In this document: in pieces, positions 1 to 64,000 of the stretch
Numbering within the stretch: the first letter of the stretch is position 1
How the letters are laid out: each line of letters opens with the position of its first letter
Source: Lytechinus pictus
Taxonomy: Eukaryota
Assembly: GCF_037042905.1 (NCBI RefSeq)
Contig: NC_087251.1
Span: 23,996,001-24,060,000, forward strand
Direction of reading: 5' to 3'
DNA: 64,000 bases
Notes under the pieces: generated by a model
Seen by the model: the letters and a program-made list of their open reading frames with translations, nothing else
Database searches by the model: none
Told to the model about the DNA's origin: nothing
Made by a program: the position numbers and the translations under genes

Positions 1-103
1 AGACGGGGTCTAAAACACATAAATTTCCTGCGGGAATTTTAAGTGGCCGCTTTAAGCAGGTGGCCACTATAGACATGTGGCCACTGAGACAGGTTCAACT
101 GTA
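1..103. mobile_element. Right end of a Tc1/mariner-pogo-like non-autonomous DNA transposon (MITE), truncated by the window start
   Basis: Ends in ...ACAGGTTCAACTG|TA, the reverse complement of a TA|CAGTTGAACC pogo/Tigger-type terminus. Carries subterminal GTGGCC repeats. A decayed relative is at ~24650-24806. Confidence 0.55.
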
Positions 104-376
104 CATTTGAAAGCAGTGCCATGTTTTTTTCAGATGAGCTTCTAAATATCTTCAAAACAATATTTATTCAAATCACCTTTGCATTGCTATTAGTATGTAT
201 TTGTTTCTGTGAATGTAACATCAGTCCACAGACAGAACGCGTTATTTAGTATATTCACTTGTCTATTGATTTTTTTTCTGTCCAAGATTTTAAATACCTT
301 CGGTATATTTATTCCAATATTGAAAAATACAATCCATATTTAATCCACTTGCAAATCTCATTCAATAATGTGTACG

Positions 377-1588
377 TGTAAAGTATAGACCTTTCCATAA
401 TGATCAGAATATTTGGTAATAGGCAACACTCTCACCCCCCCCCCCCCTTCACTCCCCTCTACATTATCCTTGAATGTGTTTATGTTTAGCTCTAACAGGT
501 TTATGGGTAGGGTGGTCGACCCGAGGCCAACAGACGGTCACTGGGCAGCGTTCCCATTTGGGTCAGCGTAGTTTGTAATGAAATAGGATTAGTTTAGTCT
601 TGGTATAAGCTCATGGTCAGAAAGTCTATGGAATGTCAGTGTAGGATAGTGTAGATCTGTTTAGACTGAGATATTTTGTTGTGTATAGTTTATTAACTTA
701 GTCTTGTATGGCAGTAGAATTAGGGGAAACACAAGATGGTCAGTATTTTAGTACAAAAAGAGAACAGGACTTATGACGTGGCATGGAGAGCTGCTACATG
801 AATGGAACAGTGGAGATACATTTTTTTGCTTTGAAAAGGATTGGACAGAGTTGGATTGGATGTGAAGAGAAAGAGGACACAGTTTGGCAGTTGTGCTGGA
901 ATATTTAATATTGTGGTGAACCGTATATTGAGCATTTTGAGCAATTTATTCATTTTTATCCTGGAATTTGCCTTAGAAGAAGACATAAAGTTATACACAA
1001 CTTATTTGCCCCTCTGCACCCAAAAACGTTGGTATTGGAGTCAAAACATCTTGATAAACGCTATCCAGCTTGTGAGTATTTTTAAAGCAAATTATTGGAA
1101 ACAAAACCATTTGGAAATCGGAATCAATTAAGACGCTATCCTGATTTATGTTCTTTGATTGTGAACATTCGTTTTGGTCAACACTTAATAAGAGACGCTA
1201 TCCAGAGTATCTTCTTTAATTTTGGATCCCTTGAGATGCTATCCTGATCGATTATTGAGACATTTATTATAGGAGAGATTCCACACTTCCTTAGCTCCCG
1301 TTATATCCATATCATCAGACACTGAGAAACAAACTGCTTCCTTTTATTTTCTTTGGTTCTCATTGTGAATACTGACCGATCTATTTTTTGTTTAATATTA
1401 TTTAATACATTATTTGAGTTTGTTTTCTGATTCTGTCCAAGTCGTAATATTACATTTTTGTTACCTGTATAGCCTTGTATCTTTATAGCCTTGAATATAT
1501 ATATCCCCAGTTATTCTACAAAGCCTGTTTGACTTTGTTTTTGTTTGACTCCTTGACTACAGAAAAGTATGTTAGTTTGAACCTTACA
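377..1588 (+). repeat. 5' LTR (1212 bp)
   Basis: TGTAAAGT...ACCTTACA, an imperfect 8-bp terminal inverted repeat. Direct repeat of 7414-8624; the same small ORFs recur at offset 7036. Confidence 0.97.
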
Positions 1589-1593
1589 TAATT

Positions 1594-1613
1594 TGGTGTC
1601 AGAAGTGGGATTC
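1594..1613 (+). promoter_or_regulatory. Primer-binding site complementary to the 3' end of tRNA-Leu (probably CAA isoacceptor)
   Basis: TGGTGTCAGAAGTGGGATTC, 5 nt after the 5' LTR. Its reverse complement GAATCCCACTTCTGACACCA matches the metazoan tRNA-Leu T-arm/acceptor/CCA end as I recall it. Confidence 0.88.
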
Positions 1614-1739
1614 TAGTCAAGGAATATAATATTTAAGGCTACCCAGTAGTGTTTTTATTGCTATTCTTGATTTAAAACATTATATTACCTATTATCATTT
1701 CCTCCTCCTCCATTTCGTAGACAATTTCTAAACTGTAGG

Positions 1740-2693
1740 ATGGCCACAGAAGGTAATAACGGGGGTGCCCCCATCTCTTCCTCAAACCAAGGCACATCTC
1801 AAATAGTGCCGCTCCCTTACTTTCCATTATATGTAACAGTACCAATTTTCAGTGGGGACAACCTTGAAGCCACTCAGGGGATAGAGGGGTGGATTGCAAG
1901 AGTGGAGGCAGCCTACAAAGCATGGAATATCCCCGAGGACCAGAAATCACAGGTCATCATCCATCACCTCGCAGGAGAGGCCCGCAGGGAGGTGATGGTT
2001 TTAGATGGTGTGTCACGGGCAGACCCTTCTAAAATATTTGAAGCTCTTCGAGATATCTACGGAGAGAAAGAGACATTGGCATCCTTACACAATAAACTCC
2101 ATGGACGACATCAAAGGCCCGATGAGACAACAAGACAGTTTGCCTTGGCTCTCCAAGAGCTCACAGGGAAGATTGAGAGTAAGTCGAAAATACCCAACGT
2201 GGATGAGGTGTTGTGCGGATGCTTCCTTGAAGGGATGCGCCAGGGTCCCGTGAAGATCGCTGTCAGCCGATTCGCTCGTCGGAAGGGGGCTATCTCGTTT
2301 AGGATGCTCAAGGAGGAGGCAAGGAGGATAGAAGCGGAGGAAGTTATGTCAGGCCGCAGTGAGTGTGGTCTGGCGGAGGCATCCGTTTTCAAAACAGATG
2401 GGGTCAGCAGCTCGGCAAGTAGTGATGTTCCCTTCACCCTTTCTCAACTGACTGAGGAGCTGAAGGCCCTTCGGATTACTGTGACCGAGCTGAGTCAGCA
2501 GGTGGCCAAGAGAGGCAGAGGACCTGGGAATCAGCAGGGAGGAAAGACCAGGAACCAGAGCTGGGATGACCAAGGTCGCCCAAGGTGTTTCCACTGCAAC
2601 GAGTGGGGACACATGGCCCGAAACTGTACGCGACAGAGAACAGAGTCGTCAGTTACAAGCTCACGTCAACCATCTGGCCAGGATTTAAACTAA
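1740..2693 (+). CDS. gag: Gag (PNMA-like capsid plus CCHC zinc knuckle), 317 aa
   Basis: Capsid-like motifs PIFSG..IEGWI and W.IPEDQK...HLAGEAR; MHR-like QRPDETTRQFALAL; knuckle CFHCNEWGHMARNC; ATG in aggATGG context. Confidence 0.95.
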   Translation: MATEGNNGGAPISSSNQGTSQIVPLPYFPLYVTVPIFSGDNLEATQGIEGWIARVEAAYKAWNIPEDQKSQVIIHHLAGEARREVMVLDGVSRADPSKIFEALRDIYGEKETLASLHNKLHGRHQRPDETTRQFALALQELTGKIESKSKIPNVDEVLCGCFLEGMRQGPVKIAVSRFARRKGAISFRMLKEEARRIEAEEVMSGRSECGLAEASVFKTDGVSSSASSDVPFTLSQLTEELKALRITVTELSQQVAKRGRGPGNQQGGKTRNQSWDDQGRPRCFHCNEWGHMARNCTRQRTESSVTSSRQPSGQDLN

Positions 2694-5600
2694 TTGGGAC
2701 CGTCGCCATGAGCCAAGCGACAGGATCCGCCCCTACCAGGGCTCACAACGTGAAATACCAAAACCTTGTAGGTGGACAATTGTTTACGACAGTCAAGATA
2801 GAGGGCTTCGCGACAGAGTGTTTAATAGATACTGGATCTCAAGTAACATTAATCTCTAAGGACTTTGTGTATTCTTGCTTGGGAACACCCCTTGATGGAT
2901 CACTGCCTTGGCTTAGTCTCAAAGGGATTAATAGACAAAAGCTTCCCTACCTTGGTGTGCTGAATTTGACATTCACAATTTGTGGTAGGGAATTTCAAAA
3001 TGTTGGCGTAATTGTGGTCAGTGATATCAGCACCAGTAAGGCCCAATGCCTTATTGGAACAAACCTCATCACTAGGTGCAGAAGTCTTCTTGACGTACCC
3101 GCTGAGAGAATTGAACACCCAATGTCTCCAGGCTTAGTTGCAGCAATAAAGATGGTGGATACTCAAGAAGCACTTGTTCATGCAAAATGGGTTCGGACAG
3201 TTGGAAAAGGAGAGGTGGTGGTACCAGCGGAGACTGAAGTAGTGTTGAAGGGCAGATGTCTAACGAACCTACACCTTACAAATGGTATGACCGCCATCCT
3301 TGAACCAGTAGACCCAAAGGACCTTCCTGGGGGTCTTATGGTAGCCCGGACTGTAGTAACTGTGAAAAGGGGCTACCTACCTGTAAGAGTAGTAAACTAT
3401 AGTAGACAGCCAGTTAGATTGACCAGAAATGTCAGACTGGGAAGCCTTGAATCATTGGACAAAACTCAAGTCAACATCCTGCCCAGGGATACTCCACTAC
3501 TTGAGCAGGGAACCAAAGATGACATGATTGACATTTCTTCTCAGTCCCTCAAAAGGAAGGGAGAGGAATGCAAAGAAGGTGGATATGAAGCCATGATACA
3601 CCATATCGAGGGAGTGGATAACACAGACACAGACCCATGTAGAGTGCCCATTGAGAATACTATCCCAGACGTGGATATTCAGCAGAATCTTGAGCCGGAA
3701 GAGCTTGAAGCAGTACACAAGCTGTTGACAAGACATCGGGAGGTGTTTTCGGCTAGAGAAGGGGATTATGGCCGAACTGACACCATAACACATACAATCC
3801 CCACTGGTGACACCCAGCCTTTCAAAGAGAGATTCCGACGAATCCCACCACAGCTGTATGCAGAAGTGAAACAGCACATCAACCAACTACTGGAGAAAGA
3901 CGTCATCCAAGAGAGCCACAGTCCTTGGGCATCTCCAATGGTCCTTGTTAGGAAAAAGGATGGCACTATACGTCTCTGTGTAGATTACCGGAAACTCAAT
4001 GCACACACCAGAAAGGATGCTTTTCCATTGCCCCGTATTGAGGAGTCCCTAGATGCGTTGGGTGGGGCAAAGTATTTCTCCACTCTGGACCTCGCCAGTG
4101 GCTACTGGCAAGTGGAGGTTCGCCCCGAGGATATACCAAAGACAGCATTCACCACACCAATGGGTCTTTACGAGTTCAACAGGATGCCTTTTGGACTCAG
4201 CAATGCTCCAGCCACATTTCAGCGACTGATGGAGCGTTGCTTAGGTGACCAGAACTACCAGTCCCTCCTCATCTACCTGGATGACATAATCATCTTCTCT
4301 AAGGACTTCAAAACCCATCTGGAAAGGTTGGACCTTGTGTTTACACGATTGACGAACCATGGACTGAAACTCAAACCATCAAAGTGCAAGATACTCAAAT
4401 CCGAAGTGCAGTATCTTGGGCACGTCATATCAGCAGAGGGAATAGCAACGGATCCAACTAAGTGCTCTACTCTGGAGAACTGGAAGGTTCCCACTACAAA
4501 GAAGGAAGTTAGACAGTTCCTTGGGTTTGTTGGTTATTACAGGAGGTTTGTGAAGGACTTCTCCAAGATTGCAAAACCTCTATTCAGCCTAACAGGACAA
4601 CTAAAGAAAAAGCGCAATCACCAAACGAACCATGGAAACCCCTTCTTGTGGACAGATGAGTGTCAAACAGCCTTCGACACACTACGCAAGTGCCTCATGT
4701 CACCGCCAATCTTAGCATTCCCAGACTTCCAGAGACCCTTCAAATTGTACACGGATGCAAGCAACTCAGGGCTTGGTGCTGTCCTAGCCCAAGAGATAGA
4801 TGGGTCAGAGAAGGTAATCGCTTATGCTAGCCGTGGACTGAGAAAGTCTGAGAGGAATGACGCTAACTATAGTGCCTTCAAACTGGAACTTCTTGCTTTG
4901 AAATGGGCAGTGACTGAAAAATACAAGGACTACCTGACTGGCTCCAGAGTTGATATATTCACGGACCACAACCCCCTGGTACATCTGGACACTGCTGACC
5001 TTGGTGCAGTGGGACAAAGATGGATGGCAAAATTATCTAACTTCAACTTCAGGATACATTACCGGCCTGGGAAACTCAATGCCAACGCAGATGTGCTGTC
5101 ACGTTTGGCACAGCCTCTAGACTCAGACTCAGAACAAGGTGATGAGGTTGAAGTTTTCCAATTAGAGACTCAGCCAATCTTAGAAGGGAGTCAGATTCTT
5201 CCAGGTATATCTGCCGAGGATATTGCACAGCAACAGAAGCAGGACCCAGTGATTTCAGTAGTGCTGGAACACTACCTGACACAGAGAAGGCCAACCTTAC
5301 CACATCGGAAAGGGTACAGCAAGGAGGTGCAAAAACTCCTGAACCAGTGGGAGCGGCTGTCGTTAGAGAATGGAGTTCTTCATCGTCGTCGCTTCGATAA
5401 GAAAGTAGGAAGGGAAACTCTACAGACCATACTGCCTTCGTCGCTTCAAAATATGACTCTCAACGCTCTCCACAATGAAATGGGACATTTCAGTGTTGCC
5501 AAAACCACTTCTTTGGTAGAAGAGCGGTTCTACTGGCCGTTCATGAGAGACGCCATCACACGGTGGTGCTCTCAGTGTAAGGAGTGTTCCTTACGAAGAC

Positions 5601-7012
5601 CGCAGCGTGGAATCAAGGCGCCCCTTGTGCCATTCATTGTGTCAGCACCTCTCGAACTTGTGGCTGTGGATTATCTCTCCCTAGAACGCTCTGCGGACGG
5701 GTATGAAAATGTGCTGGTGATTACAGACCATTTCACGAAGTTCTGTGTTGCAGTCCCAACCCGCAACCAAACGGCAATCACCACTGCCCGCGCTCTCTGG
5801 AAGCATTTCGTTCTCCCCTATGGATTCCCAAGCAGGGTACACTCAGACCAGGGTGCTAATTTTGAGTCCAGGCTTATTCAAGAGCTTTGCAACCTCTACG
5901 GTGCCAGGAAGAGTCGAACCACCCCGTATCATCCAGCTGGCAATGGGCAGGTCGAGAGGTTCAACAGAACCCTCATAAGCATGGTAAGGGCCCTGGAAGA
6001 TGAAAAGAAACGACGCTGGCCTGACCACCTCCACTCGCTAGTGTACAGTTATAATAACACCGCTCATTCTTCCACGGGATACACCCCCTTCTACCTTATG
6101 TTTGGAAGGCATGCACGCCTCCCTCTCGATGTAACACTCGGACTGGAAACAAATTCTGACCGGGAGAGGACCATTCCAGAGTGGATTCAAGAACACCATG
6201 CAGCATTCCACACTGCATACCAAATATCGGGGGCACAATTAGAAAAAACAGCAGAAGTCAGATGCAAACTCTACAACAGCAAAGTCACGGATCAACCCCT
6301 CCTTCCAGGCGAACGAGTTCTCTTGCGTGATCACGACCCAAGACGTCCTCGCAAGATACACAACAAGTGGAAACCCACCCCCTATATTGTGTTGGGGGTC
6401 CCACATAATGGTGTCCCAACCTATCGGATAGTGCGCGAAGACGGGTCTGGAGATCCAAAAGTTGTCCACAGGAACGAAATTAAGCCCTGCATCTTCCACC
6501 AGCAAGGAGATAACCAGAATGAGTCTCTAACATCAGTCAACCAGGACACGCTGCCAACAACAGCACACAGTCACAGCCGAGGTAACCCATTACTGGATTA
6601 CACACCACTTATCGTCCCTCCACACACAGAAGAATCTCAAGAGAATGCTCCTTCACCTCTTACGTCCCCCCTCTCTGAGAAATCACGGCTGACACCCCCT
6701 GAAACAAGTAAGGAAAGTCCCCATGAAAACACAGAAAACGTCTTGACCTTACGTCCCCTACCTCCTTCGGAACCAGACCCCCGAATTATTCGAAAATCAG
6801 GTAGATCAAATTTGGGTGTGCCACCTTCCAGATATGATGCATCTTCTAACACGGTAAATGCAAATTGGCAGTCTCCCGTATTAGGCCTAAGTCAAGAATG
6901 GCTAAACAAGGGAATTTTCACAGCTGTAACAGAAGATTTCTTCTGGGATAGGGTTAGATATAACTTATCTTGGCAAAAGAGTCTGGCTGCACTGAGCCAA
7001 CGACTTGAATAG
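2585..7012 (+). CDS. pol: Pol polyprotein (aspartic protease, RT, RNase H, integrase), in the -1 frame to gag and probably entered by frameshift at ~2690 rather than at the ORF-track start
   Basis: LIDTGSQ (PR); LCVDYRKLN, MPFGL and YLDD (RT); LYTDAS, ELLALKWAV and TDHNPL (RNase H); H-x4-H...C-x2-C, VAVDY, HSDQG and ERFNRTL (integrase). No stop codons over 1475 codons. Confidence 0.97.
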   Translation: MFPLQRVGTHGPKLYATENRVVSYKLTSTIWPGFKLIGTVAMSQATGSAPTRAHNVKYQNLVGGQLFTTVKIEGFATECLIDTGSQVTLISKDFVYSCLGTPLDGSLPWLSLKGINRQKLPYLGVLNLTFTICGREFQNVGVIVVSDISTSKAQCLIGTNLITRCRSLLDVPAERIEHPMSPGLVAAIKMVDTQEALVHAKWVRTVGKGEVVVPAETEVVLKGRCLTNLHLTNGMTAILEPVDPKDLPGGLMVARTVVTVKRGYLPVRVVNYSRQPVRLTRNVRLGSLESLDKTQVNILPRDTPLLEQGTKDDMIDISSQSLKRKGEECKEGGYEAMIHHIEGVDNTDTDPCRVPIENTIPDVDIQQNLEPEELEAVHKLLTRHREVFSAREGDYGRTDTITHTIPTGDTQPFKERFRRIPPQLYAEVKQHINQLLEKDVIQESHSPWASPMVLVRKKDGTIRLCVDYRKLNAHTRKDAFPLPRIEESLDALGGAKYFSTLDLASGYWQVEVRPEDIPKTAFTTPMGLYEFNRMPFGLSNAPATFQRLMERCLGDQNYQSLLIYLDDIIIFSKDFKTHLERLDLVFTRLTNHGLKLKPSKCKILKSEVQYLGHVISAEGIATDPTKCSTLENWKVPTTKKEVRQFLGFVGYYRRFVKDFSKIAKPLFSLTGQLKKKRNHQTNHGNPFLWTDECQTAFDTLRKCLMSPPILAFPDFQRPFKLYTDASNSGLGAVLAQEIDGSEKVIAYASRGLRKSERNDANYSAFKLELLALKWAVTEKYKDYLTGSRVDIFTDHNPLVHLDTADLGAVGQRWMAKLSNFNFRIHYRPGKLNANADVLSRLAQPLDSDSEQGDEVEVFQLETQPILEGSQILPGISAEDIAQQQKQDPVISVVLEHYLTQRRPTLPHRKGYSKEVQKLLNQWERLSLENGVLHRRRFDKKVGRETLQTILPSSLQNMTLNALHNEMGHFSVAKTTSLVEERFYWPFMRDAITRWCSQCKECSLRRPQRGIKAPLVPFIVSAPLELVAVDYLSLERSADGYENVLVITDHFTKFCVAVPTRNQTAITTARALWKHFVLPYGFPSRVHSDQGANFESRLIQELCNLYGARKSRTTPYHPAGNGQVERFNRTLISMVRALEDEKKRRWPDHLHSLVYSYNNTAHSSTGYTPFYLMFGRHARLPLDVTLGLETNSDRERTIPEWIQEHHAAFHTAYQISGAQLEKTAEVRCKLYNSKVTDQPLLPGERVLLRDHDPRRPRKIHNKWKPTPYIVLGVPHNGVPTYRIVREDGSGDPKVVHRNEIKPCIFHQQGDNQNESLTSVNQDTLPTTAHSHSRGNPLLDYTPLIVPPHTEESQENAPSPLTSPLSEKSRLTPPETSKESPHENTENVLTLRPLPPSEPDPRIIRKSGRSNLGVPPSRYDASSNTVNANWQSPVLGLSQEWLNKGIFTAVTEDFFWDRVRYNLSWQKSLAALSQRLE
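2684..2745 (+). promoter_or_regulatory. Predicted -1 ribosomal frameshift signal: T_TTA_AAC plus a downstream pseudoknot
   Basis: X_XXY_YYZ heptamer at 2684-2690 in the gag frame, immediately before the gag TAA. A 6-nt spacer follows. GTCGC(2702-06) pairs with GCGAC(2717-21), and loop TGAGCC(2709-14) pairs with GGCTCA(2740-45). Confidence 0.8.
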
Positions 7013-7398
7013 ACAGCGAGTTGGTAGAAGATAGTTGATAGATACTAACATTATTGGTATCTCTGCCAAAGTGGCAATTAAGTGACATATTTGTATGCAT
7101 TACGTTTGCATATGTGGGTATTTAGTTGATTTTGTGTTTTGTCGATTGCGATGTCATTCTTTTTTCTTTAACTATCATTTCCTCTCTCTTTTCCTTTCCA
7201 TATTATGTATTTTGTAAATAACTGTAAATATTTTCCAGTTCTTGCATAACACTGTGTTTTATTTTTGGGTTAGGTTCATTAACTAACTTGTATTTTGGAG
7301 AGAACTTCTGTATGTAATTAGTCTTGTAGATTAGAAAGCTTGCAAATACTAGCAGCAATGTATATATTTCGTCATGACATGTGGAAGTCATGACTTTT

Positions 7399-7411
7399 GA
7401 AAGCAGGGAGG
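7399..7411 (+). promoter_or_regulatory. Polypurine tract
   Basis: GAAAGCAGGGAGG, 2 nt upstream of the 3' LTR. Confidence 0.8.
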
Positions 7412-7413
7412 TG

Positions 7414-8624
7414 TGTAAAGTATAGACCTTTCCATAATGATCAGAATATTTGGTAATAGGCAACACTCTCACCCCCCCCCCCCTTCACTCCCCTCTACAT
7501 TATCCTTGAATGTGTTTATGTTTAGCTCTAACAGGTTTATGGGTAGGGTGGTCGACCCGAGGCCAACAGACGGTCACTGGGCAGCGTTCCCATTTGGGTC
7601 AGCGTAGTTTGTAATGAAATAGGATTAGTTTAGTCTTGGTATAAGCTCATGGTCAGAAAGTCTATGGAATGTCAGTGTAGGATAGTGTAGATCTGTTTAG
7701 ACTGAGATATTTTGTTGTGTATAGTTTATTAACTTAGTCTTGTATGGCAGTAGAATTAGGGGAAACACAAGATGGTCAGTATTTTAGTACAAAAAGAGAA
7801 CAGGACTTATGACGTGGCATGGAGAGCTGCTACATGAATGGAACAGTGGAGATACATTTTTTTGCTTTGAAAAGGATTGGACAGAGTTGGATTGGATGTG
7901 AAGAGAAAGAGGACACAGTTTGGCAGTTGTGCTGGAATATTTAATATTGTGGTGAACCGTATATTGAGCATTTTGAGCAATTTATTCATTTTTATCCTGG
8001 AATTTGCCTTAGAAGAAGACATAAAGTTATACACAACTTATTTGCCCCTCTGCACCCAAAAACGTTGGTATTGGAGTCAAAACATCTTGATAAACGCTAT
8101 CCAGCTTGTGAGTATTTTTAAAGCAAATTATTGGAAACAAAACCATTTGGAAATCGGAATCAATTAAGACGCTATCCTGATTTATGTTCTTTGATTGTGA
8201 ACATTCGTTTTGGTCAACACTTAATAAGAGACGCTATCCAGAGTATCTTCTTTAATTTTGGATCCCTTGAGATGCTATCCTGATCGATTATTGAGACATT
8301 TATTATAGGAGAGATTCCACACTTCCTTAGCTCCCGTTATATCCATATCATCAGACACTGAGAAACAAACTGCTTCCTTTTATTTTCTTTGGTTCTCATT
8401 GTGAATACTGACCGATCTATTTTTTGTTTAATATTATTTAATACATTATTTGAGTTTGTTTTCTGATTCTGTCCAAGTCGTAATATTACATTTTTGTTAC
8501 CTGTATAGCCTTGTATCTTTATAGCCTTGAATATATATATCCCCAGTTATTCTACAAAGCCTGTTTGACTTTGTTTTTGTTTGACTCCTTGACTACAGAA
8601 AAGTATGTTAGTTTGAACCTTACA
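7414..8624 (+). repeat. 3' LTR (1211 bp)
   Basis: Copy of 377-1588. The only difference I found by eye is C12 versus C13 in a homopolymer. Followed by TSD TACG. Confidence 0.97.
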
Positions 8625-9819
8625 TACGCACCATTGCACTATAGGTTTGATTACATCTGTGATGATTCATGTCAATCTGTATATGAATTATCTCATTTGG
8701 ATGGGGGTCTGCATAATATTTGATCACAATGCCTGCAAACATAGTTTCCCAACATGCCCTGACAGGGGGCACTATTCCAAAAGAAGAAAATATTGATGAG
8801 AGGAGTAAATTGCTGTTCACTTAGCTAAGAGTCTGGTGGAGCCGGTAAGTGTTGCAATGCTGGCTGGTTTAGGGATGCAGTCATCGTTAGCAAGATGGCA
8901 TTAACAGGCCTTAATTGTTCTAGTTGGATGCTGGAGATTGAGGCAAATCAATATGTGTGTCGCCACCGAGGTTCCGGAATAGCGGGGAACGGCAGAGGGG
9001 AAATTGATAGAAAAAGAAGATATGAATGATGGTGTCAGATTACGGATAGATAGAAGGTGGGATTCCTGAATTCAAAAGTATCAAACAGGAATTGTGCTTT
9101 TCAGAAAATCGGTGCAGTCTCCCCTTCATATTCCTACTCAAATATAGCAGCATGATTGATTCCTAATCATATTCAGGTATGAAATATTCTTAGCGAATAA
9201 TGAATCAGCAAAATCACAGATATGACAATAATCAATAAGTTGAGGCAACAAATTTTCCAGTTTTTATTGCTCTTGAAGACTGGGGCATAAGTGAGGTGTG
9301 AAAACTCTGAATCCATTCTGTATTGCTTTCAGCACGATTTAATTAACTATTTTAAGTCCCCAACTATCATGAAGGATCTATTTCTTCATTTTTTTGTTAC
9401 AAATTGGTAATATGGTTGCCAGTTTTATTACCATAAGATATGATAAAAGGGAAGAACAGTAAGTCCATTTACATCAGCTAGACTTATTCATCTGTTGATC
9501 CAAGTTAGAACAATTTGAAATTTCTTCTAATTTAAGTGGGGGGGGGTGAAAAAATAGATCACCCTCACCTCCTGTACAATAGGTTCACCATCACCACTTG
9601 GATTTACACCTGTGGTAGAAGATGCGCTGGATGAAAAATTCAGACCATCGCACTTTATTCAAGCATAGAGCCCAGAGTAGTCATTACTTGATAATTGCCC
9701 AAGGTCATATTCTGTGCTTCACCAGGATCCCAAAATTCATGGGAATGATTTTTTTTAATCTTGAGATTTTTCTCCAGATTGGCTGATCATTGTAAGAATC
9801 TTGAGATTGGGCAAACTTT

Positions 9820-10323
9820 GACACTGTTCTCATTACGCTTTCTAAAACGAGTTTACTGGAAACTGATTCAGGAAACCAGTTTGGAAGATCGCTTTGCTAG
9901 CGTTCCCACTTGATCACACAAAAGTGGTTTTCAAAATCACTTCATGGAAAGCAATCTTGTTGCTATGGAAACGCTCTCAGTGGGGTGACACGTTTCACGC
10001 AACATTCAAAACCGCAGCGTATGCATTCTACACCTGTCGTGTGGAGTAGCGCGCTCAAAATATGCGAAGATCGCTTCCCAAAGAACGGTTGTGTCCTCTC
10101 GCTAAAACCAGTTTAACGAGGCAAAGCGATCTTGAAAACTACATCACGAGATGTTTTCTGAACCGGTTTGGAAGATCACTTCCTTGATCGCTTAGACCGT
10201 TCTCACTACACGTTAAACTAGTTTCCACTAAACTAGTTTCTAGTAAACTAGTTTCTAGTAAACTAGTTTCCACTAAACTAGTTTCCAGTAAACTAGTTTT
10301 AGGAAGGTAGTGAGAATGGTGTC
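9820..10323 (+). mobile_element. PIF/Harbinger-like MITE, copy 1, with an internal 15-bp tandem array
   Basis: TIRs GACACTGTTCTCATTA / TAGTGAGAATGGTGTC; right flank TAA, left flank TTT (imperfect TSD). Internal sequence is the reverse complement of 31183-31623. Confidence 0.75.
10215..10299. repeat. Six copies of palindromic AAACTAGTTT at a 15-bp period
   Basis: Units start at 10215, 10230, 10245, 10260, 10275 and 10290; spacers are CCACT, CTAGT or CCAGT. Confidence 0.9.
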
Positions 10324-13300
10324 TAAGACTGCCCTGGTCACCCCAGCTTTGGGGCATTCATTCATGAAGTTCCATGACATTTCCTCGAGTGGCAGTATGG
10401 CTCCTATGAAAAATCTGCATATTAAGCCAAACAGTTCTCAAACCTAACCGTTGGCTTATCCCAATTCCCTCAGAACTATGGATTAAAATCATATCACTGC
10501 CTTAAACCAATCCTGACTTTAACCCTAACCCTACGGCCTACCTAATGTCTGCCAAGAAATCAAGACAAGCAATTTTACAAGTTCAAATGTCAGGTTACCC
10601 TTTATTCAGCCCACCGGTCATTCAATTTATCCTTCCTTCATTCATTCAATCTATCTTATTGGATAAGAAGTATAGTCTTAATTCTTGAGAGCTTGATGAT
10701 GGATCAGAAGCTCGAGAGGGTTACTATTCAAGGAAACACTTCAAACTAATATGGCTATGTCTGCTTGGATTACTGCATGCATAGAAACTTTCAAATGGGT
10801 TTCATCTCAACCAGTGTACCCCATGGTCCACTTTGTGTAAATGGAAAATATACAGTGAAAGTAAAAAAAAATAGGATACTGATGGTTTACTCATACAATA
10901 GAACTCATATTTAGAATGGTAAAAATACTCATTACAAAATTCTATTGAAAAAAATAACATTCAGAATGGAATCTGAAATGATGAAAGTAGTTTTGCTTTG
11001 TTTCTACTTTGTTGAGAAACTTAGAAATTAAAAAGAAAAACGTCAACATAGAATGGTACCTCTTTTTCTGTAGATGATTGTTATGAAGAACTTATAGAAA
11101 GCTGGGAGGATAACATGATAGTGTATTCCTTTGATTAATATAGAGAATACAATTTTGTATAAGTGTTGAATAAGAATAAATAAAATTGTAATCAATTCAA
11201 ATTTTGACAAAAATACAGTATTTTTCTCACTTTTTGTGTTGATATTTAGAATCACCATAGATGTTAAATATTTAACATAATCAGAACATGTGTTAACCAT
11301 AAAGAATGATATCATAACAGAATGTACTAATAATTCAAGCTAGTAATCATGCAGAACTTATTGGCAAGCTTTGTCGATGATGCGTTAAATTGGAATTGTC
11401 CTACCACGTAAAGGGGATTGTAATTACAGAGCGTTAGTTAATTTTAGCAAAATCAAATCATTATTGTCCTAATTATTAAAAAAGATTATATTTATCATCA
11501 TTTCATATCTTTCAGGGCAAAATTAGATGTTTGAGAGTTGTTTGCCTGAAATTTAGGAAGTGAGTAAAAGTAGGCCTATATATTTATTTTTTTGTTTATA
11601 AAAATAGAAAGTTCTAACTAGAAGCAACGGTAGGAATATAGAAGTAGAAGTACCCATGTGTGGTGGTTCACCTGCATCCTCCCAATTTATTAATCAATTC
11701 AATTCAATTTATTTACTGTCACGTAATTTGATAAAAACAAAAAAAATGTTAGGATATATAGATCTTCAGCAGTGAAGGAGGCAGATTATTCCAAAGAAGG
11801 TATTACATAGTCGTATGATTGAATAATTTGAACTGAATTGAATCAAATTTCAATTTCATACAATAAAAATTGATTTAAAATTAGTTGTTGTAGTCATGGT
11901 ATTTGTAATAGTGTTATTATTATTTTTTATTCTATTAACATTGGTTTTAATATTATAGGGTGCTGAGAGGATCCTTAAAACTATTATTGGTAATTGCATT
12001 CATATTTAAAAAGGCTATGGGATTACATTTTATCACATATAGTCATGTTTGTAAGAATTGATCTAAATTAAGAAAATATAACTGCTCAATTTTCCGTCTT
12101 CTGACATATGATAAAAATCCAAGAGTAAAGCAATACAGAAAAAAATTGACTTGCCACCGGTTTATGTATTGCATTTCAGTAATCTCACTTTACGTGTGTC
12201 GGCTCGCATCAATTCTTGTAACAATCTTTACAGCTGCACACCGCCACCACAGTCATTAATATCTGACAAAGCCTGCGCCCAGTTCTAGTTCTCTGTGCAC
12301 GAGAGAATGATGGGATGTACGTAAGTGTTGTGTGGAATACTCATTAGAGGCCTGTCAAGGTGCTTTCATCTGCTGGAATTGGACAATTGCAATGCTAGAA
12401 ATTAGTTTCTCAAGGGTTGGATTTCATTAGATATTTGTTAATTCTTGTTTAATGAGCAATGTGTAATGGGAATGGCAGAAGTTGTTTTGTACTTTATATT
12501 GTGGAAATAGTTGTTGCTGCATATTTCTCTTTAGAAGTTTGATACTATCATTCAGCTTTCTATCTTTAGTCATGGAAAATTCAGTATCTGTTTATTGTGT
12601 AGTTCTTCTTGGAGGCCTGCATTAAAATATATATATTTAAAAAAAAACTGCTGTTTTTAAGAAAGTTTTACCTTTGTTCTTTTTTTCTCCAAGAACTTTT
12701 TATGGAAATAAGAAAAGAAAATCCCTTAGCCCTGTAGCAATTTTATAATCTTAAATCAAAATGAAATTTAGATGTGCATAGATAATTATACATTTGGGGG
12801 AAAAAGAGAATTCTTTTTTTTCTTTATACATTTTTTCAGAATTGTTTGAAAACTTTAAGTCTCAGAGTATGGCTAGAAGTGCTCTAATATCGGGACATGT
12901 AGAGAGAGGTATAGTGACTGATAATATGATAAAGTGGGATTTCCCTCGAAAATTTAAGATAATTTACTGGTATATTTATTATTAGACACGTCAAAGCTTT
13001 TATGGAAAATATTTGATCATCATGAACCCTTGAAAATGGCAATTTAGGGAATTGTTGCATGCAGTGATGTTAAATAATCTAAAGTTATAACTCTTTTGTC
13101 TTTTGATGAATTTGTCAGTTTTACCAAACTTTTACATACTTATACTAGTACTTGTCTAATTTACCTCTATTTTTAAAAAGTTGGATCAGTACTTTTTTTT
13201 CAAGACTTCCCTGGATCATGCATCTGTAAACAGTATAAAGACTTTATTGACTGAAGCATTATGCAAATTCAGAACTTTTTTATTGATATTGACTTCATGC

Positions 13301-14329
13301 TTGTCAGATTAAGAGTTGTAGTTTGCAGGCACATATTTTACATCCACAATGCTTTTAATCAAACATATAGATCTTAATCACGATTTGCCTAGTAGAATTT
13401 TATAGCTTTGCCTATTTCTGTGGTTATGACTGTTGTACTCTAACCGCTAAATATTTGGGAATTTTAAATGCCTATAAAATATCAGCAGGTAGGATGTATC
13501 CTGACTTGTTTATTTTATTGTAATAAATCTTCATGTTTTATGTTTGATGATTTAAAAATATTCTGTTAGAATAGATGTGGGCAAGTACGTGTTTTGGAAT
13601 CTAAATGTATGTTAAAGCCTGTCTAAAGCTGTGGTATATGGGTCAGTAATGTGAATTACAATCGAGTATCAACTGACATACCAACCCTAGTGTAAAAGCA
13701 CTGAGATCATCTTCCAACCGCCACTTCTTTGTGAAAATTTCAATTATAAAAATCTTAGATATTTAACACCCCCCCTTTGCAATTTTTTTTCTTAAAAAAA
13801 TGGGACTTTTGGGATTATATCTTCCAAATTTAGTGATTGATATCCTAGACCTACAAACAAAGAATATATCCTGAAAGTTTTAGCCCATCCATGCTTTGGA
13901 ATGGGTTTTACATTAAAAAAAACCATGTAGATATTTTATTTTGATCGGGCACCAGATCAAATTAAATTTTCATGTGAAATTGCAAAATTTATCCTGTAAA
14001 ACACATTTCCATTTCATATCCTCCACATCATATAACTGTTTTAGGGCATACCCATTCACATTAGCTAGAAAGGAATTGGAAGAATAGTGATAGACACATT
14101 TTAGGGGATTTACCAACTAAAGACAGGCTGTAACATAATTATGAATAAGAATAAGGTTAAAATGCCAGAAGCAGCAACAATTAGAGGAGGAAGTGAAAGA
14201 ATAGTTGCGATGATGGGTGTATGGCTTTCTGGGACACAAATCTTTCTTTGAAAGATGAGCATTTGATGATTAAAGTTGAATAGATACATTTTATAATGGT
14301 GAACGCAAAATAGAGTTTTAATTTATAAA

Positions 14330-14572
14330 TTATTAACAACAATGATGATAGTAACCCGTACTTACCCAGGATAGCTACTTCGTCTATTAGCTAATTTTCA
14401 TACCTGCCCTGCGTAACATAATATGTTATTAAAACCTTTTCCATTCTCGAAAATCAGGTGCCTGACTAGGAGGTAGAAGGTCTCATTTTTCAAGTCTTTG
14501 GTATGACCTTGCCAGGGATTGAACCCACGACTACCTGTTTGTGAGGCGGGTGCTCTACCACTGAGCCACTGT
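14330..14572 (-). mobile_element. tRNA-derived SINE (decayed)
   Basis: Minus strand reads GTGGCTCAGTGGTAGAGC (A box)...GGGTTCAATCC (B box), then a GGTCATACCAAAGAC body and a simple-repeat tail. Ends are approximate. Confidence 0.7.
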
Positions 14573-17500
14573 TGTTACTCTTTTATAGAGATGTATCACA
14601 GATGTGCTCACAGTGCCATCATTGTACCTGATAAATGTTTGAATTGTATACCAAGCAAAATTTTTATTCAAATTTGTGAAGCCTCACCAGTTCTAGAATA
14701 AATGTGATCTTGTACAGTCCTGATTAAAGTATTTAAAACTACAAATTATGAAAGGTAATTGCAATATGCGCAGAATTATGAATGGTGACTCCCCCTCATT
14801 GCAACTTTCAGATTACCAGTGTGACCAATCCATAAGTAAATCTGCAATGTTCTTAAAAAGAAGACAACCCAAAAATTTGAAACCACAAGTTAGGCTTCAT
14901 TTACAGTCACATGACTAGTGTGGGACCCTATAGCTGATATGATTTTGATATGTAATTATTTTAGATCCTAAATTAGAAAGGATTTTCTCTTTGGTTTCTG
15001 ATTTGCAAATTTTGTTAATTTTTGTTAACCCTTCCTTTTACCCTTTCCCATCAGGGGACCATAGTTCTGGATAGAATTGATGACATCTCGCAAAGTTGGT
15101 TGTTCTTTGTGAAAGACTGGAGTCACATTTCCTTGTGAATTTTGAGTCAAAAGCTTTCCAAGTGAGCAAAGAGCTAATACGGAAGATGCAGTTTTCAACA
15201 AAATTGATACCTAATCAGTCTTTATGTATGTGAAAGTATTTAAAAATAGTTTTGGAACACCATCCAAAATGTTGATATGTGTAATGATTTTTAAAGTCAT
15301 TCACAGTAATAAAATAGCTTTAGTCCTTGTGATTGGAATGAAAATATTGATAAGGTAACCTGTTATTCTCACAAGATTGTTTTTGCAACGTTGCAAGATG
15401 TTGTTTTCCATTATACAGTATGTCATGTTTTAGTTATCTTGAACATTTAAACAAAGCACTTCACCCCTTTTGATACTCATGTAATTCAATAAGAAGGATG
15501 TTTAAGTAACATCCAAACATAGGGAGAATGTTGGGAATTGACAAATGGAAATTTACACATCCCACTTTCAGACCTACATATTTAATGGCATTAATATGTG
15601 ATAAAGAAATTACTTGTACTTAAAAGTTCTTGAAGTATATATAGTGAGATGTATGTTTAAGCATCAGTTTGGATGAATGAAAATGATCAGGTTTCTCTCC
15701 AAGTGTGAACATTTGTTTAATTTTTTAAGCAATATGTGTTTTGGTGAGGCACACTGTTAAGTGGCACTGGTGATTTGGCAGCAGTCTTGTCATTTAACGT
15801 TTAGTATACAATCTGGATGCTTCATTGCAGTTCAGTAGGGCTATTCACATCATTTCTCTAAACAAGTTTCAAATAAACTGTCCCTAGTCTGAACATGCTA
15901 TGAGACGTTCTAGATGATACCTTGGCTGTCTTCAGAGAGGTGTTGGACCCCACAGCAACGCTTCATATGATTACAAGTATACTCGACCCTACAGGACATA
16001 CTTTATTTCTCATCGGTAGATAATCAGATCATTTTCTCTCACTGGTGTTCACTGCTGGAGCCAAAGCGACACATTTTCCAAAACGCTTACACTACGTTTC
16101 TTCCAGTAAAACTTTGGTAAGTGGATTAGCAATGAGTGGCAGTTTGCTCTCAGCAGCCATGTTATTTTACACAGCAGGAAGGTGTTCATGTCTCTGTGTC
16201 CCTTGTGGGGGGACTTGTCATAGACGCTTGTCATTGCAACCTGTCACAAAAACACATCCAAAATCGTTTTTCTGTCAAACATACACTTTGATCCATTGAG
16301 GAAGAAAAACTACCCTCTCACTGAGAATGCATACTGTTCATGCTTTAGTAGTGTTTATAGTTGGTAGTTGTAATAATTATGAAATAATTCTGATGAGATT
16401 CCCTCAGTCATTGTGGCTGATATAAGGGATTAAAACATATAATTCCATTTCTTTGACAGGATATTGCGTGTATTATGCATGCTTTGTTTAAAATGAATAA
16501 CATGAAGCAATAGAGATTATCTCACGATCCAGCTCTATCTATACTTTTAGTGAAAACTGAGGGAGTTTGTGACTGATTCTTTTACAGCCATGCTTAGATA
16601 TTCGAAAGCTTCCTAAATGTCAGAAACGTTATTTCTGACATTTCAAAAGCTTTACATGTACTTGTTTTTAAGGCTGTGATACATTTTGTTTAGCCATTAT
16701 TCTATTCAGCTTAGTATCGTTGTATCCTGATAATTTGAATGGTACTATGCTATTGTTTTCCACCTTTTCGATAGGACTGTCAATATGTCAATTATTATTG
16801 TGGGGTTGAAATTAATTACAGGTGCATTTACCTCTCTCTCCTTTGTCTCTTCTGAGGGCGGAGTAATTATAGAATCAATATGTATGGCTTTCATACCAGG
16901 TTTTTTGCAAGGATCATCATATTTGAGTGTCCCAGTGTTGCATTAGTTCCATGGTCAACTAGTAAATGTGTGTCTGAAACGTGCAGATTATCATCCCATG
17001 ATGATCTAAACTAGATCTGAACTTACTATCCTGATAGGTCATAGAAATAGAAACGGTCAAGACTTGGAGGTTATTTATATCATGTTGGTAACCGAATTGT
17101 TAATGTTGCAAATCATTTCATTGTTACATTCCCGATTGGGTTGCTGGATCCGTGCCCGTGATTAATAATGATTGATAGGAAAGGATATATAGCGAGCATG
17201 AAGTATTTGAATTGAGAATGCAGAGCCAATCAAAATGGCATCTGGGTTTTTTGTTTTGTTCTATTGACGTACAGACTCATAGATTTGGTATTTGCTGTCA
17301 CAGCTCTGGCAAATGTCATGGTGGTAGTAACATTACGAAACTGTGCACAAATTGAAATAAAAATTACTACCACTTAGCATTTTCAGGACTGTTAATGTTA
17401 TCTTTTGTTGTATTCCAGAAAATTTTAAATAGTTTTAAAAGAGAATATTATGAACATGGTTGACAACTAAATGAGTAAAATTTGTTGACCTAATCATTTT

Positions 17501-20500
17501 TCTGTAGTTAAACAAAATTCTGTATCTGTTCTTCACTTGATAGAAAGAAGTACCCTTAGCATTTCAAATAAATAAATAGTTAATCTCTTTTTCCCTGGAA
17601 ATGTTGTTCTTAGTCAAAATTATCAAAGCCCTATTTTTTAGAATTAAGAATTTGGTTTTCTGCCAGTTGTACTTTTCCCTGCCATTTAAGGTCCTCATAA
17701 AAATGTACCATTTTATTTCCATGTCATGAAGTTATATGTTGGACCAAAAACTGCTGGCCCTTTCAGATTCTCTAGATCTGTTGTGATTAATGGCAGACAG
17801 GCTGAGACTGTTGATGTCCTTTGTACTCTCTAATTACAACCAAGCTCAGGTTGTTGTTTCTCTGTACATCTGATGGAAAGGGTATCACAACATTGTGAAG
17901 CAACATCGGTCATTCTTCTTACCAATTGTCATCTCCCAACATTGTCATCTTCCAACATTGTCACAATTATTTTGGATAGATTGGACTTTCTCTTTCACAT
18001 CACTTGGAAGTGCTTGCATATCATGGCTTCTTAGCAATGATTTAAACAATTTGAATGTCTAAATATATACTTATGATTTCTCCTGTGTTTAGTGTGTTTC
18101 GGGATACATTGTACCTGTCATGTTGTCAAAAATTATTCCTATGTTATAATGCTTACATTAAAGTATAGTATATTTAAAACAATACATGTATGTAGAAATT
18201 TGCTGGTTTAAAAGTTATTCTGGTTGAGCTTAAAATAATGTGATATTTTGAAAATAAAAGTATAGTATATCTTAGCTACATACCTCAATATGTCATTAAT
18301 GTGGAATAAGGAAATTATTGAAACAAAGAAAGGGAAATCAGTTTGTTATTTCTTGTTCACAATACATAGGTGTAGATGTAGATTTATTATAGTTATATAC
18401 ATTACTCATTGAGAATAACCTAAACATGTTGACTGTACCTTACAAATTTTTAATTATGAATGTTTTATGCTTGTTACACAGAGGAAAGAGGTTTCTCACA
18501 AAAGTGAAATTTTAGGGGGAAAGACTTATGGAAAAGACAATTTTGTTGTGGTTTTCCAAATTAATAATCAAATGCTGTCATTGAAATTGTATTACCTATG
18601 AGAACAAAAACATAATAGATTGAGATGCTATTAGTTGATTAGTTTTGTAGTCCATGGAATGATTTCCTACAATATTTACTGCCCACTAATGGAATCTGGG
18701 ATGCTAAACCTCAAGGTGTAGTATGAATGGGTAAAATCAATTAGTATCAGAGTGTTAATATTGCAAATATTTCATTTAATAGAGAACCTCAGCGGCCTTC
18801 CCTTTTGTTCTAAGAACAATATATTTTACAGACTTGTCCACTTTGGTAACATTTAATTACACGATGGGATCGCTGAGATGGCAGGAAGGGAGGATGTGCT
18901 ATAAATGAAAGATATCTTGCGAGTGCTGTGGTGGAAATTGGTGAGGTGTAATTAATGGCAGTGAAGCCAGTGATTGCATCATGGCACGTAGAATCTCAGT
19001 GGTTGTAATTCACCTCCGTAAACTTGGTGGCGCGGCGGTGGGTATTTCAGGGTGGGGGCGTGCACTTCCGTCAATCTGATTAAAAACGGGTAGGAGAGTA
19101 AATGGATAGGCTGTGAATCAAGATAAGATACTGCTCAAATTAATTATGAGATAGACAATGCTGATAGATGGTTGTAGTGATGGGTTCCAGCAGTGGTTCT
19201 TGTGTGTGAAATTTCAGATGCAATCAATGTAGTATTGATTTATTATTATCAATTTCTCTCTTAAATCTTCTGCTGTATGCTGCTCACCGGCACCCATGCT
19301 TCAAAGTCAAGTCATTTGTAGAAGAGGAAAAGTTTATCATTTGCCTTCTAATCTTCTTGGTTTACTTTTATGCATACATCTATGCATTTTACATATTTAT
19401 TTTACAATTCTTGGCTTACATCCAAGTCGAAGTCAAAATAATGTTTTCCACTGTTATTAAACACTCCAAGGTTTGATCAGATTATTAATATGACCGCCAA
19501 CGGCCCATGGGCAAATGTCATGACACTGTCCCCGGCAGAGGAAAATCATATTAAAACGGAGGCCCAAGTTATCATTGCTTGACATTAATGACATGACTCA
19601 CTGGTGCTTACACAGAGTGATGATGTAGGGAGGATGATATCCTCGCCAATTCAAGGAAATGTAGAATTACAGGGAAAGGACATTTGATTGGTAGAATTTA
19701 TACGTGTTAATTTGAATGACAGAGATCGGAAGTACTTGACAGATGACGTTGATTATCTAGTAAAAAGAAGCCCAATGACGTAGCAAATTAGGAGATTATT
19801 TTATCATTGATTTTCACAGAAATCATGTAAGTTTTTCATCTGATACAAATCTATCAGGGGCTCTGATATCTTCTTGAAATTCAAGTTTACAGGGGGGAAT
19901 AATGATATTTTATTTACATTTTACTCTCTTTTCTTTGTTAAAATTTTTTTAATACTGACCCATCTTTAAAATAAATTATTTACTCGATATTCATTTATTT
20001 ATTCATTTTTTGTTAATTCTTTCTTAATTTATTAATTCTTATTCAATTTATTTTTATTATTATTATTTTTTGGGGTTGGTGAAGGGTAAAGCACTTTTGA
20101 ACCTCCATTGTTTTTTTGTTGTTGAAACCTGACAGTCATATTTCCAATATTTATTTCTATTACTACTATATTTCATTATTCATTACTGGTGAATAGGGGG
20201 GCACCATACCCCCAAAGTTAAACAATTAAGAAAAAGGGAGAAAAAAGCAAACTAAGGAAAGGAAAACTGGCAAGTATGATATTCTTTTTTAATATTATGT
20301 CAAAATCTAATCTTGTATTAGATTTTTTCATTTAAATAAGTTCAAAACTTTTGCTGGCTTGCAACTTTTCTGCAATTTTGCCTCATGTGCCATGTTGTGC
20401 CCCCTAAAACTGTATAAGTCATCACTCCATTTGTATTCTTTATTATATCGCCATATTTTCAGTACCAGTCACTTGAAAACAATGATTTTAAAGTTTAGAA

Positions 20501-21128
20501 TGCTGAAGTTTAACTTTTTAACTCTGAGGAAGTTGAACACAGAATTTGCATGTTAGAAACTGAGAAGTTTGATAAAGGTGATGGTAGTTTGTTTTACATA
20601 TATACACCATGCAATATTGGACAAGAATTATCTAAACATTTGAAACAAAATATGCCCAAACACATCCAATATGTAGCTTTAATATCATGATCAGTCTAAG
20701 TGTCTACTATATCAATCATTGAATGTTGAGAGAGGGAAAATGATGGGCTGGTTTGTTCAGGACAGGACGATATGAGCTAACCCCTATCTTACCCCTATCT
20801 TGTCTTGATTAAAATCCACTCTGTGGTGAGTGGGAATGGAAATGGATGCTTGGAAATTGATATGAGTGAGGGCTTGTTTATCACAGGCACTGCCAGGAAG
20901 GCAGAAAGATTGTGGGAAAGGATCGGAGCCAGTGATTCTGTCTTTTTGGATTGTGTTCTTGAAGCCAAGGAGCTGTAGTCAGCATGTCCACCACTCACAA
21001 GTACATACCAGAAGTTACAAATACCGATCTGCCAATAGTTTACATTTTATGCACATATCTCTGTCTGTATCTTCCCTTAAGATATGTGCCATTGTACGAT
21101 CTGTATATCAGAGCCTTGAAGTCACAAT

Positions 21129-21688
21129 CCCGGGGGGGGGGGGGGGGGGCACTCGACCAAAAAAGTAGTGGGTATGTGCCGCGGGCGAGACAAAAAACGG
21201 GGGCCTTGGAGCGGGCTTATTGTAAAAAGGAGGGTCCTCGGAACGGGCTTCGGAACTACAAATGTTTGTGAAAACGGGGGTCCTTGGAATGGGTCGCCTG
21301 TGAATGAGTGTGTTTTCATCCCTATGGAACGGGCATACGTGCATGCAGCTAGCCCGGCGGCACGGGCGCCGGGTGCGCTAACGCAGATGCGATGGTCGGA
21401 CAGCGCTCTGCGGCTGCTTTTCACCAAAATTGCGGCTCATTGTAGCAGATCAATACGGCTGGAACGGCATAACGGAAAATTTGCGAAGCTTTGGAGCGGA
21501 TTTCTCTCTTCTTTTTTCTTGATAAGAAGAAAATGCTATGCTTTGGAGTGGCTTTCTTTGTTCTTTTTCTCAATAAGACAAAAATGCTATGCCTTGGAAC
21601 AGAAATTTGAGTGTAAAAACGGGGGTCCCCTCCGCGGCACATACCCACTATGCATTATGTACTGAGTGCCCCCCCCCCCCCCCCCGGG
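21129..21688. mobile_element. Intact 560-bp MITE with CCC-polyG-CACTC TIRs and an 8-bp TSD (superfamily uncertain)
   Basis: TSD GTCACAAT at 21121-21128 and 21689-21696. Termini CCCG(n)CACTC / GAGTGC(n)GGG. Subterminal inverted TAGTGGGTATGTGCCGCGG and repeated AAAACGGGGGTCC-like motifs. Confidence 0.9.
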
Positions 21689-24649
21689 GTCACAATATAG
21701 TTTTGGTACAGATTAATTGAATAATTACTTATTTATTAGCGGATATTTTGAAATACAACCTGTAGTGACCTTTGTATCATTTGTCATTAATTGATTCTGT
21801 GTGAAAATGTGAATTTCAAAAAATTAAATCAGGTTCAATACATTCTCTTAAAAGCATGCATGGGATAATAATAATAATACAGTTTTTGTACATCCCTATA
21901 AGGGATAAGATGGGAATGAAATATCAAGAACAATTAATGTTTTCTGAATAAAGATTTCTTTTAGTAATTATTTCATAATGATTAGCTTATCTTCAACAAT
22001 TCATGAAAATGATAAATAACAATGATTGCCCCTTAAAATTGTCTTCCCATAATATGCTTGTGAACTGAATCTCTATGACCAACAAGAAGAAAAGAATAAG
22101 CAAATATGCAGAACAAAACAAATCTTTATTTCAATTGTAAACTTTACTTATTACTATTCATATCCAGATCTTGTCTTTGTTTCAGACAGTTCATTAAAAA
22201 AATAAAACAAAAAGTAGTAAATAAGTTTATCAAAATCTGACATTGGGATATCCAAACTAAGGACAGGCGGTAGGATATTGATTCAATCTTGCATAAAATA
22301 GCCACATCATTCAGTTTATGCAACTAGATCACTCTCTCTGTTGTCCTTTTCTTTGTATAAAAGCTTAAAAATATACAAGTAGAATAACATTCTGTCCAGT
22401 TATATCAGTAAAACTGACACTGTAGTTAATGTAGGAAATGTAATTTGTTTTCAGTTGTATTTTGGATTCATTGTCAGAAAGTTTGTGTATATAGGGAACA
22501 TGTAGTGTTAAAGATTAAATCTAAATTTTGAAAAATTTTCATTTAATGTCTGAATTAAAAAAGATCTTAGTTGCATTTTTTTTTATGAAACCAATTCCCA
22601 CATATAAAATGGGATTCAAATCTTGGAGATTTTAATACATATTTGAAGGACCTTTTTTAAGGCCATAGTATCACAAGATGAGATCAGTCAAATTCAAATC
22701 ATTTATAATAAGAATCAAGTATGGGTAATGTACTTTCATAAGATTTATTTTTTTCTTTAAATTAGAAAAAGGATCTTCATCAAAACTGAAGGAAGGCTTT
22801 AAAAGTGCATTAGGATTTACTCCCTTGTTTATTATGTTTAGTAATGATATGAAGCAATGAATAAAACAAGTATTGTTAGGGAAACACATTAATCATACTA
22901 TAATTGAAAAATAAAATAAGAAGGGTGGGTTTTTCCCTCTAGCCATTTCTCAGATCATTATCTTGTATCGTGCAATACATTATTCATTGTTGGGAGTTTA
23001 CTGTCCTCAGTTGGCATTTCAAAATTGAATGATTTCACAAGTAACACCTTTAAAAGCCAGGGTGTTTATTGCACTTTTCAGTTATTTTTGCAATTTATAT
23101 ATTATGAAGTGGTGTGAAAAATATGATATTCAGTATCATTTACTGGGAAGTGAAAAGATTTAGAAACATTTTGAGATAGCCACTGTGGTTTGTGTTTAAG
23201 TCCAGAAGCAGTGCTTGAGTTGAATGAGAAATAAAATTCTCTACTCACAATTAAAATAACTTGATATGGCACCATATAGAATTAATATAGAATATCATTT
23301 GAGAAGCATCATAGACTGCCTTTGTTTTTTAATATGTGAATGGTTTTGAATTGAATACATGGTTAAAAATGAGATACAATTAGATGTGAACTAATATTCT
23401 GAACTAGTACGTAAGATAGGCCAAGCATAGCACAAAGTAGAAGTCTTTTTCCGGGACCAATCTCTCTCCTACCAAAAAGAGGTCAAACTGTAACCTTATG
23501 GTGAAACACTGAGAAAAAGAGTTAAGAATATATATATTTTATTATCAGAATGGATGCATTTTGAAGGTAGATGCTGATGAAGTATTGAGATGCAAGTGAT
23601 GCAGTCTCTACGGTACCAGTGAATAACTTAGTAATGCTAATACAATGCCTGGCCAAATGTTAGCATGAATGAGGTGCTTTTAACATGTTTAAAGGCCCTA
23701 GTACTGCAATAGAGTTTTAGGAGCAGTGAACGAGAACGACGTAGCAGTCATCTGATCGTTAAAGTCAATGTCATCGTCTGCCCTTGTTCACTACAGATGT
23801 GAATACTTTAGATTTCGCTCGACTTGTACGTGTACGTCCACGTGAAACAGCGCGATAACCAGCGGGTCATGACACGCTGTCCGACCCGGAAGATCTGGCG
23901 CACCATCGCCTGGCAACCCGGTCGGGTGATGCGAAGGTGCAACTTGTGCACATGTGCCCTTTCACTTGCTTTGATTCCTTTTTACGCGAGTTAGGATATA
24001 TATCGATATATATTTTGGAGATCAGAAAGCAATTTCAAATATGATTTTGTGAAAAGTCAGTGAAAACTGTGTTTTAAAAGGGGAAGGTTGATCTTCATGC
24101 TGGGCTTGAACAGTTAAAATGACGTCACTCACGTGCACGTCGTCTATGATTTAGGAGAACTGCAAAATGGATGTGGCGAGGTTCTCGATTTTGATAGTGG
24201 ACGTGTGTGAGGACCTGAGGCATATGGCAGGCCAAAAAATGACGTCATCTCATACCAGTCCTCTATGTCGACGTACGTTTCTCAAAGTGCTCAATAATGT
24301 CTGAGAAGTGAGAGTGGTTTTTGTTGTTGATTAGAATGCATTCATTGGCTGTCTTTTAGACTTAGCAAGATGTTGACGGATGGCACTAGCCGTGTACTCT
24401 TTAGACAGTATAATTTTGGCCACCTTATACCGTCTAAAGTAAATTTGATAGGAGGCAGACAGCACTGTCCAATGTGACGGGGTCTTTAAAAGTGTTATGA
24501 TCCATTTACACTCTTTTGAAACTTGCTTGCAGGGCTCCACAAAATATCCTACTGACTGAATTGGCCTACATAGAATATCACAGCCATTTGATCTCAAATT
24601 AAAGTTTGTCTTGATTTCCTGTCAACAGTCAAACAATTTGAAATTCTAA

Positions 24650-24806
24650 TACATTCAAATCTGCTTTAGTGACCTCCTGTACAGAAGGATCACTTGTCTA
24701 TAAAGACTACAAGGTAGGATTCCCATTGAAGCATCAAAGGAACCTTAAAGAAAACTTTTCTAGCCTCCCTTGATAAGTGGTCTATATATATACAGGTTCA
24801 ATTGTA
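24650..24806. mobile_element. Decayed Tc1/pogo-like MITE, related to 1-103
   Basis: TACATTCAAATCTG...AGTGGTCT...ACAGGTTCAATTGTA resembles the element end at 1-103. Confidence 0.4.
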
Positions 24807-26721
24807 TCAACTGCATTGTACCGGAAGGTCTACACTGGAATGTGAAACACTGTGTGTATAAAACCATTGATTGGAGTCAAGCTTTTATTTTTTAAGTAAA
24901 AAATTTACTTATCAATGAATGTAATAAATGTGAAAAAAATTATTCATATTCATCACTCAGTCAAAAATGATTGCTATATTATGAAATTCTGTATGTGTAA
25001 TATCTGATTTTACGCATGCAAAAGGTTTAGACTGACTTTAAAGATAATTGCTTGTTCTGCATTGTGTTTGTCGCAGGAATATAATCGGTACGCTCATATG
25101 CAATACTGTATTCTTTGTGTCAATATCCTTCCTTTTGAGATGCAAATAGGCAATTACACTACACCCCATATCGGCCGGTCTTTGGAATTCAATGCATATA
25201 TATTAAGCATCTATGAAAAATGAGTAGGTATTAAAGATAACAAAGCTCCTGGCTTTTAAGATGCAATGGACACTAGAGTGATACATTCTTCGTGTATAAT
25301 GGGATTCCAGGTTATGATATTGACAAAAAAGCAATAAGATTATTATGTACACAATACAACATAACCATAAGTGTACCATGTTCCTTTCTTGGTACAATTA
25401 AACTCTATTTTTGTTTTCATCCCAGTAAATATATGTCAAAGTGATAACTTTCACCCAATGATTTATAGTTTTGGTCTGAGCATGGGAAATGCTCCTGTAA
25501 CCGCAACACTTCATCTTGGTGAAGTGCACAATAGACCAGTTCGTAGTTACTCATGGACAATTTTGGTCAAATTACCTTTCATTTCTTTCATTATGATAGG
25601 CAGATTTCAAAGCAAAATATTACGTAAGCTTGCCTTACATAGCAGGATGAAGAAATTGAATAGACCAGGTGACTAGAGTAGCACACCAATGAACACTTTA
25701 TGAAGGTATTTGTTGCATTTCTACTTTGATTGCATATTATAGCATGTTGCACAATGTACTTGGCAAACTGTGAAATACCAGTTGTTCGTGGACACATTTT
25801 TGTTTTTTGTGGATGTAAATGAAAAACAAAATTCAGAAGAATTTGTGAATAATTAAGGCATCAAAGTTGGTGCTTAACTCATTGAATTTTAAACCACCAT
25901 GTCACTTTAGTACCAATGACCTTCCTCTGATCATGCGCAGAAAGGAACTACAAACTGGCTTATTGATGTGGTAAACCATCTGGTCTTTATGCAATTCTGA
26001 ACATGCTTTCACACTGCAAACATCCCTGACCTCGGATAAATTTCTCCAAAAGTTCTCAAAATATTGATGTGTTAGGCCAACTAACTTGCAGGTATTGACT
26101 TTTGAGGCCTTTTTGCTTTTTGCTTATGTATGAGGATTGGAATATCATTTTTCCTTGTGTGCCTTTAAGATCAGCTGGTGACGAGTTAGAGAGCTCCAAT
26201 TAGCTGTTCTCATGTGACAGGCTGGACAGAATTTATTGGTGTAGCTGCTGTGACATTAATCAGTCTGATGGTTATAGATCATCACATTCTGGCCTTGCTC
26301 CTAAATTTATACATATTATTCTATTCATTACACACCTCTGTATTACATAGGGATGCACATGGAGACAGCTCTTGGTAGTGTTTCTTTGTATTTATTGTAA
26401 ACGAAACACAGGAATCGGTTCAATTGGCATACAATGAGATCATGTCCAATTCTGAACGTGATTTCTATTTCATTTTTATTCACTCTTGTCGATTAGCTTT
26501 TGAATATACATTATATCAAAAGACTGATGTAAGCGATAAAATTGGCTTTTGATAATACAGATACATTTAGATATTGAATTGGTTGAGAATAGACATGTAG
26601 AATGAAGGATACGACTAGAAAAAGAGAAAAGGTGGTGATGTTGAAAAAACACGCTGTATCTAATGAGTTTAAAGCCATATCTTTGAATAATGAATTTTCT
26701 TTTCATTTTGTTTGCATACAG

Positions 26722-26754
26722 GACTTGAATCTATCAAGAAACTTGAACAAGCAG
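26722..26754 (+). other. Candidate 33-nt exon (possibly neurexin 5' UTR)
   Basis: Long polypyrimidine tract ...ttttgtttgcatacAG| and a perfect CAG|GTAAGT donor. Confidence 0.45.
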
Positions 26755-29700
26755 GTAAGTGTACACTGTTTTGAAAATTGAACTTGCATACAAGTCTGGT
26801 TTATGAAATATGAGATTCAAGTAGCATCCCTTACTTTCATTTTATACAGAAGGTATATTGATCTCTTGGAAAATGGAAGGAATTAAAGTTATAATGGTAG
26901 TATACATGGGGGATATAATAAACTCTTATAACACTTAAATCCGATTATTATAGCTTCATGAAACCACAATATCTAGAGTACTGATGCACTTTTTAATAAT
27001 AATTATTGCTCGCATTGAATTCCAATTCATTATTGCTGCTATTGTCGTTTTACTACGACCAGAAATTGCATTTCTTTTCTCCAAGTCTCCAGAGTGTTTT
27101 CTTGAGCTTAAAGAATTTTTCATAAGTGATCAAAATTCACCCTTTCAAATACATGAATATAGGAATATGTTTATTGTCCATTGGAATTTTTCTGCTCATC
27201 GATATTAACAGACATAAGTATGTGTACATCAACGGATGCTTTTCATTATGGATGCCTGGTTACTCTTTATGTATGCATGGAAAGGTTTTGGATAGATAGT
27301 GTTTTCACACGAGAGCCAAGGCTCCATGATTGCTAATATGAATCATTGTAATATGGAGCAGTGAGCAAACCAAACACATGATGAAAAAAGTTGGCTGAAT
27401 TTGTAATATTGGCATTAAAAGCATAGCATAAGTGTATGTGTTATGTCAATAAAACATGCAATGAGCCAATGAAAGGAGTTGCCCATGGACACACTACTAC
27501 CAAAATTATAATGTTGAGGTCAAATCATTGAGCAGTCACATAGGAATTTTTTATCTATAACTTGAATTATGAATTATTGATTAATAAACATCTTTGAAAC
27601 CAATGTTTAAATGTTCAAAATTCTAAGTCATGATAGGAAATTATACTTGCATTCCTTCAATTTTAAAGTATTATCATTAGCTATGTCAGTAAATTGCATT
27701 TGAATGGCCTTTGTGATTTTACTGAAGATTGCATTTTTTTTATACCAATATACTAAAGGCAATTTAATGAACATTTGAGCATAGCATTTCAGGGTTTTTC
27801 CACTCAGTGTTTTTACAACTCTAATCTCCCATTTTTAGCATACATGAAACAATGAGAAATATGGGAATGCCTCTGAAAAACACTGAGCTGCATGGATTCT
27901 TGCAAAAATGTTGTAGTGCATTAATTTAATAATTTAGCCAATCGTTGATTTTGATTCTTTTTTTGTTACTTTGCAATGTAAAGTGATTTAATCTCGTGTG
28001 AAAAACCTGATGAAGAGATGGCTAGTTGTTTGTTAGGATGTCTGAGTGAGCAGAGAGGTAGAAGATGTGAAGTGTTGATAAGATTACTCAAGTACACTTC
28101 AAGGGGAAAGTGACCAAAATGGAGGTCAGGGACGACTGTAGTATCTCTAAACATATCTTTAAAAAATGTCCATTTATGCCCTTAATGTGGTAGGTTCAGT
28201 AACCCAATATGTTGATAAACTGCACCAAGATAGACATTCTAATATTGTTATTTACATTTATGGTAAGAAAACAAGAATATTGAAATAATATTACTTAGAT
28301 TCCTGGCCTGTATATTCAATATTTGAACAAGTTTGTGATTGTGAGTGATTCGTGATCAGCCAGTGTGGGTAACACATTCAGTCATGATTAAATGAGATCA
28401 GTGATATAAATGTCAGAAACCTTTTGATACATTGTTCAATGTTCAGAGATTTTAGGTACTTTTCAGAGATAAAACATTGATAGTGATATACTTGCCACAA
28501 TTTTTTTTAACAGTTGAATATTTCATCTAGTTTTTTTTATGTCAACAGAGCAATAAACTTTTAACATGTGCCTTTGGTAAGAGGTTTATTCAAAGATTTC
28601 ATTGTAAATTACATTTCATTCTAGAGCAGTTGAATTATTATATGATTTGAATGAATCATTTTTAGAAAAGGAATGTTAAAATCACTGATTTTATTTTGCA
28701 ATCTATGATGATACATATACATCTAGAAATGAATTTGAATGTCACCTCCCTGCATATAAACATGTATCAAATTGTCATGAATATCAAGCAGGGGGGGGGT
28801 AGTTTCTTTGCACCCAAACTATGTGGTTTCTTCTGAAAATGAAATTAACTTCCTCTGCTCAGTTGGTGGGTAGCAATGTTTGCTTGGTATCACATCTGCT
28901 TCTGCCCCTGTTTGAATATATTATGAATGAGAAAATTAGCCGCTGAGTCATGCGTCATGCCTGTAAATGCTTGCACAGAAGCTTTGGTGATGGAAAATGG
29001 AATAAAGTGAAAAATTGGCAGTCAATCTTCATGTGTGTTTACTCTGTTTCTCCCGCCCAATTAGGAATCAATTATGTCTACACTTAAACCAGTGCCATTC
29101 TCACAAGTGAAATGTTTCTCATTTTATCCAAGAACTGTTTGATAATCTACTTATATAAATTAGAAATATAATTATCAGAGATTGGCAAGTGGGTGATGGT
29201 ATCTTATTTTTGTTGTCAGTTGTCAAATGCCAGATGAAATCAATTGAATTATACATTCAAGCTTTGTTTATACAGATGATCATAATCTGATATTTGCAGA
29301 ATTAGGTGATCAGTACATCACTCAAAGATAGATTCCATCATCTGCAGTTGTTAGGCATAATTCATACAAAAACAAAAACCTGCCTACAAGAATCTGCAGG
29401 CTTCCATTTTAGGGAAGTGTGTTTCATCATGAATGTGAATTGTGAAATTATCTCTAAAATTCGATTTGATTTAATGTATTTTGATGCATAAATACAGTAT
29501 TTATATTCATCATGGAATCTTGTTATTGTATGAACTTTGTTTGACCCTCTCCATTATGGCCAACTCTATGTGCACTTTTGCTGATTTCTGCATTGCAATT
29601 ATCCAGGCAATCAAGATCAAAATTATTTTTACAAACCAAGATGGACAGATATCAAGTTGATGTGAACATGGTCGTTAGCCAGTGATGGTGGTCAATCCTG

Positions 29701-30401
29701 TTTCTGTGATGTGAAGGAGACATTTGCGCGGAAGCGCTGTGTGTCTAAAAGAGAAATGACTTTTACGGTTGCCTAATGGAAGCTTTCAACCAAGTATGAA
29801 TTGTAAATGCATTCACAAAATAACTTTTGTACTCTCAGACTTGCTACAGAGTAATAAATGACGTGATTCATTTCCCTTTTCAGGTTTAAAAAAAAAGACT
29901 TTCTATAGGGTAACCTTCAAACTGACACTTCCAGAGAAACATATTTTAAAAAGAAAAACATTTGTAAATACATTTACAAATCTATACAATGAATTGAAAT
30001 TCTGTCTCCATAAAGATGTCAAACATTGTGTCTTATGTTTGATTTTGTTTTACATTGCATGGGTGTTTTTACCCTTTAATTATATCAGACAAGTTGTATT
30101 TTGCTTTAGCAATCCTTTATAGGTGCTTATACTGATGCAATACTTCAACATCTTCATTAGATTGCATCAAAATTTAAAAGTTAAAAATACTGATATTTTG
30201 TCTCCAATCATTGTCAGATAATCATCAGAAAATAATTATGTGGATTAACTTGAGTCTTTTTCATCTTTTATTTCATTGTTTGGGGGTAACATAAAGAAAT
30301 TTGAGGTAGAATGAATATGAACTTAAAATGAATCATTTAATAGATGAGAATAGCAATTTTTTCTTACTTATAAAATCATTTTGATGAAAAGGCACTTTTA
30401 A

Positions 30402-30946
30402 CCCTTTGAACCCTGAATTAACTGGAAAGGTCGTGACCCTCACCCTGAATTATTACCAGATATCAAGCTTATCGGCAAAATGAACAAATACATTACGTTT
30501 GAAATACCGGTAAATTATCTCCTATATTGTCATGATTCGAGCCCAGCCATGTCAGCGGCACCTTACTCCGCTGGTATCCGGCCTGGCCCTGCTGATGTTG
30601 TTGAGCATCCAGTACTAACAATAATATCAAAATTTTGTCTCAAAATCACTAATTTGATGAAAAAGAATTAAACAATAACATATTATATGCATAGTCCGTA
30701 TATGACTCGTCGTGAATTATCGCACGAGCCTCCTTGGTAGGGTAGGATATTTTGGCATTTTTATACTAAAAACTTATAAATGACAGCCAATCGTCAATGA
30801 AATTACAGACTGAAGTTATCAACTGAATATCTCTAAAATGAAGTCATTTTTAAAAGTCACCTGATATCTAAAATCCTTGCTTTTCAAATCACATGATTTG
30901 AAGACATGATTTGAAGCAGATATTCTTGCTTTTTGGGTTCAAAGGG
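30402..30946. mobile_element. piggyBac-like MITE (545 bp)
   Basis: 12-bp perfect TIR CCCTTTGAACCC / GGGTTCAAAGGG, flanked by TTAA on the left and TTAG on the right (one mismatch). Confidence 0.75.
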
Positions 30947-31182
30947 TTAGAGTTTTATTTCAAGAAATACAAGTAGATTATATTATTAGATGTTTCTCAT
31001 AAGAGGTGATCTCTTTTCCGGCCGCACCTATTTTGATGACACACCTTCAAGAGAATTCCTTTTCTTTTAATCCAAATTGACCATGGCATTGATACTCATT
31101 GGCAGTCTTGGTCCCACATGTATCATATTTGTGTCTGTTGTCCCTTGCAGCCCCCAATCCAACTCCACCTCTTTGCTTCTTA

Positions 31183-31623
31183 GACACCGTTCTAAAACTT
31201 GTGTACTGGAATCATGTTTAGTGGAAACTAGTTTAACATGTAATGAGAATGGTAGAAGCGGTCATGGAAGTGATTTTCTAAACCAGTTTAGAAAACCACC
31301 TCGCGATGTAGTTTTGAAGATTGCTTTGCCTCGTTAAACTGGTTTTAGCGTAAGTGAGGACACAACCGTTCTTCGGAAAGCGATCTTTGCACATTTCGAG
31401 CGCACTACGCCACACATTGTCTATGCTGCGGTTTCAAATTTTGCGCGAAACATGTCACCCCACTGAGAGTGTTCCCATAGCAACAAAACCGCTTTACGTG
31501 AAGTGGTTTTGAAAACCACTTTTGGGTGATCAAGTGGGAACGCTAGCAAAGGGATCTTCCAAACTGGTTTCCTGAACCGATTTCCAGTAAACCAGTTCTA
31601 GAAATTATAATGAGAACGGTATC
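31183..31623 (-). mobile_element. PIF/Harbinger-like MITE, copy 2 (inverted relative to 9820-10323)
   Basis: TTA|GACACCGTTCT...AGAACGGTATC|TTA with a TTA TSD. Internal homology to copy 1, e.g. GTCACCCCACTGAGAG and GTGATCAAGTGGGAACGCTAGCAAA. Confidence 0.82.
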
Positions 31624-34269
31624 TTAGTCTATTTGTAACACTAACTCATGCATAAAAGAAGAACAACCCCGCCGACCCCACCTGACCAGCCAAGGACGAG
31701 GATGCAAAATATGCACGTCTCCCTCTCTAGTTACCCTGACAGGAAGCCCTGTCCGACATGGTCATTGGAAATCTTCACCTTTCGATTACAGGAGACGATG
31801 GGTTCTAGGTTGTTTATTTGTCAGAATGGCAAGGCAGAGTACATTTTGATATGCTGGTCAAGTTACACTCATGCTACTGCACCACTGCATTGAAGAGAGA
31901 TATGTCCACACCCTCTTTAAGGATTCTGGTCAGATTTAAAGAAAAAATTGATTTATCTTGAATGCTCAAGCCTTATATACAGGTCTAATACTAGATATCA
32001 TTGAGAAAATTGGTTATTAGAGCTTGATTGCACCAATACTTTCCCCTTTGCTGTTGCTGTTCATAATCTATTGATTGATGATATGTCATCAATGTAAAAT
32101 GATGAAATACAATGATAACATTTTGTTGGGTATTGTTTCAGAGTAAAATGATATGTGTTCTTGAAATTGCCAACTAAATGAGGGCATTCATCAATTGAAA
32201 AATGTAGATTTCAGAACAATGAATGTACCCCCCTCTCATGTTTTAACTTCATGTATATTTTGTTCATGCATTAATTATTTTCAGAATACCTAATTGCTGT
32301 ACAAAATGTGTAAAGATATGGTGGGGAGTAGAGATATAGAGATTTGGGATGGAAAATGGATAGGGGGGGGGGGGGGTAGAGAGAGAGAAAGAAAGGGGGG
32401 GGTTGAAGTGAAAGGAAACTTGATAGGTTGCAAGTGTGTACATGAAATAATGATCGTAAATCAAATACCACATTTGGTTTCCTTCACTTACTTGACTTTT
32501 CAATATTTCGTATTGAAAATTGGCTGTTCCAATTAGCTGAAAGAGCACCGGTGTATCACCATTTCTTTTCTTTTCAGCAATCTCCATCATGACATGGAAA
32601 GGTTAGTAGTTCACACATGAAGTGTTCGCGTAAATGGCTGTGTAAATTTCAATTTCATATCAGTAGTAGTCTTTGCAATTAGATGTAATTCGAGTTCACA
32701 TAGTCAAGCTAATCTGATGTGACAATGTAACATGCAAGCGTGGGCTTTCTACATGTTTAGTGGACTGCTAGGCATTTCAGACCCTGCTCCTGCCTGAAAT
32801 ATGTATGAGAAGGGGGAACGTTACTACGCGACAGTGATTTGAGGCACGTTCATTTTGCCTCCTAAGTATGGCGGGCGTGTATGCGGGTGCATACAAAATG
32901 AGACGGGTCTCTCTCCCCACTGTCAGTGATGGGACATTGTTTTATTTTTTGTGTGTTTGTTATGCGGATGGATGACCGCTGTTTTGATGGCTAGGATAGT
33001 GTGAGTATGTGAGAATGAAGTGAGTACCGATGGTGACCAGAGAGAATTGAGATGGAGTATCTTCTGACCTGGTCATCGCATGGTCATCGCACTGAGGTCA
33101 TTTTATCTCACAGTTCATCTGATTTAGTTGAACTTTGCCATTTTACAGCATCAGTTGCTGAATTGCAGGCAGTGATCCAAAATTATGTCTCAAACAATAA
33201 AGCAAACATTTATTCTATTAAGAATGTATCCATGTTCAAATCGTTTAAATGTAGGATTTGGGATTTAAATTTGAAATTGAGAAAAATCTTTTGAACCTTC
33301 TGAAATGTAAGTTGGCAGGGCGGTACTCTACAAATAGCATTTTGCTAACTTGGGTAGTTGAAATCTATGTTATGAGAGAAACATGTTTTGTTGTATATTT
33401 CAAAATCTGCTTAAGAATAACAAAACCCTGATCATTATGAGTTCCAGTATGAGTTCCTGTTCAGAAAAAAGGTGTATGTTTCCCATAGAAAAATAAAATC
33501 AAGTTCAATCCTTTGGGATATATTGTTTGTCCATAATAACAACTGTGCAATAAACCTTGATTTTTATTTTGTTAGAATCCTCTAAAAAAACTCCAATGTA
33601 AATTATAGAATCAACAACAGTGGGAAGTGAACTATCGTTCTGCAAACTGTTGTTGGTTGTGTTAAAGTATAATAAAGATGTCTGGTGTGCTTTTACATCC
33701 ATCACCTCCAGATAACCGCTGACGGTTAAAGACAGCTATATGTTACATCCCACGCATCATGAAAGTTTCATGCCGGAAAATACAAAAACCTCAGAAAGGC
33801 CATTCAAGTATAAATTTTCCCTTTTTGTCACTGGTTTGGGACTGGATCAGAGTGAAATTGATTGCTTCCTTGTCTGAAGGAAAAGGAATAAGATGGTGTC
33901 GGTCTATTTGTTGTTACTCAAAGTGATGCTAAATTAAGCATGCTTTCTGTTTTTAGTAGATTATGCAAAGAAATGTCATGATTAAAATGCCACCTCATCA
34001 ATTGGACATGATAACGCAAGGAGAATTAAGGGGTAAAATGGAAGCTTGCAACTATTTCTCTGTTTCTATATTGATTTCAGATATTAATATATATTCAATT
34101 TTGTTTTGCCAAGCACTACTTCAGAAATGAAAATTTTATTCTCATTAGTATGCTTGTAGAGAATGAAATAGATTGATAGATAGGTGACAATATGTAAATA
34201 AATGGTGAATGGATAGAATACTTCATGGAGAGATAGATACTAGATTGATAAAGAGTTTGATAGTGATAG

Positions 34270-34410
34270 TGTGTATGTGTGAGAGAGAGAGAGAGAGTTA
34301 AAGAAACTAGTGATTGCAGACGTATTACAGATAGATAGATAGATAGATAGATAGATGGATGGATGGGTGGATAGATGGATAAATATAAAAATGGATAGAT
34401 GAATAAATAC
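34270..34410. repeat. Compound (GT)/(GA)/(GATA)/(GGAT) microsatellite
   Basis: Read directly from the sequence. Confidence 0.85.
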
Positions 34411-37400
34411 ATGTAGATAAATATAGATATTAAAGGTAGATGTGTATAAAGTGATAAATAGCTTGCTGATCTAGGTATATAAATCTTTGACAGCTTTATA
34501 TAGGATAGATAAATAGATATAGGGGAGTTTTTATGTAATATTGGGATTTCATTATCATAATATTTGAGAGATTGATGACACTATATCAACACCTGCATAA
34601 TTATTTTATCTAGGACACAGAGGTCAGAACAGGTTGTGAAAACGAGGTATGTGTATGTTTGTATGCCTGTTCTGTGGTTTGCAAAGCAAGATCCAGTAGG
34701 GTGAATCAATTACTTCAACATGAAATTTTATGGTTCATCATAATCTGTTGGCAGAATGATTGAAAAATCATAATCATATTAAATCAAAATCTAAATGAAA
34801 GAGAAGTTTTGAAATGGAGAGCCAAGAAATTGGTGATTACAATCTGTTTCCTTTAGAGAACATCATAACCTTCTTTGATAAAGTAGAATATTTCAGATTA
34901 TGTATGCATTCACTTTGTTTCACTCTGCATTTGAAATGTATGAGAAGAGATTTAAAGCAGACCTGATTTAACTTTAAACATTCAAACTTCTCTTGGAATT
35001 CTCTATCATATCATCATCACTTATCCTAAGGTACCATAATGAATCATCAAAAGAAACCTCAGAGTTATAACTTTATATGTTTGATGATAATAATAATGAT
35101 AAGAAGAATACATAGTTTGTTTGAAATCAAATGGAAGTAGGTTATAAGATGGTTTTTATTCCTAACATTAATAATCAAAGATAAAAGATTGCTCATTTTA
35201 TGTGCTCCAATCAAGAGAATATTGAAAGTCTGTTATATTGGCGCCGTGACATTTTAGCTTCATACAAAGAGCTATTACGCACTGAATTCCTTCTACCACA
35301 TTCCGTGACAAGGCTGACATGCAGTTGAAAGTCATTCTACTTGTACAAATGATTTTTTTTCTCATGCTATGTATAGTCCCAGCGAAATGAACGGCATTTT
35401 CACGGTCACCGGCGAGCGATATTTGATTAAGTTGGTGAAAACTGATTGTGCAGTTGATTTCCCTGCAGGCTCGATTCAGGTACTTTTGTGTGTCTTGCGT
35501 ATGAATGTGACCATTCATTAAAAGTGGGTTACGCTAATAAAGAGTGATTGGTTTGTAGATGTAATGAACATAATTTCATTTTCAAATAGCCCCTGAGACA
35601 CTTGTTCCTTGTTTATAAGGTCGGCTAGAGCATTGTCTGATTATTTAGGCTTGAGGATATTCTGGATTACTCAAGATTAAGAAAACATTACATAACTGAA
35701 TGCCCAATGATAGATTGGAGCATAATTTTAGATTACGATTGCATTATTTAAACTTAAGTAAAGATTAATAAACTGCTTGATTATAAATTGAAAGTTAAAA
35801 TGGGGATATTACTTTAGACAATCAAGAGAGAATATTTCCATCATTATCTTTTATTCAGTAGTTTTTTTTTCTCTTGATAAAGCATGTTATCAATTATTTT
35901 GTTTGTGCTTTGAATTTAGATTGAATTAGTAATTCACAGACCATTCTCTAAATTTTCAGCATAAGGAATGTAGTTAAATAGAAACACCTGGAGTTATTTC
36001 CTCAAGAAAAGAATATTGATGTGGTATTTAAAGGATTATGTAAATACAGTATAGACAGATTCCCCTAATCAATGTAGGGACAAGCATTTACGTAAATTGT
36101 TACAAGAAAGTATAAAAGAATTATTAATTACATTAATATGGATTGAATATGTTTGATCAGGAATAATGATGTATTAATTTGTAAACGATTAGTGTGAACT
36201 TTAACAATGGGCATAGCAGGTGGCTTTGCCACTGAAAAATTGAAGAAAACATCTTATGAAAAGAAGAGATAATTAACATGGAATTAGATTAATGAGAAAC
36301 ATTGCTTAAATAGCTTACAGGACAGGTGATTTTTCAAAAAAGGATTGTAAGTTGTTCACTGTATTTATTTATTTATCATATTTGGCTTTGTACATGAGAA
36401 CAAGGGAAATGACAGATAAGATGTGCTAAGGATTCCAGATAATGCTCAAATTTTGATGCAGTATGGCTTGAAAATCATGAAAACTGTTTAGTATATTTCT
36501 TGGTATAATGGAGATAAAGAAGTAGGCCTATTACAGCTTCAATCGATGTGACTTATATCAAGAACTTTGATATCTAGTTTATAGATATAGAATTACAAGA
36601 GGATGAAGAAAGTTTAGTGGTATGTGAATGTGCAAAAGATTAATTTTCATCAGTAGGTAATTTATTCATGAATAGTAATGATTTGATATCTATAACAGAA
36701 ATCATAATTTGGCATACCCTTCTTAGGATTGAAATATTGCTACCCCCTCCCTGGTATATTTGCACTCTCCCTTAGCTTCACATGGGGAAAAATGAAGCAG
36801 CGGAGTGTGTATCTATGTGTTCATTATTTGCCTGACCGATTCCCAATACCCATGGAAAGCGGAGCTAACTGAGGATGACGGCCGGGCCTTGATTAAACGC
36901 GACCCCCGGCAAGGCGCATCGCCAATAACCTGTCATCGATTATGCCGGCGTTTTATTGAATACATTTTCTAATTCGGCTACGAATGCAGCCCTAGTGAGG
37001 ATATGATGCAAGCTTTCTGTGTGTGATATGCCTGATTTTCATTCATCATCGGTTGGATGGAAGTGCAGACAGGAGTCATGCTTGTGTAATAAAATATTTT
37101 AACTTAAATGAAACGAGGCTGTAGAGTAGATAGATGTGAGCTTGGAATCAATGAGGTACCTATTCAGAAAGATGCAAGCCTGGGAATAATGAGGTACCTA
37201 TTTCCTTCTTGCATCTACGGTGCCGCCTTTGGCTGTAGTTTTAAGTAATGTTGGCAGCATAGAAGGAAAGTTGATACTGATGTGGAGGAATCCTTCTTTC
37301 GTTCTGTCTTTCTGTTTGTCCATCAACATTGCCATCACTGATGCATAGAGTATCGCATTGACAAGGGAGGATATTAAAACGTGGGGCATTTAACACACTG

Positions 37401-39737
37401 TACAATGAGACTGGGATGCCAGGTAAATATGGATATGGGGTTGTGTATATAAGAGAGAGAAAGAGAGAGGAAGAAAAGGGGAGATAGGAAAACAAGAGGG
37501 TAAGAGCAAGAGAGTAAGTTGGAGGATAGTGAGTTGCTCTTAATGCATGAAGCGCTAGTCTGTGTGTGCCTCATGATTTGAGGTGAACTCTATGTAAGTG
37601 TGTGTAGAACCTCTCCTCTCCCTGGCTCTCTCACCCTGCAAGTGGGATGCAGGAGATCTGAAATCCCTCACCCGCTCTGTGCAGAGCGCTCCACTAATAC
37701 CCCCAACGCATCACTCGCTCGCGGGTAAGATCAGAGGAGGAGCATAACAGGGATATTTATCCAGCCAGTGGTGTGTTATACACGTCCATCGTCCGTACCA
37801 TCGTCCGTATTATACCACAGTCCCTTTGCCACCGATCCCCCACATTGGAGACTTATGTTTAGCAGCTTTCGGTATTGGCGGAACGGAAAGGATTTTAAGG
37901 AGAGCTTGCTTATGTATGTTTACAGACGTGGAGTATGTGGTGAATCTGGAATTATCTCTTTGAGTCTTGATTGGTCATATGCTGTTTGGGTCCTAGTTGA
38001 TGTATTTAAGAGCTACATGTATGATGACTTAGACAAGATTTCATTTACTTGTGACCATTGGTAGGTATGTACATCAATGTCGGTATCTGTTTATATTGTA
38101 TTGTTTAACAGTTAAATGCTTAAAACAAATTCAAGATATGAAAATCTTTTTAATACATGCTAATTGATTTAATCGTGTGTGGCTGTTCATTCTTTATGTA
38201 ATAAGCCATTTATCATTGTAAGTGAAAGCATATTTGGTGGTAATTTACTTCCCGTATGAACTCTAAAATAGTGAGCAAGCTTGCCCCTTCAACTTAAATT
38301 CTTTTCCCTTGAAGTAGAGATGTAGACTGTCATTATTGTGAAGGGATCATATGTAAATGATATTTTAATGTGGATAGAGAATAAATAATGGGGGTGTAGG
38401 TGGATGGTATTCATTCCCCCCCCCCTGATTCTTATAGATTTTGTGTTATTAATCACCTTGTTAAGGGGATATCCCCCCTGACTGTAGCCCCCCCCCCCCC
38501 CCATCCATCCCATGGCCTTGTCCTCCTCTCCCATGTTTATGTCGGCCCTACAATATATGTGCACCTACAAACTCTACCCGTGTAACCTACAAACTGTTTG
38601 TCACATAAATAATTTTGATTAATTTAAACAATTCATTATTTTACTGTTTTTACCAGGAAGAACTATCATGCCTATAATGAACTCTATATATATACATGCT
38701 TGTTATAAATTCATGGGTCTTTGAATACAGTGCTTAGTGTGTGATTGTCATAGTCAGTGGTGAATATGAATATAAAATCTAAATATATTGTGCATAATGT
38801 TCTGTATTAAAATCAATCAATTTTTTTAAATAGAATTAAGTAAATGTTAAACATATGCTTTTCATGAAAAGGTACAAAAAGTAGTTTTATTTTCATTTTA
38901 AATTTGAGAAATTAATAGTTCAGTTCTTTGAATCATCTTAGCTTGTGTGATTTATTTTAGGTGTTCCTTTAATGCATATTTCCATTTGACACCATCTAGC
39001 ACCAGCTAACTGATTTGATTTATCGAAGCATTGCAAAACAGCTCCATATTGTAACACCCTCACACCCTGGTCAATTTGTTAATGACATCCATCTTTAAAT
39101 TAGACCATAAAACGTCATCATAACACATGCTTATGAATCCTGAATTAAGAGTACCGTGCTTGTAACCAATCTAATTAGCAGAAGTGTACTTTTTACCTTA
39201 ACGCTTAGTGCTTCATTAGGTGACGTTTATGAAGGCTCGTCAATATAATAGATTTTTTTCTCCTGCTCCGTCTGCTAATTGAAAAGATTTTATGAGCATT
39301 CTATTTGCATTCCTCTGTTATTTTCTTTTCTTTCATTGAATTTCAGTTATGACGGGTGGTAATAGCTGAGTGTATTTATTAGAAGTGAGCTAATTGATGG
39401 TGTATTCAAAGAAGCAAATAGTTACAAGTTTTGATTATGTTTCTTCATTGGATTGGAATTCTTGCAATGACGTCAGCAGTTACCACATATGAAATAAGAC
39501 AGAAAATTTATTTTGTTATGTAGATACTGGTTCCATAGCTTATTAAGCAAACCAAACATACATCAAAAATGTATATGATTGTGGGTGTTTTTTTACGTTA
39601 TCACAACATCATTTTTCAAAGGAGTCTGCACATGTGTGATGTGAATGATCCATGGTTAAAGCTATGAATAATTTATCTTAAAACAATTTTTTTAAAAGGA
39701 TTTGGAGCTTTGTGCATTCTGTGATCTTCACCTTTCA

Positions 39738-39925
39738 CATCATCATCCTCAGCAACATCATTATCATCAACAAACATCATGATCGACATCATTATCATGA
39801 TGAGCAAACTGCATCATCATCATCATTATCATCATCATCATCCTCATCATCATCCTCATCATCATCAACATCATTCAGCATTATCATCATCAACATCACC
39901 ATTAACTTCATCATCATCATCATTG
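39738..39925. repeat. Imperfect (CAT)n microsatellite
   Basis: Read directly from the sequence; explains the spurious poly-Ser/Ile and poly-Asp/Met ORFs. Confidence 0.9.
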
Positions 39926-42900
39926 ATATGAATATCATAAACATTTTCACTATTATGCCTTTCATTTTGTATGGATTTGCTAATTTGAACAAAAAATATC
40001 TGAAAGAAGGGATTTACTCTTGGTTGAAACATTGATGATATAAAAACGATTCTGAAAATAAACTCCTCAACATTTTTTGGAAATCTGATTTTGATCGATA
40101 ATCCCTTCTCAATTTTAGTGAATAATAATGTGAGACTGATACCAATGAATAGATCATTTAATTCTCTTTAAAATGATACCCTACATGATATGATTATGGT
40201 TCACATGGAGGTGCAGTGCCTTGGAATGTGGGGCAAGGTAAAAATTCAAAAGTTGCAAAATGACACAATATTGAAAGTCACTATTCCTTTTTCCGCGGTG
40301 ATGAGTGAGTTTCTCAGCAGTTTCTTTTGTTTTCATGCACCTTAACATCAACATTAACATGGAATCAACACACCTGCACAAGCGATTACATAACAAAAAA
40401 CAAACATGTATGGGTATTTCAAACCATGACTCAAACCAAGTTTTCTCACAGAACCATCACTACATAAACCACAACAAAACATGAAAAATGAAGAAGCAGG
40501 GTCTTGATTTGAATGGATTTTCATCTCTATTGACACAGGCAAAAGAATCATGTTCTTTATTGACCCTTCATGACTATTTCTGCTCGTTTTGCAGCTTTTC
40601 AATTCAGACCTTATCCAACGCTTTTGAATCCTGCTCTTTTCGTGATGGTATGATCATAACGAGCCATGGTATCATTTTAAAGAGAATTAAATGATCTTTT
40701 GAATGATATCAAGTATGCATTGTGTAAAATTGGGAGTTGGGAGAAATTAATGGCCAAACTCAGATTTACAAACTGTTTTTGAGGGGTTTGTATTCTATCT
40801 TCTGTGAGCTTTTTACATTTTGACAATAGTTTGTTCACCTGTGAACACCGAATGTGCTACAGAAAATATTACCATTCAGTTCGGATCAAATCAATGAAAC
40901 CCTAAAATGGCTATTGTTAAATTCACAATAGAATTCACCTCAATGAAAAGTTGGTTGAACTAGCGTGATATATATTTCTCTGTGTACTGACAATACCATA
41001 GTCAACTTGCATCTGTTTGTAATGTGTTTTGTCTATTGAGCATAATCGGATAGATAACACTCCACTGGATGGTTTCAGACATGTTGAGCCCACCATAGTT
41101 CATGGGGTAGTTGTATACTTCTACTACTAATTTGTGGTATGTAGAATTGTATGTATTTTGTGAAATTGACATTGTTGCATCTTCTCGCTTAAAAAAAAAA
41201 AAATTCAGGGTAGATTATGTAGCATTGTCATGTATTTGTATTATTGCACACTATTATATGGTGGTTTCCAATACCTGATTCCATGGCTTTTGTAGCAGCT
41301 ACAAAAATGTTTGGTTTAGAAGGAAATTCTGCAGATTCGATTCAACTAAGCATTTGCTTTAACCTCAACCCCATCTCAACCCCATTGCTAATCCTGATAT
41401 CATAACTGAATGAAATCTCTATTGCAGTATTAAACCTAACCTTTGTCTAGTGAGATGGGAGCCATTGAAAAAAAAGTAAATATTAAGTTACCCAGCTTAA
41501 GCTATGTTCTCAAAGTTTCGTATGAACATACTAATATCACAGTTCTTGCGAATTCTGAAGCTTGAAGAGATTCATAGATAGGGAATGGATCTTATGGCCT
41601 ACTGTAGAGCGACTTATTATCTTCTTAAGAAATGGAATGATTTTCGGTTATACAATGACCTTAGAATTTGTATGTCATGGTCTATGTTTCCATGATGCAA
41701 AAGAATATGAAATTTTGGGGCATTTTTGCACCATTTGCGATATGTGGCGATGTATACCATAATGTGTTTGAGGGAGTCGTACCAGAGTGATTGAGAGAAA
41801 GAGAGAAAGGGGAGGGGAGGATGAGCTCAATGGTGTAATTTTGTTTTTGTTTTTGTTTAATGAAGTGTATTCAAGACTGATCTTTGTGAATTGCCTAGTA
41901 CCTATTCATGCTTGCATATATTGATTTTCCCACTGTAGTGATGCCTATATGATTATGAGTAATAACAATTTGTCCATAAATAATATTCCAACTACACTAA
42001 TGTATGTTTGTACAATCAAGGAGGTATCACTTTATCGTAATGGATTGGGGATCTATTTTATGAATACTTGTAATAACAAGAGCACATTTTTTTTGCTGAG
42101 TTTACTATTAGACAATCAAATTCCATGATTTAAGTGGCTTTTAATTTTTGTCACAAATTGTTTCTTTTAATAGCAAGTTTTATGAAACAGGACCTAGGCT
42201 AATGTGATTCAGTGTAAGAAACAAGTTTAGATGTTTAGATCACCATTATCAACATATATCTGTATGAACTCACCATTTGTAGATTTTTATCCTGTTTTTT
42301 AAGACTCAATTGATACCATTATCGGTTTGTCGTGTATGGTAATGTTCACATGAGGAGGAGACTTGCAAAAAAAATCATTTATCCGTGTTTCATTCTTTTC
42401 AAAAGTTATTTTGATGTGAAAGTGATCATTATCAGATGATTACAACATTTTTGCCTTAAACAATCTCATGTAAATGAAATGTCATTTAAATAAAATCTCA
42501 TGTAGGCATATAACAACGACTGTTTTAGGTTTGGTGTTTCCATCATGTATGGCGTTTCTAATTGTACAGGAAAGCGGTGTCCCCCATATGTAATGTAATG
42601 TGGCAAACATTGACCTTGTGCCATGAATGACGTAACGAGAATGATGTTTGTTTGTCCCATCGATAAACTGAGGATAATGGAAATATGGGATCATTAACAG
42701 ATCCACAGTCGCTGTAAGTGGTGAAGAGCTAGAGTACAAATAGCCATCTTGTTTTCTCTTTTGTTATTGAGTAATGAAGCAAATAAAGTAGAAGCTACAT
42801 TGATTGAAGATTCAATGTATATTGATTAGGATGTCTGTCATCTATTGAATGTAGTCATCACTGTAGCTTACTTTAGAAGCTTTACTTAATGAAGACAAAA

Positions 42901-43142
42901 TGAGTTTTCTTTGTTTGCCTTTAGCTATGCCTCAATGGGTATCATCTGTGGTATTTGCATATTCAGGCTGATACCTCGAGATGGCTATGTTAGCGAAGGG
43001 ATATATTAATTGCAAAATTAAGAGAAAAAAAGAAGGTAGATAAGTTTGAGATGAAGGTTTATATTTTGCCTTTGTACATTGTGGAAGGTAAATTCTTGAT
43101 GATTCTAATGTGAAATATTTTTTATTTCTTTTATTTTTGCAG

Positions 43143-43327
43143 GTAGAGAAGTAAAGACTGACTTGCAGAGAAAGACTGCAGAGAAGGAAGCTTTTCTTTG
43201 GAATGACTTTAAAAATGTCTAGATGACAGAATTTGATCTTTAGAGAATCTGGTAGAATCCTTTTATTAGGACAAAGTTGTTCAATTTTTTTCATTGGAAG
43301 ATTGTGTGTGAGAGGACAGGACTCACC
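43143..43327 (+). other. nrxn: 5' UTR portion of the neurexin first coding exon
   Basis: Strong acceptor ttttttatttcttttatttttgcAG at 43141-43142 implies upstream non-coding exon(s). Contains two short uORFs (43203-43226 and 43223-43243). Confidence 0.6.
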
Positions 43328-44066
43328 ATGAAGCCATCAATAGCAATTTGGAAATCAAAACTGTTACTTTTAATAATCTTTGCTGTGTCATGGCACACTG
43401 CAATGTCACTCCGTTTTCTGGGCACTGAGAACACATACGCACGATATGAGGAGTGGAACAGGACAGTCAACGGAACTCTCAAATTTGAATTCAAGACAGA
43501 AAGGAGAGATGCATTACTACTGTACACGGACGATGGTGGCACTGGGTCAAAGTTCTTCTTGGAGCTTGTACTGGATAATGCACAGTTGCAATTACGCTTC
43601 CGAATCAGGAACAAAGCAAGGACAATAATCATTGGCGAAAACCTGGATCAAAACACATGGCATAAAGTCACACTAATGAAAAGCCCAGAAGAGTGTGTTA
43701 TTATCTTGGATGGTGTAAGAAAAGCAGGAGCTATTCCTGATGGTCAGACATCGCTGACCGGGAGCTCGGATTTGTTTATTGGTGGTGTCCCTCGTACTTT
43801 GCCTGTTACGGATATCTCTGAACCGGAGGTAAAATTTCTGAATCGCTTTGAAGGCCACGTTCGGAACTTAGTTTACCTGGTGAGCGAGAGACCCAAAAGG
43901 TGGTATCGTCCTGAATCGATGGCAGCGATCGGCCTTGAGGAAGATCCTTCAGATCTTTGTGGCAGTGATGACTTCTGCAGGAACCAAGGTTTATGTGTCA
44001 GTTCTGATGCAGATGCAGAGTGTGATTGCTCAGGGACAGGCTACACTGGTCTTACTTGTGAAACAC
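43328..44066 (+). CDS. nrxn: Alpha-neurexin first coding exon: signal peptide, LNS1 (laminin G) and EGF1
   Basis: caccATG start; hydrophobic signal LLLLIIFAVSWHTAMS; FEFKT...ALLLYTDDGG...FLELVL, WHKV, LFIGGVP and FEGHVRNL; EGF C..CRNQGLC..CDCSGTGYTGLTCE; donor CAC|GTAAGT (phase 1). The single-exon SP-LNS1-EGF1 layout matches neurexins. Confidence 0.9.
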
Positions 44067-46712
44067 GTAAGTATATAATACACAATACAGGCAAGTATAT
44101 AGTTTCTCTATATACTCTTGTCATTTTATTTTAGAATTTTTCTAGTGATTTCTGATTCCTTTTGGAGAGTGAAAATTTATTTTTCAAACAATGTAGAACA
44201 AATGGATATTCATTCCTAAACAAATGAACCCCCACTATTCTCAGTGAATCAGACTTTACATCTAATGTCACACAGATTATCTAACCTTATTCAAAATGTT
44301 CTTCTTTCAAATCATCAATATATATTTTCTTTCAATAGTCTGATGAGCTGTTTAAAAATAAAAGATGAACAATCTAGTTATAGTTGCATGTAAATTTTCT
44401 GGGATGATGTTTTAGTAACTTTGGTAACCATTAATGCAAAGTTACATGTATAAAAAGAGACAAAGCATGAGAATTTGAGATCATGAAAATTAACCATTGA
44501 CTATTCATTGATCAAGTCACAAAGATAATACCAATAATTTTGACTTTTATCCTAAATTTATTTTATTTTTCAAATTAAAAAATCAAGATAAGCATAGCTT
44601 TACCTTTTAACTCGTGTTATGAGGATTTTTGCAGGGTATGATTCCCCTACACCATTCGTGGTTGGAGTTAAAATTTCATATGCAGCATACATTAGGTAGG
44701 TTATAAAGCAGCGTGAAACAGGTCTGAAAGGATATCATCAGAAATAAGGTTTTTGTGTTTATATTCAGGTGTGGGTTTCTTCCGCTAAACAGGAGCTTTG
44801 CACCTGCCAATGCAAGGTTGTATAATATCATCATTCCTCGGGATGGTTGTATGAAGAGAGAGGGGGAGAGGAAGACAGAGAGAGGGGGAGGGAGAGCATG
44901 CAGATGGATGAGTGGGTGGTAGAAAGTGTGTGAAGACAAAAAAAAGCGAAATATACAGTGTGTCCCAGAAAAAAAAAAAACCGAAAATTTATCAGTGTTT
45001 TTTCTTTTCATAACTCACCAAAAAATGATAACTCACATAAATGTAAAGTGTTGGCTCCCCTTTTTCTCATTAGTTCTGTTATGATGTATACATGATGAAT
45101 GAGTGAGTTAAAACATATCGTTAACAAAACAAATTTTTAGTCTATAGACTAAAAATTTGTTTTTTTTACGATATTTGAATTTTTAAAGAGATAATCACTT
45201 GTGTAAAGAGTTCAATATATGCTTCTCAATTGGAAAAAATGAAATAAAAGCTCATTTTAATTTTAATGAAACAATGCTTGCATTTCAATATCATGATAAC
45301 AAGATGTTTTCACTGGCTGTTGTATACTGTATTTTATTGATTATCAAATATGCAAAAAGTCTTGACAGAAGGTAACCAATGAAAACAATTCATGTCATGA
45401 CATTATTGATATACACACATTATGTTAAAGAAACAGGACTTAGTTATTCCTAATTCATGTATTTTCACTATGATTTAGTTATCATATTAATAAACATATA
45501 TAATTGAACTTTCTAGGAATGTGAATTCTCTATCAATTTACCCAGAGACCGTCAACTAAATAACCTTTTAGTCTCCTTTCTTCATGTTGTTTTTACGCAC
45601 TCATGTGTGGAGTAGGCATCATATAAGTTGCAAAGCAAGTACACAAAATAATATGCAGAAAGAAGAAGAGCATGTAAAATTTGAAGATGGATCTTTGTAA
45701 GGAATATAGTAATTTTACATGGATCAGATATAAGAAAGGAGAGAAGTATAAGAAAGGGCACATTAACATCACCAAAGCAATAGGAAGTATAAAGAAAGAT
45801 ATGAATATGAATCAACAAAAAGGGAAAGAGAGAGATGGGGGATTTAGCACAAGAAAAGCAGAAAACTGCAAACATTGTTGATGGAAGAAAAACAGAGATA
45901 GGGGGACAGACAGAGATAGATGGACAACCATAGTTTTCTCCTTAAAGAAAATCTAAAACAAATGATGGATACAAAGCCAGAGTTCCTGCTTCCGATCAGT
46001 AGGCTGCTCATGCAGATATTCAGATCAATAACTTTCCAGCCTGTGAGCCAAGGAGTAGTGACGTACTTGTGTATGAACTATTGAAACATTGCTCCCTTCT
46101 TTTCATTTTCCTTTCTTCATATCTATCTCTCTTCCCCATCTTCTCTCCCTCTTCTTTTCTCCCTTCTCCCTTATATACTCCTCCCTTTCTCTCTTTCTTT
46201 CTCCTACTCCTCATCTCTCTGATGACTTTCTTGCTCTTTTTCTGTAACACTTTGTTTCACATATGGAATCTGATGATAGGCAATGTGGAATCTAAACCTA
46301 GTTTTAAGCATTGAATTATCATTCTGTCTTTCCTCGTCTTCTCTCCTTTGCCATTTAACAGCGTCGGAACTTGGTTAGCATTGCTATCTATTTCCTAATC
46401 ATCCTTGATCAAAGTAATATTCTCTAAAAAATTGATAAAATGTGATTGTTTTTTAATATTCCTTGCCTACAAGGTTCTATATGTAATGTATTTTTAATAT
46501 TTTCCATCTTCTCTCTTTCTCTCTACCTTTTCATCATTTTCAACTTAAATTATATGTGAGAAATGCTTTTTAAGAAAATCATCTATCCTCTGAAATAAAT
46601 CAATAACATTAGAATGCTTGTACATATTATCGTAATCATTGCACAGTCTCTTTATACCTCAAGAAAAGTAATAATAACTTACATTTTTGTTATTGTATTT
46701 GTTTCAATGAAG

Positions 46713-46742
46713 CACTCATACCCCAAACACAATCTGAAGAAG
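46713..46742 (+). CDS. nrxn: Candidate neurexin SS1 microexon A (30 nt, phase 1-1; (P)LIPQTQSEE)
   Basis: T-rich tract...tgaAG| exon AAG|GTAAGC. Length is a multiple of 3 and it is open in the required phase. TGCATG lies at 46764. Confidence 0.68.
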
Positions 46743-48972
46743 GTAAGCTGTGTATAATATGTCTGCATGGAATGCATTGAGTTTTGTGATATGAGTATTG
46801 TTATTGCTTCTAGCTTTTTCAATCCCTAGATATCATTTTTATAGGAAAGAGCAAAAGAAAAGGGATTAATTTGAAATATTTACATAACCATTTTTTTTTA
46901 TTAGTCAATTTTAACAACTAATGAGATGTTAAATATTTAAATGAATGGTAATTTCCCTTGGATCTCAAGTGAGAAATGCAGCAAATTTTCACTGAGGTAC
47001 CATGCCCAGATTGTTGAATACTTTCAATACACAATGTGAAGGATCACTTATTCCTTTTGACTCTCATGATGTTGATATTCACTGCCAAGAAATCAGCTGC
47101 CCCCAATTCATTGTCAAGCTTTTGATTCTGAGATACTTTATGAGAATTTCACAAATAATTAACATAGTCATTGTGATGGACTTGTAGTTGATAACTTAAT
47201 TGGATGTTGCATGTCTGTGTCAGTGATAAGAATTATATATATACTGGTATATATATTTTTTTTGGGGGGGTTGGGGCTGTTTTTAATTTCTTGCCATTTT
47301 AGAATACTTGTACAGAATCCGATAGCATAAATCTCTTTTAAACTTATGAAGTCCATTTGTAACATTTTGAGGGGCAAATCCCTCTTTGCCCATATATTTT
47401 TCCTATGAACATTGTATTAGTTATTGTATTTGTTTGTACTGTGCTACAGTTTTGTTGTTGTATGGTAATATTGAATAAACATATATGATAAATAATATCT
47501 GATGAAATATTGAAACTGTTGTTATTTTCAACCCGTTTTATAATTCAACTTTAATCAAATAAGTTGGATCAAATAATTTTTAAAAAATGTTGAATAAGTT
47601 ATGTTTTTATTATAATGAGCTCTAGAGTTTGAGCAGTTTATATGTTATTCGAATGTTTGTTTTGTTTTTGTGCATTTTTTTCATTGCATATAAAAGCTTT
47701 AAAAAATAGTAGACTTTAAATAAGTTTCGGCAGAATAACAATGTTACATTCTTTTTATTTCGAAGTAAATCATTCATGAACTTTAATTGTGATATTTGTT
47801 TTGTGTGTGTGGCATTTTTTTTTTACTCAAAACTATTTTACATCATTTGCTTTGTTTTGAATTAGTCACATTGTTAAATAAAACCCCAAAACATTCTTTT
47901 CTTCATATTTTGATCAATTAACACGATAACTAACTCATAGGTCTATACAGACACATTTTAAAAAGAACCTAGCATTATTTTTTTCCTTGATGCAACAAGA
48001 TGGCCTTCCTTTCCAAAACACAACAAGATGGCCTATCTAGGCAACATTTACTATTGATTGAAGTACATTATACTTCTCTCTATTTCCATTAACCGTCCTC
48101 AGTCTAGGTTCTTTAAGAAAAATTATTTTGCTTCTCGGCATATTCAGTTACAAAGAATACAATTTAATTAGATATTTAAAGATTTTCCCCTGGGGTATCA
48201 TGGTTTTAATGTATTACTCTTTCATGGAAACGTAAGTATTTAAGGAACCAAGTTTGTGGATACAACCTTCCTTCGTAGGAAAAAACAAGATTTTTGAGTA
48301 TGTATTTATATGCATCTTATCACCAAATTCGATATATTTTTTTCATTGTTATAGATTTATAATTTATATTGCATAATTTTGTCATGTTAGTGCAAGAATG
48401 CCCTTAGCAAAACCTACAGTTGTGCAGAAATGCCCTTATGCAATTCACTTATTCGTGCTGGTAAGGGTGTTTTTGCATGCATGCAGTGTGCAAATGTGTG
48501 GTGTTACGGGTTCTCTTGCACCAACACAACAAAATTATTCTTGTAGTAGATAATTGTATGATGTGTGTTATCTTTCTTAGATGCATGTAAGTTTTCTTGT
48601 GTAGGTCTTGTCCAACTTAGTTTAATGAGCATTTTCTTTTTTTAGTTTTAGTATTGTGATCAATTTTCATACCCATTCTGTAAAAATTTTGATACTTCTT
48701 TGTTCAAATTAGTTTTGTTCTTACTTGTATATATTTCAAAATATGAGAAACCTTTGAAAATTGATTTAGAATTGATATGGATAGTTGTTTGAATATATAT
48801 TTGAATGAGCATTTTGTTAACATAAGAAACAAATGTCCTTGTTTGATATTTTTTTTAATTCAGAAAATGAAAATATATATGTTTACCCTATGTCACTAAG
48901 AAAGCATTGTCATCAGTTGAAAATGAAAATGATGAAAATCTCTTTGACTTTTCCCATTCTATGGATATACAG

Positions 48973-48990
48973 CGCCTGATGAGAAAGAAG
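48973..48990 (+). CDS. nrxn: Candidate neurexin SS1 microexon B (18 nt, phase 1-1; (A/P)PDEKE)
   Basis: ctctttgacttttcccattctatggatatacAG| exon AAG|GTAAGT (consensus donor). Length is a multiple of 3 and it is open in the required phase. Confidence 0.75.
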
Positions 48991-49028
48991 GTAAGTGTTA
49001 AGTGTCTGGTGAATCCAAATATGAGTTA

Positions 49029-49189
49029 TACCTTGGTCACATTTGCTCTACGGCGGCCGTACGGCGAGTCGAAAACAGCCGTTTTATTAATTTCAATTCA
49101 AACCACCTATATTTAGTTGGTACAAATATGTTAAAACGGCTGTTTTCGACTCGCCGTACGGCCGCCGTAGAGCAAATGTGACCAAGGTA
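49029..49189. mobile_element. 161-bp palindromic Harbinger-like MITE (58-bp perfect inverted arms)
   Basis: 49029-49086 is the exact reverse complement of 49132-49189. TTA TSD at 49026-28 and 49190-92. Confidence 0.9.
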
Positions 49190-52100
49190 TTAGTCTCTTG
49201 TTGTTAAACTAGATGTTGAATGATTTTTAATCAAAGCTCCTTAGACATGTTATGTGCTTTTTATTTGTTTTTGTTTTAATTTCCATTGTTTTATGAAGGG
49301 GCAGTAAAGAGAAGGCGTCACAATGGGAATGTCACACAGTGTTTGGTTTATAAAGGATCAAAAGATGTCTTAGAAAGCTGCTATACAGGTGATACTCTTG
49401 AATGCAGCTAGCCGCATTGTGTTGCCGAGAAAGAGTTTATGTGCTTTTGCAAAAGGTTCACAACTTGCATTATCACAATGTAGCAACGGAAGCTTGTTCG
49501 TATAGATGCACTTTTGCAAGAGTTCATATTCACAAGTAAAGCAAGCTCATGACACCTTTTCACTTTACGTAATTAAAAAAAATTAATGAAAGAAAATAGA
49601 AGAGAAAACAGAAGTTCTATTTCACATAACTATTAATCCACCTATTGCACTTGAATTGGTTCTTATTTGTATTGTATCAAAATATGGATTGCTATTTTAA
49701 AGATAATGTACGGTTCCCTTTTCTTTAAAAATTTGTAAACTAACTCTAAACTGATTAATTAATGACTGCAATCATTATATTACAAGCATAACAAGCATAC
49801 TGTTAAATTATAAATAAATAAAATTATTAAGTGGGTGGGGGTTGCGAGAACTCGATCTTTGTCAATTAAAGAAATGATTAAATTTGCTTATTTACACTTT
49901 GACAGTTAATACCAGTTTTTCAATTTTGTTTGCAAAGTAAAAAAAAAAATCATATAAATGATATATTTGTCACTTTAAATGAGTATCCTGATGAGGAATG
50001 AGAGCAAATCACATGTGTGTATATATCATAGTTTGTTGTGACATCTTCTCTTTTATAACTTCTAGTATATAGAAGTCTGCATTGTGCTGAATGTTGCATG
50101 CACATTTTGACATAAAACTTGCTGAACGTCAGAATCTTATTAGAATAAGTTTGAGTGTTAACATTTTACTTCATAATATCTAGGAGGGTGTCAGGCATAC
50201 ATATTTGAAGACTCTTCCCAACAAAACTCAATCTAGAGTCTCTGTAAAAATAGTTTATGTGCTAAAAGCAGGTCACGTTTGATGGGCTATAGCTATATCT
50301 GTCAAATTATATTATCATTGTAAATATTTTAAAACTTTTTCTGTACCTCTGAAATAATAATAAAATGTTAAATTTTTTTAATTGTGATTAGGAAGTATTC
50401 AGAAATAACAAAATCAAGTTGTGAAATGATTACATGCATTTCTGTAGTTTTGTACTAGACTAGATGCTATCTGTTTATAATTGGTGTTGTTTTGTTCAGT
50501 ATTACTATTGCCTTAGTTTTCTTTCAAGCAATTAAAATGAAAGGGGTGATTTTGTTGTTCTTTTTATTGCATTTATCGTGGCATTATTGTGAAGTGTATT
50601 AAATAGAATACTATACACATTTTATTGGGAATTAAAATCTGCATATTGCATTTATTTTATGGGATTTCCTCATGCAAATAATTGGAGATCTTGTGAACCA
50701 TGATCTAGGTTGAGCTGCTCACCTTGGTAATGCCTTAGACATGATGGCAATGCCCTGATGAGTTTAGTACCTGAGTGATTTACCGCGACAAGGTTCGTTA
50801 AGCAGAAAACAGCAGTAATCCAGAAGATCCGGAGTAGAAAACTACCCTAATTTGCTTGTAAATTAACATTTTTATGTTGACGACATACTTTGCTTCATAA
50901 CATCCATTTTCATTTTGAACTGTTCCTTTGTTGGAATTATCCATCCCGGGAGTATGTATTTATGGCTGCTCCTGAATGCCACTAGTTGCAGTATCAAAGC
51001 AAATTCTTGTGGGGAATTATGGTAGAATGCATGGAGGAAATGAGATCTAGCTTGTTGTGCATTTATGCCCTGTGTTTATGCATGCTTGTGTGTGATGGAG
51101 AAAAATTATTAGGATGATATAGTTAGATAGGAGAGATGATGATGAATGTTGCCGATGCTTTTCATGTAATGAAGTAAAAGCCATGTATCTAAATTGACAA
51201 TATTACATTGAAAAGAATGATGAGAATGAACAAAAGCATGTGAGAGTGAACATGATTGAACAACATACCATGCTTATCTTGCTTTCTTTGGAAAAATACT
51301 ACAAAAAAAAGAGTTTAGGTTCACTCTTATGTTCAGGTTCATATGTGCGTGCTGCAATTCCAAGAAATTTAGAAGAAAATTAACCATTGCTTCATATACA
51401 CATATTTTGTTAATGTTTTTTTAATCATAGACTTGCCTGGAATTTGTAACCACAGGGGATTGTGAAGCAGTGGGTGATCAGTGCCTTTGTGAGGTATTGA
51501 CACTAGCCAGCCATTGAGGCGAATCTTAATCAGTCAAGCTTGATTTTATTCAAGGGTGGTGCTCTTCTGTTAAATTATTTTAGCTGGCTTGTGTTTGTCT
51601 TAGAAATATAGACCTACAGGTGAGCTTTAGTGCAGTTCTTGACACGAAGAAGAATCGAGATGTCTTTAGCAAAAGGTCAACCGTCAGGTTAGCACTTGCA
51701 GGAGTTCACTTTACAATCAAATTTGCTTTCATCGATGCTCGCCAAGACCCATTGATACTTAACCTGTCTTCTTAAATTGGATTTCTTTTATGAGATGACT
51801 ATCACATGTGTGTTTAGTGCATGGCTAAGTTACAGTACTAGTAATCCAAAGTTCAGACATGGTGGTTTTTAATTAAACCCTCATATATTTCTGTGAGAGA
51901 AGAGAAGAATGCTGTCTAGATTATTCCTGCCATTGTGTGTGTGTGAGAATTTCAGTGTACTTAAGGATTTTATTGCCAAGATTGATTTTACAATTGCTCT
52001 TCAATATATTGCTTGTCATAAGCAAGTGCTATCTAGAGAAGATGTGGAATAAGTGATTGGATGAAGGAATTTTGTACATTTTGGAGACCACAAAAAGAAA

Positions 52101-53349
52101 ATGTTAATTATTTCACATAACTGAGAAAATTGAAGATGCATAGAAGCAATGATAAGACTTTGATTGAATGATGACATAAAATGAAATAGAATAAGAAAAA
52201 ATGACCATGACATAACATAGCTGAGAACCATGTTATAAAGACCAAATTAATGCATTTTACTGAGTCAAGCAAATTAAAATTTCATGCTCATTAGAGAGCA
52301 ATTATGGTCTCACATTCTGACCTTTTTCAACTGTAGAATTCAACTCTAAAAGTGTTTAAACATGGGATTGAATCTTCCATTTTCATGAAGTGTCAAGTGG
52401 CAAAAATGGATGAAAAATTTAAAAAAATTAATTAAGTAGTATATATATATATTTGAACTATAGATTCATTAGTAGTGCATATAATCTCACAAAATTTTAA
52501 GTCTTTTAACAGTCTTTTTTAACAGTCTCACTTGGGGCTTGGACATTGTTTTCTGATAGTATAAAAAAGTAAAGTGAATCATTCAATTATCATAGCCATA
52601 CAAAGGCTGAATTTGAATAGCTTTATCAGAAAAATGTGTTTCTGTACACTGAAACCATCTTTTCAGTGTAGTTATCTTATTTTTGAAAAATCCATTTACA
52701 AGCAACAAGGTGCAAAATAAAAGCAATAAAAACTATTTTTAATAAACAAAGCTACAAAGACTGCAATTTAATTTGCCACTATTTAGTGAATTCCAAATAG
52801 ATGAAGGTAAATACATTACCAAGAGAAAGGAATTCAGATAATCATTCACTTTAATCATAATATTCCTAAAGAGATATGATCAAATTTACAATTTACTGTA
52901 ACTCTTGGTTACACATATATACTTACAATCAATATCTCTAATATTTTTATTTTGTTTGTCATTGGTTCATCATGACATCATGATGGCTGGGTTGACAAAA
53001 TATTTTTCAACCAAGCAATTGCATCTTAATTAACCTACAAAATGTTTTGTGGAGTAAAATAGCAAGTGTGTAAATGGGCATTTTGTCTTTGTTTTAAGAT
53101 GTAGCTACACAAATAGATATTTTTTTATAAATATAAATTATACAGTTCATCAGCAGTTACCTTTCCCGTAATGGGATGTATTTGCTATGAAATGCTTTCA
53201 AATAACACCCTTTTCCCCAACTTTGTTGTATGAAGAATTTCTATCATTAATTTCAGATGACAGTCAAGTGTGCTCTATGGAAAGAGCAAAGCTCTTGTAT
53301 CAATGACAAGCTTCATAAAGACATGAATACTGATAGCCAACTGTTCATA

Positions 53350-53658
53350 GGCCGGTATTCTGAAGTCGGGTTTAATCTAAACTCTGACTTTAAGTTGTGG
53401 TTTAACTATGGAAAGCCAGTTGTTACATAAATCTATAACAGTAGAGGTTCAATGTATAAGCTCATTTGACTCCCAAAACATTAACTGCCTGGGAAGGATA
53501 AATATGACAGTTGTCTTCACCATTAAAAAATTAGTAAAGAGCACAGTAAACATGAGAAGCATTCACTGTAAACAAACTTTTGAAATGTTTGGCTTCCCAT
53601 AATTTTAGCACAAAGTAAGACCATGGTCTAAGTTTAACGCGACTTCAGAATACGGGCC
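53350..53658. mobile_element. MITE with a 3-bp TSD (Harbinger-like), 309 bp
   Basis: ATA|GGCCGGTATTCTGAAGTCG...CGACTTCAGAATACGGGCC|ATA: a 19-bp TIR with one mismatch. Confidence 0.82.
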
Positions 53659-54347
53659 ATAGAATTCAAGTGAATATTTCAGTAGAGTATTTTTTTCATA
53701 GATAGTGCATTATAAAACACAGATCATAGTCACGCAGTGCTGTTTTTAACCTCCTTATACCAATGCAGCAAGTGTGTATAAGATCTTCATCTTGAGAAGC
53801 TGACCTTTTCTTTATGCCTCAGGAAGTGTTTTCCTACTTCATCGCTTGGTAGCCTCGTCCCAAATGGGAAGTTTAGAAAGTAAATAGTGGGAGACATATT
53901 ACTCAAATTTTGCAGCAGAAGACGTTAGTGCTCATGCATGTGATGTTATGTAATTAGACCAAGGTATGGGTCAAGGTGGTATGCTTTTATAAAAAAGCAA
54001 ATAATATAGAATAGAATATAGAATAGTTACATCTTTTTGTCAATCATTTATTTTCTTTGAGAGTATGTGAAGGAAAGGTGTAAAAATTCTGCAAGAAATT
54101 AATATGAAGCTTGTCTATCTTGTTTGACACAAACATCAGGACATTTTTAAAGGTATTTTTACTTTCTTATAATTGCATTTGATTGAAGCATCTCATATAT
54201 TTTAATTGAATTGGTTATTTTTCTTTATTATCAAGCTTTTTTTAATTCCAGAGTGCATTTACTGGGTTACAACATTTAAACAGTTTTTCCCATGTAAATC
54301 ATGCTTTCTTTGAAATTCCATTCTCTCATCTTAGGTAGATGTGAAGT

Positions 54348-54618
54348 TATGATAATGACAAGGATGATGATTTATGATGAGGAGGAGGAGTAGGAGGATG
54401 ATGGTGATGATTATAATGATGGCAATGGGGATGATGATCATGATGATAATGATGATGATAATGGTGATGATGATGGTGATGGTGATGATGATGGCGATGA
54501 TGATGACGATGATAATGGTGATGGTGATGATAATGGTGATGATGATGACAATGATAATTACGAGGATGATGATGATAACATTGATGAAGATGATATCGAT
54601 GATAATGATATTAATGAT
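54348..54618. repeat. Imperfect (GAT)n microsatellite
   Basis: Read directly from the sequence; explains the poly-Met ORF 54374-54655. Confidence 0.9.
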
Positions 54619-55214
54619 TGCGGATATTTATATTTCCTCTGTCTGGCAAAGATGACAAAAAGATAGATATAGAAAGATGGAGAGGGAAAATGTGATAACA
54701 GGGGAGTGATGTATGAAAAAAAAGAGAGAAGGGAAAGGGTAGCTAGGTCATCAGAGATATAAAGAGAGAGAGTGAGAGAGAAAGAGGGTGGAGTGAAGGG
54801 GAGGGGGGGGGGTGATGGATAGTGACCAAGGAGAGAAAGAAAGAATGACCCACTGAGAGCACAGTTTTAATGCGATACACTGGGACTTCAGCTTTTATTG
54901 GATTCTAAATGCCACATGCAAATGTGTAATATGATTGCTTGGCATTTGCTTCTTGCTGTCCATTACAGCGTTTAGTCAGAGATTTATTTCCCTTACCCGA
55001 CTTTCCACTTTAATTGGAAGGAGGCAAAGAAGACTACACGATATGCCTACTCCACTCCAGCAGACTGATGATGGAAAGTCTAACATAAAAATTCTATGAC
55101 TGGTAGTTGGTTTATATTACTTAACGGTGGAAGTAAATATGGACAGTTACGAATAAGAAATAGCGTAATCTGTTTCATAACTATGATGGGGGGGGTGAAT
55201 TTAGGGTTTATTTT

Positions 55215-55520
55215 CAATTGGTCTAATGCCAGTTTGTCTAATTACCAACTGGTCTACTATCATTTGGTCTACCATCAGTTCATCCCCTATCCACATGGTC
55301 TAAGTGCCATTTCATCCTCTCACCATTTCATCTAATAACCATTTGGTTCAATAGTCATTTAGTCCATTTATCATTTGGTCTCATTGGACTAAAATGTTAA
55401 TTGGGTGAAATGAATGAAAATAAAATGGATATTAGACCAACTGTTATGAGACGAAATGGTCATCAATGAACTGGTGATAAGACAAAGTGATGATTGGACC
55501 TAATGGTTATTTACCAAATT
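55215..55520. repeat. Decayed interspersed repeat with TTGGTCTA / TAGACCAA motif arrays in inverted arrangement
   Basis: Multiple GGTCTA motifs in the left half and AGACC motifs in the right half. Family not identified. Confidence 0.45.
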
Positions 55521-57001
55521 TAGGTACAATGGCTATTTATTCTGCATTTATTATCCCTTGATAACATTTTGTACACAATAGAGTAGCAAGATGTAAGGAT
55601 TAATGATTAATGGTGGATTTTTTCACAGTTTAGCTTCATATTTCCTGGTTGTTGTTTTTTAACCATTTTCTATGTGCATCTTAAAGATCCACCTACAGAT
55701 AGTTTGCAATTTTAAAAAGTGAATGTGATAGACTTGAACCTCTCTCCCTTGCTTATCACTCCCAATTTGGGGCCGAATCAGCTTTATATTTGAAGAGCAT
55801 TCGCTAAGTAAGACCGAGTTGTTTGATAATCGAGACTGAATGGCTATCAGGTGAGTCTACAGAAGACCTGAAGGGATTGGTTTAAACAAAGTCTCCACTG
55901 TTTATTTCCATCTTCTTTCCAGCCCCATTATTCTCCATCTTAGATTCCCCTGTTGGCATTGTTATTACAGTCCCATGCCAGAAGCTACTCCCAAACACAG
56001 TATTGATTTATCACGACTAATTTTTTATCTTGTCTCTTCAATATATTCCTGGTCACCCGGAGAAGTACATGTAGGTGGTTTGTAGTTGGGTTCTGATCAC
56101 ACCTCTGCGCCATGTGTTATTTATCGTTATGTTTATCTCGGGATTTCATCTTAAAAAATGATGTAAAGTAAACTACCATGCATGAAGTATTTTTACAACC
56201 ATACATTTGGGAAAGACCTATCAGTTTTCACATTTAAAGAGAAGTAGGTTTGAATGAAGAAGCAGCATGGTGATGTTTAACAAGATTTTTTAAATGAATT
56301 TGGATATCACAATATGATAGTGACAATTGAATTTTTTGTCACCTGTCAACTCCAGTATACAATGTAGGCCTACTCATTAAGTTAAGAATAAATTTAATGA
56401 AAAGGAATAAATACTGAAAACCAATTTTAAAGAAATGTTTTTCAAGCTCTAAAAGCAGCTTACTCTACTGTTGGGACATGTCTTATTTGTACATGATATT
56501 AATTAAGAATGGATTTAAAAGAAGACCCAAATGCTTTACACACTGTTAATCATTCAACAATTAGGTTTTGGAATATATGTTTAGTTTGTTAATATGCAGA
56601 TGATATATTTGACATTCCATCAGATGGTTTTCATGTGGAGTAATTTAGAGCAGATTGCGCCTGTGTGTGATTAACGGGTGTGTTTGTACCATACGAAACG
56701 TTGCACAATCATGCAATCGTTAAAATGATTTAGCTGCCGCCGATAATTATGATAGAGTGTGTGTTTAAATTGGCAAGAGACGAGTTGCGCAAACATGGTG
56801 TTTGATCATCGTTGCGAGGAACATCTGTCACCGTAGACCCTCGTCATGTGACAATTTTTTGTTGTTTATTTGTCAAATGCCCTCAAGCAGTGGCCATGAG
56901 TATGCAATTGTTATGGGCTTTGGTCTTGCTAATTTGGTCTTGCTGATAATCATTATACAAAATTTATTATTATCTTAGCTGACACCTTGGTTGAACTTTA
57001 T

Positions 57002-57283
57002 TATAATAATAATATGTCAATTTATATAGCGCTGTTACTATGTGCATATACTCAACTACTTGGTATCATATCATTAACCCGGCCGTAGCTGAGCCACCAT
57101 ATCAGTGCTAAAGCATCAAAGAATAAATCCTACTGGGTACCCATTCACCTCACCTGGGTCGAGTGCAAGACATTGTGGATAAATTTCTTGCTGAAGGAAA
57201 GAAAACATGTCATGGCAAGGATTCAAACCCACAACCCTCTGTGTGAAAGTCAAGAGTCAGAACCACTAGACTACGACGGCGCC
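57002..57283 (-). mobile_element. tRNA-derived SINE with a Deu/Nin-like central domain and an L2-like tail
   Basis: Minus-strand head GTAGTCTAGTGGTT (A box)...GGTTTGAATCC (B box). The central GGGTACCCATTCACCTCACCTGGGTCGAG (+) resembles the Deu/Nin domain as I recall it. Tail is GCGCTATATAAAT...(TTA)n. Confidence 0.72.
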
Positions 57284-60200
57284 CATTGATTGATAAAACT
57301 AAAGTATGATTTTTTAATCATATCTTTTAAAGTTTAGGTAAAAAATGTCCCAGTAAGAAAATAAGAAGAAAAAGGATGGTCAACTCATATGACATAAGAC
57401 CTCAATCGTTTAAAAGATGGAGGATTTTTAACAGTAAGAATAGTACAAATTGTAGACTTTTTCATTTTTACATTTTTAATAAAAGCTCCTTTAAGATGAA
57501 AACTACAAAGTTTAAAAACATTTTGTCATTTTGATATTGATATTAAAGCTTGTATGTAATTTCAACTTTTCAGAAAAAAAGCCAGCATTATGTTTATTAA
57601 TGCATTCATCATGCAATACATTGATTGTTTGAAGAAGAGGCAAAATAAAGGCATGAATTTCAAAATTTGCAAAGTAAAACAAAGTTGTTCATTATTCACA
57701 AAATTATTTTCTCTCCTTGTTATATCTACAGGTTCATGCAAAAGTCTACCTCACACAACCTATTTTTGTCTAGTTTTACATAGGTTAAATTAAATATTTC
57801 ATATCGCTACAAGCCATGGTCACTCTGAAGAGAACTTAATAGGCAGTAAATGAAGCATCAGAGTTTTTGAAAAGTGGGGAGAATAATCTTTGCATGTTGA
57901 AGCCTAAGGCAGATCAAGTACGGCAGTGGACCAGTGGCGCCATGCCCTATACCTACCCGATCTATTGCCTCTACTTGAGATGTCAAAACCTCCCCGTTTT
58001 CATGAATAATGGAGATTATGTCGGGAGGACGAGGCGGCGGTGAGTAGGAGAATGACTAAATTAGGCCCGCAATCTGATGAATAACTTGAGATTTCTGATG
58101 TAAAAAGTCAGTTATAGATTTCAGTTTCTTTTAGGAAGGTTTGCGAAGTGCTTGGATGTAGCAGTCAGCATTTGATAGCAGTAAGATCTATTAAAGAATG
58201 TCATTGATAGAGAGTGTGGTTTGCTCTTTACCACATGATTCATATCTCAAAAGCTTCCAGGGCATTGACACATTGTAAGACTATATGGGTTAATGTCCTT
58301 CTAGTCGTAGGGATAGAGTTTACTGTTGCCTTTAAGGTGCTCATTGGAGAGAGAGAGAGACTCTAGGTTTCTTTAGACTTTTCCGTAGAAAATCTGCACA
58401 TAAGCCAAAAATGAAATTGAAATCTTAACCTGAACCTAAAACTTATACGATTCTTGTCTTAAGATAATTCTTATTCAAACAGACCAACCATGTCACAATT
58501 CAAACACCAACCCTATATTGTTCAGAAAATGAAACAAGATAAATTGTTATAAGGAGGCATGTTGACTTAGGGCTGAGGTTATGATAGTCATACAGACTCA
58601 GTGGTAATAAGGTTCCATCGGTGGCAATCCCTGTTCATATAAGCCATATTAGAGTGGAATTCTTTTTTATTATGATTTTCTCCAGAAGGGTAAATATTGA
58701 TATCTTTTCATTTTCAGATTCATGTTGATACTTTTAAAATTAAAGAAAAGCTACATGTAATCATGGTTAGAGGCTTTAATATTTATGTACCTGTGTATGG
58801 TGCAATGATATGGGGGAAGGAACCTCAGGGCATACATTCTAAAGCCTTGGATTCAAGTTCAAGTACGCCATTCCCAGGCCAAAATTACACCCTCAAGGGA
58901 TCTCAACACAGAGAGAATAGCTGTATGAGAAATGGAGCAATCTTCTACGAATAATGAGCGGAAAAAATTTACATAGATGGAGCCAAAGAGAGAGAAAGTG
59001 CTCTATGCGAAAATGAAACCAATTACATTTGCAATTTAGATTGATGTCATGTTCACACTCCCATGAAACTCGAATTGTAATTTAACAATGAATGGATGCA
59101 CTTTGCAATCTTTTGCAGCTATTCATTCTGTTCACTTCGAAGCTGGTGTTGTGGGAAAGGTTCGAGGCAAACATTTGTGTATAGTCCCATTCATACACTT
59201 CTGTGTGTAGTTCATGCGACCCAAATCAAAATTAACTGAATTTTTGGTGATCCAAAATTCTTACAGCAGGCAATGACCCTCAGTTGCCTAATTCATATTT
59301 CCTAATCATTTTTGAGATATTTTGTTTTTCTAAAATTCAATCTCATGACCAGAACCTTTGATTATCTTTAAATGAGTGATATGGTACTATTTGAGTCTTT
59401 AATGTTTAGGTCTGTTCATTCCAGAGAAAGAATGCAGAGAAAGTACCCATTACTGTGTACCATTGCAAAGTAAAAAATAAAGATTGAAGCATACATAAAG
59501 TATTTCAAAATAGAAATAGATCAAGGGATCCATACGGTTTTCAGTAGATGAAGTTATTCATGATTTTGAGCAGTTTATAGTGCAGTTTCTTATGCCGTGA
59601 TATAGCTTTGTTCTTCAATTATACTATAACAATTTCACTCCAAACACATTGCCACTCATTGCATGAATATTTTTAGCACTCTGCAGCTTTTCCAGATCGG
59701 CAGAAGCGACAGAGAATTCCCCAACCCATCAATTCCGTTCCCCCATACTCTAATGTGTGAATACAGGTTTATGAGATATGCTAAGTACATACTTCAGACG
59801 TAATTGCCAAGTGAAGATATGCACATGGCAAAGTGGAAGAGGTGTATTATGACTTTCATCCATATCCCATTTCAGTTATCCAAACAGCTCGCCCTAAAAT
59901 GAGGGACTGCTTTTCTGTTTTCGCATCAACTATTCATGAAAATCTTGCTTGGTTATACACAGGAATATGATACCGGTAGAAGTTGATTAATGCACTGCAC
60001 CCTGCTTCATCGATGATGAATTCTACCACTCATAGTGGAGACATTCTCCTGATATGATTGAGCATCGATAGGGTTAAAATCTCCCTGCATATTGCGTAGC
60101 CTGTTTTTCTTGAGGAGGAATTCTAAAGTAGCATGAAAGAAGCTATTTTTTTCCATATCAGCCTGGCATTACTGATACAGGCATGACGCACATGCCAAAG

Positions 60201-61597
60201 ATTATATGGATATGCTTATTTGGGGCAAATTTTTTTTCCCAGAAAACTGATAGATTTCAAAAGAGATTGAAAATTTCACAGCCGATCACCATTGACTTGT
60301 AAGATTTCTCATTTCCTACATATTATTAGCATTTGAAATGATGAAATTATACTACTTATTAGAGCTACCTTGTTTGTAATAATAGTTTTTAAAATGAACA
60401 CTTTACTGGCCAGTGATTTTCTTCTAAGGCTTGCTCCAACCTATGAGATGTTTTAAGATAAGTTGGTATCAATTATAATATCATGGGTATTATTTGCATT
60501 GTATCTTGCTTCTCTTCCAAGCCTGCATTTTATGCAGCCTTTATAAAAGACATTTGATATGATTTCTATTCGAATATTTTGAAGTTTCACTTAAATTTAT
60601 TGCTTGCATTTTCTTTCAATTTTTTTTCTTTGAAAGAGGTTTTATTTGTGTCGGTTTACTTTGGTTGCTTGTCCATGTCTCTAATGCTAGCAGTCTAAAG
60701 CCCAAGCAGATATTTGTCAAAGCCGTCAATTATAGTTCTGGCCTTTGGGGAACCCTGTTTGAAGACGTTCCGGGTAATTGCCCATAAAAAACGTATTTGA
60801 TTATTCAGTATCAGTTTCAAAGATAATGTATGATTTCATGTTTATATTTGTTTGTTTCTGTAGTGCATGCTTTATACATATCCTATTTCTTGTTTGAAAT
60901 TTAAGTGTTATTTAACTATCAAACTCTCATAAGAATTAAAAGGTGTTAGATTATTGTTGAATACGTTCCAACCAGGGTGGCTCGACTATTACACCTTTTC
61001 GTTGAATTCAGATCATTTGTGTCTCAAAACTGAATGGCTAATACACATTGCATTTTGTGATTTTGTAAAATATTGTGGTTACTCTTACTCTCACATGTAC
61101 CATTTTGTGGTTATCATATTAAGAGGATTTGTTTATAATTTGGCTTCTAACCTGATTCAGGGATATACTCAAGTTAATAGAGATATGATATTTGATGATG
61201 AGAAAGAAAAGGGGAGGGGAATTTGTAAAGCAACTATTGTATGAACTCAAAATTTGAGCCCATAGACACATCCCAAACACAACTCTATGAGGAATTTATG
61301 TTTTCTTACTTCTAAGTCAATTGTATTTGAAATAGTTATTGGTTGCTCGTTCTGGTTTTGGTTGGTTTATAATTTGTGTAAACTTTGGCCTGTTTCTTTC
61401 TTAAAAGAGTTTGAACTCAGTTGAGACTATCTGTGTAATAATAACCAAACACCAGAATCAGTAGAGAAGATTGAGAAAAGGCCATTATGCTGCATCCAGA
61501 TGTTGATTATTTTGTCATAATTGAAAATGTAGCTATTTCACAGGACTTTGGATGTGGATGTAAATGATTTTTCTCCCCTTCATCTTGGAAAATACAG

Positions 61598-61902
61598 GTA
61601 AAACAGCCACATCAGCTACCTTTGACGGGAACACCTACATCAGCCTTAGTCTTGACAAGAAGCAGATCTCAGCCTCTCGGGATGAACTCCTGTTTGAATT
61701 CCGGACCCAGTCTCCTACAGGCCTTATCATCAGTAATGGAGAGCATGACTATCTCTACGTTGCTATGAACGGAGGCAGGATCGAGATAGCTATTAATCTT
61801 GGATCAGGAGAGTATAGAGAGTTTATCTCTGCGAGGAGAGGGCCAGATGGATTCATTGATAACCAATGGCATAAAGTCAGGATTACAAGGGAAAATACAC
61901 AG
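61598..61902 (+). CDS. nrxn: Alpha-neurexin exon encoding the first part of LNS2 (gene continues beyond the window)
   Basis: Acceptor ttttctccccttcatcttggaaaatacAG in phase 1, compatible with 44066. ATFDG..Y, DELLFEFRT, DYLYVAM..G.IEIAINLGSG and FIDNQWHKVRITR match neurexin LNS2. Donor CAG|GTAAGA (phase 0). Confidence 0.9.
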
Positions 61903-64000
61903 GTAAGAATAGCAAAGTTGCTTTTTCAGTGTCAGTATGACCAAAAATACACTGGGTCAAAGAAATTTTGATTGAAAATGTCAATTTTTCATTCATTTAT
62001 TTGAAGACTGATAGTGGAACACATGACAATGACATGAAAAGTGAAACAAAATTATACAAAAATCACAATGTTATTGGTGAAAAGGATGTCTGCTAAGAAG
62101 TGTCAAACCTGGAAAACATTTGAAGGTTAAAAATTGCACCTTTCAAATATAGATCCTCTGTATTTGCATTTTGCAAGAGTACCTTTCTAAATTGCTATTT
62201 GGTTCAATAAAAAAGTTGTTTTTTTTTTATTAAAAGTGAGAAAGTATCACTTAAACACATGTCTATTTGTACCATGATGGGCATTGTTTTGTTAATTTCT
62301 AAATTAGTAAAGCATCATGCAATTGTTACTGCCTATTTTAATTGAGGACAGTTTTTCAAAGATAAAAATATGTAACTACTTACAAAACAGAAAATAATTT
62401 GTTAAAATTCTATGCTCTATGAGTTAGCATCAGTTTAAACTCTGGATTAAACCTAAGGGATGATAATATTCAAATTAAAAAAAGAGGAATTATTCATTTC
62501 TTTCCAAACTGCATCTAATATTAAAAGGTGATAGAAATGGAAGAGAAAGTTTGGATTTAGTTAGTCAAAGCTGGATGTGAATAATCTTCCTGATCAGTGT
62601 CATGTCAGGGCTATCTATCTGTGGGAGTAATTGAATATTAGCCATGGCTCCCTGTGAGTGTGAGTGCGGGGGTACATCTGGACACACGTTAGAAGCAGGT
62701 GCAGGACGGGGAGGCGCCCATCGAGAGAAGAAAACTAATGTTAAAGGCTCACTCATAGGCAGGGAAGTCCATTCAGATATTGCTTTCTTCAGAGAACTAC
62801 TTAGAGATTGTAATTGATAGTGTTGATATATTTTGCCTTGAAGTCATATGTGAACTTTTGAAAAAAAGAGATGACTTATTGTAGATTTATTTTGATGCCG
62901 GGTTTGACTGCAGATTCTTTTTATGTATAGGACGTATTTTTAATGTCTGTTACTGAAAAGGATTTTCATCTAAAAAGATATGTATCAATCAAACATGGAT
63001 TTATTGTTTACTTATTCTAGATGTAAACAGGCAATAATCACCTTTATAGTTATTTTTTTCTTTCCTCTGGAGCATACTTATTTTTTTTTAAATGAAATTT
63101 ATGGGGAGCAAAATATCATTATATATCATATCGTTAGAAATGTTCATTTCTGGTAGAAGTCAATAATTATTTTAAAGAAAGTAATTCTATAAAGACTGAT
63201 TTAAGATGGCGATGAAATTATGCTTCCTTTATTCATTGTTATTACAATACCCGAGTCTTGGTCCTTATCACAAATTACACAGTAAACCATTGTTAAATTG
63301 CATTAAGCTAGAGTGATTATTCTATTTTGATCTTTATGTTACTATACATGTCCTGTAAATCAGTATCTTGCATGCAATTGTATCCAGCTATTCCTGTACA
63401 TTTGCCACTGACTAACTGGTAAATGGATTTATTTTGCTGCTGCAGTATGAAAGCTTCTATTTTTAGTCATATTATCATGCCATGTGTGAACCAGCCGATA
63501 GGATGTAGATGGTGTTTTAGACGTGGCGGCTGAAGTTGGACGTGGTTACATTGACACCATTCTGAGATCTAAATTAAAATTTATTTCAAGAAAATTCTCT
63601 GGTACATCATAGTGACAGTAAACATCACACAAGTGTAGTAACATTTTAGAATTAATTTCCCATTTTTCTTTTGCACTTTATTTTTCTTTTGAAAAATCAT
63701 TAAATGAGATTATTTATGTGGTATTTGTTGTTCCTAATTCGCCAACATCTTACTGCATTATTGGTATTTTTTCTTGATTAAGTCAGCAAATTGTCAATAG
63801 TGTATATTTACATGTATTGACATTATTGTATGAAAATGTACAAAATCTTGCTAAGATGATTTAAAATTCTTTTGAAGTTTTATTAAATGAAGTGGTTTGG
63901 GGGTAGTTTTATACCTATGTCCAGTATATCTGTAATATGATTATATTCAGACCTCTCATTATTTCCCTCATGTGTATATTTGTTACCCCCCAAAAAAATA

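Follow-up and report, generated by a model that had tools for sequence, protein, structure and literature searches.

Alternative splicing of neurexins is a central idea in synapse specification. The described system closest to the locus studied here is splice site 1 (SS1) of vertebrate neurexins, at which several frame-preserving mini-exons are used combinatorially between the EGF1 and LNS2 domains and the short form runs EGF1 directly into LNS2. Rodent and frog Nrxn1 linkers read C-SQ/GKEEYIATF, C-SQ/GLAHLMMGDQ/GKEE... or C-SQ/EDNNVE/GLAHLMMGDQ/GKEE...; a further GKSK unit also occurs, and Nrxn3 is alike. To our knowledge, the function and regulation of vertebrate SS1 are unknown, even in mammals. 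A second related system is the neural microexon programme of SRRM4/eMIC, whose exons are 3-27 nt long and carry a UGC within ~40 nt upstream of the acceptor. This programme was reportedly described by Irimia et al. in 2014 and Torres-Mendez et al. in 2019.

Extensive splicing "appears to be exclusive to vertebrate Nrxns" according to a 2025 review (PMC12665717). Uvarov et al. 2014, the one evolutionary study found, treats only SS4, which it describes as absent from sea urchin and fly and as having arisen in chordates (PMC3933685). The honeybee neurexin paper and the 2022 wiring-receptor review contain, in the sections available, nothing bearing on SS1. A search of openly available full-text papers found no description of SS1 or of the exons reported below outside vertebrates. 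The link of the echinoderm exons to SS1, and its evolutionary depth, seem not to have been written up previously.

We analysed a stretch of 64,000 nucleotides from the sea urchin Lytechinus pictus, called the window below. With high confidence, we identify in it the 5' end of a Lytechinus-type sea urchin alpha-neurexin gene, whose EGF1-LNS2 intron holds two genuine cassette microexons, A and B, the echinoderm counterpart of vertebrate SS1. The cassette itself is ordinary and already annotated. Its interest lies in the conservation across echinoderm classes and in the exact coincidence with SS1, which is unacknowledged in the reviews of the field. An echinoderm cassette of this type also brings the function of SS1 within reach of tests in larvae that are transparent and amenable to morpholinos.

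The neurexin gene and its EGF1-LNS2 intron

The features of the locus are as follows.

43328..44066, + strand: first coding exon of alpha-neurexin, from the start Met; signal peptide, LNS1 (LamG) and EGF1
46713..46742, + strand: microexon A, 30 nt, phase 1-1, stop-free, encoding (P)LIPQTQSEE
48973..48990, + strand: microexon B, 18 nt, phase 1-1, stop-free, encoding (A)PDEKE
61598..61902, + strand: first exon of LNS2, acceptor CAG, donor CAG/GTAAGA, encoding (G/R)KTATSATFDGNTY...

The 5' end of the alpha-neurexin gene lies on the + strand of the window. Exon 1 ends with ...TGT GAA ACA C at 44066 and is followed by GTAAGT (phase 1; donor CAC/GTAAGT), and its product ends with ...TGLTCET and one extra base, the C at 44066. 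Residues 55-183 of the product matched Pfam Laminin_G_2 (E 1.9e-17), and the cysteine pattern of EGF1 is legible in the translation. The product was identical to the neurexin models of L. pictus and L. variegatus (246/246), and a protein search with it led to S. purpuratus neurexin-3-like at 92% identity. The 90% cluster of that match contains five S. purpuratus and five L. variegatus RefSeq isoforms, together with L. pictus models.

The exon beginning at 61598 translates as (x)KTATSATFDGNTYISLSL... and also matched Pfam Laminin_G_2; its top match among solved structures was LNS2 of neurexin-1-alpha (3qcw, residues 233-325), with the start of which it aligned. The domain order in the window, signal peptide, LNS1 (LamG), EGF1 and LNS2, is that of the alpha-neurexin N-terminus. 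We took six LamG, three EGF, a transmembrane segment and a syndecan-like tail as the full architecture of an alpha-neurexin. The L. variegatus orthologue (P0025), identical over the 246 residues of exon 1, has six LamG stretches and EGF and Syndecan domains, and the window covers the first exons only. The SS4 exon of neurexin, which is also alternatively used and whose evolution has been studied, is in LNS6 and outside the window. An end of the LNS2 exon at 61911, taken from contig pieces, was considered and rejected. The L. variegatus protein reads ...ENTQ-VTIRVD at this place, and the nine additional letters are thus alignment overhang, with the donor at 61902/GT.

The EGF1-LNS2 intron, between 44066 and 61598, is 17,531 nt long and in phase 1. 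Microexon A is bordered as AAG/CACTCAT...GAAGAAG/GTAAGC, with a purine-rich 3' end (GAAGAAG). In microexon B (CAG/CGCCTGATGAGAAAGAAG/GTAAGT, that is, CAG/CGCC...AAAGAAG/GTAAGT), the acceptor is CAG and the donor the consensus AAG/GTAAGT. The complete codons inside A and B encode LIPQTQSEE and PDEKE, respectively. At the junctions, the split codons were read by eye as P, A and G for included exons and as R (C/GT) where the two are skipped. The combined insert, PLIPQTQSEEAPDEKE, is acidic, with a net charge of -4, three prolines and no cysteine. The coordinates, borders, phase 1-1 and stop-free state of both segments had been given in the earlier note from the letters alone, and all were exact. 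Its statement that inclusion changes the junction codon from Arg to Gly agrees with the split codons and also with the isoform linkers described below.

We then asked how often such segments arise by chance. The pattern was defined as AG before and GTAAG after a stop-free, phase-1 segment of 9-60 nt whose length is a multiple of 3, and the chance level was taken from 300 first-order Markov simulations of the intron. The intron holds nine segments of this pattern and the opposite strand two, and the simulations gave 7.5±3.3; the count of the splice pattern in the intron is therefore not above chance. Besides A and B, the intron thus contains seven look-alike decoys, and the claim for A and B must rest on transcripts and conservation. 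What sets A and B apart is solely the evidence from transcripts and from other species.

Transcripts and annotated isoforms

Four sequencing runs were aligned to positions 43300-62000. None of them is recorded as RNA, and the kind of each run was guessed. In the RNA contigs of runs X1 and X5, the exon 1 piece stops at 44066. Run X1, from the organism of the window, contains a 5206-nt contig (depth 21) in which 44066 adjoins 61598 (record positions 4110/4109), indicating a spliced transcript that skips both A and B. Run X5, from a close relative that shares 0.73 of 31-letter words with the window, contains a 4706-nt contig that carries both. The joints of this contig are 44066 to 46713 and 46742 to 61596, with 16 unaligned letters in between. 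The 46 extra letters (30 on 46713-46742 and these 16), together with the two aligned to 61596-97, make 48 nt, the sum of A and B. Of the 18 bases of microexon B, 2 differ between the relative and the window, in each case by a synonymous change (GCG to GCA and AAA to AAG, by eye).

Two further runs gave no junctions. The raw RNA run X24 covered exon 1 at a depth of ~3 and the LNS2 exon at ~2 and yielded no junction above the threshold for listing; at a depth so low, the run is uninformative for or against the junctions. Run X15 covered the introns in 28 of 30 bins without junctions and resembles DNA or unspliced RNA. Of the junctions that the earlier note had proposed as a check, 44066-61598 (X1) and 44066-46713 (X5) were thus seen, and X24 contributed none at its depth.

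Two side observations were made on the same region. In run X1, the bin containing microexon A had a mean depth of 0.91, the source of which is unattributed. ARAGORN found no tRNA gene, and a tRNA-like loose end is present at ~57200 in the run alignment.

The RefSeq isoforms of the two related sea urchins differ at the same linker, as listed here.

S. purpuratus X1-X3: CET-PLIPQTQSEE-APDEKE-GKTATSATF, both exons
S. purpuratus X4: CET-PPDEKE-GK..., 18-nt exon only
S. purpuratus X5: CET-RKTATSATF, neither exon
L. variegatus X1-X4: both exons
L. variegatus X5: neither exon

The A peptide is present in three of the five S. purpuratus and four of the five L. variegatus isoforms. The B peptide is present in four of five in each species, once without A in S. 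purpuratus, and both exons are included in 7 of the 10 urchin models. These isoforms are automated predictions whose underlying reads are not visible. The 16 inserted residues in both species are exactly those of the window, though exon 1 is only 92% identical to that of S. purpuratus. In L. pictus itself, a 265-residue model ends with ...APDEKE-GKC-stop and the rest of the gene forms a separate model. This end matches a read-through of the microexon B donor in the window (G/GT AAG TGT TAA).

A and B are spliced into mRNA, both can be skipped, and B can be used without A. Comparison between species further shows that their coding sequence is under constraint and that the peptides are conserved. 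In the organism of the window, the form that skips both exons was the only one seen among RNA contigs, and alternation in L. pictus thus rests on its relatives and on the truncated L. pictus model. A and B are not new, since they are already present in public RefSeq models.

Two readings would deprive A and B of their status as cassette exons. If they were chance pseudo-exons that are never spliced in, the nine segments of the same pattern, matching the simulation, would be what the intron is expected to hold. However, the X5 contig has both A and B, the identical 16 residues recur in the RefSeq isoforms of S. purpuratus and L. variegatus, and the sole two base differences seen, in exon B of X5, are synonymous. 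Unless the contig and isoform records are wrong, they refute this reading, which we regard as practically negligible. It is also conceivable that A and B are constitutive in this species and that contig assembly or automated isoform prediction produced the skip forms artefactually. Contigs drop variants, RefSeq isoforms are predicted, and the majority of the urchin models include both exons, all of which agree with constitutive use. This too is very improbable in our judgement, although somewhat less so than the pseudo-exon reading: the X1 contig cleanly joins 44066 to 61598 at a depth of 21, and skip forms recur independently in S. purpuratus, L. variegatus, the sea cucumber Apostichopus japonicus, the starfish Asterias amurensis and a holothurian transcript set.

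Comparison with vertebrate SS1 and other lineages

A wider survey was made with cluster look-ups and an exhaustive search of representative proteins. A word-based protein search, in which fish neurexin-2 isoforms prevailed, contributed only Ptychodera X4, Glandiceps, Patella and a single amphioxus model. The linkers read outside S. purpuratus and Lytechinus are listed below.

Sea cucumber Apostichopus japonicus (X1-X6): DV-AFDRFTQSAE-ASSETE-ERQ in four models, DV-ASSETE-ERQ in one, DV-ERQ in one
Holothurian transcript set: 17 inserted residues in some forms, none in others
Starfish Acanthaster planci (X1-X4): 12 + 6 residues in three models, 6 only in one
Starfish Asterias rubens (X1-X4): both units in three models, 6 only in one
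Starfish Asterias amurensis: no insert in four models, the sole starfish with a no-insert form
Starfish Patiria: both units in two models
Sea urchin Diadema: short form only, in 2 of 2 readable models
Crinoid, truncated model: C-NE-DVSTIMMSSE...
Hemichordate Ptychodera flava: NV-AASVEDE-VSSSVATF in X8, NV-VSSSVATF in X11 and X4
Hemichordate Glandiceps and amphioxus: short linker, one model each
Tunicate Phallusia: C-EE-PLGQLMMADAPAAYNQAVATF
Tunicate Clavelina: short linker in 10 of 10 isoforms
Protostomes: short invariant linker in barnacle (9/9), locust (2/2), oyster (2/2), abalone (1) and limpet (1)

Two-exon cassettes are found in sea urchins, sea cucumbers and starfish, with 10 or 12 residues followed by 6 or 7. 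In A. japonicus, the cassette consists of 10 + 6 residues and occurs as both units, B only or none. Among the echinoderm RefSeq sets (S. purpuratus, L. variegatus, A. japonicus, A. planci and A. rubens), the urchin exons are the same as those of the window, and the sea cucumber and starfish cassettes have the layout of 10-12 + 6 residues and the three forms in common with urchins. Comparison of these linkers shows that sea urchins, sea cucumbers and starfish share a conserved SS1-type cassette with the same three isoform classes. Not one of the 32 echinoderm models with a readable linker includes the first exon alone. The hemichordate Ptychodera has an optional insert of 7 residues at the position of the urchin cassette.

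These results also bear on what the earlier note had proposed for the two segments. That they are genuine exons at the EGF1-LNS2 junction is borne out by the X5 contig and the RefSeq isoforms. Their alternative use is seen in the skip-both contig of X1, the include-both contig of X5 and the three RefSeq forms. Of the up to four isoforms that it had envisaged, three are recorded (both exons, 18-nt exon only, none), and the 30-nt-only form is missing from the echinoderm models. Its description of the cassette as hidden and easily missed by annotation did not hold: the exons are already contained in the five S. purpuratus and five L. variegatus RefSeq isoforms and in the truncated L. pictus model, and sea cucumber and starfish models also carry two-exon cassettes there.

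The vertebrate SS1 and the urchin cassette interrupt the protein at the same point, which lies 2 residues past the final cysteine of EGF1 and precedes the ATF strand of LNS2 by ~6, in the common layout C-x-x / inserts / x-K-x-x-x-x-ATF. The assignment of this position to SS1, also made in the earlier note, is thereby upheld, as the indel follows the last EGF1 cysteine by two residues in both. As in vertebrates, the urchin linker is built from several frame-preserving mini-exons in combination, and its short form joins EGF1 directly to LNS2. Both systems have 18-nt and 30-nt units, EDNNVE and GLAHLMMGDQ in vertebrates and B and A in urchins. However, vertebrate SS1 has its 18-nt unit before the 30-nt one, the reverse of the urchin order, and it has more units (GKSK and longer ones) and many more combinations than the echinoderm cassette. 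The insert sequences of the two show no recognisable likeness by eye. Phase 1 is read directly in the window. For vertebrates we infer it from the junction residues G, E, D and A, all encoded by codons that begin with G, the pattern expected of a phase-1 intron preceded by G. We class the cassette as one that works like SS1 and occupies the SS1 site.

Two histories may account for this coincidence, neither of which touches the reality of the exons. The cassette may be an ambulacrarian invention that converged on vertebrate SS1, an ancient phase-1 intron at a domain boundary being a permissive site at which short frame-preserving exons would arise repeatedly. We give this a somewhat better than even chance. 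The echinoderm inserts have no convincing similarity to EDNNVE, GLAHLMMGDQ or GKSK, and the opposite order of the 30-nt and 18-nt units in the two lineages points the same way. So do the short linkers of the single amphioxus model, all Clavelina isoforms and the one Glandiceps model, and the short invariant linker of every protostome model read. Against convergence stand an insertion point identical to the residue, junction residues that fit a phase-1 intron in every deuterostome read, equal unit sizes (30 and 18 nt), and the occurrence of optional inserts on either side of the deuterostome tree, with four classes or lineages of echinoderms and Ptychodera on one and vertebrates on the other.

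Alternatively, SS1 may be older than vertebrates. The last common deuterostome ancestor would then have had an alternatively spliced hinge at a conserved phase-1 intron, and the 30-nt units would all belong to a single exon family with an age of more than 500 million years. We put this forward tentatively and with more doubt than belief. The proposed family would comprise PLIPQTQSEE of urchins, AVERSVQSSE of a sea cucumber, DVSTIMMSSE of the crinoid, PLGQLMMADA of the tunicate and GLAHLMMGDQ of vertebrates, a weak resemblance seen by eye. Within it, the crinoid and tunicate units seem intermediate between the holothurian and vertebrate 10-residue units, which likewise speaks, weakly and by eye, against convergence. 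If true, an ancestral SS1 would overturn the textbook view that extensive neurexin splicing is exclusive to vertebrates, and would offer a simple larval model for the purpose of SS1.

Candidate recognition and regulatory signals

A and B would be recognised through consensus or near-consensus donors (AAG/GTAAGT in B and AAG/GTAAGC in A), and the purine-rich 3' ends, GAAGAAG in A and AAAGAAG in B, are putative enhancer-like elements. AAG acceptors are rare. The weak AAG acceptor of A may make it the more conditional exon of the two, found only together with B. In vertebrate neurexin, structural papers describe the EGF1-LNS2 hinge as flexible. Inclusion is predicted to insert 6 or 16 residues into this hinge and to change the junction residue from Arg to Gly. 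The insert would lengthen and charge the tether between LNS1-EGF1 and the rest of the ectodomain, with neither fold touched.

By analogy with vertebrates, neural regulation of A and B would be expected. Like the exons of the SRRM4/eMIC programme, A and B are very short and frame-preserving, use strong donors and contribute residues to a surface or linker, and they are located in a synaptic adhesion gene. They differ in that there is no UGC near their acceptors and that A, with 30 nt, is above the classical limit. No TGC was found within 70 nt upstream of the acceptor of A or B; the nearest is at -73 for A, and B has none within 150 nt. This argues against the classical SRRM4-type signature.

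One motif near microexon A is a candidate for a different type of regulation.

46764..46769, + strand: TGCATG, Rbfox-type motif, 22 nt downstream of the donor of A

TGCATG occurs 14 times in the intron, where 3.3 are expected from the base composition, and none of the copies is near B. The chance of finding one this near either exon is estimated at ~5%, and we take the motif as a lead only.

Exon use and variable sites in echinoderm neurexin

Exon use in the SS1 cassette was hierarchical among the 32 echinoderm neurexin models with a readable EGF1-LNS2 linker. The downstream 18-nt exon was used without the upstream exon in four species, and the reverse, the upstream exon without the downstream 18-nt exon, was found in 0 of the 32 models. 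Given this one-way use, exon definition in the cassette may be ordered or dependent. The hexamer TGCATG occurred 14 times in the intron at this site (44067-61597), against 3.3 expected from base composition.

Urchin neurexin isoforms, read in RefSeq proteins P0017-P0027, differed at three more points besides the SS1 site, all located outside the window:

Third LamG region, 13-residue insert, which L. variegatus X4 lacks
Near residue 806, 7-residue insert AFNITYG, found in both genera
Stalk, 4-residue insert VTPR, found in both genera

Thus, splicing of echinoderm neurexin is not confined to SS1, which is one of several spliced sites.

Annotation of the L. pictus gene

The L. pictus neurexin gene appears to be split in RefSeq (proteins P0021, P0023, and P0028). 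A model of 265 residues ends in GKC-stop by read-through of the donor of the 18-nt microexon (window 48990-48999), and the remaining part of neurexin, approximately 1210 residues, forms a separate model. The break seems to be caused by the 12.6-kb intron 3' of this microexon.

LTR retrotransposon upstream of neurexin

An LTR retrotransposon was located 5' of neurexin, at a distance of approximately 35 kb from its start:

436-8546, LTR retrotransposon
436-735 and 7472-7771, LTR copies (direct repeats)
1671-2693, gag-like ORF (340 aa), open
2570-7012, pol-like ORF (1480 aa), open

The direct repeats were reported over 300 nt, with 100% identity and a spacing of 7036; ORFs present in duplicate suggest that the LTRs may extend to approximately 1.1 kb. 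The insertion may be recent, as suggested by the gag-like and pol-like frames, which are still open.

Repeats in the neurexin intron

Four repeats in the intron had hundreds- to thousands-fold coverage in all four runs, and an imperfect array was also present:

49026-49192, repeat
53350-53660, repeat
55200-55500, repeat
57116-57254, repeat
54363-54609, imperfect (GAT)n array, about 82 copies

The repeat at about 57116-57254 showed a strong strand bias in the raw RNA run (839 vs. 67), and its reads extended into a tRNA-like end (GGGATTCGAACCC), although ARAGORN detected no tRNA gene in the window. This repeat is probably a SINE-type element. The stretch 49002-49189 is a near-perfect inverted repeat, since both strands give an identical peptide. 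The (GAT)n array contained long open frames rich in His, Asp, and Ile on both strands.
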